Source: an archaeon (GTDB lineage Archaea > SpSt-1190 > DYHY01). From it: 45,641 bases of DNA. Positions 1-45,641 of this stretch are shown here, one piece after another. The notes under the pieces are model-generated. The model saw nothing but the letters and a program-made list of their open reading frames with translations. It did no database searches and was not told the DNA's origin. The DNA lies in NCBI GenBank assembly GCA_037442745.1, contig JBBIPP010000011.1, forward strand, positions 1 through 45,641. Reading direction: 5' to 3'. Both the position numbers and the translations under genes were made by a program. How positions within the stretch are numbered: the first letter of the stretch is position 1; the number at the start of each line of letters is the position of its first letter.

Positions 1-457
1 CGGCTTCGGCCGGATATGCCTTTCAGTCATTTTCTAGGAGGGTTTCAACAGTCCCAAGCAGTTACTTGATACCTGGCAATTACGACACAGGCACCGGCCA
101 ATTGGTCAGGTCTTGGGATGCGTTAGATTTCAACCTTCCCGGAAGCTTCGATGTCGAGATTTATTCCGGCGGGAGCGTCCTTTGAGTTGCAGAAAAAATG
201 GACAAAGTCCAGACAGGCTAGGGAGGAATTCTCCTGACAAGAGACGCAACATATTATGTTGATGAAGCGGGAGACTGGTATAAGATTGGCCTCAGCAACG
301 GGCTCCAGGCAGAATGGAGGGCGCCCAATATGCAAGCTCGCTCACATATCCTGTTGCTCCGGATCTGTTCGGCACGCACTTGGAAGCGTCCGCAGGAAGA
401 TCTGGCTATTCGCCCCTGCCGGTAATCAACACTGAAACAATGTTTTCATGTAAATAA
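1..457 (+). pseudogene. 3' part of a probably decayed gene of unknown function
   Basis: Frame +3 is open from the window edge to TGA at 183-185. Protein-like sequence continues past TAG at 219-221 (GGILLTRDATYYVDEAGDWYKIG) and then in a shifted frame to 457. Confidence 0.3.
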
Positions 458-560
458 TCCGCTGGATTTGCGTTCCGCGCCTTAAACTCTAGTGAACTTG
501 GCGAAAACTGTTTGAAGAAGCTCTCTTCCTGAGAGTTTAAACATCCTAAGGAAAAAGACC

Positions 561-839
561 CTATTCTGCCTTTGCCCCTTGCGCCCTCTTCGCTCCGAGG
601 ACAGCATCTTTTTCTTCCCCTTCAACTTCAGGATATCCTGAAAAAACGGACGCATGCTTGAGGAAGAATTCTACAGGAGCCGAGACTATCAGGAAAAGGG
701 AATTCCCTTTCAAGCCAAGAGTTTCCGAGCCAATAAGGTCAATTGACTCCCCCTTGAATTCCTCGTTCTCAAGGAAGTTCTTTCTGACAATTGGTTCCGC
801 TTCCGGGGAAATTAGGAAGACTTTCTCAGCAGTTGCCAT
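561..839 (-). CDS. Hypothetical protein (92 aa) downstream of sepF
   Basis: ATG at 839 lies 4 nt after the sepF stop. Composition is typical of host genes (MATAEKVFLISPE...). Confidence 0.7.
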   Translation of the reverse strand: MATAEKVFLISPEAEPIVRKNFLENEEFKGESIDLIGSETLGLKGNSLFLIVSAPVEFFLKHASVFSGYPEVEGEEKDAVLGAKRAQGAKAE

Positions 840-843
840 TCGC

Positions 844-1251
844 CTAAATGACCCCTTCCTTCCTGACGGAAATCCTCTCAGAAACAACAACGAGCCATTT
901 TGTGTCAAGGCCGAGAATCTCCCCTCCGAGACGGGCAGTAGTTACCTTCACTTTGGAAATCCCCCGCCTAACATCCTCAATGTCCATTATTGCCGAGATG
1001 TTGATTAGAATGAGGTCGTGGGACTGGAGAAGAGTCCTGACAGCGTCCATTTCTTCGGGCTTGGTCGCGGTTATTATTTTCACCTTATAGGGTTTTTTTG
1101 AGCTTCTACTTTCAATTCCCGGCTCATAGGGATTGTTCGCCATTTCCTCTATTGACTCCTCGAAAACCGCGACATATTCTGTCGGTATTTCCCTCTTTTT
1201 CCGGAGGAAAGGGATTCTTTTGGAAAGAGAGGAGGCGTTCAGTTTGACCAT
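844..1251 (-). CDS. sepF: Archaeal cell division protein SepF
   Basis: C-terminal SepF core (VKIITATKPEEMDAVRTLLQSHDLILINI...LGGEILGLDTKWLVV) and a basic/amphipathic N-terminus. Confidence 0.85.
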   Translation of the reverse strand: MVKLNASSLSKRIPFLRKKREIPTEYVAVFEESIEEMANNPYEPGIESRSSKKPYKVKIITATKPEEMDAVRTLLQSHDLILINISAIMDIEDVRRGISKVKVTTARLGGEILGLDTKWLVVVSERISVRKEGVI

Positions 1252-1282
1252 TATACCTTGAGAAACCCGAATGTCCGGGCTT

Positions 1283-2254
1283 TTATAACTTTATTCCATG
1301 AAGGGCAATTCCCGCTTTAACGGCATATTTCTCGGCCGAGGACTGGGCGGGAATATCGCTTTTGGGATAGAAGAAATGGAGATGACAGGGGAGGGAAAGG
1401 AAGCCCGCCTTTTCCCGGAATGAGCGGAGAGCCTGCACGCTTAGGCGTTCGGAGAATTGGCAGAGATTGAGGGCGGAATTCTCCGGCTGGAATGCGACAA
1501 GGTCAATTGAAAACTTTGTTTCAACAAGACCTTTCTTCGGGTCAAGGGAGAATCGCGAGAACCGGAAATTCCTCTCAAAGAGCCCTCCTGGAAACTCCCT
1601 TTCCGCCAGAGGAAAAAAGGTGCGAATTCCCCTTCTTTCAGGGAATTTTCCGGGAAGGGATTTGTCAGATATTGGACGTAATGGGTCGTATAGCGCATTT
1701 CCCCCCGGAAAGATTTTTTCGGAAAGAACGCCGAATTCGAAGAGAGACAGGAGGGATTTTTCAACATTCTTCTTCGGATAGGGGATTTCCGAATATTGCA
1801 GGAAATTCCTCTTTTCCAGGACCGAGAGAATGTGCTTTCCAAGCGAGCCTTCCTTTGAATCCAAAAAAAGGCGTTTTACCTTCTCCCTTGCCTTGTGAAT
1901 GTCAGAATAGAGAAGGCGCCCGTGCCTGACGCGTTTTCCTATCCTTATTGCCTCCTTTGAGCGCGAGAATTTTCCCGAAAATCCAGATTCCAAAAGAGGC
2001 GCAAGAATTCGCCTGACAGATCGTTCGATTGCCCCTTCCGCGCTCTTTTTCGAGAGTGTTCTTCCGAACTGGATTGAATAGAGGCGCTTTAACTCGGAGA
2101 CAGTCTCCTTCCCACCGGAACCCTCGATTGCAAGATTGAAAAGCTCGAGCTCCGTTCTCGGTTCGGTCTCAATCTTCTCTGGAAGGCTTTCTGAAAGTCT
2201 CTTTTCAAGGGAAGCTTCCCACTTGTCGCCCAAATCTATTTTCGCCCGGGGCAT
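1283..2254 (-). CDS. Hypothetical protein, possible winged helix plus C-terminal restriction-endonuclease-like fold
   Basis: 323-aa ORF. SIDLVAFQPENSALNLCQF resembles a degenerate PD-(D/E)XK motif. Confidence 0.65.
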   Translation of the reverse strand: MPRAKIDLGDKWEASLEKRLSESLPEKIETEPRTELELFNLAIEGSGGKETVSELKRLYSIQFGRTLSKKSAEGAIERSVRRILAPLLESGFSGKFSRSKEAIRIGKRVRHGRLLYSDIHKAREKVKRLFLDSKEGSLGKHILSVLEKRNFLQYSEIPYPKKNVEKSLLSLFEFGVLSEKIFPGGNALYDPLRPISDKSLPGKFPERRGIRTFFPLAEREFPGGLFERNFRFSRFSLDPKKGLVETKFSIDLVAFQPENSALNLCQFSERLSVQALRSFREKAGFLSLPCHLHFFYPKSDIPAQSSAEKYAVKAGIALHGIKL

Positions 2255-2344
2255 TGGCGAAGAGGAGGCAATTCCAGATTATTAACCTTATCGGGAGATT
2301 TTTCCAAAAATGCTATATAGTTATTTCTGGGAGTTCTTGGAATT

Positions 2345-2551
2345 ATGGCGGACACCGGGACAATCGGAATTCAGATCAAGACTGGCGGAAAGGCAGCTAC
2401 TGTCACAGGGATTTTGAGGAATTCGGGTGACCGGATAATTCTCACAACAGAGAATCCGGGAGTCGAAATAAGCTTCAACTATCTCCAGATGCTAGAGTTC
2501 CTTTATTCAGTCGAACGGGAACAGAAAAAGCTCAAAATGAAGAGAATGTAG
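2345..2551 (+). CDS. Small hypothetical protein
   Basis: 68-aa ORF with a TATA-like CTATATAG about 30 bp upstream. It sits directly upstream of the next gene. Confidence 0.65.
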   Translation: MADTGTIGIQIKTGGKAATVTGILRNSGDRIILTTENPGVEISFNYLQMLEFLYSVEREQKKLKMKRM

Positions 2552-2557
2552 GGAAAA

Positions 2558-3016
2558 ATGGTTTTCGAAGGGGAGCTTGTAATTGTCCTAAACGAACCCT
2601 ACGACCGGGAGGAATGCCTCGCGTTCTCGAAAACAGTGTTCGAATTCCCGGCAACGACCTTTGTGCTCTGCAACGTACCGCCGTCGAGCGCGAAAACAGT
2701 CGAAGAGGTGAACGTTATTGCGACAACCCTCGGGAGGAGCGTTCTATCAGTTCCTCACTGGAGTGAAGTTGTGGAAATGTTCCGGCCAGAGAAAACATTC
2801 TACTTCGACAACAAAGTGAAGAGGCATATTGAAGCTGGAAAGCTCTCGGAACCCCTAAAGGCCGACAAGGTGGTTGTCATTGTATTTGGAAGCTTGCCAG
2901 TCAAGGGAATTAACCATATCGGGCTCTCCCACAAGCTCTCCCTTCCAGCAGCAGTCTCAATTGTCCTCTACCTGATTGAGGAAGCGCTCAATCCGGCAGG
3001 ACCCTTGAATCTCTAA
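2558..3016 (+). CDS. SPOUT/SpoU-like protein (DUF2122/COG4080-like)
   Basis: N-terminal VIVLNE, central 'vls...EVVEMFRPE', VVIVFG and the C-terminal LSLPAAVSIVLY helix match the archaeal SpoU-like family from memory. Confidence 0.6.
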   Translation: MVFEGELVIVLNEPYDREECLAFSKTVFEFPATTFVLCNVPPSSAKTVEEVNVIATTLGRSVLSVPHWSEVVEMFRPEKTFYFDNKVKRHIEAGKLSEPLKADKVVVIVFGSLPVKGINHIGLSHKLSLPAAVSIVLYLIEEALNPAGPLNL

Positions 3017-3251
3017 TCCTCTTCCGAGGACTTTTCGGAAAAGTGGTTCTCTGGTTGGCGGGGCAGTCAAAATTTGCCGGATTTCTCTCACGTTTTGGTT
3101 AATTGGCAGCTCAAGAATTCCGCCAATCATTTAGTGAGTCCTCTGGACGCACGTGGTGGAATCGGGATTATCCTCCAGTGTCCGAAAACGCGGATCCGCG
3201 CCTCCGCACAGGAAAAACTAAAGGGGGCAACGACCATGTTGTTAGATGAAG

Positions 3252-3324
3252 TGGGCCCGGCCGGAATTGAACCGGCGGCCTGCGCTGTGTGAGAGCGCTG
3301 TCATAACCACTAGACCACGGACCC
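3252..3324 (-). tRNA. tRNA-Val(CAC)
   Basis: GGGTCCGTGGTCTAGTGGTTATGACA-GCGCT-CTCACAC-AGCGC-AGGCCGCCGGTTCAATTCCGGCCGGGCCCA forms a full cloverleaf. CCA is not encoded. Confidence 0.95.
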
Positions 3325-3749
3325 GTACATATTTCCGGACTTTCAGTCCGGCAATTTCTTGGCTCAGCAAAGAGCCCACTGTTTTTGAAAAGGAAAAATC
3401 GTTCTTTTTAAGCAATTTCATTGGAAAGTGGGTTGGGGAGGCGTCCCTCTGGGTAGTTCTTCGCCCGTTCCGGGACGCCTGGCCACTTCCCCAATCAGCT
3501 CTGTTTTTTCCCTAGCCACCCCAATAGGGGAAGATCGTGGGTTTCCCCTGTTGAACCCAAAGTTCCGTGGCGGGACTGAGCCATCTGAAGCTCCTCCTCC
3601 AAAGCACCTTTTCCGTTGCCCCGGAGTTGTGTGTCAGTGACCAATTGGAAATATGTTATCTTCGCTAATAAACCTTTTCACCTGTTTTCCGGTAAGAAAT
3701 ATCGGTATAATTTACCGAAACTCCTCAGAAATACTGGCGGAGCCTTAAA

Positions 3750-4097
3750 TCAGGAGGCGAATTTTGGAAGGACGATTTTCTCCTTTTCGGCAAGCGGACG
3801 GGCGGTCTCTATCCCCTTTTCCGCATATATGTAGATGTTATTGCCTATAATGTCCCTTGCATAGTTGATAATTTCCGAGAAAAATTCGGAAAGAGTCTGC
3901 GCCTTTTCGGTTTTCGTCCCGTCTTTCAGCTCAATTGACATTTCATAGCGGGTGTATGAGAGAGATTTTACCCTGTCCGAGAATTTTTCTTGGGCTGAGG
4001 CAACAGCATGGAAAGCGAGGGAGGGTCCTGCCATCCTGCAGACCATCTCAAGAGTCTCCTTAATTATTTCTGAATATATTTTCTCAGTCAGGTCCAT
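3750..4097 (-). CDS. Hypothetical helical cytoplasmic protein
   Basis: 115-aa ORF, last of three tightly spaced minus-strand genes. Confidence 0.75.
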   Translation of the reverse strand: MDLTEKIYSEIIKETLEMVCRMAGPSLAFHAVASAQEKFSDRVKSLSYTRYEMSIELKDGTKTEKAQTLSEFFSEIINYARDIIGNNIYIYAEKGIETARPLAEKEKIVLPKFAS

Positions 4098-4100
4098 TCC

Positions 4101-4388
4101 CTAGAAAACCTCCGAAATTTCCTTGAAAAAGAGGAAGAGGAAAAACCCGGCGATTATTATTGATATTTTCTTCGTCGCCTCGTATATGAATATGTTCATG
4201 TATCCGGTCGCTGCGAAAGCGCCTATAAAGGACGATAGCGTGAAGAGAATGCCCGCAATCGGGAGAATTGTCCACATTAGCCTCCTTGATCCCTTGGCGA
4301 GCTTCTTCACGTTGAAGGAGAATATTGTCGCAAGAAGGAAGCAGGAAAAGACAAGGGCGGAAATTATAACTGATATTGAGTCAGCCAT
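4101..4388 (-). CDS. Small membrane protein (about 3 TM)
   Basis: 95 aa with three hydrophobic stretches; 3-5 bp gaps to its neighbours. Confidence 0.75.
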   Translation of the reverse strand: MADSISVIISALVFSCFLLATIFSFNVKKLAKGSRRLMWTILPIAGILFTLSSFIGAFAATGYMNIFIYEATKKISIIIAGFFLFLFFKEISEVF

Positions 4389-4393
4389 TTCTC

Positions 4394-4720
4394 TCAGCGC
4401 CCCTCCACAGGCTTTAGGAACGATTCAAGGAGGCTCTTTGTTGCAATCAGGAAAGTTACGGCGGAAACCAGATAAATTGTGTTCGATAGGACCCATAAGG
4501 GGGAGCCTTGGAGGAAAATCCTCTCCTGAATTGGGCCGACCAGGCGGACGAGGTCAATTAGGTGATGGAATGCCATTATCAGGGCGGATATTGAAAACAT
4601 TATCCAGGCGTTCGCAATCCGAAAGACCCCCACCTTGTTTGCAAGCTTCCCGGAATATACTGCAAGGAAGGAGAACTCTAGCGCTATTATTATGTCGAAT
4701 ATCGCATCGAGCGCAACCAT
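4394..4720 (-). CDS. Small membrane protein (about 3 TM)
   Basis: Likely start ATG at 4720 (MVALDAIFDIIIAL). Hydrophobic helices, including AFHHLID. Confidence 0.7.
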   Translation of the reverse strand: MVALDAIFDIIIALEFSFLAVYSGKLANKVGVFRIANAWIMFSISALIMAFHHLIDLVRLVGPIQERIFLQGSPLWVLSNTIYLVSAVTFLIATKSLLESFLKPVEGR

Positions 4721-4857
4721 TGGGTGGATTCTCGGCTTTTCAGGATATATAATCTTTGTCCGGGATGGCTCGGGGAAGAGAGCGACTGGCGGAAGATGGG
4801 TTACTTTTCCGGCAAAAGCCCGATTTTTATAAAGGAAAGGTTCCAATATTCCGCAAA

Positions 4858-5739
4858 ATGGCCTTGAAGAAATATGCTCTTACCGCTATCGGGATTTTTT
4901 CCGAAGATTTCTCCGAAATGAGGCCCCTTCCTTCCGGCTGGGAGAACGCTATTGAATCTGGGAACGGAAAGTGGCTTCTCGGGAAGAATTCCGAGGCTGC
5001 TGATCCGGGTTTTGACATACTTTTCGCTGGCGAAAGGAACGGGATTGAGAAGAGGACTGCCCTTGTGTCCCTACGGAAAGCCGCCCTTGAGATAAGCGCC
5101 CGGAAGCTCCGGAAAAACGTTGGCCTCGACTATCTTCTTATAAACGAGATAAATTCCCTAGACGACCTGAACGTAATACTAAACTCCCTTGTCACAAGGC
5201 TAAAGGAGCTCTGGGGCCTCTATTACCCGGAAATGGAAGCGTCGGACAACAAGGCTTTCGCGAGGAAAGTCTCTGAAGGAACGGAAAGACCGGAGAGCTC
5301 GATTGGAGCGAAAATCCCAAAAGACGAGCTCGAGAAAATCTCGTCCTTTGCCAAGGCAATACTCGGGCTCTATTCCGAAAAGGAGGCAATTGAGAAGAAT
5401 GTTGATGCTCTTGCCGAAAAGCTCGCTCCGGCAACATCCAAAGCCTGCGGGGGGGGAACACTTGCGGCTCGCCTGATTGCGCGGGCGGGCAATTTGGGGA
5501 AGCTAGCATTCATGCCGTCCAGCACAATACAGGTCCTCGGCGCGGAAAAGGCTCTGTTCAAGCATCTGACAAGGGGCGTCCCCTGCCCAAAGCACGGGAT
5601 AATTTTCCAGCACCAATCAATACAGGGAGCTCCGAAGGAGAAGCGCGGGAAATTCGCAAGGGAGATTGCCGGGAAAATCTCAATTGCCGCAAGAGTCGAC
5701 TTTTTCTCGGGCCCAATGAGCGGGTTGGCAAAAGAATAA
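4858..5739 (+). CDS. nop5: Box C/D sRNP protein Nop5 (Nop56/58)
   Basis: LKELWGLYYPE, LAFMPSSTIQVLGAEKALF, PKHGIIFQH and IAGKISIAARVDFF motifs. Start taken as ATG 4858 after a TTTTATAA box. Confidence 0.95.
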   Translation: MALKKYALTAIGIFSEDFSEMRPLPSGWENAIESGNGKWLLGKNSEAADPGFDILFAGERNGIEKRTALVSLRKAALEISARKLRKNVGLDYLLINEINSLDDLNVILNSLVTRLKELWGLYYPEMEASDNKAFARKVSEGTERPESSIGAKIPKDELEKISSFAKAILGLYSEKEAIEKNVDALAEKLAPATSKACGGGTLAARLIARAGNLGKLAFMPSSTIQVLGAEKALFKHLTRGVPCPKHGIIFQHQSIQGAPKEKRGKFAREIAGKISIAARVDFFSGPMSGLAKE

Positions 5740-5757
5740 AAGGCGGAGAATGAGAAA

Positions 5758-6039
5758 ATGGAAATAAAAATGGCGAAAGGGGGCGGAAGCAAATTAATTG
5801 GAAAATACGCAAAGCCAGTAAAGGAAATGAACTTCCTCGAGAAAGTATTTTTGGGCGCTGTGGGGATTGTCGGCTTTGTGAACCTTGGCTTTATCGGAAT
5901 GATTGCGAAATCAATGTATCTTAACAAGACAGTTGCACCGGAATTCTTCAACGGGATTATTCTCGCGCTAATCCTCCAAGCAGTTCTGATTAACACGATT
6001 TTTGTCTGGAAAATCTCCGACAAAATGGGCGCAGAATAG
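5758..6039 (+). CDS. Small 2-TM membrane protein
   Basis: 93-aa ORF between nop5 and fibrillarin with two hydrophobic segments. Confidence 0.65.
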   Translation: MEIKMAKGGGSKLIGKYAKPVKEMNFLEKVFLGAVGIVGFVNLGFIGMIAKSMYLNKTVAPEFFNGIILALILQAVLINTIFVWKISDKMGAE

Positions 6040-6064
6040 ATAGGAAACGCGCGGGGTTTTTCAT

Positions 6065-6817
6065 ATGGAGAAAAGGCAAGGAGCGTCCCGCCCGAAGAAA
6101 AAATTCTTTCCGAGAAGCGGGGGATTTCAAGAAAGAAAGGAGTCCGCCAGGCTCCATTTGCCCCCGAACACAATTTCCCTTGCTTGGTCGGACATTGCAA
6201 CTGAAAACCTTGTCATTGACCAGAAAGTCTATGACGAGGATTTCGTGAAAAGGGACGGCAAGCAGTACCGCAAATGGAATCCGAAGAAAAGCAAGCTGTG
6301 CGCGGCAATTCTCAAGGGAATGAAAATAGAGCTGAAGGAGGATTTCCTAGTCCTCTATCTAGGGGTATCGTCAGGAACGACAGCATCCCATTTCTCGGAC
6401 ATTTGCAAGGACGGGATGATTTTCGGGGTCGATCCAGCCCCGAGGGTTTTTAGGGATTTCTACCTCCTCTCAAAGACTAGGGAGAACCTCTCCCCGATAT
6501 TTTCCGGAGCGGAACACGTCTCGGAATATTCGCCCCTCGTGCCAAAAGTCGATTTCGTCTATCAGGATGTTGCCCAGAGGGACCAGCCAGAAATCTTCCT
6601 GAAGAACTGCAGGGCTTTTCTGAAGGAAGGGGGAAGGGGCCTCCTGATTGTAAAGGCTCGCTCAATTGATGTAAAAAGGACGCCCACGGCCGTTTTCTCC
6701 GATGTCAAAGGAAAGCTCGAATCCGCAGGGATGAAAATAATTGAGGAGAGACGGCTTGAGCCTTTCGAGCGCGACCATGTTGCGCTCTACTGCGAGTTCG
6801 CTCCTAGGAGGAAATGA
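6065..6817 (+). CDS. flpA: Fibrillarin-like rRNA/tRNA 2'-O-methyltransferase
   Basis: YRKWNPKKSKL, VLYLGVSSGTTASHFSD, YQDVAQRDQ, KARSID and LEPFERDH motifs. Confidence 0.97.
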   Translation: MEKRQGASRPKKKFFPRSGGFQERKESARLHLPPNTISLAWSDIATENLVIDQKVYDEDFVKRDGKQYRKWNPKKSKLCAAILKGMKIELKEDFLVLYLGVSSGTTASHFSDICKDGMIFGVDPAPRVFRDFYLLSKTRENLSPIFSGAEHVSEYSPLVPKVDFVYQDVAQRDQPEIFLKNCRAFLKEGGRGLLIVKARSIDVKRTPTAVFSDVKGKLESAGMKIIEERRLEPFERDHVALYCEFAPRRK

Positions 6818-6824
6818 TACTTTT

Positions 6825-8126
6825 TTGGGGACAGAGAGCCAGGTAAGGATAATACTAATTAGGCACGGGGAGGCTGTCCACAACAAGAGGAAGGCTTTTG
6901 CCGGGAAAATAGACTCTCCCCTGACTGAACTTGGGAGAAAGCAGGCAGAGAAGCTCGGGAACTTTTTCAGGGAAACCGGGTTCTCGAGAATCTACGCATC
7001 CCCACTGAGGAGGGCGCTAGACACTGCGCTCGAAATTGAGAGAAAGAATTCGAAAGGGGCGAGAGTAGAGATTGTCCCGGAATTGATTGAGAAATATTCT
7101 GGGAGGCTCGAAGGAAAGGAGCACAGGCAAGTCTCTGGGGAGATCTGGAAGAAGATGAGGAAGCATCCCGCGGACATTTTCGAGAGAATAGAGGGCGGGG
7201 AATCGATGGAGGATGTGAGGAAGAGGATCGCCCCAATTGCAAAGGCGCTCCTCTCCGAGAAATCCGGGACTTTTGGCATTGTCGCCCACGGGGGGACTGT
7301 CAGGGCGCTCTTTTCAGAACTAACAGGGTTCCCGCTGAACTACTCCGTTCCTTTCAAGTTCGACAACTGCTCGGTAACGGACATTGTTGTTGACAGGAAG
7401 CTCTCTAGGATTTTTGCTGCGTCGGTCAATTCGACGAGCCATCTGATGGAAGCATCCCCTGAAAAAAGAAAAAAGAGGCGCTTTGAGACAAGGCTCCTTC
7501 TGATACGGCACGGGAAAACCAAATTCAACAGCCGGCTGCTTATGCAGGGGAAGAGCAACATACCACTCTCTGAAGAGGGCTTTGAGCAGGCAAGGGCTCT
7601 TGGAAAATTCCTCTCAGGGGAGAGGATTGAGCGCATATACACTTCCCCATTGAAGCGGGCTTTTGATACTGCGCAAGTCGTTTCCAAAAGTCAACGGGGG
7701 AGGAGGGTTCAGGTAACCTCCAGTCCCCTCCTTATTGAGCGGGATTTCGGAAAGTTCGAAGGCAAGCCCCTGACAGAGTGGATTTCCTGGAGGGAAAAAT
7801 CTGGGCGCTCGGATTACACTGACAAGAGCCACAGGGGCGATAGCCAAAAGGATGTTGAAAAAAGGGTTGAAAAGTTCCTAAAGGAGGAAATTCTCGGGAA
7901 AAACCGGGGAAAAACAGTTGCAATTGTCTCCCACGGGAACACTCTGCGGGTTTTAATATCCAAAATACTAGGAGTCCATCCGGAAAAGACCAGACCATTC
8001 TTCACAGGGAACGCAAAGTTCACTGAAATAATAATTTCGGATGAGAGGGGGAGCGCCCCGAGAGTGCATTATTTCAACGAAGGGGCGCATTTGTCCGGCC
8101 AAATTGAAAAGGAGCCTGAAGAATAA
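6825..8126 (+). CDS. Tandem two-domain histidine phosphatase (phosphoglycerate mutase family)
   Basis: Two RHG...SPLxRA...E...HG domains. Likely TTG start at 6825 after AGGAGG. Confidence 0.9.
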   Translation: MGTESQVRIILIRHGEAVHNKRKAFAGKIDSPLTELGRKQAEKLGNFFRETGFSRIYASPLRRALDTALEIERKNSKGARVEIVPELIEKYSGRLEGKEHRQVSGEIWKKMRKHPADIFERIEGGESMEDVRKRIAPIAKALLSEKSGTFGIVAHGGTVRALFSELTGFPLNYSVPFKFDNCSVTDIVVDRKLSRIFAASVNSTSHLMEASPEKRKKRRFETRLLLIRHGKTKFNSRLLMQGKSNIPLSEEGFEQARALGKFLSGERIERIYTSPLKRAFDTAQVVSKSQRGRRVQVTSSPLLIERDFGKFEGKPLTEWISWREKSGRSDYTDKSHRGDSQKDVEKRVEKFLKEEILGKNRGKTVAIVSHGNTLRVLISKILGVHPEKTRPFFTGNAKFTEIIISDERGSAPRVHYFNEGAHLSGQIEKEPEE

Positions 8127-8156
8127 GGGGCTGATTTCTGAAAGGGCGGGGAACGA

Positions 8157-9161
8157 TTAGGGCTCTATCTTTGTTTTCAGGTATTCTAGGAAACTCTCCA
8201 AGCTCTTTTTCGGAAGAGTCCCGCCTCCTGCTTCCGGATGCCCGCCCCCATAGGGAGCAATCAGAGAGGGGATTTTTCCGGGGCCTCTCATTGAGAAATC
8301 AATTTTCCCCGGAGAATTCGCCTTTGAATAGACAAGGACATATTTCCCCGGTCGCTCAATTTTCAAGCGCTGGATAACTTCCCTCCGTATGTTGTATTTC
8401 GAATTTATCTCATAGATTTCGAACCTCTTTCCGGAATATTTTGCTCTGGCTTTTCCAAGGGTTCCTGAGACCTCTGAAAATATCTTCTCAGAAGCCTTGA
8501 GAAGCAGGCGGGACTCGGGGGATTTTCCTTCAAGGAAATCGTGCGGAGTAATTGATTTCATCAGGGCTTTTAGGGCAATTATTGAGCCTTTCTTGTCCCC
8601 ATATACCTTCACTCCAGCCTCAATTGCGAAACCTATCCGGCCGGCATCTGAATAGAGATAGAGGGTTTCCTGCGTCCCGCGCCAGCCATAGGGCTTCCAC
8701 ATCCTGTTCGCAAAGGAATTGAGAATGGGAACGCCCCAATCGTCGACAACTCCAACGAACGCCTGCCAGTCCCTTCCTCCGAAGAGGACATATGTCTGGT
8801 AGGAAACTGGATAGGGCGGGAGCTTCTTGAACCTTGGATTGAGGTGTATTACTCCGGGGGCAATTATCGGCTCCTGCTCGTGGTGGTCAATTATTGTCGT
8901 TTTTTCCGAGAGGCCGACAATTTCCTTCTCAGTAACGCTTGAGAGGTCAAGGACATATGCGCGGGAGAATTTGCCCCTGGCTTTCCAGAAAGTTCCGGGA
9001 ATTTCAGCATTGCTCCTTATTGGGAAAAGGGACGGCATCCGAAAGGACCTGCCATTGTCCGATTTCAGGGAGAGTATTATGTTAACTGCAGAGACAATCC
9101 CGTCCGGGTCAGCGTGGAAGAATATTGCAATCCCCTTTCCGGAAGAGAATGATTTTGCCAT
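8157..9161 (-). CDS. DHH/DHHA1 family phosphoesterase (RecJ/NrnA-like)
   Basis: HADPDG, VLDLS, IDHH and GGGHPEAGG motifs. Confidence 0.88.
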   Translation of the reverse strand: MAKSFSSGKGIAIFFHADPDGIVSAVNIILSLKSDNGRSFRMPSLFPIRSNAEIPGTFWKARGKFSRAYVLDLSSVTEKEIVGLSEKTTIIDHHEQEPIIAPGVIHLNPRFKKLPPYPVSYQTYVLFGGRDWQAFVGVVDDWGVPILNSFANRMWKPYGWRGTQETLYLYSDAGRIGFAIEAGVKVYGDKKGSIIALKALMKSITPHDFLEGKSPESRLLLKASEKIFSEVSGTLGKARAKYSGKRFEIYEINSKYNIRREVIQRLKIERPGKYVLVYSKANSPGKIDFSMRGPGKIPSLIAPYGGGHPEAGGGTLPKKSLESFLEYLKTKIEP

Positions 9162-9260
9162 AGCTGGAAGGTTATCTCACCCGGTATTTTAGTTTTTCCT
9201 GAAAATTGGGTTAAAGCTTGCTAATTTGGGTTCTTTGGAATTATCCCAAAAAAGAGGCCA

Positions 9261-9273
9261 AAAGCTTTTATAT
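9261..9273 (+). promoter_or_regulatory. Archaeal BRE-TATA promoter of the pilus locus
   Basis: AAAGCTTTTATAT lies 27 bp before ATG 9301, a leaderless spacing. Confidence 0.55.
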
Positions 9274-9300
9274 TTAGGGCGTCCTTCTTCATTGAGTGCC

Positions 9301-9714
9301 ATGTCAGAAGACGACTTTGAACTTGTTCCAATAACGCCCGTTCGAAAGCTTGAAAGGGAAATACAGGCAATCAGAAACCAGATGAAATCCTCCCCGGACA
9401 ATTCAACACTTGTCAATCAGATTGTGGAAATCCTCCGGATGAACCAGTCAATTGTTGATCAGCTTTCAACGAAACAGGGGGAGCTCATTAACAGGATTAA
9501 CGAGACAAACATAAAGCTAGACAAGCTCGCCGAATCAATAAACGGCCTTGTTGAGGAACTTGTGAGCGGAGCGGAGGACGAGGCTGCGGCAATCCAGTCC
9601 GGAAGCGCATCAAACGAGCGCCTTGAGAAAATTGTCGAGCAGAATAACTCCCTAATAAACTCTCTCTCCGTAATTGCAAAGGAAATGTCCAGAGTCAGCG
9701 GAGGAAAGGAATAA
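9301..9714 (+). CDS. Coiled-coil protein heading the type IV pilus operon
   Basis: ATG 9301 (MSEDDFELVPITPVRKLE) with heptad-rich sequence; ends 2 bp before the pilin gene. Confidence 0.8.
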   Translation: MSEDDFELVPITPVRKLEREIQAIRNQMKSSPDNSTLVNQIVEILRMNQSIVDQLSTKQGELINRINETNIKLDKLAESINGLVEELVSGAEDEAAAIQSGSASNERLEKIVEQNNSLINSLSVIAKEMSRVSGGKE

Positions 9715-9716
9715 AG

Positions 9717-10232
9717 ATGGCAGGAAGACGGGGAATAACACCGGTTGTTGCAGTAATATTGCTTTTGCTAATGACAATTGCCGCTGCAGGAGCGGCGTAT
9801 TTATGGATAACAAGGCTCTCGACAATGATAACAACTGGCGCAACTGAAGGGTTCGTTGAGAGCCAGCGAAAACAGAACACAAGATACACTCTTGACACTG
9901 TCTGGAACGAATCAAGCACAATTTTCCTCGTAATAAGGAACTCTGGGTCATATGATATTCCAGCAACTGATTTCGACAAGAGTTCGGTCTATATTAACAA
10001 CCGGCTCTACACTTTCGGCCCGGATACTAAAACACCCGCAGAGGACTGCTCATATTCGGCAACTCACTTGAACGCTCTCGGAGGGAATTTCCCAACGGAC
10101 AGCGTAATCAGGGTCTGGTGCAACAACTCATATGGCGCTCCGGACGGCGGAATATACCCAAAGACTGCAATCAGGGTACAGCCACCATACGGGAGCCCGG
10201 ACATCCAGACTTACCAGTATTCCCCGATTTAA
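9717..10232 (+). CDS. Archaeal type IV pilin (class III signal peptide), candidate major pilin
   Basis: RRG/ITPVVAVILLLLMTIAAAGAAYLW is a canonical archaeal pilin/archaellin N-terminus. Confidence 0.9.
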   Translation: MAGRRGITPVVAVILLLLMTIAAAGAAYLWITRLSTMITTGATEGFVESQRKQNTRYTLDTVWNESSTIFLVIRNSGSYDIPATDFDKSSVYINNRLYTFGPDTKTPAEDCSYSATHLNALGGNFPTDSVIRVWCNNSYGAPDGGIYPKTAIRVQPPYGSPDIQTYQYSPI

Positions 10233-10354
10233 TCCGTGCGGGGAATTTGTATTTCAGGGGCAAACGCAATTCTCTTGTTATTCAACTTCGAGTAGGGCCA
10301 AACAAGAGTTTCTAGTCAAATATTAAATAGGGGATAGGGACAATAAACTGAAAA

Positions 10355-11278
10355 ATGGCCAAATCCCGTCTGTCCCAATCAGAGGTTGTTGGAACTATTG
10401 TTCTTGTAGCAATTGTCCTCGGCTCAATTGCCGCTTCATATACCTGGGGGATGCCCTTGATATCCAAAAGCGGGGATGCTAACAGAATAGAATATGTAAA
10501 GAACACATTTGCTAGGATTTCGAACGATTTCGCCAAAGTCGCAAGGGAGGGCGGGCAGTCTTCGGCAACTGTCCAGATTGACAAGGGGGAGATGAAAATA
10601 GAACTTGACCAGACTGACAATTACGTTCTCTCATATGTCCTTTCAACTGAAATGAGGTTCTTCGCCCAGAGGGAATCGACAATTGATGATTCGCTATCGC
10701 CATATATCCAAAAGGAAGCCTGGCTCTTTGCCCAGCCGGTAACGAGCGGAGCGTGCTTTGAACCTCCCTATGCGGCTTGCGGGAAGAACGGGACTTTCTC
10801 CTCAGCAACCTCGCTTCCGAAGGAAATTGACGGAAAAGAGGTCTGCATCTGCCCGGACAACTCGGTGAAATTCCCGGGAACTGGCAATTCCTATTCAATT
10901 GCAGGCTCCTTTTATCCAGCAGTTGAAGGGACGGATTTCCGCCTGGAAACTTCAAGCTATGCCGACAACTATGCGAGCATAGTCTCCGAGAAATACGAAA
11001 CGGGAACCGGGCTTTTGGGGAAAGACAAGCCGGGAGCGGTTCTTGCGCAATCTGAGCCTATTGGGAAAATTTTCAGGACGAAGCTGAAACTGAAGCCGAG
11101 GAACATTTTCGACCCAGCATCAAGCGAACAGCTAGTGATAAAGGCAGTTCCTGCGGAAGGGACCGGGACATCTGTCAAGGGAACTTTTTCAGTTGTTCTC
11201 AAGAACGAAGGCTCGACGCTCTCAATTGTCAACGGGCAGAAAGTAAGGACAGTCACAATCTCGATTTCCCTGAAATAG
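10355..11278 (+). CDS. Minor pilin-like protein
   Basis: Class III-like signal RLS/QSEVVGTIVLVAIV...YTWGMPLI. Confidence 0.8.
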   Translation: MAKSRLSQSEVVGTIVLVAIVLGSIAASYTWGMPLISKSGDANRIEYVKNTFARISNDFAKVAREGGQSSATVQIDKGEMKIELDQTDNYVLSYVLSTEMRFFAQRESTIDDSLSPYIQKEAWLFAQPVTSGACFEPPYAACGKNGTFSSATSLPKEIDGKEVCICPDNSVKFPGTGNSYSIAGSFYPAVEGTDFRLETSSYADNYASIVSEKYETGTGLLGKDKPGAVLAQSEPIGKIFRTKLKLKPRNIFDPASSEQLVIKAVPAEGTGTSVKGTFSVVLKNEGSTLSIVNGQKVRTVTISISLK

Positions 11279-11300
11279 GCAAACTCCCTCACCGGCCCTA

Positions 11301-11314
11301 AAAAAGTTTATATT
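11301..11314 (+). promoter_or_regulatory. BRE-TATA promoter
   Basis: AAAAAGTTTATATT lies about 24 bp before ATG 11338. Confidence 0.5.
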
Positions 11315-11337
11315 AACTGGGTTCAGTTACATTTCCA

Positions 11338-11961
11338 ATGCTTGCTAGAAGGGCAAAGTGGCTGGGCGCGCAAAAGACCGGGTGCAACGAATTTTCCTGC
11401 GCGCAGAAGGCCGAGCCGAAGAGAATTTTTTTGTCAATAGGAAGGTCTGGACAAAAAGCGGAGTATCAACAAAGTCTGGGGGGCTTTTCCGGGAGAAAAG
11501 CCCAGAAGGAAATTGTGGAATTCGCCTTCCTCTCCCTTGCCGCGTTCCTTATACTGACGCTCGTTTCCCTGACTTTTTCGAAAATAACTGACGGAATAGG
11601 GGACGCTGAAAAGAGGAACAGCCTTGCCTCAATCTCGTCAGAGCTCGCCCTTGCAATCTCGAATGCCGAAAGCCTCGCTGACAAGAACCCCGCATCCAAT
11701 TTCACAATATTCCTGGATTTCCCGAGGGAACTCGCCGGGCTCCAGTATTCCCTCGCTTTCTCCCGAGCCGACGACCCATCCTGCAAAATAGGGAACGGTC
11801 CGCCAGGATGCGTCAGGGCAATTGCGGGGGGTTCGGTAGTCTACTATCCGATAAGGGTTTCAAGAGATGTGACGGGCGAAATATTCGGCTCAACCGGCGC
11901 AAAAGCGGCAGTAACATATAATAGCAACGAAAGGGGAAAACTCTCGCTTTCGCTTAAATAA
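11338..11961 (+). CDS. Minor pilin-like protein with long N-terminal leader
   Basis: Class III signal RKA/QKEIVEFAFLSLAAFLIL follows a leader of about 55 aa. Confidence 0.75.
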   Translation: MLARRAKWLGAQKTGCNEFSCAQKAEPKRIFLSIGRSGQKAEYQQSLGGFSGRKAQKEIVEFAFLSLAAFLILTLVSLTFSKITDGIGDAEKRNSLASISSELALAISNAESLADKNPASNFTIFLDFPRELAGLQYSLAFSRADDPSCKIGNGPPGCVRAIAGGSVVYYPIRVSRDVTGEIFGSTGAKAAVTYNSNERGKLSLSLK

Positions 11962-11996
11962 GGCGGGGCATAGAAAGGAAAGGGAAAGCAATCAAA

Positions 11997-13928
11997 ATGG
12001 CTCCAATCAAAAGCAGGCTCAAACTCCGGAAAAGGCTCAGGCGGGCGGGGGAATTCTCCGATTCTGGAGCGGACAAAAAGAGCGTCACCTCCGGGAGCAT
12101 TGTCAAGGGCGCAATGTCGAAAATAAGGAACAGGATTCTCGCAAAGCGCCTTCAGGCAGCCCGGCTCTCCGCAAGCCAGAGGATAAACGTGAACGTTAAC
12201 TCCCCCCAAGGGGGCTATCCCCAGACGCTCAATATTGAGGGGTTCCTTAGGAATGCAAAGGGTAACGAGGATGAGGACGAGGATGAAGATTCCAAATACA
12301 AGGGATTCTCCCTCGGGGAGGACGGGGAATTCGGGGTCGGTGCCGGAACTGGCGAGGTTTCCGCCGAATGGAAGGAGAAGAGCAAGGCGAACATCCGGGA
12401 ATCATACCCCTTAATTGCGTCCGAGAGCGGGTCAGTCTTTGCGTATGTGCAGATTTTCTGGAGCCCGACTGAACAGTCCCTGATTTATCAGGTGGTTGAA
12501 CCGGGAATTAGCCCCCAGGAGACCGAGCTCCTGAAGAAAATTGAGAAAAAACTGGAGGAAAAGCTGGACATTGATTTCACGGCAGTCTCCCAAGCAAGCC
12601 AGTTCGCGTATTTGAAGGAGAATTTCTACAAGGTAATTGACCTCTTCAATGTCAGGATAACCGATGAGCAAAGGACGCGCTTTGAATACTATCTTTTCAG
12701 GGATTTCGTCGGGCTAAACGAACTGGAACCCCTGATGCACGACCCGCAGATTGAGGACATTTCCTGCGACGGCGTCGGAATCCCGGTATATGTAGTTCAT
12801 AGGAACCCGGAATACGGGGAAATGCGCACAAACATCCAGTTCCCGACAAAGCAGGAGCTCGATTCCTTCGTTGTCAAGCTCTCCCAGCGGTGCAGGAGAT
12901 CGATATCCGTAGCTACTCCCTTACTTGACGCAACGCTTCCTGACGGGAGCCGTCTCCAGGCAACTCTAGGTTCCGACATTGCAAGAAGGGGGAGCAATTT
13001 CACAATAAGGCGCTTCTCCGAAAGGCCATTCACGCCAGTCGACCTGATAGAAATGGGGACTCTTTCGTCCCTCTCACTCGCATACATATGGTTTTTGGTT
13101 GAGCAGGGAAAATCCCTCCTCGTCTCAGGGGCAACAGCAACTGGAAAGACAACTGTCCTCAACTCAATCTCTCTTTTCATCCAGCCAACGAAGAAGATTG
13201 TCTCAATTGAGGACACGGCAGAACTCCAGCTTCCGCACCCTAACTGGATTCCACAGGTCGCACGGGCGATTTCGAGCGAGAAGAGATACGGCTCCGTCGA
13301 AATGTTCGACCTCCTGAAGGCCGCGCTCCGTCAGAGGCCCGACTACATAATTGTTGGCGAAGTCAGGGGAGCGGAAGCGAACGTAATGTTCCAGGGAATG
13401 GCAACAGGGCACCCTGCACTCGGGACAATCCACGCAGACAATGTCCAGAAGGTTGTTGACAGGCTAGTCACCCCGCCAATATCCCTCTCTCCGGCAATGC
13501 TTGAGAATCTGGACGCGGTAATTTTCATTGTAAGGACGAAACTCAAGGGCCAGTATGTGAGAAGGTCGAGCCAGATTGCCGAGATCAGGAAAATCAGCTT
13601 GAAGGACGGGAAACTGAAAAGCAACGCAGTGTTCGAATGGAACGCTGTGGAGGACAAGGTTGTCCCAAAGGACCCGAGCATAATATTGGAGAAGCTCGCG
13701 CACTTTAGGGGGATTGCAAAAGAGAGCATAATGTCCGAACTCGGGAGGCGGGCGCAACTCCTCGAATGGCTGAAATTGAAGCATGTCAAAGACTACAAGC
13801 TCTTCGCAAGCTATATTGCCAGATATTACACGAATTCGGAAGAGCTGATGAAAATAGTGACAAAGGAGCTCTCCGATTACAGGGCGTCTGAGGAGAAACG
13901 AAGGTCGGGAGGGGCTGAAGCGAAATAG
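11997..13928 (+). CDS. Type IV pilus assembly ATPase (VirB11/TadA/FlaI family)
   Basis: Walker A GATATGKTT, IEDTAEL, LRQRPDYIIVGEVRG, TGH and TIHA motifs. Confidence 0.95.
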   Translation: MAPIKSRLKLRKRLRRAGEFSDSGADKKSVTSGSIVKGAMSKIRNRILAKRLQAARLSASQRINVNVNSPQGGYPQTLNIEGFLRNAKGNEDEDEDEDSKYKGFSLGEDGEFGVGAGTGEVSAEWKEKSKANIRESYPLIASESGSVFAYVQIFWSPTEQSLIYQVVEPGISPQETELLKKIEKKLEEKLDIDFTAVSQASQFAYLKENFYKVIDLFNVRITDEQRTRFEYYLFRDFVGLNELEPLMHDPQIEDISCDGVGIPVYVVHRNPEYGEMRTNIQFPTKQELDSFVVKLSQRCRRSISVATPLLDATLPDGSRLQATLGSDIARRGSNFTIRRFSERPFTPVDLIEMGTLSSLSLAYIWFLVEQGKSLLVSGATATGKTTVLNSISLFIQPTKKIVSIEDTAELQLPHPNWIPQVARAISSEKRYGSVEMFDLLKAALRQRPDYIIVGEVRGAEANVMFQGMATGHPALGTIHADNVQKVVDRLVTPPISLSPAMLENLDAVIFIVRTKLKGQYVRRSSQIAEIRKISLKDGKLKSNAVFEWNAVEDKVVPKDPSIILEKLAHFRGIAKESIMSELGRRAQLLEWLKLKHVKDYKLFASYIARYYTNSEELMKIVTKELSDYRASEEKRRSGGAEAK

Positions 13929-14029
13929 TCGGAATTGCGGAAGTCGATCCATACACTAAATTCTCGATAGCAATTTTCGGGAGCCTGATAGAGTCGAACG
14001 AATACCTCTTCGCACCCCTTAGGGAGGAC

Positions 14030-14809
14030 ATGAGGCGGGCGGGAATGAAGCTAACTGTCGACGAATACATGTCGTCCGCCCTTATGACAGGGGTAATCAC
14101 CCCTATAATGACTTCGCCAATGGCTTTCATAATATGCGTCGCTCTCGGGCTCCCTTTCCATGCGACTCTCGGAGTAACTTTCCTTGTCGCTGTAACGACC
14201 TTCGCCCTGATAATGTCGCTTCTCTACTTCTACCCGACAATCAGGGCCGAATCAATGAAGAAATCAATTGAGAACGCGCTTCCCTTTGCCACAATCTACC
14301 TTTCGACTCTTGCTGGAACTGGAATGACTACTGACGCAATATTCAAGATTCTCGCGGACTTTCCGGAATATGGCGAGATATCAAAGGAAGCGAGGGGGAT
14401 AATTGCCGACACGGAGCTCTTCGGCCTTGATATTGCGACAGCTCTCTCTAGGGCGGCCGAAAGGACGCCTTCCGAAGAGCTGAAAGGGCTCCTCTGGGGA
14501 ATGCGCTCGACTCTCATTACTGGAGGCGACCTGAGGTCTTTTCTGATAGAAAAGGGCAAGGGATATATGCAGAATTACAGGAGGAACATTGACAATTATG
14601 TTGAAGAGCTTTCGCTTTTCACTGAACTCTATATAACCGCTGTGATTGTCGGGAGCATTTTCTTCATAATAATGTCGACAATAATGAACATGATAGGGAC
14701 GGGGAGCGGGGCCGCAATGGTAATGATCCAAAACATTGTCGTCTACGCAATGCTTCCGATGATATCGGTCGGCTTCATGATACTAGTTTCAATGATTTCG
14801 CCGACATAG
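14030..14809 (+). CDS. tadC: TadC / T2SS F-domain platform protein 1 (true start probably further upstream)
   Basis: IENALPFATIYLSTLAGTG, FGLDIATAL, TPSEEL and GGDL motifs. The frame stays open back to about 13919. Confidence 0.9.
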   Translation: MRRAGMKLTVDEYMSSALMTGVITPIMTSPMAFIICVALGLPFHATLGVTFLVAVTTFALIMSLLYFYPTIRAESMKKSIENALPFATIYLSTLAGTGMTTDAIFKILADFPEYGEISKEARGIIADTELFGLDIATALSRAAERTPSEELKGLLWGMRSTLITGGDLRSFLIEKGKGYMQNYRRNIDNYVEELSLFTELYITAVIVGSIFFIIMSTIMNMIGTGSGAAMVMIQNIVVYAMLPMISVGFMILVSMISPT

Positions 14810-14907
14810 GGGGGATAAGAACGGCAACTGAAAACTCGGAAAGGGAGAAACCAAAGAGCGAAATAGAGCAAGTCCTCCTCAAAGTTACGGATACCAAGCA
14901 CAAGGTA

Positions 14908-16029
14908 ATGTATTTCTCGGGGGTATTTGTAGTTGCCCTAGTTTTCCTCAACTTTTTCCTCAACAAGTTCGATGTGCCCTCAGCAGTCCAGTATCTTCCG
15001 TTCGTCTTCGGAATCGGGGCCGCGCCCTATCTCTTCTACCAGTACTTTGACTATACGCGGACCAAGGCAATTGAGGACAAGTTCCCGGACTTTTTGAGGA
15101 GCCTAGCCGAAGCCCAGCGGTCGGGTATAACGCTGATTGACGCAATACACCAGGCGCGGGACGTTGACTATGGGGCGCTTACCCCGGAAATCCTGAAAAT
15201 GTCGTCACAATTGTCCTGGGGCGTTCCTTTCCCGAAGGTAATGAGAATGTTTGAGGACAGGATGTCTCGCTCCGAATTCATCAAGAGGACTGTTACCGTT
15301 GTTATGGAGGCTTTCGAGAGCGGGGGGGACATTGCTGAAGCAATGAGTTCGGTTGCGAGCAACGCCGTCCTTGTAAAGGATCTGGAAGCTGAGCGCCAAA
15401 ACAAGCTGGCGCAACAGGTCCTGGTAATGTATGTGATTTTCTTCATATTCTTGGGAATGGTAATAGTCCTCCAGAAGATTCTCGGCCCACTCTTCACAAT
15501 GAACCTCTCGGGAGGTGGCGGAGGCCTCTTCGGCGGGGCTACGGGAGTCGGGAGCGTCTCCCAGCAGTTCGGGCCGTCTTACTACAGGAAAATGTTCTTC
15601 TCAATGGTAGTAATCCAGGGAGTTTTCAACGGCCTCCTTGCCGGTCAATTGGGCGAGGGGCGGGTCGTTGCCGGAATAAAGCACGCGGCAATAATGCTAA
15701 TAACCGGAGTCGCAATTTTCATGGTGGCGCTTCCGGCCCAGGCTCTTCTCCTCGACATCAACACTCCGGAGATTCCGGTCAAGCCGAACAACTTCTACAC
15801 AATCCAGGGAAGCGCTTTCTATGCTGACGGAACGGCGGTCCTAGGCGGGCGCGTGATAATTGTAATTGACGGGGTCAGGTATGAGACAACAACCCAACAG
15901 AGTGGCCAGATTGAGTACAAGCTAAAAGTCCCGGCAGTTGTCGGAAAATACAAAGTCGACATAACGCTTGAGCCCGTGGGCTCTGCAAAGCCAGTGACAA
16001 AAACAGTCACTCTTACAGTGAGCAGATAA
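14908..16029 (+). CDS. tadC: TadC / T2SS F-domain platform protein 2 with C-terminal Ig-like extension
   Basis: IEDKFPDFLRSLAEAQRSG, YGALTPE, ESGGD, IQGVFNGLLAGQLGEG and GIKH motifs, followed by a beta-rich tail of about 95 aa. Confidence 0.9.
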   Translation: MYFSGVFVVALVFLNFFLNKFDVPSAVQYLPFVFGIGAAPYLFYQYFDYTRTKAIEDKFPDFLRSLAEAQRSGITLIDAIHQARDVDYGALTPEILKMSSQLSWGVPFPKVMRMFEDRMSRSEFIKRTVTVVMEAFESGGDIAEAMSSVASNAVLVKDLEAERQNKLAQQVLVMYVIFFIFLGMVIVLQKILGPLFTMNLSGGGGGLFGGATGVGSVSQQFGPSYYRKMFFSMVVIQGVFNGLLAGQLGEGRVVAGIKHAAIMLITGVAIFMVALPAQALLLDINTPEIPVKPNNFYTIQGSAFYADGTAVLGGRVIIVIDGVRYETTTQQSGQIEYKLKVPAVVGKYKVDITLEPVGSAKPVTKTVTLTVSR

Positions 16030-16030
16030 G

Positions 16031-16597
16031 GTGGTGGGGAGAACGGCTGAGCAAAAACTTTTTTCTAGGAGATTGGGCAAATCGGGCTTTTGGCCGGCTG
16101 TTGTTCTCGCATTCGCAATTCTTGCAATCTCAATCCCGGTGACTGAGAGCGCCCAGACGTTTTCGGCAGGATACCTGATAGGCCGATCAGGCGAGCTCTC
16201 GAGAGCCAAGTTCGAAGTTACTCCCGACTTTCCCGGGGAGAACATCCCTGTTGCAATCTATTTTTCGAATCCCGGCCTTGCGGAGCATTTCAGGATGGAA
16301 TCCGATAGCACGAACTGGAACGGCGGGGGTTTCTTCGGCCTGACGAAAACGCAGACATTCTACCTCTCAGTCGAAAGCGTTCCGGCAAGCCTCTCTTTCG
16401 AGAACCACACAATCCACGTTGAGATAAACGGGGTCAACCACACAGTTTCCTATTTTCCCATTCCGGGGGACTTTTATTACGGGGGAAGGGAGCCCCCTCC
16501 CGGAGTCGCGGTAACTAGAACAACCCGCCAGACATATTTCGTTTCACCAGTCAACCAGATGAAAATACCTGTTGAGATGGGGGTTTATGTATGGTGA
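16031..16597 (+). CDS. Minor pilin-like protein
   Basis: KSG/FWPAVVLAFAILAI signal; within the pilus operon. Confidence 0.7.
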   Translation: MVGRTAEQKLFSRRLGKSGFWPAVVLAFAILAISIPVTESAQTFSAGYLIGRSGELSRAKFEVTPDFPGENIPVAIYFSNPGLAEHFRMESDSTNWNGGGFFGLTKTQTFYLSVESVPASLSFENHTIHVEINGVNHTVSYFPIPGDFYYGGREPPPGVAVTRTTRQTYFVSPVNQMKIPVEMGVYVW

Positions 16598-17235
16598 GGA
16601 AAGCTCAGCTCGCAATAGAGTTCGTGGCGTCCACAATGATTTTCCTCTTTGCGGCAGTCCTCGTGATTTCCTCGATTTTCAGGGGATATTCTTCCGTTTC
16701 GGACGCTTCAAGAACAATTGCCCTCGAGACACGGGCGGAGAAGGTTGCTCTCGAGCTCTCTTCGAGTTCCACCAACGGGTTTGGCTCAGTTTCCGGGGGA
16801 CTCGACTGGGCGAAACTCTCCTCAATAAACCCGGCGAACTACTCCGCGCTCAGGGAGGCTTCCAGGTTCAAGGAGGACTATTCCTTCTCAATCTCTTACC
16901 TTCCGTCAATTGTAATTAGCGTTTATTTCGAGAACACCCTTGCGAGAAGCCCCGATGAGGCGGCATCCTCGTTTGACACCTTCTCGAACAGGACGCCGAT
17001 TAACATGACAATAATACCGAGGCAACTCGACGGCCGGATGTCTGACGGGAGGACATATGCCCTTCTAATATCCCCTGACAACTCGCTTATTGATGCAAAA
17101 GAGAGCGACTCTTCCGGAAGGGTCGCTCTTGTCCCGGGAAAGGAAGGGGTCTACACTCTCCGGATAATAACATATGACAAGGCGGACACGCTTTACGGGA
17201 CAAGGGAATTCTCACTGGGAGTTGTTTCAACGTGA
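16591..17235 (+). CDS. Minor pilin-like protein
   Basis: Class III signal RKA/QLAIEFVASTMIFLF. Confidence 0.8.
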   Translation: MVRKAQLAIEFVASTMIFLFAAVLVISSIFRGYSSVSDASRTIALETRAEKVALELSSSSTNGFGSVSGGLDWAKLSSINPANYSALREASRFKEDYSFSISYLPSIVISVYFENTLARSPDEAASSFDTFSNRTPINMTIIPRQLDGRMSDGRTYALLISPDNSLIDAKESDSSGRVALVPGKEGVYTLRIITYDKADTLYGTREFSLGVVST

Positions 17236-19631
17236 AACTGGGAAGGCGCGGATTCCTGAGAGCGGTCGAATCCCTGATAGCAATTGTAATGATTCTCGCG
17301 ACTTTTCAGGCTTTTGTCAACTGGAGCGCGCCAGTGAGAACAACTGCCACTACAAGGCAGACCGGCTATGACATTCTCGGGGCGTATTCGGATTCCGTCT
17401 CCCTTGCAATCCGGGACTTTTCCGCTTTCGACCAGTTCGTATCCTATGCGGTTCCCTCAAGCTTCGCATACAAAGTAATGGGGGATTTTTTCACGCCAAT
17501 ATCGACAAGGGGCGTTCCCGGACCAGTGACAGTCAGCGTGGATTTTCCCTCAATAATTGACCCTGAGGAGATTTTCGTTGCTGACCTGAATTCGGAGGAA
17601 TACCCGTCGTCAGTAACATTCAACTATTACAGAATACCTTTCGCTCTGCAAAACAAGGGGGCGGGAGCAGTCTTTGACGCCCCTATATACCTTACTGCGG
17701 GAATTCCGAACCTTGACTCCAACATGGACGGAACCGCCGATTTCCCAGAAATATCCTCAATCGACCTCTATCTTGACGGGAAAAGGACGCCTTTCATACT
17801 CCATAACCTAATTGACAACAACAATACTGCGCTTGTCCCGACAATACTCTTCAACGCGACAATTTCGGAGGGTGGCTCGAAACACGGCTACCTCTACTTT
17901 TCAACCGGTGGAGTTTCAGGTCTCGGAAAAATCCTCCCGGTCGAGAGAACTGAAGTGGAGGCTCAGGCCAGTCAGAACATACGGATATTGACAAGGGCAA
18001 TTGAAAGGGCGCCGAGAGCCACAATAACTTTCATTGAGCCCGCTGGAGCCCCGAAAACTGTTTTTGTCCTCTCGAGAATAGGGTATTTCTCGGCAATCCC
18101 GAGGAACCGCTCAAGTTCGCTTTCGTATTCTGAGAATGCGTTTCAGTTCGTCCTGAACAACTCCGGGAATATCTCAGTCTCAATTGACAAGGCTAGCGGG
18201 GAATATTCAGTTTTCGATTCCGGCGGCTCCAAAATTTTCTCCGCCCGACCACTTGAATCTGGAAGGTCCTTTTCAGTAACAATACCTCCTCATCTGGTCA
18301 ACGCAACCAAGTCTGTCGGAAAGGAGACTGTGCACTGGAGGGTGAACGGGACTGCCGGAAGAATAGACTTTTTCCTGACCCTCTTTGAAAAGGCCGAGAG
18401 AAACCAGATTCTCGTTAAACGCACATTCATTCCGGCTGGCGCGGGAACATATTCATTCGCTTTCGATTCGGTCGGATTTCCTGCTCCGGGAAGCATTTCC
18501 TCTGAATGGCCTGACGGGACATATTCCTCCGAGAGAAAGGGCGTGGTAATAAGCGGGGGCGCTCCCCTCGATGTTGCAGTCTATTCGGATTCCCTTGGGA
18601 GGATAGATTTCAACGGTACGCATTTCAGCTACGGGAGCACTAGAGACGTCTCGGCTTTCTATGCCCGGACTCCGATAGTCTCCTCAACCCTCTATGTCCT
18701 AGGAAACGCACTATCGGCAAGCGCGAGACCTAGGGGGATTTTTCCCGGGGACAAGCTCTCAATTGACTCTTCCTCAATTGTAATAACAACCTCTCCCACG
18801 CCAATCCGGTTCGTGCATTCCTTCTCGGATTCCGGGTTCGACGTTGCAATAGCGAATTTCACAATAAGGAGGCGCTTCAACCAGACAATTGCCATCTCCT
18901 GCGATATTGAAGGGAGGAAAATATTCTCGAACCTGGTCGTCCCCCCGTTCAATTCGGTATCCGATTACAAATACCTTGAGAAGCAGTATGCGATTCCCTC
19001 AACCTTCTTCCTTGACGGCGACAACTCAATATACTGCCAGACGAACCAGACGAACATTACAATAGAGTCGGTCGCGATAAAGGACATCTCCCTCACCGAA
19101 GAGGAGGGGGTTTACACAATCCCGATAATAGTCGAAAACTACGGCGGGGCTGACAGGACTTTTGAGGTCTCGCTTGACTTTGACAAGTTCGGAATTTCCC
19201 CGGAATCTGGAAGGGTGTTTGTCAGGGATCCGGAAACCAGGACAATTGAGATGCGGGACTTTTCCGGAAACGTCTTGTCCCTCAGAATCCCGGCTCCCCA
19301 AGGGGGACGCGGAACGAGGGAAATTGCAATTGCGGGGACGGAGTCAATTTACCTTGACGGAACCCTCCTTGCGGAGGATATTTCATACGGAGGAGCTCCT
19401 GTTTATTTCCCTGTCTCCCTTGGGGACAACCCGGAATTCTCCGCATATGCGGACATCGGGGAGGGCTTTTCGAGCTCGAACACCTACTGGGTCTCCCCTC
19501 CTGACAACCCGTTCTATTCCGACAAGGGAATATCCCCGACAGCGGACGCCACAGTTTCCCAGATTTTCACTTTCGACACTGAAACTGGAAGAGGGGCGTC
19601 AGTCAAAATAATGCTATGGAGGAAAGCCTGA
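17232..19631 (+). CDS. Large (799 aa) pilin-anchored adhesin-like protein
   Basis: Class III signal RRG/FLRAVESLIAIVMIL; long beta-rich body with many N-x-S/T sites. Confidence 0.8.
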   Translation: MKLGRRGFLRAVESLIAIVMILATFQAFVNWSAPVRTTATTRQTGYDILGAYSDSVSLAIRDFSAFDQFVSYAVPSSFAYKVMGDFFTPISTRGVPGPVTVSVDFPSIIDPEEIFVADLNSEEYPSSVTFNYYRIPFALQNKGAGAVFDAPIYLTAGIPNLDSNMDGTADFPEISSIDLYLDGKRTPFILHNLIDNNNTALVPTILFNATISEGGSKHGYLYFSTGGVSGLGKILPVERTEVEAQASQNIRILTRAIERAPRATITFIEPAGAPKTVFVLSRIGYFSAIPRNRSSSLSYSENAFQFVLNNSGNISVSIDKASGEYSVFDSGGSKIFSARPLESGRSFSVTIPPHLVNATKSVGKETVHWRVNGTAGRIDFFLTLFEKAERNQILVKRTFIPAGAGTYSFAFDSVGFPAPGSISSEWPDGTYSSERKGVVISGGAPLDVAVYSDSLGRIDFNGTHFSYGSTRDVSAFYARTPIVSSTLYVLGNALSASARPRGIFPGDKLSIDSSSIVITTSPTPIRFVHSFSDSGFDVAIANFTIRRRFNQTIAISCDIEGRKIFSNLVVPPFNSVSDYKYLEKQYAIPSTFFLDGDNSIYCQTNQTNITIESVAIKDISLTEEEGVYTIPIIVENYGGADRTFEVSLDFDKFGISPESGRVFVRDPETRTIEMRDFSGNVLSLRIPAPQGGRGTREIAIAGTESIYLDGTLLAEDISYGGAPVYFPVSLGDNPEFSAYADIGEGFSSSNTYWVSPPDNPFYSDKGISPTADATVSQIFTFDTETGRGASVKIMLWRKA

Positions 19632-19634
19632 AAA

Positions 19635-20024
19635 ATGCGCGGAAGAAGAGCACAGTTCTTCATAATTGCGTCAGTGATAATTATTCTGAACCTACTTGCA
19701 ATTGGCGCAATTGTCCGAAAGAGCTATTCGGGGAATTCGGAGAGGCCGAGCCAGGAGATTGCAATTGCCTCAGATTTTAACCGGACTGTCTTTGAGATCT
19801 ACAAAAGCCCCCAGGCGTTTCGGAGGAACATCCAGGCGCTTCAATTGGGAATCCAGAAGGGCGCGAGCTTCTCAAGCCAGATTTTCATCGAGTGCATGGG
19901 AGAGACCGACTGCTCGAGAGCCCGGATAGGGGAATGCATATCGAGCGACTGCAACACAACAATACTTGTCAAGGGCACTTCAATGGAAATTGGGACCGAT
20001 TTTTCCGGAAGAATGGGCCGCTAG
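19635..20024 (+). CDS. Minor pilin-like protein
   Basis: Class III signal RRA/QFFIIASVIIILNL. Confidence 0.8.
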   Translation: MRGRRAQFFIIASVIIILNLLAIGAIVRKSYSGNSERPSQEIAIASDFNRTVFEIYKSPQAFRRNIQALQLGIQKGASFSSQIFIECMGETDCSRARIGECISSDCNTTILVKGTSMEIGTDFSGRMGR

Positions 20025-20298
20025 GAAATTTCCCAAAAAGTTCCCGAGAGCGCTTTCTTCAGGCTCTCGTCGGAGAGAATTATGTCAAGGCCTGTGCGCC
20101 CGCTTCCGACATATTGGGTTTCTTCCCCTTCAAGGGACGTTTCAATAAGGACTGAATGAGATTGGCTTTTTCAGCCCGAACGCCTAGATTGCCCCTATTC
20201 TGTATCCGGTCTCTGAGAGGACGACTCCTGGCATTGCCATCCCTACTTGCTCTCCCGCAATTTTCGAGAGCTTTTCCGGGTCGAGCTTTCCCGTTCCA

Positions 20299-20808
20299 AT
20301 GAAAAGGCAGACGAACACCTTGCCTGAAGCCCTCCACAGGCACAACATTCCGGCTCACATATCACTTGTCTTTGGCGAGGACAGGCAGGAACGGGGGACT
20401 TTTGAAGGGAATGCGGACTTGATCAAAAACGGGATAGAGGGAGTCTCTCCCAAGATACTGACGCCTTGCCCCGGAACATTCCTATACAGGAGGCTAGAAG
20501 AGGAAGGACGGATAATAATCCCGTGCGGTTTTGACGAAAAGGGGCTGGACAACCTGAGATATTACAACCACAACTTCCCGGTTTTTCTCCCGGAAGGAGG
20601 GCTTGAAGAATTCATTGGCAATTACATTGAATTTGTCGGGAAAATGGCTTCAGGAGAGAGACTGAGGGCGCTCGTCGAAAGAAACGGCGCATCCCATGTC
20701 AGGAACTTTCTTGCTGGAATTGTCAACGCCGGAACCCTGATTGCGAGGAAAAGCATTGAATCAAACTGGGCGAACGCCGGGGAAATCGTTTATTCGGCAT
20801 ATTTGTGA
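20299..20808 (+). pseudogene. C-terminal remnant of a (B12-binding-type) radical SAM protein
   Basis: SLVFGED...ILTPCPGTFLYRRLEEEGRI matches radical SAM C-termini. No CxxxCxxC motif, and the upstream sequence is broken by stops. Confidence 0.65.
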
Positions 20809-20908
20809 ATTTTCGGGATAGCCCTTTCGCTCCCAGCGCTTCAAAAAATGAAAGAAAGAAAAAAACTTTCCTTCGAAAATCTCTAAACTTTTTCCTTTTA
20901 AGAATTAT

Positions 20909-21070
20909 TTAGAACTTCTTTGGGTGCTTTTGGAAGCAATCCCTGCAGTAAACAGGTCTTCCTTCCTTTGGCTTGAAGGGAACTGTTGTTTCCTGGCCGC
21001 AGTCTGCGCATTTAGCCGGGAACATTTCCCTTGGACCCCTTGGCGGTCCTCTTCGGTCTCCGAATGCCAT
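20909..21070 (-). CDS. CxxC-x17-CxxC zinc-ribbon protein (53 aa; below the ORF track cutoff)
   Basis: Manual translation: MAFGDRRGPPRGPREMFPAKCADCGQETTVPFKPKEGRPVYCRDCFQKHPKKF. TATA-like site upstream and T-rich tract downstream. Confidence 0.92.
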   Translation of the reverse strand: MAFGDRRGPPRGPREMFPAKCADCGQETTVPFKPKEGRPVYCRDCFQKHPKKF

Positions 21071-21128
21071 TTTAGGATAGGAATTAATCCCCCTTTATAA
21101 GACTATATTTGGGGTTAAAATCCCGCCA

Positions 21129-21405
21129 ATGAACCTTTGAAAAGCCCATATTTTCAGGGAGAATATCGATAATCAACTGCAAAGATGTGGAGGGGTTCCA
21201 ACCCTTCGGCAAAATCAGTTGTCAGGATAGGGGCTTTGCCGACAGGCGATGGGTCGCATTGGCGGCAAGGAGAGATTGGCTTCCGGTTGTTCACATAAAT
21301 CCCGAGCGCTATGACGAAGGGGACCTGATAATAATCCAGGAAATTGGGGGCGCATATGACTGCGATTATTTCCTCAAGGCAACTGCCTCAGAATTGGTTG
21401 ACTAA
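21129..21405 (+). pseudogene. Small hypothetical gene, probably frameshifted near the start
   Basis: ATG 21129 hits a stop after 3 codons. A shifted frame reads protein-like to TAA 21405. Confidence 0.3.
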
Positions 21406-21440
21406 TTGGCGAAAGAATAGACTGCTTTGGCTTTTTTCGT

Positions 21441-22175
21441 TCAGTTCGAATATTCCGGAACCCGTCTGTATTCTCCAAGACCTGCCGGCTCCAAATAGGG
21501 CGCATGGAAAACCGGGGAGACATTCATTCCCTTCAAAAGCTGAGCAGTCACTTGCCTAACAAGAAGCTCGCCCGCCCGGGGAAGCGCCTGATGCACCTTT
21601 TCATGGAGCTTGACTTCAAACATCTGATAAGGGGAAAGGGTGTCCAGGAGCTCTATTTTCCTTGTGCCAAGCATTGTTCGTCCAAGGACTCCTGAGCCCA
21701 TTTCGTAGGATGGTTTCGATTCTATCCTGAAATTCCCGTCAGAGAGCTCCTCAGGCGGGATTGAATCTGCGAGGACTTTTGCAAGGGGAACAGGGCTCAT
21801 TTTCGGCTTTTTCTCCCCAAGATGGTCCCAAAGGGAGATTTCGACTGCGGAATATTTTCCCTCAGAGGTGAGGAGCGCGCCATACATGTCGTCCGGTTTA
21901 GGGTCGTAGGGAGAACCGAATATTTCGGCCGGAGCCGTGTCAGGAAGGCGGGCTTTTCCCAGAACAGAATAGCTCTCGGAATCCTTCTTCCTCGAGAGGA
22001 CATATGCAACTACTCCGGGCAAAAATGTCTTTCCTTCAGTTCCGGATAGAAGAGAGTCTGACTCGCCCGAGAGGACGAGAATCGCAAGTTCGTCATTGCC
22101 TAGCTTGGAATAATCCACAAAGGGCCTCCTTCTCAGAAGACAGTAGATTGAGTCCAAATCTGGCTCTCCAGGCAT
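21441..22175 (-). CDS. Hypothetical protein with C-terminal HExxH (zincin-like) domain
   Basis: GVLGRT...VKLHEKVHQ...GELLVR. Confidence 0.7.
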   Translation of the reverse strand: MPGEPDLDSIYCLLRRRPFVDYSKLGNDELAILVLSGESDSLLSGTEGKTFLPGVVAYVLSRKKDSESYSVLGKARLPDTAPAEIFGSPYDPKPDDMYGALLTSEGKYSAVEISLWDHLGEKKPKMSPVPLAKVLADSIPPEELSDGNFRIESKPSYEMGSGVLGRTMLGTRKIELLDTLSPYQMFEVKLHEKVHQALPRAGELLVRQVTAQLLKGMNVSPVFHAPYLEPAGLGEYRRVPEYSN

Positions 22176-22312
22176 TCTTTTTTCCCTCCAGGAAAAACAA
22201 TTGTTCCGTTCAGCTTTTATTTTTTCCGTTCTTGCCGGCTTTGCCTAAATAGTGGCGGCTGCCCATAAAGTCATTGATTTGCCTAAAAACACTTACTATT
22301 GTTATGTAACAG

Positions 22313-22690
22313 TTAAGCTTCTTGCGCACCCCAACTGTATTGAACGAATCCCAGATTCACGGTAAAATTGAAATTTTTCTTGAACTTGTCCACATCCTCC
22401 ATAACATCTATTCCATTTGAAGTTATGTCTACAATTGCAGCAATAACTGGCAAAGTGCTACCCACTGTTCTAATAACTTTCCCGTGGATTAACTCTTTCT
22501 CAATCAAGTATTGAAGCGCAAAAACTACTCTATTCTTATCCCACTTCGTTGTCTGCATCAAATCATTTGTTTGGGGCATTTCTGCTCCCACTCGTTTCTT
22601 TTCATATATGAAAGTTAGAAGCTCGCCTGCGTCTTTCTGGATGCCCATTTCAGAGCAAAAACGACAGTTGCCCTTATTAGAGTTTTCCAC
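22313..22690 (-). CDS. Small winged-helix-like hypothetical protein
   Basis: LLTFIYE...VVFALQYLIEKELI...ITSNGIDVME wHTH pattern. Overlaps the res stop by 1 nt. Confidence 0.7.
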   Translation of the reverse strand: MENSNKGNCRFCSEMGIQKDAGELLTFIYEKKRVGAEMPQTNDLMQTTKWDKNRVVFALQYLIEKELIHGKVIRTVGSTLPVIAAIVDITSNGIDVMEDVDKFKKNFNFTVNLGFVQYSWGAQEA

Positions 22691-25278
22691 TATCCTCTGA
22701 TTTCAAGTGTCCTGTTGAACTCTTCCCTGAAGGCCGGCTTCGTCTCTTCGTTGTAGAACGGAAGTCCTACAAGTTTGAAGGTAGCATTCTCGCTGAGAGT
22801 TTCAAGCCTGTATGCTGAAGCAATCTCTCGCAAAAAGTCCTGTTTCCAGGCATCTTTTTGGACGAGGTGGGTTCCTTTAGGCTCGATAAATAGCTGGTAA
22901 TACAGCCACTTGCCGCTTTTCTCCTCTTTCACAAAAAGAACGAAATCCGGCTCTGTTGCAGCTCCGTCTGAAAACCGATATATCTTGAAGAGGGACTCGT
23001 TTCTCAGCAGGTATATGTCGGAAAACTTGACCTTCAGGGCGTCCAGAGAGTCGTTTATGAATTTGACAAAACTCTTCTCCTCATCCGTTCCGTAGTTCTC
23101 ATCATAGACATACCAGTTCTTGGCGCTTATGTCGAGCCGAAGGTCTGAATTTGTTGTTGAACTCATTGGAACTCCAAGCTCCCTGCTTGATGAGTTTTCC
23201 ACGTCTATTGTTATTTGTTTATCTACGGCAACTTTGCTTATGTTGAAACTCTTGAATAGCTTCGTCCCTTTGTATTCTGTGTGTTCCTTCTTTATCTGCT
23301 TCTCAAGCTCAGAAAGAACTGACATCGCAATTTCGAGTTTCTGGTCCTGCGACAGATTATCTACTATCTCAGAGGAGGAAGTAACCTCAACTTCTATGTT
23401 TGAAAGCCAGTTTGCGAAGTCTGTCATTGACTCGATTTTTGGGAAAAGCGGGTGTATCGTGTCGAAACGGTAAAAGTCCAGTTTGTCCATCGCCTTCCTT
23501 AGGACGCTGTTGAATTCCTTGAGTTTGAACGCCTTTGTTTTTCTCTCTTGAGAAACTGGTCGGAAGGTTTCGAATATTACGACCTCTTGGCCTGCGCCCC
23601 CTTTCATATCGTATTTGTAGGCCTTTTGGATGTCAAGGTCGGAGAAGCTTGCTATCCTCGACCGGTCCACTTTCACCTTCTCGTTAAGAAAGATAAGCCC
23701 GTTCTTCCAAAAGTCGGTTTTCTTTAGCAGGTCTTTTACCTTGACTTGAACCACTTTCTTTGGATTCTCCGGAATTATTCCAGTTGTCTTCAAGGCAATT
23801 GAGAGTTCGGAGATGTATTTTGGCTGGTTAAGGCTATGATAGTAGAGCTCCTCAAGGATTTTCAGGTCGTCTGAAGCGTCGTCATATTTCCGCTTGAATC
23901 GGTCTTGATTGACGTTTATGACAAAGGGACAATATCTCGCTCCCCGTCCGATTAATTGAGCTTCTCGAAGTGTAGTTGTTCCGGGTTGGTTGTTGTCGAA
24001 GTCTCTTGTCGTATAGAGCCGCACTATGTCGAAGAGATTAAGCACATCCCAGCCTTCATTGAGCATATCGACTGCGAAAACGAGACGGATGGGGTTGTCC
24101 GAGTCTTCGAGGGAATTGACTACGAGTTGATTGTTCTCGCTCTCTGATTTGGAGTTAACCGATATTGTCTTCTCTTCGGAAAAGTCCTCTCTCAATTCAA
24201 GGGCAAGGTTTTCGAGGGTTATTCCGTTTCTTTCGAAATAGGAGAACGCTTGGGAAATGACCGTTCCACCAGCTTGCCGTTTGAGTTTCTCCAGGTCGGA
24301 CGCCTTCAATTCCCTTATTTTTTGAACAAGTTTTTGGGAGAAGTCTTCTGATTCGGCTATTGTCTTGGATTTCATCAATATTACCGGCTTCATAGTCAGG
24401 TGATTTTTCTCGGCAATTTTTCTTCGGTATTGACTCAAGACGACTGCCTGGAGCGCTCTATCGAAAGTATTGAAATTAGATTGGAGAACCTTCACTTCTT
24501 TCGAATAGCCGTCTCTTCTGAACTCCTTGAGTGTGTATTCGTAGAGAATTTTGTTTTCATACTTTTCCTTGATTGCGGGGTTGCTCAGGTCAAGGGTTGC
24601 AGTATATTCGAGCATAATGTTGGCGGGATTTCTACTGAAAATACCGGCAACTGTGTGTTCCCACGTTGTTTTCGCTTCTTCTTCGTCCCTTCCCAAGTGG
24701 TTTCTCGTCCAAGCGTTTATGTGGTGCGCCTCGTCCGAGATTATTACTATCTTCGTGTTCTCGAACTCCTCATACGTGAGACTGTTCTCTCGTGGGGCAT
24801 TCAGGGCAGAGTGAAGACCTTGTATTGTCGTAAATACTATATTTATGGCATCCTCTGAAGCACCCTCAAGATTGTCTACTTTCTGTATCTTGACCTCTTT
24901 GCCGTCAAGCAGGAGCTTTTCATTGAATAGATATTTCGATGAAGCGAGATTTAGGAAGTTTTCCTGTGTCTTCTTTATTATGTTCGTGCTGTTGACGAAA
25001 AACAAAAAATTGCGATATCCGAGCGTGTAGAGATATAGGACGTTTGCCGCCATAAGCAGGGTTTTCCCGCTTCCCGTAGCCATATGAAAGAGCAGATGCG
25101 TCGGTCTTGCCCGCCGCTGGTCTTTAGTCAGGCAGTAGATAAATCGTCCAATAGCTTCTTTCTGGTATTCCCTTAATGGAAACTTTTGGTTCAGGTTCTT
25201 CTCTATCTCGGAAGGAACCTTGCGGTCAATAAGCCCCTCGTCCGATATAACATTATACCGTTCATTGAGGGAACTCAT
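22690..25278 (-). CDS. res: Type III restriction enzyme Res subunit (SF2 helicase plus PD-(D/E)XK nuclease)
   Basis: HMATGSGKT, DEAHH, LNEGWDV, QLIGRGAR and EPDF...FIEPKG motifs. Confidence 0.95.
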   Translation of the reverse strand: MSSLNERYNVISDEGLIDRKVPSEIEKNLNQKFPLREYQKEAIGRFIYCLTKDQRRARPTHLLFHMATGSGKTLLMAANVLYLYTLGYRNFLFFVNSTNIIKKTQENFLNLASSKYLFNEKLLLDGKEVKIQKVDNLEGASEDAINIVFTTIQGLHSALNAPRENSLTYEEFENTKIVIISDEAHHINAWTRNHLGRDEEEAKTTWEHTVAGIFSRNPANIMLEYTATLDLSNPAIKEKYENKILYEYTLKEFRRDGYSKEVKVLQSNFNTFDRALQAVVLSQYRRKIAEKNHLTMKPVILMKSKTIAESEDFSQKLVQKIRELKASDLEKLKRQAGGTVISQAFSYFERNGITLENLALELREDFSEEKTISVNSKSESENNQLVVNSLEDSDNPIRLVFAVDMLNEGWDVLNLFDIVRLYTTRDFDNNQPGTTTLREAQLIGRGARYCPFVINVNQDRFKRKYDDASDDLKILEELYYHSLNQPKYISELSIALKTTGIIPENPKKVVQVKVKDLLKKTDFWKNGLIFLNEKVKVDRSRIASFSDLDIQKAYKYDMKGGAGQEVVIFETFRPVSQERKTKAFKLKEFNSVLRKAMDKLDFYRFDTIHPLFPKIESMTDFANWLSNIEVEVTSSSEIVDNLSQDQKLEIAMSVLSELEKQIKKEHTEYKGTKLFKSFNISKVAVDKQITIDVENSSSRELGVPMSSTTNSDLRLDISAKNWYVYDENYGTDEEKSFVKFINDSLDALKVKFSDIYLLRNESLFKIYRFSDGAATEPDFVLFVKEEKSGKWLYYQLFIEPKGTHLVQKDAWKQDFLREIASAYRLETLSENATFKLVGLPFYNEETKPAFREEFNRTLEIRG

Positions 25279-27296
25279 CAGGCAGCCTCACCGTAGAACT
25301 GCTTGTTGAGTTTCTTGTCCGCCTCGGAAACTTTGTTGTCTTTGTCGCCAATTTCACTGAAATTGACGTAAAGCTGGTTCTTGTCAAGGCATTCCAAGAG
25401 GAACTTCTTCTGGTTAGCAAGGGAGAGTTCCGAGAAATCTTTTTTGTTCTCTTCGAACTTGCCTGGCATTATGCTGTGGCTGATGAAGGCAGTTTCCTTC
25501 ATTTCCTCCCAGAGTTTCAAGAGTTCCTTTGTTGTCTTTGCGTCCTTGACGGCTTCCACGAATTTCTCGTTTTGCTTCATAAGTTCGCAATAGACGAAGC
25601 TTCCACCGCCTTTCCAATCAGTAATTTTGCTTATGCCCGTTTGGTCGCCCTTTACGACGTTTGTAAGGCGGGCAAAGGTGCTGTTTTTGCCGTAATCGAG
25701 TTGCTCGATTCCGATGAATTTTCTTCCGAGTTTATGTGCGACTGCGCACGTCGTTCCGGAACCAGAAAAGAAATCGAGAACGAGGTCGCCTTTGTTCGTT
25801 GACATTTCTACTATTCGTTTCAAAAGAGCTTCTGGTTTCTTTCCTTTGTTCAAGGTGACGCCACCTTCGGGAGCTATCCCTTCCCAGGATATGTCCTTCC
25901 AGATGTTCGTCAAAACTGTCGAAGGGGTTAATCTTCCGTCAATTTGGCGGACTTTGTTTTCATAAAAAGTCATGACTTGTCCATTCAGAATGTATCTCGG
26001 CCGCATATCCTCTCCCCGTGACTGGAAGTATACTTTGCCGAGATTCTTCTTTGATTTTTCTCTCAAGTCTACAGTCTCTTTACTTGCATCATCATTTATC
26101 GCTGTGAGTCGAAAGACTCTCTCTTTGTTCTGAAGAGCAAATTCGCCCATTTGGTAATCAAAAAACGAACGATATTTCTGCCGTGCTTCTCTGACTGTCT
26201 TACAGCCCAACTTAGTAGCTACGAACATCGCAAGGTCTTGGATTCTCCATTCTTCAGGATTCAACAACTTGTTCTCAACGAGAGAATCGTAATTGGCATC
26301 ATATTCGCACGCCTCGTATTGGGGGTTATACTTCCATCTTTGCTTATCTTTGCCGTAGACAAGGATATACTCAGAGGTTTCGAAGAGACCGAGGTTAACC
26401 ACTTTGAAACCTGTTGGGGCACGCACGCTGACGGTTATTTTATTTATGAAATTGCATCGTTCAAAAACTTCATCCATCAATACATTGAGATAGCCTACTT
26501 CCTTGTCGCTTATTTGAACGAAAATGATGCCGTCGCTTCTAAGCAGCAGTTTGGCGACTTCCAGCCGGTTCCTCATAAAAGTTAACCACGTTGAGTGGTT
26601 GAATTTGTCGTTGTAGCTAAACTCGTCATTTCCAGTGTTATACGGCGAGTCGAGGTAAACCAATTTGATTTTCCCAGCGAACTGTTTTTTTAGCGAATGC
26701 AGAACAAGAAGATTGTTCCCTTTGACGACAAGGTTCTCTTTTGTTGGGTCTATCTCGGTTAGCTTGTGTTCGCCCTTAGCATCAATTTTCTTGAAGTTCG
26801 TGAACACCTTCCTGTCGGTAAGTCGGTCTATCTCATCTGGAGCAAGGGTTTCGTTGTAGAAAATCTCGACTCTCTCTCTCTCTCTCTCTCTCTCTACGGA
26901 TTCCATTCCCCCCTCAAGAACGCAATCTTTGTGAGGCCAGACAAGAACGACCTCTCCGCTCTTCGAAACTTCCCGTCCGTTTGTCGAAAGTCCTATTTTG
27001 TTCTTGAACACCGTATAGGAATCTGGAAGGAACGACTTGTTGTCAACGAATTTGATGAACTTGTCTCTGTCGAAAAAGAAAGTTCCCGACACCTCCACGA
27101 AGAAGTTTTCCTTCAGAACCTTGTTTGAAGCCATTATCTTCAGAAGTTCGGAGTCGAGCTTCAGGGCAAGCTCCATTATTTTGTTCTTCAGAAGTTTGCC
27201 GTCCGCAGTCAGGCGAGCATCTTTTTTCAGAGCTTCCGTCACTTCGGTCAATAATGTCAATTTATCTTCGTCTCCTTCTTCTCTTGGGCTTGCCAA
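25278..27296 (-). CDS. mod: Type III DNA methyltransferase Mod (beta class) with (AG)13 tract
   Basis: KGNNL, YLDSPYNTG (motif IV variant), KKPEALL and DFFSGSGTT. Overlaps the res start. Confidence 0.95.
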   Translation of the reverse strand: MASPREEGDEDKLTLLTEVTEALKKDARLTADGKLLKNKIMELALKLDSELLKIMASNKVLKENFFVEVSGTFFFDRDKFIKFVDNKSFLPDSYTVFKNKIGLSTNGREVSKSGEVVLVWPHKDCVLEGGMESVERERERERVEIFYNETLAPDEIDRLTDRKVFTNFKKIDAKGEHKLTEIDPTKENLVVKGNNLLVLHSLKKQFAGKIKLVYLDSPYNTGNDEFSYNDKFNHSTWLTFMRNRLEVAKLLLRSDGIIFVQISDKEVGYLNVLMDEVFERCNFINKITVSVRAPTGFKVVNLGLFETSEYILVYGKDKQRWKYNPQYEACEYDANYDSLVENKLLNPEEWRIQDLAMFVATKLGCKTVREARQKYRSFFDYQMGEFALQNKERVFRLTAINDDASKETVDLREKSKKNLGKVYFQSRGEDMRPRYILNGQVMTFYENKVRQIDGRLTPSTVLTNIWKDISWEGIAPEGGVTLNKGKKPEALLKRIVEMSTNKGDLVLDFFSGSGTTCAVAHKLGRKFIGIEQLDYGKNSTFARLTNVVKGDQTGISKITDWKGGGSFVYCELMKQNEKFVEAVKDAKTTKELLKLWEEMKETAFISHSIMPGKFEENKKDFSELSLANQKKFLLECLDKNQLYVNFSEIGDKDNKVSEADKKLNKQFYGEAA
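26870..26895 (-). repeat. (AG)13 simple sequence repeat inside mod
   Basis: Plus strand reads (CT)13 and encodes V-ERERERER-V, currently in frame. Confidence 0.95.
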
Positions 27297-27398
27297 AAAT
27301 TCCTTCCCAGTTCAGGTCCCACTTAACTCTCGGTCCCCGTATCCTCGGAGGTGTGATTCTTGGAATGCCAAAACCTATTGAGCGTTTTTTTCGTTTAA

Positions 27399-28178
27399 TC
27401 AACTTTCTCTCCTTCCTTGGTTCTGACGACCAAATCCTTCCCCTGCGAGGTCAAATCCGCCCGTCAACCAGCTTATTTTGTCCAAATGTATTCCTTGCTT
27501 TCTGCTCTTCGCCTTGCCCTTTATGTCGACTTTCAAGTTGCCTTCTCTCAAGGATTTATCAAACTCTTTCGAGAGCTGTGTGCTGTTTGGATTTGTAGGC
27601 CAGACGTCAAGAGAAAACGAGACAACTTTGTCCAAGTCTTTTATTCGTTCACCGAGTTCCCGCTTGTCCGTTAGCTGATTTATTGTCAACTGCTCTTTCT
27701 GATTATGGTATTGATTGAAGACTTCTGACAGCAAGCGTATAGGTGCGTTTCTTCCCACATCCTTCTTTGATTCGTAAACTATTGCACTCTCGGCTAAATC
27801 GATAAGGAAGGTGCTTACCTCTGCCGCTTTCCGACTTTCAACTTTGAAGTCCTTGAGACTTTCATCGAAAATGGTCTGCGTCCGGTTCTTTATCTTTCCG
27901 AGCCGCCCGTAGATACATTCGCCATCACAAGTTATTCCGCCAAATTTCCAGTCAAATCCTTCCGATAAATCTTCTTTTTTCGCCTTCACTAATAGGTCGT
28001 TTATGTCTGTCTTTGAATTTACGACGGAGAGCAGAAGTTTTCTCCGTCGCTCAATTTCATCCTTTGCCGACCCGAAGTTGGTGGTCAATTTGGCTTCGAA
28101 AGAAAGACGGGCAAACCTAAGCGTGCTGGCCATCTGTAGAAATCCCGTTTGTTTCAATTTAAAGGTTTTTTCAGTCAT
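27399..28178 (-). CDS. Hypothetical protein (DUF4747-like, tentative), possibly C-terminally truncated
   Basis: 259 aa with IYGRLGK, STFLID...IVYES and SFSLDVWPTNP. First gene of the cassette. Confidence 0.65.
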   Translation of the reverse strand: MTEKTFKLKQTGFLQMASTLRFARLSFEAKLTTNFGSAKDEIERRRKLLLSVVNSKTDINDLLVKAKKEDLSEGFDWKFGGITCDGECIYGRLGKIKNRTQTIFDESLKDFKVESRKAAEVSTFLIDLAESAIVYESKKDVGRNAPIRLLSEVFNQYHNQKEQLTINQLTDKRELGERIKDLDKVVSFSLDVWPTNPNSTQLSKEFDKSLREGNLKVDIKGKAKSRKQGIHLDKISWLTGGFDLAGEGFGRQNQGRRES

Positions 28179-28315
28179 TTTCCGTTAAATCGCCTCTTTC
28201 CGTCTTTTTCGGTTTCAAATACCGCCCCGCTATCTTTGCCCAGAAAGTCTCTGATTTGCCCATAAAGTCAATCACTTCTCCGACTTGTTAGGCAAAGCCG
28301 TTCTTGCCCGGTTTC

Positions 28316-28340
28316 TATCAATAATTGTTATCAATAATCA
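28316..28340. promoter_or_regulatory. Possible Fur/Zur-like metal regulator box
   Basis: TATCAATAAT-TGT-TATCAATAAT, with an internal imperfect dyad resembling TGATAATnATTATCA, upstream of the ZIP remnant. Confidence 0.35.
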
Positions 28341-28363
28341 TTTAAGGGGGACGGAAAGAAGGG

Positions 28364-28735
28364 ATGCAGTTGAGGTTTTGACATATTCTCTTGAATAGTC
28401 GTTCTTGTGAGCCTTATTTTCATTGCCGGGTTCGCGACCATTTGGGTAAAATCCGCCATCCTGAAAAAGGTCGTTCTCTTCCTTGTGAGCTTCTCCGCCG
28501 GAGCGCTTTTCGGGGAAGTTTTTTTCCATCTCCTGCCGGAGGCTGTCGAAGAAACAGGGGCTTGGACATTTCGGTTTCAATCTTCGTAATTGCCGGGATT
28601 GGAATATTCTTTATTGTCGAAAAATTCATTCGCTGGAACCGCTGCCACCTCGAGCCGCCGAAAAAGCACCAATTCCCTCCGGCATATGTTTTCCTGTTTG
28701 CGCTTGATCTCTGTTTCCTCGAGCTTTTCAATTGA
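28364..28735 (+). pseudogene. ZIP (ZupT) family metal transporter fragment, frameshifted
   Basis: LVSFSAGALFGEVFFHLLPEA in one frame and AGIGIFFIVEKFIRW in another. The C-terminal half is absent. Confidence 0.8.
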
Positions 28736-28738
28736 ATA

Positions 28739-29050
28739 TTGGTTTCGGTTTCTTGCAGCGGAATTCTGTACTTTTTATCGTTAATTCCTTTCCGGCCCGC
28801 AATTGTGGCAACCGCATTTCTCAAGGAGTTAAGTGCCCCTTCTGCGCCCCGTTTTGGGAAAATTCTCGCAATTGTTTTCTATTTCCTTCTCGGGCTCTTT
28901 TTGGAATTTTTCCTTTGGACGGAGGACCTGATAAAAGCAGGTGTTCCTAGAATGGTTTCAAAGGTTCTGGCAGTCGCATCTGTGATTGCTGTCCATGTGG
29001 CAATCTTGTGGTTACACCTTTCTTGGACAAATTCGAATTTGATTTACTGA
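28739..29050 (+). CDS. Hydrophobic hypothetical protein or gene fragment
   Basis: 103-aa ORF with 2-3 TM-like stretches; start uncertain. Confidence 0.35.
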   Translation: MVSVSCSGILYFLSLIPFRPAIVATAFLKELSAPSAPRFGKILAIVFYFLLGLFLEFFLWTEDLIKAGVPRMVSKVLAVASVIAVHVAILWLHLSWTNSNLIY

Positions 29051-29075
29051 AGTTTATTGGAAAATTTGTGTAGGG

Positions 29076-29153
29076 TGGTAGCGGGGGAACGATTTGAACG
29101 TCCGATCTTCGGGTTATGAGCCCGACGAGCACTCCAGGCTACTCTACCCCGCT
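29076..29153 (-). tRNA. Initiator tRNA-Met(CAT)
   Basis: AGCGGGGTAGAGTAGCCTGGAGTGCTCG-TCGGG-CTCATAA-CCCGA-...GTTCAAATC...CCCCGCTACCA. Has A1-U72, three G-C pairs in the anticodon stem and an encoded CCA. Confidence 0.96.
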
Positions 29154-29245
29154 ATATTCTTCGAAGGGGAACTCTCCTGCCTTTATATGATTTTATCTGG
29201 GGAGGGAAAATGCTTAATAAGTGAACTGTTCACTTTCCACGAAAA

Positions 29246-30322
29246 ATGGCAAATTCGATTGCAAAGGTAAGGGCGCCTACGAACATTGCCTTGGTGAAAT
29301 ATTGGGGGAAGAACCCATATTTCGAGAAATACAACATACCGACAAAGAGCTCCCTCTCCTTCTCTGTCGAAGGTCTCTACACTGAGACAATTGTCGAGAG
29401 AAATGACAGGGGAAGCGGGAAAATTGACTTCACGTTGAACGGCAAGAGAATACAGAATTCCTCCCCGGAATTCTCCTATGTCTCGGAATTCTTCGAGAAG
29501 GCTTTCGCAGTCTGGCCATTTATGCAGGATTCGGATTATTCAATCTCCTCAGAGAACAATTTTCCGACCGCAGCCGGTTTCGCTTCCTCTGCCTCAGGTT
29601 TCGCCGCCCTTGCATTGGCAGTCTCGAAATGCCAAGCAGGGTTCCTTGACAGGTATTCGAAAGACGAGAAAGCCCTCTCAGTTTTCGCCCGCCTAGGTTC
29701 GGGGAGCGCAACTAGAAGCATCCCGTTCAGGGGAGGTCTTGTACAATGGAAAAGGGGTCTTGACCCGAGGGATGCGCCGAAAGAGAAAAGGGAGCCGACT
29801 GAAGCCGAACTGTTCTCGAGCTTTGCCGAGTCAATCCTCCCACCAGAGCATTTCAAGGATCTCCGGCTCTTCTATGTCAAGGCAGATACAGGAGAGAAGA
29901 AAATAAAGAGCAGGGCTGGGATGAAGCAGACAATCTCAACGTATCCACTCTATTGGGACTGGGTAAAACACGATGAGAACGTCCTCCTTCCGACAGCAAT
30001 TGAATCAGCCAAAAAAATGGATTGGAGCGAGCTCTTCCGCATGACAATGGCGCTATCGGACGGCCTCCATTCCGCAATTCTCTCGACTGCGCCCTCAATC
30101 TCCTACCTGAACGACACTTCAAGGGAAATTGTCTCGGGAATTAACGAACTGAATTCCGAAAGAAATGTCTCGGCCTACACATTCGATGCCGGTCCTAACC
30201 CAGTAGTTTTCTCGACAAGAGAGTCTGAGGAGCGTGTGAAGGAAATGTTGGAGAGAATTGTCGGCGAAGAGAACATTTTCCGGACAATGGTCGGAAGGGG
30301 ACCGGAATTCCTCAAGGTATGA
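29246..30322 (+). CDS. mvaD: Diphosphomevalonate (or phosphomevalonate) decarboxylase, GHMP family
   Basis: NIALVKYWGK, NNFPTAAGFASSASGFAAL, ARLGSGSATRS, SRAGM and YTFDAGPNP motifs. Confidence 0.93.
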   Translation: MANSIAKVRAPTNIALVKYWGKNPYFEKYNIPTKSSLSFSVEGLYTETIVERNDRGSGKIDFTLNGKRIQNSSPEFSYVSEFFEKAFAVWPFMQDSDYSISSENNFPTAAGFASSASGFAALALAVSKCQAGFLDRYSKDEKALSVFARLGSGSATRSIPFRGGLVQWKRGLDPRDAPKEKREPTEAELFSSFAESILPPEHFKDLRLFYVKADTGEKKIKSRAGMKQTISTYPLYWDWVKHDENVLLPTAIESAKKMDWSELFRMTMALSDGLHSAILSTAPSISYLNDTSREIVSGINELNSERNVSAYTFDAGPNPVVFSTRESEERVKEMLERIVGEENIFRTMVGRGPEFLKV

Positions 30323-30326
30323 GAAA

Positions 30327-31490
30327 ATGGCTCTTACGAGTTCCCCGGGCAAAGTCCTTTTCCTCGGGGGCTATTCCGTTCTCGAGGAGGGAAACCCCGC
30401 CCTTTCATTTGCAGTAACTGATTTGTTGGGAGAGGGCGTTGTAGCTGAGACAAGAGATTCTGACTCGTTCCGGCTACTTTCCCCTGGTTTCGGTATTGAC
30501 TCGACAATTGACCTTGAAAAAAAGGCTCCTAGGAAACCGACTCTCTCGGAAGCGTCGCTAATTATTGCCTTGAACCACCTGAAAGCAAAGGGAAGTCTTC
30601 CTGAAAAGAAATTCTCAGCAATTGTCAGGAATTCCCCGATTTTCGGGAGGTTCTCCTCCGAAGGAAAGACAGGTCTTGGCTCCTCCGCCGGAACGGCAGT
30701 CTCAATTGTCTTGTCCTCTTTTCTTGAGGCCGGCCTTGGAATTGAGGAGAACAGGGAAGAAATACACAAGCTCGCCCAAATTGCCAACTCCCTTTCGACA
30801 GGGGGGAAGGGAAGTGGATTCGATGTCGCAACAGCAGTCTTTGGAACAATTGTTTATCGGAGATTCCCGAAAACAGAATTCTCGGATATTTCCGGGCCGT
30901 GGGATTCTGGGGAAATTGAGAAAGAGGTTGGGAGAGACTGGAAAGGGATGGAAATTGAGAAATTCTCCCTCCCGGAGAAATGCACCCTCCTAATTTTTGA
31001 CATCCTTGGCAAGGGCACTGACACAAAAAAGAATGTCTCTGTAGCACGGGCTCTTTCAGAAAAGCGACCGGATAAATATTTCGAAATAATCTCCGCCCAG
31101 GCAAAATTCGAGGAAATGGCAGTTTCCGCCCTCCGGAGGGAGGAATATTCCAGTTTCCAAGAACTTGTCAATTCCGCAAGGGAAGAGTCTAGGAAATTGG
31201 CGGAAGAAGCAAAGAGGGCGGGACTCTTTGGCTTTGTTCCTGTTGAGCCAGAGTCGGCAAGGAGAACTATTGACTCCGTCCTGAAGGAAGGCCTCGCAGT
31301 TGCCGGAAGGTGCCCCGGCTCAGGAGGGTTTGATTCAGTAGCGTTCCTCTGCAGGAGGGGGGAGGAGAACCCGGGAAGAATTGAGGAAATCGGGAAACGG
31401 AACGGCCTTCCCCTGAAATTACTGCCCTGCAGGCTCGCTCAAGGAGGCGTCCGGGAAACTCCCAAAAACAATTTGGATGGAGTTAGATAG
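30327..31490 (+). CDS. Phosphomevalonate kinase, Erg8-like GHMP kinase
   Basis: SPGKVLFLGGYSVLE, KTGLGSSA, GKGSGFDVATAVFG, YRRF and PGSGGFD motifs. ATG at 30327. Confidence 0.88.
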   Translation: MALTSSPGKVLFLGGYSVLEEGNPALSFAVTDLLGEGVVAETRDSDSFRLLSPGFGIDSTIDLEKKAPRKPTLSEASLIIALNHLKAKGSLPEKKFSAIVRNSPIFGRFSSEGKTGLGSSAGTAVSIVLSSFLEAGLGIEENREEIHKLAQIANSLSTGGKGSGFDVATAVFGTIVYRRFPKTEFSDISGPWDSGEIEKEVGRDWKGMEIEKFSLPEKCTLLIFDILGKGTDTKKNVSVARALSEKRPDKYFEIISAQAKFEEMAVSALRREEYSSFQELVNSAREESRKLAEEAKRAGLFGFVPVEPESARRTIDSVLKEGLAVAGRCPGSGGFDSVAFLCRRGEENPGRIEEIGKRNGLPLKLLPCRLAQGGVRETPKNNLDGVR

Positions 31491-31524
31491 AGTTAAATAG
31501 AATTGATTTGTCTGAAAATGCGAA

Positions 31525-32010
31525 ATGGGAAAACTCGGACGGGAAATTGTTGGAAAGACTGCTGACGAAACAATAAAGCTCCTGAACAAGGCTCTTGCCG
31601 ACGAGTGGCTTGCATACTACCAGTACTGGGTCGGAGCGCAGGTTGTTTCCGGGAAAATGAGGCCGGAAATTGAGGATGAACTGAAAGAGCACGCAGAGGA
31701 GGAGAAAAAGCACGCTGAAATGCTCGCAAAAAGGATTGTGCAACTCGGAGGAAAGCCGATTCTCGAGTTCTCAGACCTCCTGAAACAGGCGAACTGCGGA
31801 TATGATGCTCCGAAGAACCCTAGCACAACGGCAATTGTCGCCCAGAATATCAAAGGCGAGAGGTGCGCAATTGCAATATACAGCTCAATTCTCAAGAAAC
31901 TGAAAGGCTCAGACGACTATATCACATTCAACCTTGTAAGGAAAATTATGGAAGACGAGGTCGAGCATGAGGAAGATCTTGAGAACCTGGCGGAAGACCT
32001 GAGGGGATAA
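31525..32010 (+). CDS. DPS-like / bacterioferritin-related ferritin (DPSL)
   Basis: ALADEWLAYYQYW, EEKKHA, RIVQLGG, the Cys pair ANCG / GERCAI, and DEVEHE. Confidence 0.92.
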   Translation: MGKLGREIVGKTADETIKLLNKALADEWLAYYQYWVGAQVVSGKMRPEIEDELKEHAEEEKKHAEMLAKRIVQLGGKPILEFSDLLKQANCGYDAPKNPSTTAIVAQNIKGERCAIAIYSSILKKLKGSDDYITFNLVRKIMEDEVEHEEDLENLAEDLRG

Positions 32011-32043
32011 TTCCGCAGGAGCAATGGGTGATTGAACTCTTCT

Positions 32044-32556
32044 AGCCGGTAAAGGGAGTTATTTCCAATTCCAACATGTTCTTCGCCAGCTTTCCTGATG
32101 ACAGCATTGACCTGTCTTTCAGGTATTTCACAATTCTTCTGGCAACCGGAATTTGAGCGCTCCTCATACTCTCAATTGTCGCCGGAGAATCCCTTGTCTG
32201 GGCGGGTCGGTATTGTGCATTCTTTCTTGCCGGCTTTTTCGCGTCCTCCGCCATTTTGCATCTGTCTGCCGAGCTCCTCAGAGGCTAGGGCAACTTCAAC
32301 CAGTCCGCCCGGATAATTGCTTACTGTTCCAAGCCCGAGCATCTTGCAACCAAATAAGGATCGCCCTTTCAGGAAAGGTTCAATTTATGGGAATTGCCTA
32401 TTTTTGGGTTGCTTCTACACCCTCTCTACAATAGAAATATTGGTAATTGTCTGGCATTTGGTTGGAAACTGGAAGGCTGTCATGGTGGTTCTCCTTCCAG
32501 TCAGGTTGATTTCGGCAATAATTCTCTTCGATTTCAGCCTCTTCCCTGTTGGCTAG
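32044..32556 (+). pseudogene. Decayed membrane protein gene
   Basis: Hydrophobic peptide pieces (FRYFTILLATGI*ALLILSIVAG...; IEILVIVWHLVG...) interrupted by stops and frameshifts. Confidence 0.35.
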
Positions 32557-32589
32557 TCGAAAGAATAAAACTATTTATTCCTGCCGGTT

Positions 32590-33192
32590 TTGTTGGTTTT
32601 GCCAGTGGAAAAAATAAAGCTAATCACGCTATCCTACCTTGTCGGCCTCTTCCTTCTCTTGCCAGCGTTCTCTCTCTGCTCTAGCGACTCCGAGTGCTCG
32701 AACGGCGAGAACTGTGCAGTCTCGGTGGGGGAATGCTATCCTTCAAATTATGCGTATAACGAGCCGACGATTCTAAGAGTTCCTCTCGGGGAAAAGAAGG
32801 CGTTCTCGGTTCTTTTGGCATCGCCCTTGAAGGAAACTAGGGAAATCAGGCTCTCATTTTCAGGGGAAGGGAAATATTTCGCCAAATTTGTCGGAGGAGG
32901 AAATTCAATCTCAGTAATTGTCGGAAACGACACGAGAAGGGTGCCAATAACATTCACCGGGGGCGCAATAGGGGAATATTCCGTCTGCATTGACGCAATT
33001 GACTCCGAGCTTCCCGAAATAAACAACACCCACCCAACATCCAAAGCCTGCACAAGCTTCATTGTCGAGTCCGGTAGGAAGGGGATTTTAGCAATAACAA
33101 CGCCCTCTTTGGGCGTTGCCGGAATTGCCATTCTCGGTCTTCTCGGGGGAATTGGCTATTCCCATTTCGGAGGAAGAAGGGAAAGAAAATGA
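32590..33192 (+). CDS. Secreted Cys-containing protein with C-terminal membrane anchor
   Basis: Signal peptide, CSSDSECSNGENC motif, Ig-like core, and C-terminal TM with basic tail. Start may be GTG 32605. Confidence 0.75.
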   Translation: MLVLPVEKIKLITLSYLVGLFLLLPAFSLCSSDSECSNGENCAVSVGECYPSNYAYNEPTILRVPLGEKKAFSVLLASPLKETREIRLSFSGEGKYFAKFVGGGNSISVIVGNDTRRVPITFTGGAIGEYSVCIDAIDSELPEINNTHPTSKACTSFIVESGRKGILAITTPSLGVAGIAILGLLGGIGYSHFGGRRERK

Positions 33193-33818
33193 TCATCAAA
33201 ACAAACCTTCTCCAAGGGAGCTTTCTTGTGAAAGCAGTGCGGGCATATCTAAAATGGAAATTCGTTAATCCGAAAGATGGGCTTGAAATTGACTGGCCAA
33301 AATGGGCGCTTGAGAAGCGGGGCGTTTTCGTAACGCTTGAAAGCTATCCTGAACACACTCTCCGTGGGTGTGTCGGTTTCCCTGAACCGATCTTTCCACT
33401 AAAGGACGCCCTTTTAGAATCCGCGTTCTCCGCGGCGTTCCGTGATTCCCGGTTCCCCCCAATTTCAGAGGAAGAGCTAGGAAAAGTCACAATTGAGGTC
33501 TCCCTCCTGACGAAACCAAGGAAAATACTCTGGAAGAAGGAAAATGGGAAAAGCCTGCTTTCAGCAATTTCAATTGGGAGGGACGGCCTAATTGCCAAAT
33601 ACAAATCGTTCTCGGGCCTCCTCTTGCCCCAAGTTCCGGTTGAGTGGAATTGGGGCGTTCCGGAATTCCTCTCCCAAACCTGCAAAAAAGCCGGCCTTCC
33701 CGGGGATTTTTGGATAACTGACCCGGACTCGGTTAGCTTTTACAAGTTCCAGTCCGATATTTTTGCTGAAACTAGTCCCGGAGGAAAAATCGGGAGAAAG
33801 AGTCCCAGTCCGAAATAG
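33189..33818 (+). CDS. AMMECR1-domain protein
   Basis: RGVFVTL, LRGCVG, AAFRDSRFPP, IEVSLLT, GRDGL, GLLLPQV and CKKAGL motifs. Confidence 0.95.
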   Translation: MIIKTNLLQGSFLVKAVRAYLKWKFVNPKDGLEIDWPKWALEKRGVFVTLESYPEHTLRGCVGFPEPIFPLKDALLESAFSAAFRDSRFPPISEEELGKVTIEVSLLTKPRKILWKKENGKSLLSAISIGRDGLIAKYKSFSGLLLPQVPVEWNWGVPEFLSQTCKKAGLPGDFWITDPDSVSFYKFQSDIFAETSPGGKIGRKSPSPK

Positions 33819-33833
33819 CATTAATTGAAGAAC

Positions 33834-34523
33834 CTAGAACAGCTTTTCCTTCCTTGCGAATTCGGAAATATCCCGATAGACCGCTTTCGCGCCTGCTTTT
33901 TTGAGCTCGCTTGCAGGGGTTGTTCCTGTCTTTATCCCGAAAAAATCCATTCCTGCGGAAACTGAACCAATGGCATCGGACGGGCCGTCACCAATTGACA
34001 CGGTCTCCTCCGGGCGGACTCCCATTGCCCTTGCGGCGAAGAGGAATGGCTCGGGATGGGGTTTTTGCTCGTCTATTGTATCTGAGAAAACCAAAACATC
34101 AAAAAGAGTGAAGACCTCCCTCATCTGGGGATATGCGAAAATCCACTCCTTCTTGGCTGAAGTGACAAGCGCAGTCTTCACTCCTCTTTTTTTGCATTTG
34201 CGGAGAATTGGAATGGCTCCGGGGAGGAACTTGCCCTTGCGGCGGCTGTCTTTAATGAACTCCTCCTTGTCTTCCATGTGTTTTGCGAACTTTTCGGGAT
34301 TGAGCGTGCTAGGATAGAGCTTTCCAAGGCGCTTGTAGGATTCCTCCGGCGAGCCGTGGAGCTCCCTGCGTATTTTCCCTATCGGTATTTTCTTCCCGAA
34401 ATTCTTCAGGAGAGAATCCTGCCATGCCTTGGACACTATTGGAATCGAATCCATTATAGTCCCGTCGAAATCGAATATTATTGCGCGGTATTTCGTCGCT
34501 TTAGCGTTATTTTTCGGTGCCAT
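33834..34523 (-). CDS. HAD-superfamily phosphatase
   Basis: FDFDGT, LVTS, KPHPEP and IGDGPSD motifs. Confidence 0.93.
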   Translation of the reverse strand: MAPKNNAKATKYRAIIFDFDGTIMDSIPIVSKAWQDSLLKNFGKKIPIGKIRRELHGSPEESYKRLGKLYPSTLNPEKFAKHMEDKEEFIKDSRRKGKFLPGAIPILRKCKKRGVKTALVTSAKKEWIFAYPQMREVFTLFDVLVFSDTIDEQKPHPEPFLFAARAMGVRPEETVSIGDGPSDAIGSVSAGMDFFGIKTGTTPASELKKAGAKAVYRDISEFARKEKLF

Positions 34524-34799
34524 AGGAATCTTCCCCGTTCCCCCTCTGGTTTTCCATCAAGGCGCAATCAAAGTGGGGAGAAGACTGGGAAGTATTGCCT
34601 TAAATAATTGGGGGATTAATTGGACAGAAGTGGATTATTTGGTGAGTCATGCCGTCCGGCCTCGGCCGGATTTCGTCCATGTTGACAAATAGACCAAAGA
34701 ATTCTCTCAGCTAATTATTGCGTCCTTTGGACGCACTTGGGAGGTCAGAATTACTCTAAAACCGGGAGGTGGGCGACAGCCCTTCGCGGGTAGATGAAG

Positions 34800-34872
34800 T
34801 GGGCCCGGCCGGAATTGAACCGGCGGCCTGCGCAGTGTAAGTGCGCTGTCATAACCACTAGACCACGAGCCC
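34800..34872 (-). tRNA. tRNA-Val(TAC)
   Basis: GGGCTCGTGGTCTAGTGGTTATGACA-GCGCA-CTTACAC-TGCGC-AGGCCGCCGGTTCAATTCCGGCCGGGCCCA. Confidence 0.95.
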
Positions 34873-34966
34873 ACTGTTTTCTCTTTCATTAATCCGTCCT
34901 CGGGACGGATGTCGGGGGTTCTGGAGGAGCTTGGAACTGAGGGGGCGGACTGCCCCCGCGGTTCAG

Positions 34967-34988
34967 CCAGCTAGACCACGAGCCCACT
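34967..34988 (-). repeat. Duplicated 5' end of tRNA-Val (acceptor strand plus start of D-arm)
   Basis: AGTGGGCTCGTGGTCTAG is identical to the tRNA-Val(TAC) 5' end 113 bp downstream. It continues CTGG like a D-loop, but no T-arm follows. Confidence 0.8.
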
Positions 34989-35022
34989 AGAGCAAGGACT
35001 ATCCTTGGAATGCCCTTTTTAT

Positions 35023-36198
35023 TTATTTCTTGGATGAATAAACCTCTCCCAAAAGGCGCATTCCCTCGAAGATTCTCTCCGGAGTCTCCCTTGAGAAAGC
35101 TATCCTCACCCAATTGCCCCAGTTCTTCCTATCTTTTCCGAAATACCAGTATTCCCCTGCTGGAAGGGTGCCAACGCCCTTTTCATAGGCGGCTCTCTCA
35201 GAAACCGCCTTTGCTGGAATTCCGGGAACGCCCACCCCAACGAAAAAGCCCCCTTTCGGGGTTGTCAATAGCTCTGCGTTCTTCGGAAGGAATGTTTCAA
35301 CGCCCTCTTTGACTGCCAAGAACCTTCGTTCCAATTCTCTTGAGAGTTCCTTCAAATGGTCGGGATATTTCGGATGGGAATAAATTCCGAGGGCAATTTC
35401 CTGCATCTGGATTGGCGGGCATACCCGGGTCGTTTCGGCAATCCTAGCAATCCCGGAGAAAGTTTCCGGGTCAGAAATTGTTGCGGAAAATCGGAGGCCC
35501 GGGAAAATGTCCTTTGACCCTGTAAGAACGAGGGAATATCCGAGATCTCTTGTCTCGAGGAGGGCTTTTGGAACCTTCCCAGTTCTTCCGGAGAAATCGA
35601 CCGAATCGTATGCAGAATCCAGAATCAGGTGAGTCTTTGCTTTCCTTGCCGCTTCCGCTATCAGGAAAACATCCTCTTCGGGTAGTTCGCCCCCCGTCCA
35701 ATTGGTGTGCCTTGTCTGGAAATATGCGGCTTGGGGCTTATTGGAAGAGATTAGTTTCGCGAGCTTTTTTGCGTCAACCGCTCCGTTCCTTGTCGGGGAA
35801 AAGATGGGAGAAAACCCTCTATTGACTGCCGATAGAACGAAATTTCCATAGCATGCTTCGGGAAAAACAACTTTTCCGGGCTTGCCGTCCTTTCTTTCAA
35901 GATACTGAAGAGCGTCGTCATATCCTCCCGTTCCTCCGGCAGAACCTATTATGATCTGCTCTCCCGGCGCTCCCCACATTTTTCCTATCTGGATTCTTAG
36001 GGACTCGAGGCCGAAATTCGACCCATATCCGGATGTCGCGGAAATCCCCGCCATAACCTCCTTTGCAATTCCTGAAATTGTCGGGAGAATAGGGGGCTCT
36101 CCTCGCCCGAGTTGGTAGGCTGGCCTGAATTTCCTAAGGAGCTGTATCCCCTCTTCTAGCTTTGAGACTATTCTTTTCCTTTCTTGAGCGTTCATCAT
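35023..36198 (-). CDS. PLP-dependent aminotransferase class I/II
   Basis: GYGSNFGLESLR, NWTGG, ILDSAYD, GSKDIFPGLR, PKGGFF and WVRIAF motifs. Confidence 0.9.
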   Translation of the reverse strand: MMNAQERKRIVSKLEEGIQLLRKFRPAYQLGRGEPPILPTISGIAKEVMAGISATSGYGSNFGLESLRIQIGKMWGAPGEQIIIGSAGGTGGYDDALQYLERKDGKPGKVVFPEACYGNFVLSAVNRGFSPIFSPTRNGAVDAKKLAKLISSNKPQAAYFQTRHTNWTGGELPEEDVFLIAEAARKAKTHLILDSAYDSVDFSGRTGKVPKALLETRDLGYSLVLTGSKDIFPGLRFSATISDPETFSGIARIAETTRVCPPIQMQEIALGIYSHPKYPDHLKELSRELERRFLAVKEGVETFLPKNAELLTTPKGGFFVGVGVPGIPAKAVSERAAYEKGVGTLPAGEYWYFGKDRKNWGNWVRIAFSRETPERIFEGMRLLGEVYSSKK

Positions 36199-36256
36199 TC
36201 CGGGCCAACGGAACTGGCGCCGGGATTAAAAGATTTCCAAGGTTTTTCAGGCAAAA

Positions 36257-37290
36257 TGTTTTAACTTGCCAAAAAGGCGTCCGGAAACGATTTCGGATCC
36301 CTTATTGAGCTGGCGAATGCTATTGCAAAAGAGGAAAGCGAAAGGACGTGTGTTCCGATACTGGATTTAATTTAGCTTGCAAACATGGAAGGGCAGAGGC
36401 TGGCCGAATTCAAGGGAGCTGACAGGAAAATAGTCTTTCTTTTGACCCTTCTGATGGACGCCTTGCTCGGAGAGAGGAATTGCCGGGGATTATCGTGGCA
36501 GGAATAGGGAGATTCCGCCAGTCCTCCTGCCAGTTCGGTAGTTGTCGTTGAGGCTGTTTTCGGAAAGGATTTCGTTTTCGACTAGGCCGGAACTAGGTTT
36601 TCCGGCCTGAAAATCGCGCTAGGTGAAATCCTCAAAGCGAATAAAACTGCGAAAAGGACGAAAATATCCCTTCTTCCTTAGGAAAGGGATTTTAACCAAG
36701 CCAGCTTTCCTTTCTCACAGAGGCGGGAAAAGCGCGTTGCGAGTATATTGAGCTCGTCTGCGGGAATTCCATCCTTCTTTCAAGAATGTTCATGCGGGAT
36801 TTTTCCGGAATTTTGGGATAAGCCGATATGGCGGAAATCTGGCTTTACGGCAACCGGGACCGCTCCAAGGTCGGATTCGCTGTTTCCTCAACAGAAATCT
36901 CAGGTGGCTTTCCCGGGCTCTCGGAAACTGCCCTCGAAGCAGTCAGAGAATATTGCAACCCTCTCTCAAGGCACAGGGGAACTGCGCACCCAGAAATTGT
37001 CCTGTTCGGGAGAAAAGGAGAGGGAAAATAGCATTCCCGTTCTACTGGATTCACGGAGGACGGCCGGAGGGTTCTTGACTCAGCGGAAGAGAAAGAAGAG
37101 CTCCGGAAAGGGATTCTAAATTACCGCCTTCCGGAGAAATTGGCCGAGCTCGCAGAATCTGAAACGCAGATTTTGGGGAAGAGGATTATGACTGCTTGAC
37201 CCGGTTCTTCCTCCCTGATTGGCTATCTTGCGCTGGGTTTGTCAGGGAGCCTATTGCTCGGCAGACTATCTTCTCGGAATTTTTTGCGCA
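36257..37290 (+). pseudogene. About 1 kb of decayed coding sequence
   Basis: Protein-like pieces with in-frame stops (MEGQRLAEFKGADRKIVFLL...*GDS...; MAEIWLYGNRD...*). No long ORF. Confidence 0.35.
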
Positions 37291-37356
37291 GTCAGGGATT
37301 TTAAAAAGAAGTTCCGATAGGTGAAATGCGCATTCCTCGACTGGAACGAAACCAAC

Positions 37357-37536
37357 CTATGCCTTTGCCTTGACAAGCCGTTTCTTGGCGCGGAGGCCCT
37401 TGTATCCGCATTTCCTGCAAATAACAAGCCCCCTTTTCACGCGAATTGGGTCTGCCCGTATTTTGCAGTTGCATCTCATGCAAACAAAAACTCCCTTGAA
37501 GAGCCTTGCCTGTGTAATCGGATTAGGTACTGCCAT
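37357..37536 (-). CDS. rpl40e: 50S ribosomal protein L40e
   Basis: VCMRCN...CRKCGYKGLRAKK. Start ATG at 37536. Confidence 0.92.
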   Translation of the reverse strand: MAVPNPITQARLFKGVFVCMRCNCKIRADPIRVKRGLVICRKCGYKGLRAKKRLVKAKA

Positions 37537-38044
37537 TTTTGGTCTCTGAAAGGACAATTTCCTGTGTTTTTAAGACTTGCTTTCGGGTTTCGCATGAGGA
37601 GTAAATATCCAAAAGCTCTCCGTTCATGTCGGCAAAAGTTCTGGCCCACCTAAACTCGCCTAATATTGAGAGGGCGTGCTCCTTTTCCCGAAGAATCCAG
37701 AGAGCTCCTGCGAACGCTTCAACTGTCGAGAGTTTTGTCGGTTTTCCGAAATTCACGGGGTTTGCAGGAACCAGATAGGGAAGAGCTCTTGGAACAACGC
37801 CATCGAGGAACTTGTTCCGCCTGACAAGCTCGTTCCAGGAGCAGTCGAAAACTGTCAGCCCTTCCTCCTTGGCAAATGGAATGTCCTCGGGCGAGAGCGC
37901 AATTTCTGAGAGCGGATTCAAAAGTATTCCCGCAGGTTCAGTGACTTCCTCGGCCCGCCCGTGCTTTAGGAGGCGCTCTCCAGTGCACATTTTCGGGTCG
38001 CATTCGTGGGAATTGACAATTTTCAAGACAATATCTCCTTCCAT
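37523..38044 (-). CDS. tsr3: 16S rRNA aminocarboxypropyltransferase Tsr3 (DUF367)
   Basis: ECDPKMCTG, LLNP, FDCSW and RALPYLVPANPVNFGKPTKLSTVEA motifs. Start 38044 (alternative 38104). Confidence 0.95.
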   Translation of the reverse strand: MEGDIVLKIVNSHECDPKMCTGERLLKHGRAEEVTEPAGILLNPLSEIALSPEDIPFAKEEGLTVFDCSWNELVRRNKFLDGVVPRALPYLVPANPVNFGKPTKLSTVEAFAGALWILREKEHALSILGEFRWARTFADMNGELLDIYSSCETRKQVLKTQEIVLSETKNGST

Positions 38045-38272
38045 GTTCCCAATTGGCGGGAATTCCCCGGAATATAAGCTTTCAAAAAAGTTATAAACGC
38101 CCATGGAAAACCACACCCGTTCTTGAAAAATCAGGATTTCAACAACGAAAAGTGCTAGCAAACGAGCGACTCTTTCTATTGGGGAAACACATTTTAAGGA
38201 ACAACAACAGAATCCTCAAGGATTCTCGTAACAAAAAAAAAACAAAATCAAACAACAAGAGTGAAACACGAA

Positions 38273-39601
38273 ATGACAGTGGAAATAACCGCAATTGGCG
38301 GATATGATGAAATCGGAAAGAACATGACTGTAGTTTCCTTCGGGGACGAGGCAATAGTAATTGACCTTGGGCTCCATGTTGAGAAGCTCATGGGCGAGAG
38401 ATACGACATCTCCAGGATGAGCAGGGAGGAACTCCTCTCAATTGAGGCAATCCCGGATTATAGGCTCCTGCGGAAAATACAGAAGAAGATTGTCGCGGTC
38501 TTCATCGGGCACGCGCACCTCGACCATGTCGGTGCTGCCTCGAAATTGGCAGGCCTATTCAAGAACGTCCCCTTTTACATGACTCCGTTCACTGCGGGCA
38601 TTTTCAGGGGCCAGCTAGATGACGAGGAGAAATACAGGGGATTGAAGCCGGATATCAGGATTGTGAAACCGGGGGCAAAAATCTCGGCCGGAAAGAGTTT
38701 TGTAGTTGAATTCATCGGAGTCTCCCACTCTGTTCCTGATTCTGCGGTTCTAGCAGTACACACCCCGAAAGGAATTTTCCTATATGCCCTTGACTGGAAG
38801 TTCGACGACCGCCCCGGAGTCGGAGGGAAGACTAACATCTCCCGCCTGGCGCAGCTCGGGGAGAAGGGGCGGGTCCTCGGAATGGCTTTTGACACTACAA
38901 GAATCGAGCGCTCTGAACCTACCGGAAGCGAGCATTATGCAATGGAGAAAATCAAGCAGGCGGTCGGAAGCCTTGAAGGGGAAGGGATAATTGCGACAAC
39001 GTTCGCATCCCATATTGCCCGTCTCCAGACACTGATAAACGAAGGGCAGAAGCAGAAGAGAAAAGTCGTCCTTCTCGGGAGAAGCATGGAGAAATACGTA
39101 GGAGTTGCAAATGAGCTGAAACTGATTTCCATGAACCGGGCGGAAGCCTGGGGAAGGCCGAAATCAATACAGGCAGTCCTTTCGAAAATAAAGGATGACA
39201 AGGACAGGTATCTTCTCATTGTCACAGGAAACCAAGGGGAGCCGGGGTCCGTTCTTGACAGAATGGTTGAAGGGACGCTCCCTTACAAGTTCAACAAAAT
39301 GGACAACATCCTTTTCTGTTCGGAGGCAATTCCAACTGAAATGAACCTGAAATGCAGGAAGGATATTGAAAGGCGCCTGAAGACAATGGGCGCGGGAGTG
39401 CATCTCGGCCTCCACGTTTCCGGGCACGCATCGGGGGGAGACATTGAGCGGTTCATAAAATTGGTCAAGCCGAAGACTCTTATCCCGACCCATGGGGGGA
39501 TTGAAAAGCTCCTCCGGGCGCGGAAACTTGCCGAGGGAATCGGGTACAAGAGAGAAGATGTCCATCTTCTGCATGACGGAGAGTCGGTAAAGCTTAATTA
39601 G
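38273..39601 (+). CDS. rnj: Ribonuclease J (beta-CASP metallo-beta-lactamase)
   Basis: GGYDEIGKNM, HAHLDHVG, HSVP, DWKFD, TTFASHIARL, TGNQGEP, HVSGHA and IPTHG motifs. Confidence 0.95.
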   Translation: MTVEITAIGGYDEIGKNMTVVSFGDEAIVIDLGLHVEKLMGERYDISRMSREELLSIEAIPDYRLLRKIQKKIVAVFIGHAHLDHVGAASKLAGLFKNVPFYMTPFTAGIFRGQLDDEEKYRGLKPDIRIVKPGAKISAGKSFVVEFIGVSHSVPDSAVLAVHTPKGIFLYALDWKFDDRPGVGGKTNISRLAQLGEKGRVLGMAFDTTRIERSEPTGSEHYAMEKIKQAVGSLEGEGIIATTFASHIARLQTLINEGQKQKRKVVLLGRSMEKYVGVANELKLISMNRAEAWGRPKSIQAVLSKIKDDKDRYLLIVTGNQGEPGSVLDRMVEGTLPYKFNKMDNILFCSEAIPTEMNLKCRKDIERRLKTMGAGVHLGLHVSGHASGGDIERFIKLVKPKTLIPTHGGIEKLLRARKLAEGIGYKREDVHLLHDGESVKLN

Positions 39602-39609
39602 TGTTTCTT

Positions 39610-39626
39610 ACTGACTCGGAGTCAGT
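39610..39626. terminator. Perfect palindrome between convergent genes
   Basis: ACTGACTC-G-GAGTCAGT, 8 bp after the rnj stop. Confidence 0.35.
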
Positions 39627-39649
39627 GCAAGAGCGTGGACGGAGAAAGC

Positions 39650-39753
39650 GCGAAGCCTCTCCGCACTAAAGTGCTGAGCTTCACCTGAATTGACGCTATA
39701 TTTTCAGGCTTCATCCACGCCCTGAAGGACGCGGCTTTCGCCTGAGGGGCGGG
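39650..39753 (-). mobile_element. Non-autonomous IS200/IS605-family element (PATE)
   Basis: Minus strand: TTAC|...TCAGGCG-AAAG-CCGCGTCC-TTCA-GGGCGTGG-ATGAAGCCTGA (left end) and GAAG-CTCAGCAC-TTTA-GTGCGGAG-AGGCTTCGC (right end). No ORF. Confidence 0.7.
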
Positions 39754-39764
39754 GTAAAATTTGG

Positions 39765-40655
39765 CTAGAAAACCGAAACTGTTATCAATCCCAAAACCCC
39801 GACAACCACTCCCGCAATCTGCCTTTTCGAGGGGTGCTCGCCCAAAAGGGGGACTGAGAGAAGCAGGACAACTGCGGGGGCAAGGGATGAGATGAGAGCC
39901 GGAATTGAGGCGCCCGCGAACTTTACCGCAACGTTATAGAGCATGAAGCTTGCGGTGTTCATTGCTCCGAGAATCAGGATTTTCTTCAAGGGAAAGCCGG
40001 CTCTTTTTTTCGCTGCTGGGGATTTCAGGAACTTCTTTGAGAGGAAATAATAGGGAAGAAACGCCGGGAAGAAGAATATCCTTGTCATCAGGACAGGGAG
40101 GAAGATTCCTCCCTCATCGACAATCGGCTTTGTGAAGAACATTGAGAACCCCCATAGAAGCATTGCCAAAAGCCCCCATTTGGCGGACGAGTCAAAGACA
40201 AACCCACTCTTCCCAGAGAACGCAATCAGGTAAATTGACAGGAGGGCGAGGATTGACCCGACCCAAAATCCAAAAGTCACCTTCTCTCCGAGAATCGGAA
40301 TCGCGAGGCTGAAAGTTACAAAGGGCCAGAGATATGTCAGTGGCTGCGCAATTGAGAGCTTTCCCCCCTCAAGCGCGTGGAAATATGCAATCCATGCGAA
40401 GGAGTTCGCAATTCCCGAGACGAAGGAATACCAATAGAACTCTTGGGATTTCGCGAAAATGAGGGGGTCGAAGAAAAAGAATATTGGGAGAAGGGCGAAG
40501 AAGCTAGCAGTCGAGGTTGCCTGGTTGAAGAGGAGGGCTTCCCTTGCCCCGAGAATGTCAATTATCCTCTTTGAGAAAATGTCGGAAAACGCCCAAATAA
40601 TGATTACTGCGGAAGAAACCGCAATTCCTATTCCGACAGGCTCAATAAGCGCCAT
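39765..40655 (-). CDS. DMT/EamA family transporter
   Basis: About 10 TM in two repeats (AYFHALEGGKLSIAQP...ILGEK; LLGEH). Start ATG 40655. Confidence 0.9.
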   Translation of the reverse strand: MALIEPVGIGIAVSSAVIIIWAFSDIFSKRIIDILGAREALLFNQATSTASFFALLPIFFFFDPLIFAKSQEFYWYSFVSGIANSFAWIAYFHALEGGKLSIAQPLTYLWPFVTFSLAIPILGEKVTFGFWVGSILALLSIYLIAFSGKSGFVFDSSAKWGLLAMLLWGFSMFFTKPIVDEGGIFLPVLMTRIFFFPAFLPYYFLSKKFLKSPAAKKRAGFPLKKILILGAMNTASFMLYNVAVKFAGASIPALISSLAPAVVLLLSVPLLGEHPSKRQIAGVVVGVLGLITVSVF

Positions 40656-40656
40656 T

Positions 40657-41394
40657 CTAATCAGACTGGCTCCCGAGAATTGTCCCGTCAAGGAGAACGG
40701 CCCTGACGCTCTTTTTTTTGAGGTATTTGAAGAACCCGCGGGATAAGTCAAGTTCCTGGAAAAGCGCGCCACCGAGAAGCGGGTTGAATGCCGGAAGGAT
40801 TATTGCCGGGCGCGCCTTTTTCCTCCCGGCCCTTCTTGTCCCGGAACCTGGAAGGTCGATTTCCCCGGAAATGTAGCAGGGGGCTTTCTGGAACTTTTCG
40901 AGCGTGTCGACAATTGCGACAGTTGGATGGAGATGTGAGAGGACAAAGAGGCGCGCCTTTTTGGCAAGGCTCTCTTCCGGAAAAGCGTGTCCGTGGAAAA
41001 GAATGGCTTTTTCCTTCTCGAGAAAAAGCCCGAAAGCCGGGAGGAGCCGGACGTTCCGTATCGGGAAAATGTTCTCAAGGCCCCCGTCATGGTTCCCGGG
41101 AACAATCTCTGTCCGCGCGATTTTTCCACATTCCGTCAGGAAATTCCTGACCTGCTTTTCCTCGGAAAAGGTCGGGTTTGAGAAAGAGTGCTTGACATCC
41201 CCGAGAATTATTATTCTCTTTGCCTTTTTTTCAGAGACAATGAAGGAGAGGCGCTCCAAGAAACCCCTGGACTGGTCAGGGACGAACACCCCGGTTCTGC
41301 CTAGAGTTTCCTCGAAACCCAAATGGATGTCAGAGACTATTATTGCACCTTCCTTTTTCGAATAGAGGGCGCGCTCTCCCAAGACCAGTTCCAT
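40657..41394 (-). CDS. Calcineurin-like metallophosphoesterase
   Basis: SDIHLG, LGDVKH, PGNHD, FHGH, SHLHP and LPAFN motifs. Confidence 0.93.
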   Translation of the reverse strand: MELVLGERALYSKKEGAIIVSDIHLGFEETLGRTGVFVPDQSRGFLERLSFIVSEKKAKRIIILGDVKHSFSNPTFSEEKQVRNFLTECGKIARTEIVPGNHDGGLENIFPIRNVRLLPAFGLFLEKEKAILFHGHAFPEESLAKKARLFVLSHLHPTVAIVDTLEKFQKAPCYISGEIDLPGSGTRRAGRKKARPAIILPAFNPLLGGALFQELDLSRGFFKYLKKKSVRAVLLDGTILGSQSD

Positions 41395-41449
41395 TTTCCA
41401 TTGGGCGGATGCGTTCTGGTTAAAAAGGGGGACGGTTCCTCCATCAATA

Positions 41450-42133
41450 ATGGACCGGCCACTTTACACGCTTGTTCTCGGCGAGTGCGAGCTCGAGCTA
41501 GTCCCGAAAGAGCTCTGGAAAGACCCGCTAGTGCAATCAAAGGCAAGCAAGCGGGGTAAGAACCCTTGGGAGCTCATTCTCGATTCCGGGGAATTCCACA
41601 AGGGAATGAAGAAGGCAATTCCCGATTGGGAGAGGAGGGGAAGGCCGGATCTAGTCTATTTCGCCATTGTTATTGCGACAGATTCCCCGGCATTTTCGGA
41701 CGGAAGAATGGAAATTGTCCTTCATCTTAGGGGTGACAATATTGTAAGAATAAAGTCTGGCCTCCGGCCTCCGAAGGAATATTCCCGCTTTCTTGGACTG
41801 ACAGAACAGCTCCTTTCAAATGGAAGGGTGCCTGTTGAAGGGGAGTGGCTGATGAGAATTGAGCCGGAAAAAATGAGCCTCCCGGAACTTTTGAAAAGCC
41901 TCGGGAAAGAGACAATTGTGTTTGACACCGGGGAGAGGATATTTTCGGCGGGGGAATTCTCGGAAATTGTCAGAGACAACAAGCCCAGAACTTTTCTTAT
42001 CGGGGGGTTCCCCAGCGGCACTTTTCAATCAGAGCCCGAAGGGAAAAGGGTTGCAATAAGCTCAAAAGAGCTCCTTGCCGGAACTGTTGTCGGCTTCCTC
42101 TCGGCAGCCCTCGGGGACAAGAGGGATGTCTGA
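41450..42133 (+). CDS. nep1: 16S rRNA pseudouridine N1-methyltransferase Nep1 (EMG1)
   Basis: ELELVP, ILDS, RRGRPDL, RFLGLTEQLL and IGGFPSG motifs. Confidence 0.93.
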   Translation: MDRPLYTLVLGECELELVPKELWKDPLVQSKASKRGKNPWELILDSGEFHKGMKKAIPDWERRGRPDLVYFAIVIATDSPAFSDGRMEIVLHLRGDNIVRIKSGLRPPKEYSRFLGLTEQLLSNGRVPVEGEWLMRIEPEKMSLPELLKSLGKETIVFDTGERIFSAGEFSEIVRDNKPRTFLIGGFPSGTFQSEPEGKRVAISSKELLAGTVVGFLSAALGDKRDV

Positions 42134-42135
42134 AA

Positions 42136-42483
42136 ATGAGGCGCACGGAGACTGGTATCAATCCTGACGCAATTGCCCGGGCAAGAATTGGGATTCTCTT
42201 TTCAAGGGCATTCCTGGTCTTTCCGGAAAATCCCGCCCTTGGCGCAAGATACATCTCCCTCGGGAGGAAAATAGCCCTCCGGCACGCAATACGCCTCGGG
42301 AAAATGCGGGAGCTCTACTGCAAAAACTGCAATTCCCCGAGAATACCGGGGAGGACTGCCAAATACAGGGCACTGCCCGGAAAAATCCTCTCAATCACCT
42401 GCCTTGTATGCGGAGAAACGAACAGAAGGAAACTCGGGGAAAGGCTAGAAAATGGAGCGAAAACCCCGGTAAAGAAACCTTAA
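42136..42483 (+). CDS. rnp4: RNase P protein Rpp21 (component 4)
   Basis: IARARI...RYISL...YCKNC...TCLVCG. Confidence 0.9.
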   Translation: MRRTETGINPDAIARARIGILFSRAFLVFPENPALGARYISLGRKIALRHAIRLGKMRELYCKNCNSPRIPGRTAKYRALPGKILSITCLVCGETNRRKLGERLENGAKTPVKKP

Positions 42484-42516
42484 TAAATGCATGAAAATCC
42501 CGGGATGTTGAGTAAA

Positions 42517-42948
42517 ATGGCAACACCAAACGACGTTTCCGCTCAAAAGCTAATTGAAACAATGGCAGACGACCTCGCCGGCAAATTGAAGCAGCCGGAT
42601 TGGAGCAGGTTTGTCAAGACAGGTCCCCAGGCATCAAGGCTTCCAACACAGAAGAACTGGTATTTCCTGAAATCTGCGAGTGTTCTTCGGCGAATTTACG
42701 TTGATGGGCCGGTCGGAATAGAGCGCTTGAGGACAGTCTACGGAGGCTTGGCCGAGCGCGGGACAAAGCCGAAGAGGTTCATCAGAGCCGGCGGAAAAAT
42801 AATCAGGACAATAATACAGGATCTGGAAAAGCAGGGCCTAGTAGAGAAAGCGGGAACGAAGGGAAGGGCGATTTCCTCCAAAGGAAGGAAATATGTCGAC
42901 TCTGTCTGCAAAAAAGCCCTGACTATTCCCCAAAAACCGGTAGAGTAA
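42517..42948 (+). CDS. rps19e: 30S ribosomal protein S19e
   Basis: PDWSRFVKTG, WYFLKSASVLRRIY and GPVGIERLRTVYGG motifs. Confidence 0.96.
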   Translation: MATPNDVSAQKLIETMADDLAGKLKQPDWSRFVKTGPQASRLPTQKNWYFLKSASVLRRIYVDGPVGIERLRTVYGGLAERGTKPKRFIRAGGKIIRTIIQDLEKQGLVEKAGTKGRAISSKGRKYVDSVCKKALTIPQKPVE

Positions 42949-43220
42949 TGAGGGAAATGGACACGCCTCAGACAGGGGAAGAAAGGCTTCAAACAGAGAC
43001 GGCAAAAAAGCTCCTCTTCATGAGGATAATGGACCGGGGCGCGAGAAGAAGGATTAACAACATCCGGGTTGCGAACCATGTGTTTGCCGACCAGGTTGAG
43101 TCCGCAATACTCCGGCTGGTACAATCCGGTCGCGTTCGGGTTGTGGACGAAGGGACTCTCATCTCAATAATAAACCAGATGAGGGGCGAGAAACGCGAGA
43201 CAAGGATAACAAGGAAATAA
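42948..43220 (+). CDS. PDCD5-like double-stranded DNA-binding protein
   Basis: ARRRINNIRVA...QVESAILRLVQSGR; conserved position after rps19e. Confidence 0.88.
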   Translation: MREMDTPQTGEERLQTETAKKLLFMRIMDRGARRRINNIRVANHVFADQVESAILRLVQSGRVRVVDEGTLISIINQMRGEKRETRITRK

Positions 43221-43239
43221 CAATAGGTGAATGGAAGAA

Positions 43240-43395
43240 ATGGCGAGAACGAAACCTGCCGCGAAGAAAATCAGGCTAGTAAAGGCGAACAAGCAGAACA
43301 GAAGGGTGCCGGTCTGGGCAATTGCAAAAACCAAGAGGAAAGTGAGAAGCCACCCGAAACAGCACAGCTGGAGAAGAGGACGGTTGAAAAAGTAA
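43240..43395 (+). CDS. rpl39e: 50S ribosomal protein L39e (51 aa; not in the ORF track)
   Basis: Manual translation: [51 protein letters not shown]. Confidence 0.95.
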
Positions 43396-43396
43396 G

Positions 43397-43732
43397 ATGG
43401 AATTGGAAAAAGTGTTCAGCATATCATTCAGGTCGGTATTCGGCGCCCCGAGAAGGGAGCGTGCAAGGAGAGCTGTGACTCTTGTCAGGGAATATTTAGA
43501 AAAGCACCTCGGAACGTCTGTCGTGAAGATTGGCCCGGCACTAAACGAGACTGTCTGGGCGGACGGAATACAGAACATCCCGAAAAAAGTGAAAATACAC
43601 GTAAAAGTCTCTGACGACAGGACAACAGCTACCGCCGAATTGGCAGGCGTCCCGTTCGCCCTTCCGGAAGCGGAAGAAAAGGCGGAAAAGGCCCAGAAGG
43701 TTGAAAAAGGGCAAGAGAAAAAGAGCGCCTAA
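43397..43732 (+). CDS. rpl31e: 50S ribosomal protein L31e
   Basis: RARRAV...VKIGPALNETVWADGIQNIP. Confidence 0.93.
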   Translation: MELEKVFSISFRSVFGAPRRERARRAVTLVREYLEKHLGTSVVKIGPALNETVWADGIQNIPKKVKIHVKVSDDRTTATAELAGVPFALPEAEEKAEKAQKVEKGQEKKSA

Positions 43733-44389
43733 ATGATGCGGGTACTTCGGGAGGAGATTTTCGCAAGCCCCTTCCTGGGAATATATTCAATTGCAACGGA
43801 AAACGAGTTCTTTATCCCTGCCGGGTTCGACAAGAAGCACATGGGTGAGAGATTCATCGATGTCTTAAAAGTCCCTATACGGCAGATTTCAGTCTACAAT
43901 TCCCAGCTCATCGGGGTTTTCGCAAGGGCAAATTCGTTCGGAATTGTTGTCCCGAAAATTTCCCAGAGACTTGAGGGGGTCGAGAATGTGACTGAAATCT
44001 CGGACAAAATGACTGCAATAGGTAACCTCATTCTCGCAAACGATTGGGGAGCTGTCATTTCTCCAGAATTCAGCAAAAAGGCCGAGAAAGAGATAAAGGA
44101 GGGCTTGGGCGTCCCAGAGGTTTTCAGGGGAACAATTGGCGGAAGCACTTTTGTCGGAAGCAGGGGCTTTGCGACTAACAGAGGAGCCCTCCTATCGTCT
44201 AACGCAAGCGAATCTGAAATTGCCTCAATAAAATCTGCGCTGAAACTCAAGACAATCGGAGTCGGGAGCCTTAACAGGGGAAGCGGGTTCGTCGGAGCGT
44301 GCGCCGCCGGGAATTCTAACGGCCTACTTGTAGGGACACTTACAACCCCGATTGAAATAACGAGACTAGAGGATGTTTTCGAAGAATGA
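43733..44389 (+). CDS. eif6: Translation initiation factor 6 (aIF6)
   Basis: IGNLILANDWGA, GSLNRGSGFVG and NSNG...TTPIE motifs. Confidence 0.95.
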   Translation: MMRVLREEIFASPFLGIYSIATENEFFIPAGFDKKHMGERFIDVLKVPIRQISVYNSQLIGVFARANSFGIVVPKISQRLEGVENVTEISDKMTAIGNLILANDWGAVISPEFSKKAEKEIKEGLGVPEVFRGTIGGSTFVGSRGFATNRGALLSSNASESEIASIKSALKLKTIGVGSLNRGSGFVGACAAGNSNGLLVGTLTTPIEITRLEDVFEE

Positions 44390-44856
44390 AAATTGACAGG
44401 GAAAAATTCACTGAAAAGGTAATGCAGGCAGAGTTCCTGAAGAAGCAGGCGGAGACTGCGACAGCTCAACTGGAGAACGTTGTAAGGAGCCTTTCGGAAA
44501 TGTCCGTCACAAAGGACGCTTTGGGAGAAATATCCGGCCTTTCTGTCGGGACTGAAACCCTTATTCCCCTCGGGTCAGGAATCTATCTCAAAGGGACAAT
44601 ATCGGACAAAAAAAGCGTTTTCATCGGCCTGGGAGCGGAAACAATTGTGGAAAAGGAAATTTCTGAGGCAGTCGCAATCCTAGACGAGCAGATGAAGAAG
44701 CTCGAAGACGCGCGTGAGCACCTTAACAGCACGTCTGAGCAGATAAACGAGACTTTGAAAATTCTTGTTCCTGAACTGGAGGAAATGGCAAGGCAGGCCC
44801 GAATCGTTGGCGCAGGGGACTTGGAGGGCGAGGGCGGATTTGTTCGGGTTTCTTAA
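44386..44856 (+). CDS. pfdA: Prefoldin alpha subunit
   Basis: ETLIPLGSGIYLKG...VFIGLGAETIVEK flanked by coiled coils. Confidence 0.93.
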   Translation: MKIDREKFTEKVMQAEFLKKQAETATAQLENVVRSLSEMSVTKDALGEISGLSVGTETLIPLGSGIYLKGTISDKKSVFIGLGAETIVEKEISEAVAILDEQMKKLEDAREHLNSTSEQINETLKILVPELEEMARQARIVGAGDLEGEGGFVRVS

Positions 44857-45641
44857 GAAGGCAGTAAGCAGCCTTATTGACGGGGTAAAGAAGAAACTAG
44901 AGGGCAAGCCGGAAGAAGAAATTGTTGAGGAAGTTTTCGATAAGGGTGTTGGGAAGGAAGAACTTTCTCTCAATGAAAATGAAGATGAAAAAGAAGAAAA
45001 ACGCAAAGAACCAGCCCCTTCAGTAGAAGAGGTGTCGGTTTCCGAAGAAATCCCGGAAACTGAAGAGGAAAAAGAACTGCTTCCCGGGGGGAAAATCGTT
45101 CCTGCCGAGCCCAAAGGAGAGACTGTCAAAGAAGCCTTTCCGGAACAATTCCCAGAAAAAGAAATTGTGGAAGAGATATCGGAAGATTTCCTTTCCCCTT
45201 CAAGGCAATTGCCGGAAACTCCCAAAGAGCCCGCTCCGCTGGCAATTGAAGAGATTGCAGAAGAACCAAAAATTCAAGATTCTGCAAAGGAACTTGTCGA
45301 AGAGCCGATTCCGGAAAAAATAGTTCCGTCGGCAATTGAAAAGCCGGAACTGCCTCCGGCTCAATTAGTCAAAGGGTCCGAGAAAAAGCCAGTCAAGACA
45401 ACGAGCCAACCGAAAAAAGTGGAGAAAACTGCAGCTCAGAAAAAAGCCATTCTTCCGGAATTGCCAAGTAAGAAAAAGGAAGAAAAAACACCGGCCACTT
45501 CGAAAAATGAGTCGGAGATCCCTGCTTTTGTTCCGGTCCCTGTTCCGGTCCCCGGTCCCCAGAAAGAAGAGCCTGTTATTGAAAAGGCTTCTCAGGTTGA
45601 GAGCGGGCCCAAAGAACTCTTGGGGGAACCCTTGGGTGAAC
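44840..45641 (+). CDS. ftsY: SRP receptor FtsY, partial (long acidic/Pro-rich N-terminal region)
   Basis: TTG start (MFGFLKK), open to the window end and E/P/K-rich. Conserved position after prefoldin. The GTPase domain is not within the window. Confidence 0.75.
   Translation, partial: MFGFLKKAVSSLIDGVKKKLEGKPEEEIVEEVFDKGVGKEELSLNENEDEKEEKRKEPAPSVEEVSVSEEIPETEEEKELLPGGKIVPAEPKGETVKEAFPEQFPEKEIVEEISEDFLSPSRQLPETPKEPAPLAIEEIAEEPKIQDSAKELVEEPIPEKIVPSAIEKPELPPAQLVKGSEKKPVKTTSQPKKVEKTAAQKKAILPELPSKKKEEKTPATSKNESEIPAFVPVPVPVPGPQKEEPVIEKASQVESGPKELLGEPLGE

Follow-up and report, generated by a model that had tools for sequence, protein, structure and literature searches.

The window, a 45,641-nucleotide stretch of archaeal DNA, contains at positions 22237-28299 what is very probably a non-autonomous cargo transposon, or mobile insertion cassette (MIC), of an IS5-like family whose transposases combine a SWIM and a DDE_Tnp_1 domain. 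The first-pass annotation had noted a mobile cassette with precise ends carrying a Type III restriction-modification (R-M) system at this place; that observation is confirmed, and the element is genuinely a mobile unit. The ends of the element, its flanking duplication, its family, the presence of a cognate transposase in other copies, the variety of duplications among those copies and a second flank context in metagenome run X2 are all demonstrated.

Extent and ends of the element

The element spans 6,063 bp of low-GC DNA and is bounded by perfect 12-bp inverted repeats, GGCTTTGCCTAA at 22237-22248 and TTAGGCAAAGCC at 28288-28299. Immediately outside these lie two exact copies of a 9-bp direct repeat, GTTCTTGCC, at 22228-22236 and 28300-28308, which we take as host DNA duplicated at the target site. 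Read directly from the letters, the termini can be extended to 19 nt with matches at 16 of 19 positions (22237-22255 on the plus strand, GGCTTTGCCTAAATAGTGG; 28281-28299 on the minus strand, GGCTTTGCCTAACAAGTCG read inward), and a repeat search of the window recovered both the flanking repeat and the arms, the latter as an inverted pair of 18 nt with 89% complementarity. GC content falls from about 0.50 to 0.43-0.46 across roughly 22000-29000. We set the boundaries by the inverted repeat and duplication, by breaks in the X2 assembly graph and by the extent of end homology in a sister species, G001, and the borders at 22237 and 28299 are supported.

In the 1.14-Mb genome that holds the window (G000), the terminal 12-mer occurs at just these two sites, and when the whole genome was scanned for inverted repeats (10 bp or more) with direct repeats (9 bp or more) immediately outside them, two pairs came up, this one and a weaker one on contig C2. 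That an ordinary Type III R-M operon merely happens to lie between coinciding inverted and direct repeats is barely credible: the repeats are short, and nothing else speaks for it, whereas we estimate (2.2e10 position pairs x 4^-21) that chance would produce a 12-bp inverted plus 9-bp direct repeat within 20 kb about 0.005 times per genome, and 44 metagenome stretches, like G001, have homologous ends. The end structure is exact and is not a chance coincidence. Against the family end consensus, GGCTTTGCnnnAnAAGTC, the left terminus matches 12 of the 14 specified positions and the right terminus all 14, on a scale where shuffled genomes (n=5) give 3-11 sites per 1.14 Mb scoring at least 12.

Inside the terminal repeats lie shorter subterminal repeats. 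On the left (22260-22289, plus strand) these are TGCCCATAAAGTC and, after a 7-nt spacer, TGCCTAAAAA, both oriented like the left terminal repeat; on the right (28237-28269, plus strand) TGCCCAGAAAGTC and TGCCCATAAAGTC stand 20 nt apart, start to start. The right pair shares the absolute direction of the left pair and therefore runs opposite to the right terminal repeat. The left layout recurs in G001 and at the left ends of the 44 metagenome stretches, and the right-end asymmetry in G001, in Dehalococcoidia elements (L041-43, L054/55) and in 10 metagenome elements. Asymmetric subterminal repeats are kept across the transposon family, and the window copy conforms. The left repeats are probably extra transposase-binding sites.

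A copy with different cargo in a sister species

A search of the kind proposed in the first-pass annotation finds these ends at other places, around different cargo and together with a candidate partner transposase. In G001 a left-type end lies at C1:1091-1102 and a right-type end at C15:85141; they share 87% and 84% identity with the ends of the window element, a similarity that stops after about 55-65 bp on either side, and the cargo is unrelated, with zero proteins in common with the window element. Both G001 ends adjoin one 9-mer, GAGGTTTTC, unlike the GTTCTTGCC of the window, and this insertion is at a different site from that of the window element. The MetRS and YgaP-like genes that flank it lie 141 bp apart on G000 contig C9 with no element between them, and this interval is, at gene resolution, the empty site for the G001 insertion. 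For the window insertion no empty site was found; G001 is non-syntenic across 20024-31515.

The G001 copy encodes a DDE_Tnp_1 transposase (Pfam, 1.3e-20; NCBIfam IS5_2, 5e-33, positions 2-287 of 289). At 338 aa, this protein may be inactive, because it is missing the N-terminal SWIM part found in most of its relatives of about 405 aa.

The transposase family

SWIM (PF04434) and DDE_Tnp_1 (PF01609) are the only Pfam matches of the cognate transposases, and the best NCBIfam model for the family by far is IS5_2 (NF033579, transpos_IS5_2). Four of the eight transposases tested, including that of G001, match this model end to end (2-3 to 287 of 289) and the other four start at model positions 47-102; all eight score below its cut-off (107-135 bits versus 140). 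On these profile matches the clade is IS5-like, short of certification as an IS5 member by the NCBIfam cut-off. An attribution to the ISPna2 group of IS1595, suggested in the first-pass annotation, is rejected: PF12762 is not matched, and the duplication is of 9 bp. IS1595 elements make 8-bp duplications.

We surveyed 68 public loci encoding relatives of the G001 transposase for the right-end motif, which lay within 120 nt downstream of the transposase gene in 30 and farther away in 10; it was not found in 25, and in 3 the sequence was too short. One element of 4,405 bp is present as three identical copies at separate sites in a single genome, and another of 3,051 bp as two identical copies at distinct sites in one genome. 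Every delimited family element with a transposase measures 2.4-11.4 kb.

Among 25 end pairings in the public loci, 13 have an exact 9-bp duplication, 2 have one with a single mismatch, 8 have none (including two of the three copies of the 4.4-kb element) and 2 lack flanking sequence. Of the metagenome loci with a right end, 9 of 15 have an exact 9-bp duplication, representing 6 distinct insertions. Counting G000 and G001, we arrive at 21 insertions, each with its own exact 9-mer, as transposition predicts.

These duplications bear directly on an alternative drawing of the junction, also given in the first-pass annotation, in which 13-bp arms surround a 7-bp core and a tyrosine recombinase would act in trans on a site-specific cassette. 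The junction can indeed be drawn as inverted arms around TTCTTGC, and a short hairpin is possible at the right junction (28291-28308). However, each copy examined has its own flanking repeat, so that there is no conserved core; the enzyme that accompanies the ends is a DDE transposase rather than a tyrosine recombinase, and integrase models were unmatched in the element and its surroundings (19000-31500). With the constant core and the recombinase partner both missing, we reject this reading as highly improbable. The other reading of the same annotation, in which a DDE transposase acted on terminal inverted repeats and produced the 9-bp target duplication, is borne out by the copies elsewhere.

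Absence of a transposase from the window copy

The 9-bp duplication that differs between copies, the family-type ends and the asymmetric subterminal repeats are all found in the window copy. What it lacks is a family transposase: none of its four open reading frames was matched by transposase or integrase models of Pfam, NCBIfam or PADLOC, in keeping with the first-pass annotation, and a profile made from transposases of the family itself gave neither a match nor a remnant inside 22237-28299. The window copy is therefore a non-autonomous derivative and not an autonomous member, and it has the make-up of a MIC: passenger genes but no transposase, bounded by inverted repeats of IS type and a target duplication.

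Given that it has no transposase gene, its movement would require the enzyme of a related element. Based on IS5/IS903-type DDE enzymes, we propose that the family transposase would bind the GGCTTTGC...AAGTC terminal repeats, and probably the TGCCCAnAAAGTC subterminal repeats too, cut the target with a 9-bp stagger and join the element ends to it, after which gap repair would leave the 9-bp duplication GTTCTTGCC. No family transposase was found in the G000 assembly by tblastn, by genome search or by a family HMM run on its six-frame translation, for which the best score was 18 bits, within an unrelated IS. Since this metagenome-assembled genome is 94.5% complete, a partner absent from the assembly may yet be present in the genome.

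The X2 assembly graph offers a second view of the borders. Contigs end exactly at 22237 and 28299 and branch into other flanks, one contig carrying foreign sequence before 22237 and another after 28299. As the former joins at 22237 with a different flank, the element starts after the left 9-mer. The two foreign flanks, TCTGGTGGGG and TCTGGGGGGG, are equal at 9 of 10 positions and differ at one base, an agreement such as is expected of a duplication; their origin in one insertion is unproven. From 22237 to 26859 and from 26904 to 28299 the interior assembles into contigs without branches, so the same cargo, again lacking a transposase, seems to be present in the second context. Element contigs have depths of 13.9 and 12.3 against 15.9-16 for the flanks, a poor fit to two full copies. 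No excision joint or circle junction was found among the contigs of three metagenome runs.

The element might instead be an immobile relic, inserted once as an autonomous transposon whose transposase was then lost by internal deletion or cargo replacement, and never moved in its transposase-less form. G000 carries a single copy and no detected cognate transposase, the element depth in X2 does not exceed that of the flanks, and derivatives without an intact transposase are known in the family, such as one of 1,990 bp that retains just a 43-aa transposase remnant (one site, on 4 contigs). However, neither the 12-bp terminal repeats nor the duplication has a mismatch, no remnant was detected inside the element, and the second flank pair in X2 joins the same ends. 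We consider a relic unlikely and prefer a cassette that would be mobilised in trans.

The surroundings are themselves distinctive. Low GC reaches to about 29000, beside a tRNA-Met gene (29076-29153), and 20024-31515 is unlike G001 although both flanks are syntenic, as might be seen if the cassette had arrived with, and belonged to, a larger genomic island linked to the tRNA gene and its ends were incidental. Yet neither an integrase nor an att-like repeat was found in 19000-31500, the end architecture fits the transposon family in detail, and the assembly graph branches exactly at the element ends and not at island borders. The region may well be variable, but this does not explain the cassette, and we regard the island as a very unlikely account of it.

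Cargo genes

The four open reading frames within the element all lie on the minus strand and form a single operon that reads inward from the right end, in the order p259, Mod, Res and p125. A promoter for the cargo presumably lies in the 121 nt that separate the right terminal repeat from the start codon of p259.

Mod (25278-27296, 672 aa) and Res (22690-25278, 862 aa), whose genes overlap at 25278, are together predicted to be a Type III R-M system. The former combines an N6/N4 methyltransferase domain (N6_N4_Mtase, PF01555, 6.6e-45) with the Type III-specific N-terminal domain (TypeIII_RM_meth, PF12564, 3e-19) and matches PADLOC MTase_III (4e-188); the latter has an SF2 helicase-type ResIII domain (PF04851, 2.9e-30) and matches PADLOC REase_III (3.8e-131) over profile positions 25-856 of 873. 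Within the mod reading frame a (CT)13 tract (26870-26895) encodes ERERERER in frame. X2 contigs break at this tract, and over 20118-34000 the X1 contig exceeds the window by 2 letters, somewhere in that span. The tract is a candidate phase-variation switch that could turn the system on or off.

Of the other two genes, p259 (27399-28178) is DUF4747-like, a family of lambda RexA-type defence components. A Pfam search of p259 at E 0.01 gave no match; its feature matches to DUF4747 clusters in a protein atlas score 0.95, and precomputed annotation places PF15931 on p259 and on two homologues (68% and 41% identity). The link of DUF4747 to RexA is drawn in the part of PMC7542560 that concerns this domain. 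The small protein p125 (22313-22690), the product of an accessory cargo gene, has a weak winged-helix match (DnaD_N, E 0.003); in the cargo of a Woesearchaeota element, L029, the methylase gene is followed immediately by a gene for a homologue with 36% identity to p125 over 115 aa (E 2e-18).

Relation to known elements

MIC231 of the Bacillus cereus group, derived from IS231 of the IS4 family, resembles the window element in that its passenger genes, none of them for a transposase, are enclosed by terminal inverted repeats of IS type and by a target duplication. It differs in depending on an IS4/IS231 transposase rather than an IS5-like SWIM-DDE enzyme, and the present element has an archaeal host and a 6-kb defence operon. 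In the passages of PMC3129680 on MICs, such IS-ended cassettes without transposase are moved by the cognate transposase of a related IS, a mobilisation that we infer for the window cassette.

Among ordinary insertion sequences there is a likeness to the IS903 group of the IS5 family, with a DDE_Tnp_1 transposase and terminal repeats of about 18 bp that start GGCTTTG; the ends of the family are of IS903 type. ISVa2, annotated as IS5-like, is 1,054 bp long with an 18-bp terminal repeat, GGCTTTGTTGCGTAATTC, and its transposase shares 25% identity over 69% of the length with that of L029, an archaeal family member (E 5e-10). In the ISfinder listing the IS903 group makes 9-bp duplications, as does the family of the window element. 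In contrast to the transposase-bearing elements of our family, IS903-group elements are of about 1.05 kb and carry the transposase only; the family is further set apart by its added N-terminal SWIM finger, its asymmetric subterminal repeats and its scores under the IS5_2 cut-off.

Phase-variable Type III mod genes, or phasevarions, occur in Haemophilus, Neisseria and Helicobacter. The window system is like them in the simple-sequence repeat of its mod reading frame and in hints of length variation between samples; it differs in its uncultured archaeal host and its place on a transposon, and ON/OFF switching is here a candidate property.

Transposon-like R-M units without transposase were described in Xanthomonas oryzae and Neisseria gonorrhoeae by Furuta, Abe and Kobayashi, 2010 (PMC2853133), who themselves consider a transposase acting in trans. 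Those units likewise hold R-M genes between inverted repeats with a short target duplication. As far as the consulted portions of that paper go, they have 8-bp duplications and 26-65-bp repeats found nowhere else, with no partner family identified, whereas the window cassette has a 9-bp duplication, ends tied to an abundant transposase family, an archaeal host and a Type III system. Transporter ISs (tIS), among them ISPst2, ISArsp9 and the ISPna2 group of IS1595, combine a single transposase with passenger genes inside their inverted repeats (PMC6305408, PMC3129680), and the autonomous relatives of the window cassette fit that description as given in the relevant sections of these papers; the window copy differs in having no transposase, and its family is not IS1595. 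With MICs, tIS and transposase-less R-M units already in the literature so far as these sources go, a suggestion in the first-pass annotation of a possibly undescribed element family was overstated for the kind of element. New here are the assignment to this family, the occurrence in an archaeon and a cargo of Type III genes.

The transposon family is widespread and little studied, and its members often carry defence genes. Possible, though somewhat doubtful, is a broader reading in which it is an undescribed, abundant IS903-like SWIM-DDE lineage of cargo carriers by design, serving in archaea and Dehalococcoidia as a vehicle for R-M and defence modules, including transposase-less cassettes moved in trans. 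This reading is based on transposase-bearing elements of at least 2.4 kb and on oriented subterminal repeats that distinguish left from right ends. A 2019 survey of Thaumarchaeota states, in the part that treats transposons, that cargo DNA transposons were not detected in archaea (PMC6563490). If the broader reading is true, archaea would gain a class of cargo DNA transposons.

Results

The cassette (window 22237-28299, 6,063 bp) is flanked by a 9-bp duplication at 22228-22236 and 28300-28308: its left boundary (22228-22248) reads GTTCTTGCC followed by GGCTTTGCCTAA, and its right boundary (28288-28308) TTAGGCAAAGCC followed by GTTCTTGCC. A repeat search returned inverted arms of 18 nt with 89% identity plus the direct repeat in the flanks, and 16 of 19 positions are identical when both ends are read inward. 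The terminal 12-mer occurs nowhere else in G000, the metagenome-assembled genome that holds the window (1.14 Mb, 20 contigs), and a genome-wide scan for inverted repeats of at least 10 bp abutting direct repeats of at least 9 bp yielded, besides the cassette pair, just a weaker one on contig C2; we estimate that chance alone would produce a 12 + 9 bp arrangement within 20 kb about 0.005 times per genome. GC content falls from about 0.50 outside to 0.43-0.46 over the cassette, and Rfam and promoter/terminator scans added nothing. The first-pass annotation had proposed a mobile cassette with precise ends, and this is confirmed by the exact inverted ends, the 9-bp duplication and the recurrence of the ends elsewhere.

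Several end-like sequences were noted in passing. The target duplication GTTCTTGCC is like the element's own end GGCTTTGCC at six of nine positions and is able to pair with it as a short hairpin (window 28291-28308), a likeness that could hint at insertion beside end-like sequences or be coincidence. In the weaker C2 pair (C2:130877-141091), 10.2 kb is enclosed by a 10-bp inverted repeat, TTGTCCTGAA, with a 9-bp direct repeat, ACTTTTCCA, directly adjoining it; the inverted repeat has no extension, GC is 0.473 versus 0.49, and since chance would give about 0.08 such pairs it may be nothing. Thirteen further G000 sites score 12/14 on the family end consensus, a count near that of shuffled genomes (3-11), with no pairing among them. 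Among the genomes G001-G004, the 12-mer GGCTTTGCCYAA marks two ends in G001 and has a single lone match in each of G002 and G004; a control pattern gave comparable counts.

No empty site for the window's own insertion was found in G001, a sister species of the same genus, which is syntenic only outside 20024-31515. Between the syntenic flanks, window 20024-31515 and G001 locus L015 3040-18314 have no ORF of at least 100 aa in common; the tRNA-Met gene is all that they share at the DNA level, and the G000 mevalonate-pathway genes (29246-31490) also fall within the variable span. This stretch is a variable region beside tRNA-Met that received the cassette. Separately, an unrelated multi-copy IS ending in TGTTGAAACCC, with 20 occurrences in G000, breaks the assembly: the ends of contigs C2, C5, C6, C7, C10, C11, C12, C15 and C17 and window 1-50 carry the same sequences, finishing in TGTTGAAACCC, so that the window begins within one copy and C17 is bounded by the IS at both sides.

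All four ORFs inside the cassette lie on the minus strand. Two encode a Type III R-M system, with a Mod subunit matching PF01555, PF12564 and PADLOC MTase_III (4e-188) and a Res subunit matching ResIII and PADLOC REase_III (3.8e-131). A third encodes p125 (125 aa), which weakly matches a winged-helix domain, and the fourth p259, a 259-aa protein that falls in Atlas DUF4747 clusters (0.95) and has a precomputed PF15931 assignment, as do two homologues; our own search gave p259 no Pfam match at E 0.01. Searches of all four ORFs with transposase and integrase models returned no match, bearing out the earlier impression that the cassette encodes no recombinase. DUF4747 is described, in one passage of PMC7542560, as a family to which lambda RexA and cytoplasmic components of prophage exclusion systems both belong; no RexB-like partner of p259 is evident in the cassette. 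Among 401 genomes (G000 included), only one, G161, has a p259 relative (32% identity), which does not adjoin Mod or Res. Within mod, a (CT)13 tract (window 26870-26895) is in frame and codes for ERERERER. Contigs of metagenome run X2 break at this tract, and a contig of run X1 over 20118-34000 is two letters longer than the window, the difference being located somewhere along that span; repeat-length (phase) variation of Mod, on an archaeal transposon, would fit the contig data at the tract.

A DNA search of relatives matched the cassette in only two short stretches, both in G001, one 87% identical to window 22236-22289 and the other 84% identical to window 28236-28300; cassette DNA had no match in the remaining 15 genomes from the phylum. 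In G001 a right-type end (GGCTTTGCCCAACAAGTC...) begins at C15:85141 and a left-type end closes at C1:1102, and as both abut the 9-mer GAGGTTTTC, the two contigs carry opposite ends of a single insertion, at least 5,977 bp long. Its 9-bp duplication differs from that of the window, and the two elements have no cargo proteins in common. The G001 element carries two small ORFs, a 338-aa DDE_Tnp_1 transposase, a tRNA-Leu(TAA) gene directly upstream of the transposase gene (locus L017 12209-12294, on C15), a 232-aa ORF, an Eco57I/N6_Mtase/TaqI_C ORF (L017 13121-14815) that runs off the end of C15 and, in the same direction, an HSDR_N ORF (L016 3-944) that runs off the start of C1. These last two ORFs are probably one Type IIG R-M gene cut by the contig gap; elements L041, L047 and L062 have the same domain order in a single ORF of 845-902 aa. 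G001 flanks the insertion with MetRS and a YgaP-like gene beside tRNA-Ile, and on G000 contig C9 these two genes lie 141 bp apart with no element end between them. C9 is the empty site for the G001 insertion at gene resolution, the intergenic DNA being too diverged for a single 9-mer. The ends of the cassette, then, enclose unrelated cargo and a DDE_Tnp_1 transposase in G001, as would be looked for in an element with other cargo or an autonomous partner.

The G001 transposase matches Pfam DDE_Tnp_1 at 1.3e-20. Its best NCBIfam model is transpos_IS5_2, with 114.7 bits over almost the whole model, short of the 140-bit cut-off; seven other family transposases score 107-135 bits, each likewise under the cut-off. 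Full-length family transposases have about 405 aa and an N-terminal SWIM zinc finger, so the 338-aa G001 protein, which is without the SWIM part, may be inactive; the tRNA-Leu gene is either cargo or the mark of a rearrangement that took that part away. Homologues at E ≤1e-20 number 4,361 in a protein search and are named, where a name is given, 'transposase', 'IS4/IS5 family' or 'IS5 family'. We collected 68 related loci, whose transposases are 33-55% identical to that of G001 and whose hosts, by record titles, are Dehalococcoidia, other Chloroflexota, Woesearchaeota, Pacearchaeota, Iainarchaeota, Methanosarcinales and a few others. ISVa2, a 1,054-bp element annotated as IS5-like, aligns with 69% of an archaeal family member at 25% identity and has a perfect 18-bp terminal repeat opening with the same GGCTTTG. 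The IS903 group of the IS5 family is marked by 9-bp duplications and GGC ends, and these features, together with the likeness to ISVa2, place the present family as IS5-like with IS903-type ends. The IS1595 family was rejected, as a PF12762 match was seen in none of the family transposases annotated.

Simple insertion sequences were also considered and rejected, since a search extending 500 nt from each of the 68 transposase genes gave inverted repeats at chance level only. The real ends lie kilobases upstream of the transposase genes and were revealed by comparing multi-copy loci within single genomes: units of 4,405 bp (three copies) and 3,051 bp (two copies), 99.9-100% identical, end in GGCTTTGCACTAAAAGTC... 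and GGCTTTGCTCCA.... The consensus from these units, GGCTTTGCnnnAnAAGTC, was scored over the 68 loci; the right-end motif follows the transposase gene by no more than 120 nt in 30 and lies farther off in 10, was not found in 25, and three sequences were too short. Public loci gave 25 left/right pairings, 13 with an exact 9-bp duplication, two with one mismatch, eight with none and two without flank, and the delimited elements span 2.9-11.4 kb. In metagenomes, 44 stretches matched a pattern of the window's left terminal repeat plus its first subterminal repeat, and 15 of them also hold the right end: nine with an exact 9-bp duplication, four with one base off in a G run, one with none and one lacking flank. 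The nine exact cases reduce to six distinct insertions, four contigs sharing a single one. Transposase-bearing delimited metagenome elements measure 2.4-4.2 kb, and an intact transposase is absent from four smaller forms (946, 1,300, 1,504 and 1,990 bp). In every end pair displayed, the subterminal repeats (TGCCCAnAAA...) run in one absolute direction at both ends, so that they share the orientation of the left terminal repeat and oppose that of the right; the window's element has this asymmetric architecture complete.

Two modes of movement had been put forward for the cassette, DDE transposition by an IS1595-type enzyme and site-specific recombination at a tyrosine-recombinase-like site. A different flanking repeat at each copy supports transposition, and with G000 and G001 included we count 21 insertions and 21 different 9-mers. 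Site-specific recombination is thereby rejected; DDE transposition stands, with its family corrected from IS1595 to IS5-like.

Some public loci depart from the simple pattern. L041, L042 and L043, 4,405-bp copies at different sites of one Dehalococcoidia genome, are 99.9% identical; two have no 9-bp duplication and the third has one with a mismatch, and their flanks could have been swapped through recombination between copies. Two public contigs coincide with element ends to within one base (L048, 3,393 nt, element 1-3392; L057, 4,088 nt, element 1-4087) and are either multi-copy repeats that the assembler collapsed and detached or excised, free forms. In a further Dehalococcoidia locus (L027 14275-14407), two family end motifs in facing orientation, 133 bp apart, could be a miniature (MITE-like) derivative.

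No family transposase was found in G000 by tblastn with the G001 transposase, by genome search, or with an HMM built from 55 family transposases and run on the six-frame translation; a weak HMM match at C2:90591-90986 (18 bits) was rejected, lying within the unrelated IS ending in TGTTGAAACCC. The window stretch is present in two runs of a subsurface metagenome, X1 and X2; as the assembly may derive from both, neither run is independent of it. X1 has a single contig over 20118-34000. In X2, contigs end exactly at 22237 and 28299, with flank contigs overlapping the element by 30 letters, and one more contig has unrelated sequence before 22237 and another unrelated sequence behind 28299. The last ten letters of the foreign left flank, TCTGGTGGGG, and the first ten of the right, TCTGGGGGGG, agree at nine positions, as would a target duplication in a G run. 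This evidence comes from contigs, not reads, in which the two foreign flanks are not proven to belong together; their 12-mers are absent from the G000 assembly. As the cassette interior assembles into unbranched contigs (22237-26859 and 26904-28299), the same cargo seems to be present in the second context; depth over the element is 13.9 and 12.3, under the 15.9-16 of the flanks. No excision or circle joints were listed in three runs, whose contigs are uninformative either way. Taking the X2 result with the lack of a family transposase in G000 (94.5% complete), the most economical reading would be mobilisation in trans.

R-M-type domains (N6_N4_Mtase, N6_Mtase/Eco57I, Methylase_S, HSDR_N, RE_XcyI) occur in nine of the 17 annotated genome-derived elements; the remaining eight carry Fic, Bro-N or unrecognised ORFs. 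One of the nine, the 11.4-kb Woesearchaeota element L029, encodes a PLD-helicase, an Eco57I-type methylase, a PD-(D/E)XK nuclease and a p125 homologue (36% identical, E 2e-18). None of ten metagenome-derived elements has an R-M domain. The ORF filter sometimes retained antisense ORFs in GC-rich loci, so cargo was probably under-called.

A tree of 55 of the 68 transposases, leaving out 13 partial or interrupted matches and the metagenome copies, places 11 archaeal and 44 bacterial rows on opposite sides of a branch with support 99/97. Metagenome transposases are nearer to the bacterial set (51-58% identity) than to G001 (47-51%). Going by these transposase sequences, the family is in both domains of life, with no sign of recent archaeal-bacterial exchange within those sampled.

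Discussion

Transposase-less cassettes bounded by IS ends are introduced in a section of PMC3129680 as mobile insertion cassettes, and ISs with passenger genes as transporter ISs (examples in PMC6305408). Furuta and colleagues, in the part of their paper concerned, reported R-M genes with flanking inverted repeats and 8-bp duplications but without a transposase, and raised a transposase acting in trans (PMC2853133); the duplication of our cassette is 9 bp, not 8 bp. With all of these published, the kind of element is known. What is added here is an R-M cassette tied to a defined, abundant transposase family with conserved asymmetric ends, an archaeal host, and Type III cargo whose mod gene contains a repeat tract. 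Open-access text searched by keyword, outside ISfinder and supplements, yielded no description of the clade or its R-M cargo, and an earlier one is possible. Passenger-gene transposons in archaea are stated as undetected in a passage of a Thaumarchaeota survey (PMC6563490).

What was an unexplained R-M island with odd repeats becomes a defined element with a known mode of movement, and the transposase-less R-M units noted in 2010 gain a concrete partner family, at least in this lineage. Cargo-carrying DDE transposons and a cargo-only derivative are documented in small-genome uncultured archaea, from which, to our knowledge, such elements have hardly been reported. Given the size of the family and the R-M genes in nine of 17 genome-derived elements (none of ten from metagenomes), it may serve as a practical marker of mobile defence modules in Dehalococcoidia and DPANN-type genomes.

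Follow-up and report, generated by a model that had tools for sequence, protein, structure and literature searches.

[quoted passage not shown] Such a repeat on/off switch is of a kind known from bacteria, while an archaeal case is not yet described; a first-pass annotation of this DNA knew of no characterised archaeal example, and none turned up in our full-text literature search. The features of the 45,641-base stretch analysed here (the window) are collected in Table 1.

Table 1. Features of the window around the Type III R-M locus.
Feature	Position	Strand	Remarks
13-nt motif TGCCCAKAAAGTC, left copy	22260..22272	+	brackets the four-gene block
125 aa ORF	22313..22690	-	1-nt overlap of its GTG with the stop of res; DnaD_N-like and PHROG matches, both weak
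Type III res	22690..25278	-	862 aa, intact (Pfam and PADLOC)
Type III mod	25278..27296	-	longest ORF, 672 codons from TTG 27296
Downstream part of mod from internal GTG 26807	25278..26807	-	509 aa product (P0003)
(AG)13 tract	26870..26895	-	perfect and in frame; read as ERERERER, within the Mod linker
259 aa ORF	27399..28178	-	part of the low-GC block, lying upstream of mod
13-nt motif TGCCCAKAAAGTC, two right-hand copies	28237-28249 and 28257-28269	+
tRNA-Met	29076..29153	-	borders the low-GC stretch on the right; same-genus genome G001 has a 100% identical copy

By using Tandem Repeats Finder, we found a single period-2 array in the window (13.0 copies, 100% matches), whose unit CT on the + strand corresponds to (AG)13 on the - strand. 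It lies in frame within the mod ORF, is read as the peptide V-ERERERER-V, and starts 401 nt past the first possible start codon and 365 nt past the TTG at 27260, with both Mod catalytic motifs downstream. The first-pass annotation, which had described an in-frame tract about 400 nt into mod, upstream of the catalytic motifs, as the only long dinucleotide repeat in 45 kb, was therefore right on each of these points. None of 100 dinucleotide-preserving shuffles of the window contained (AG)8. Across the whole genome, we counted 14 dinucleotide tracts of at least 5 units (ten of 5, two of 6, one of 10 and one of 13), (AG)13 being the longest simple repeat of all, and among 17 genomes of the phylum only that of the host has (AG)8 or longer.

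With 13 perfect AG units inside an ORF and a unit length that is no multiple of 3, the tract has the form of a contingency locus; the text of a 2018 survey of Type III mod genes takes dinucleotide repeats of at least 5 units as able to slip (PMC5909438). When we simulated other lengths, 12 or 14 units truncated Mod about 15 codons past the tract, as the annotation had predicted for a change of one unit, and the gene caller then reported the 509 aa product P0003 instead, whereas 10, 13 or 16 units kept the Mod frame.

The rest of the system is intact. The start of mod is likely the TTG at 27260 (660 aa), which matches the N-termini of homologues, and the call stored at NCBI begins at GTG 27242 (654 aa). 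Mod contains the N-terminal Type III Mod domain PF12564 (3e-19, aa 48-103, covering the full profile, 1-56) and the N6_N4_Mtase family PF01555 (6.6e-45, aa 210-532), and PADLOC assigns it to MTase_III (4e-188). DSPY at aa 216-219 precedes FSGSG near aa 510; we take the former to be motif IV and the latter the AdoMet-binding FxGxG motif. In motif IV the first P is replaced by S (P in 115/119 homologues, another residue in 4/119), and Mod matches 119 of the 123 columns conserved at ≥95% in 119 homologues. Res matches Pfam ResIII (PF04851, 2.9e-30) and PADLOC REase_III (3.8e-131, 25-856 of 873 positions) and retains GSGKT and DEAH, presumably superfamily-2 helicase motifs, as well as PD...EPK, presumably the C-terminal PD-(D/E)xK nuclease motif; no solved structure related to Res was found by sequence. 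The two genes lie on the same strand with mod directly upstream, and the ATG of res shares 1 nt with the TGA of mod. Pfam and PADLOC thus agree with the annotation in placing a Type III mod beside an intact res. Judged from sequence, the pair shows the Mod domains, the Res motifs and the gene order of a Type III R-M system, and mod is not decayed: the conserved columns are kept and Res fits its profile end to end.

The tract length differs between assemblies. Two calls of Mod are stored, the 654 aa one from a contig of 62,815 nt with 13 units and the 509 aa one from a contig of 62,817 nt. The 509 aa call, starting at GTG 26807, is the exact simulated outcome for 12 or 14 units, and Res is identical on both contigs; this call suggests that the 2 nt by which the longer contig exceeds the other lie in the tract. 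It is because of the tract that one record holds Mod at 654 aa and another at 509 aa. In addition, an N-terminal Mod fragment (P0124), whose only source is a 14,705 nt Logan contig of one run (X2), reads V-(ER)4-E followed by the exact tail simulated for 14 units. Over 26000-27700 this contig differs by 2 gap letters (1703 vs 1701) and by no other letter, the gap site being placed through P0124 and not read from the alignment row. In a second run (X1) the tract lies between the ends of two contigs, at 26859 and 26904, which would fit a mixture of lengths, without being proof; a third run of the same study (X3) has no cover of the stretch, and among the runs listed for it none is of RNA. The exact flank-plus-tract pattern had 0 matches in JGI metagenome contigs. 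A degenerate pattern, (AG)7 followed by 12-42 nt and APDEID codons, gave 2 matches, rejected as eukaryote-like microsatellites with no Mod-like ORF.

Tract length thus differs within one population, at the assembly level and in the samples of one study. The lengths observed are 13 and 14 only, both from runs of that study, and as these runs are possibly the source of the host assembly, the two lengths do not represent independent populations. Contig depths are modest (10 and about 13), and assembled contigs drop minority variants. The variation in repeat length that the first-pass annotation had proposed to count in reads is therefore borne out in part, as 13 versus 14 units at contig level.

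The site of the tract is occupied differently in relatives. In the 175 relatives with both sequence anchors we found a charged linker of 8-11 aa, which the tract replaces, and a repeat-peptide screen, blind to homopolymer tracts and to tracts in OFF-state split genes, detected a repeat there in 0/238 Mod relatives. The annotation had suggested surveying archaeal homologues for repeats at this site, and this line gave nothing: at the protein level, homologues from Thermoplasmatota, Heimdallarchaeota, Methermicoccus, Thermoproteota and Methanosarcinales have an ordinary linker. The linker DNA of relatives is purine-rich (0.78-0.81). A search of genome contigs for related loci gave two, both bacterial (Thermosipho and Kapaibacterium), which served for the linker DNA only; of these, the Thermosipho locus alone had an anchored linker. 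In the AlphaFold model of Mod, pLDDT is below 50 at residues 90-124 and 126-154, and on this prediction the tract site is a tolerant, flexible linker between the N-terminal domain and the methyltransferase core. No relative above 60% identity was found, hence no target-recognition alleles. In another archaeal phylum, Mod was found in 1/133 genomes, in fragments carried by a contig of 1.5 kb. The homologue fragment P0212, which is unrelated, is likewise frameshifted in the linker.

Type III Res recognises DNA solely via Mod. Given this, and because res starts on the stop codon of mod, a frameshift in the tract is expected to silence both methylation and restriction. In the switch that we propose, (AG)n would gain or lose units through slipped-strand mispairing at replication; 13 units (or 10, or 16) would yield full-length Mod and the ON state, and with 12 or 14 units translation would end about 15 codons beyond the tract, giving an OFF state reversible within the cell line. 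We infer the slippage mechanism, its reversibility and rate, the loss of Res function in the OFF state and any benefit. The latter could be bet-hedging, with virus defence set against DNA uptake or the cost of self-restriction, and possibly also methylation-dependent gene expression. Since Res is intact, the likelihood of a defence switch is no lower than that of a purely epigenetic regulator.

The four-gene block that holds mod and res has a GC content of 0.44 vs 0.489 and adjoins tRNA-Met. The motif TGCCCAKAAAGTC that brackets it occurs in 3 exact copies in the window, against 0.14 matches expected at ≤1 mismatch. The block is missing at the equivalent site of the same-genus genome, and none of the 16 other genomes of the phylum has a Mod homologue at E≤1e-30. 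For the 259 aa ORF, language-model features alone hint, as a lead, at a DUF4747/DUF6731-like product; ORF 28420-28824 gave no signal. A sigma-70 promoter/terminator scan returned 10 promoter-like sites vs 7.9 expected and was uninformative for an archaeon. The searches found no integrase, transposase or other mobility gene. The mobile cassette proposed in the annotation is therefore weakly supported: low GC, tRNA-Met and patchy presence speak for it, the missing mobility gene against it.

A second R-M gene of the host, of Type IIG, begins with ATG-(TC)6 set one unit out of frame, its 907-codon frame being otherwise open; the (TC)6 lies at G000:C8:30293-30304. We saw no variation in this tract, the only call being 820 aa, on 2 contigs, and found no Rfam family near it. 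Of the 4 dinucleotide tracts of at least 6 units in the genome, 2 thus stand at the 5' ends of R-M genes, with a chance of ~1e-5 by a post hoc hand estimate. Elsewhere, two near-identical contigs have another simple sequence repeat at lengths one unit apart, (AAC)10 vs (AAC)9, and the 94.5% complete genome has no match to MutS (MutS_V) or NucS. Campylobacter jejuni cj0031 is a phase-variable Type IIG enzyme with a poly-G tract, for which switching has been measured. The archaeal Type IIG locus resembles it, as in both a restriction enzyme is fused to a methylase and a repeat close to the start determines the frame, but it has (TC)6, is seen in the OFF frame only and showed no variation. We entertain, as a tentative possibility and no stronger, that an archaeon without detectable mismatch repair runs several repeat switches, namely the Type III (AG)n and the Type IIG ATG-(TC)n, with the (GA)10 at G000:C4:41308-41327, ahead of a small membrane protein, as a possible third. 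Its population would then form a mosaic of cells in different states of defence and methylation, the first multi-locus phase variation in an archaeon and possibly the first archaeal phasevarion, independent of the bacterial ones.

Could the tract instead have one fixed length? Dinucleotide runs are prone to stutter, and library PCR, whole-genome amplification of low-biomass DNA or assembler error at a run of 26-28 nt could each produce both the 13/14 difference and the contig break. The tract was seen in assembled contigs, the depths are modest, and both lengths come from one study that may have supplied the host assembly. Yet a change at the consensus level requires most reads to have the other length; 14 units occur in the Logan contig and, by inference, in the separately deposited 62,817 nt contig, and 1.7 kb around the tract shows no other difference. 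Moreover, if the assembler worked at k=31, as we assume, a tract of 26-28 nt is shorter than a 31-mer and so poses no repeat problem by itself. We regard such an artefact as unlikely. Transcriptional slippage, which is typical of homopolymers, and programmed frameshifting were rejected, the length difference being in the DNA.

If the length does vary, it could do so without selection, by chance expansion in the purine-rich linker of a recently acquired gene, as a first step of pseudogenisation. The system is confined to the host among 17 genomes of the phylum, relatives have no repeat at the site, alleles were not found, motif IV departs from the usual form (DSPY), and the P0212 fragment is also frameshifted in its linker. 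Against this, the tract is perfect and uninterrupted, Mod and Res are otherwise intact and conserved, and a second R-M gene with a start-proximal dinucleotide tract would be unlikely without selection, so that we give an unselected microsatellite a rather low probability. It is very improbable, finally, that the tract serves to tune the protein, with in-frame lengths (10, 13 or 16 units) changing how long the ER linker is and, through it, how Mod and Res, or two Mod subunits, are arranged. Such variants are possible and the tract codes for a charged linker modelled at low confidence; however, slippage usually yields one-unit steps, and the sole alternative length observed, 14 units, truncates Mod. 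An ON/OFF switch of the Type III system is thus the reading that we prefer.

Compared with known systems, the archaeal locus shares with EcoP15I (4zcf) a motif IV placed before FxGxG, a Res made of helicase and nuclease, and the mod-res order; EcoP15I is not phase-variable, and its similarity to the host Mod is confined to the core (E 1.3e-22). Bacterial phasevarions use tetra- or pentanucleotide repeats or homopolymer tracts, and their regulons have been shown experimentally. They are often accompanied by an inactive res and several target-recognition alleles, features that are not strictly defining; here, res is intact and alleles were not found. In the phasevarions of Haemophilus, Neisseria, Helicobacter and Moraxella (modA, modB, modD, modH, modM) a simple sequence repeat likewise switches a Type III mod ON and OFF by frameshift, as two papers describe (PMC5909438, PMC1976455). 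The AG tracts that the annotation mentioned for Mycoplasma mod genes are in print: for the Type III mod genes of Mycoplasmataceae, the 2018 survey gives GA[n] tracts with 5-25 units (PMC5909438). These genes, for instance in M. bovis PG45, resemble the archaeal mod in class, AG/GA unit, 5' position in the ORF and small genome, and Mbo45V (7dsu) matches the host Mod in sequence (E 6.8e-22), the similarity being confined to the methyltransferase core, which is covered from aa ~220. Unlike the archaeon with its one allele, Mycoplasmataceae are bacterial, host-associated and have several alleles and mod genes per genome. Because the linker is repeat-free in 238/238 relatives, the archaeal tract arose independently of theirs.

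Repeat-driven phase variation counts as a strategy of bacteria adapted to a host. The text of a 2025 review names its distribution in archaea an open matter (PMC11868660), and archaea are absent from the main text of the 2018 survey of Type III mod genes in REBASE, whose list of 662 mod genes with simple sequence repeats may include some (PMC5909438). The locus also has a practical bearing on annotation, one gene being stored at two lengths through its tract. The locus would also let tract length and methylation be read on one long DNA molecule. If true, the switch would extend this mechanism to a second domain of life and to a non-host, subsurface setting.

The minus strand of the window carries a Type III mod gene whose coding sequence contains a perfect run of 13 AG units (see the table). 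The 672-residue frame that begins at the first TTG stays open through the array, as the first-pass annotation had claimed, and it was also right that these 45 kb hold no other long dinucleotide repeat, the array being the sole one of its kind in the window. In the translation, the tract encodes V-ERERERER-V of Mod. Homologue N-termini align with the TTG at 27260, so the tract starts about 365 nt into mod, close to the 400 nt first proposed, and both catalytic motifs lie downstream of it. When we shuffled the window 100 times with its dinucleotides preserved, no (AG)8 arose. The window runs from base 1 to base 45,641 of contig C11, which has 62,815 bases and is one of the 20 contigs of a genome (G000) of 1,136,343 bases. 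Dinucleotide tracts of at least 5 units number 14 in G000; the mod tract exceeds all others, the next being one of 10 units and two of 6. Among 17 species genomes of the phylum, G000 included, G000 alone has a tract of (AG)8 or longer, the other 16 having none.

Positions of the repeats, genes and motifs discussed (contigs are those of G000; window positions are on C11)
Feature	Position	Strand	Remarks
(CT)13, reading (AG)13 on the minus strand	26870-26895	+	100% matches
mod	25278..27296	minus	672 residues from first TTG, no internal stop
res	22690..25278	minus	next gene after mod; 862 aa; ResIII 2.9e-30
13-nt motif TGCCCAKAAAGTC, three exact copies	22260-22272, 28237-28249, 28257-28269		bracket the mod-res block
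tRNA-Met	29076-29153		beside the block; 100% identical in same-genus genome G001
Diphosphomevalonate decarboxylase-like gene and GHMP kinase	29246-31490		mevalonate-pathway-type; between tRNA-Met and ferritin gene
FlaI-like ATPase and FlaJ-like membrane protein	11997-16029		FlaI-like: NF058587, 2e-126, below cut-off
A10	38233-38242		just 5' of RNase J gene starting at 38261
(TC)6, Type IIG locus	C8:30293-30304		directly 3' of ATG; locus L013:1791-4509 = C8:30290-33008
(GA)10	C4:41308-41327 (L014:1809-1828)	minus	6 nt upstream of ATG of a 70 aa ORF
(TTC)13	C10:58841-58879 (L016)		encodes 13 consecutive Glu; frame of 327 codons
(AGA)9	C6:13573-13599		poly-Leu near an N-terminus
(AAAAC)7	C15:6554-6588 (L017)		5' of an ORF resembling, by its sequence read by eye, a ribosomal P1 stalk protein

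Mod matched PF12564 (Type III Mod N-terminal domain; 3e-19, aa 48-103), PF01555 (N6_N4_Mtase domain; 6.6e-45, aa 210-532) and PADLOC MTase_III (4e-188), and Res matched PADLOC REase_III (3.8e-131, profile positions 25-856 of 873), which bears out the assignment of a Type III mod with its Res. By eye, Res contains the motifs GSGKT, DEAH and a C-terminal PD...EPK. The stop codon of mod (TGA) overlaps the start codon of res (ATG) by one base, and a 125 aa ORF overlaps the res stop likewise. That the host is an archaeon is supported by the archaeal SSU and LSU rRNA models, which top their clans on C8. FlaI- and FlaJ-like genes also lie in the window and resemble a gene cluster for an archaellum or a type IV pilus, although the genome is very small. 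For the housekeeping RNase J, a relative at 77% is labelled only 'archaeon' and the next named ones, at about 40% identity, carry the labels Woesearchaeota or Nanoarchaeota. The A10 beside this gene is the longest homopolymer of G000.

One 90% protein cluster contains two calls of this Mod. The longer, with 654 aa, is on a 62,815-nt contig, which is the size of C11, and the shorter, with 509 aa, is on a 62,817-nt contig; Res is identical between these two contigs. The 509 aa product begins at GTG 26807, past the tract. In simulations this is the first start of the downstream frame at 12 or 14 units, in agreement with the predicted frameshift upon a one-unit change; at 13 units the open frame extends back to 27296. 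Because of the 509 aa call, we infer that the 2-nt excess lies in the tract. Querying with the first 160 residues of Mod returned a 156 aa fragment, P0124, which matches 89% of the query at 100% identity and is known from Logan data only, on a contig of 14,705 nt. Its sequence is V-(ER)4-E followed by the tail simulated for 14 units. That contig comes from sequencing run X2; across 26000-27700 it shows 2 gap letters and 0 substituted letters. Run X1 has two contigs that end at 26859 and 26904, flanking the tract. Taking the two calls, the P0124 tail and the gap together, 13-unit and 14-unit tracts are both present among assemblies of otherwise the same sequence. The expected variation in repeat length was thus found as 13 versus 14 units between assembled contigs, that is at contig level and in one study.

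The most likely reading, and probably the right one, is in our view that this archaeon has an intact Type III R-M system turned ON and OFF by slipped-strand mispairing, with mod in frame at 13 units and out of frame at 12 or 14. Such a switch would act as bacterial phase-variable mod genes do, and its origin would be independent of theirs, at a site that is new. Technical slippage could also explain the 13/14 difference, since tract lengths were compared on assembled contigs and a single study produced both X1 and X2, possibly the source of the G000 assembly itself. The repeat is masked in the contig alignment. With the 14-unit form indicated by both the 509 aa call and the P0124 tail, we regard this as unlikely. 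The tract might, still less probably, be an unselected, decaying microsatellite. Mod agrees at 119 of the 123 columns conserved at 95% or more in 119 full-length homologues, so that, judged by its sequence, the mod gene does not look decayed. Its four deviating columns are one residue within the tract, two conservative changes and a serine that replaces proline in motif IV (DSPY), a position that is non-proline in 4 of the 119 homologues too.

Linker-length tuning of Mod, compatible with the location of the tract, seems very improbable to us, the one other length seen, 14 units, being out of frame. A charged linker of 8-11 aa, such as MTKEDQKRD, occupies this site in the 175 relatives with both sequence anchors, where Mod here has MESVERERERERV. 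In the AlphaFold model (mean pLDDT 80.5), residues 90-124 and 126-154, tract included, have pLDDT <50 and separate a helical N-terminal domain from a confident methyltransferase core, and the solved Type III Mods 6k0w, EcoP15I 4zcf and Mbo45V 7dsu align from about residue 186 onward only. These observations indicate that the tract likely lies within a segment tolerant of it. The survey of Mod homologues for repeats at this site came back empty, with a repeat-encoded peptide in 0 of 238 relatives from two protein searches. Linker DNA is 78-81% purine in two relatives and is a plausible seed for AG expansion. An unrelated Mod fragment (P0212; 134 aa, 5 contigs) has a frameshift in the same purine-rich linker, which suggests that slippage may readily occur in this linker across Mod proteins in general.

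At the Type IIG locus, a stop closes the ATG frame after 22 codons. The +1 frame begins two codons before the ATG and stays open for 907 codons. This 907-codon frame is a Type IIG restriction-methylase (Eco57I 7e-39; REase_MTase_IIG 1e-107, profile position 5 at residue 14), and one extra TC unit would join the ATG to it, giving a full-length gene. Some 24-30 nt upstream there is a TATA-like element, TTTAAAA. The only protein on record is the 820 aa downstream (OFF-state) call, on 2 contigs, so no length variation was seen at this (TC)6 among recorded calls. G000 has about four R-M-type methyltransferase genes, two of them, besides mod and Type IIG, without a qualifying repeat. Two of the four dinucleotide tracts of at least 6 units lie at 5' ends of R-M genes, with a probability by chance of about 1e-5 (hand estimate, post hoc). 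The 70 aa ORF behind (GA)10 has an upstream ATG that is out of frame with it at 10 units, relatives of 67 aa in other data sets and no match in the family search. C1:1-13716 near-duplicates C6:73921-87788 with 7 mismatches (7640 nt at 100% and the following 6131 nt at 99.84%). The single gap between them, (AAC)10 versus (AAC)9, falls near the end of an ORF of 626 codons, on its 3' side, so that repeat length differs at a second place, here within the G000 assembly. (TTC)13, (AGA)9 and (AAAAC)7 are also long repeats for a 1.1 Mb genome. MutS_V (PF00488) and NucS (PF01939) gave no match in G000 (completeness 94.5%, contamination 0.62%), so no recognised mismatch-repair route was seen, which hints at its absence but does not prove it.

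The four-gene block at about 22.28-28.24 kb has a GC content of 0.44 versus 0.489 for the genome, 2.9% of 975 six-kb windows being equally low. The three exact copies of the 13-nt motif compare with 0.14 matches expected by chance in a scan with one mismatch allowed; one more copy occurs elsewhere in G000, and partial repeats of CCGTTCTTGCC lie near both sides of the block. The motif is a candidate recombination scar or binding site. G001 keeps the tRNA, the ferritin gene and an ORF matching 19635-20024 on one contig and has nothing in common with 20-29 kb of the window. Its gap from tRNA to ferritin gene is only about 0.8 kb, so the two mevalonate-pathway-type genes are placed differently there. 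The 16 other phylum genomes have no Mod homologue at E<=1e-30, and the closest relatives, 58-60% identical, come from mixed phyla. Low GC, the bracketing motif, the tRNA-Met, absence in G001 and relatives from mixed phyla fit horizontal acquisition. Low GC, absence of the block from this site in G001 and the lack of Mod homologues at E<=1e-30 in the other phylum genomes speak weakly for the proposed delivery by a mobile cassette, but the flanking ORFs yielded no mobility gene such as an integrase or transposase.

Of 3805 Type III mod genes, 662 were reported to have simple sequence repeats, with a dinucleotide threshold of 5 units, including GA[n] of 5-25 units in Mycoplasmataceae (PMC5909438); that text has 0 occurrences of the word 'archaea', and its supplementary tables may include archaeal entries. 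PMC11868660 leaves to future work how phase variation is distributed among archaea, and a review of archaeal R-M has phase variation only in a reference title (PMC11033074). No archaeal phase-variable methyltransferase appears in 12 of the 21 archaea passages of PMC13076061, or in PMC3711429. Our full-text literature search, to which supplementary tables may add entries, turned up no archaeal case of a repeat-switched mod, in line with the claim that none has been characterised. As res is intact, the switch proposed here points first to switching of defence, before a phasevarion in the strict sense.
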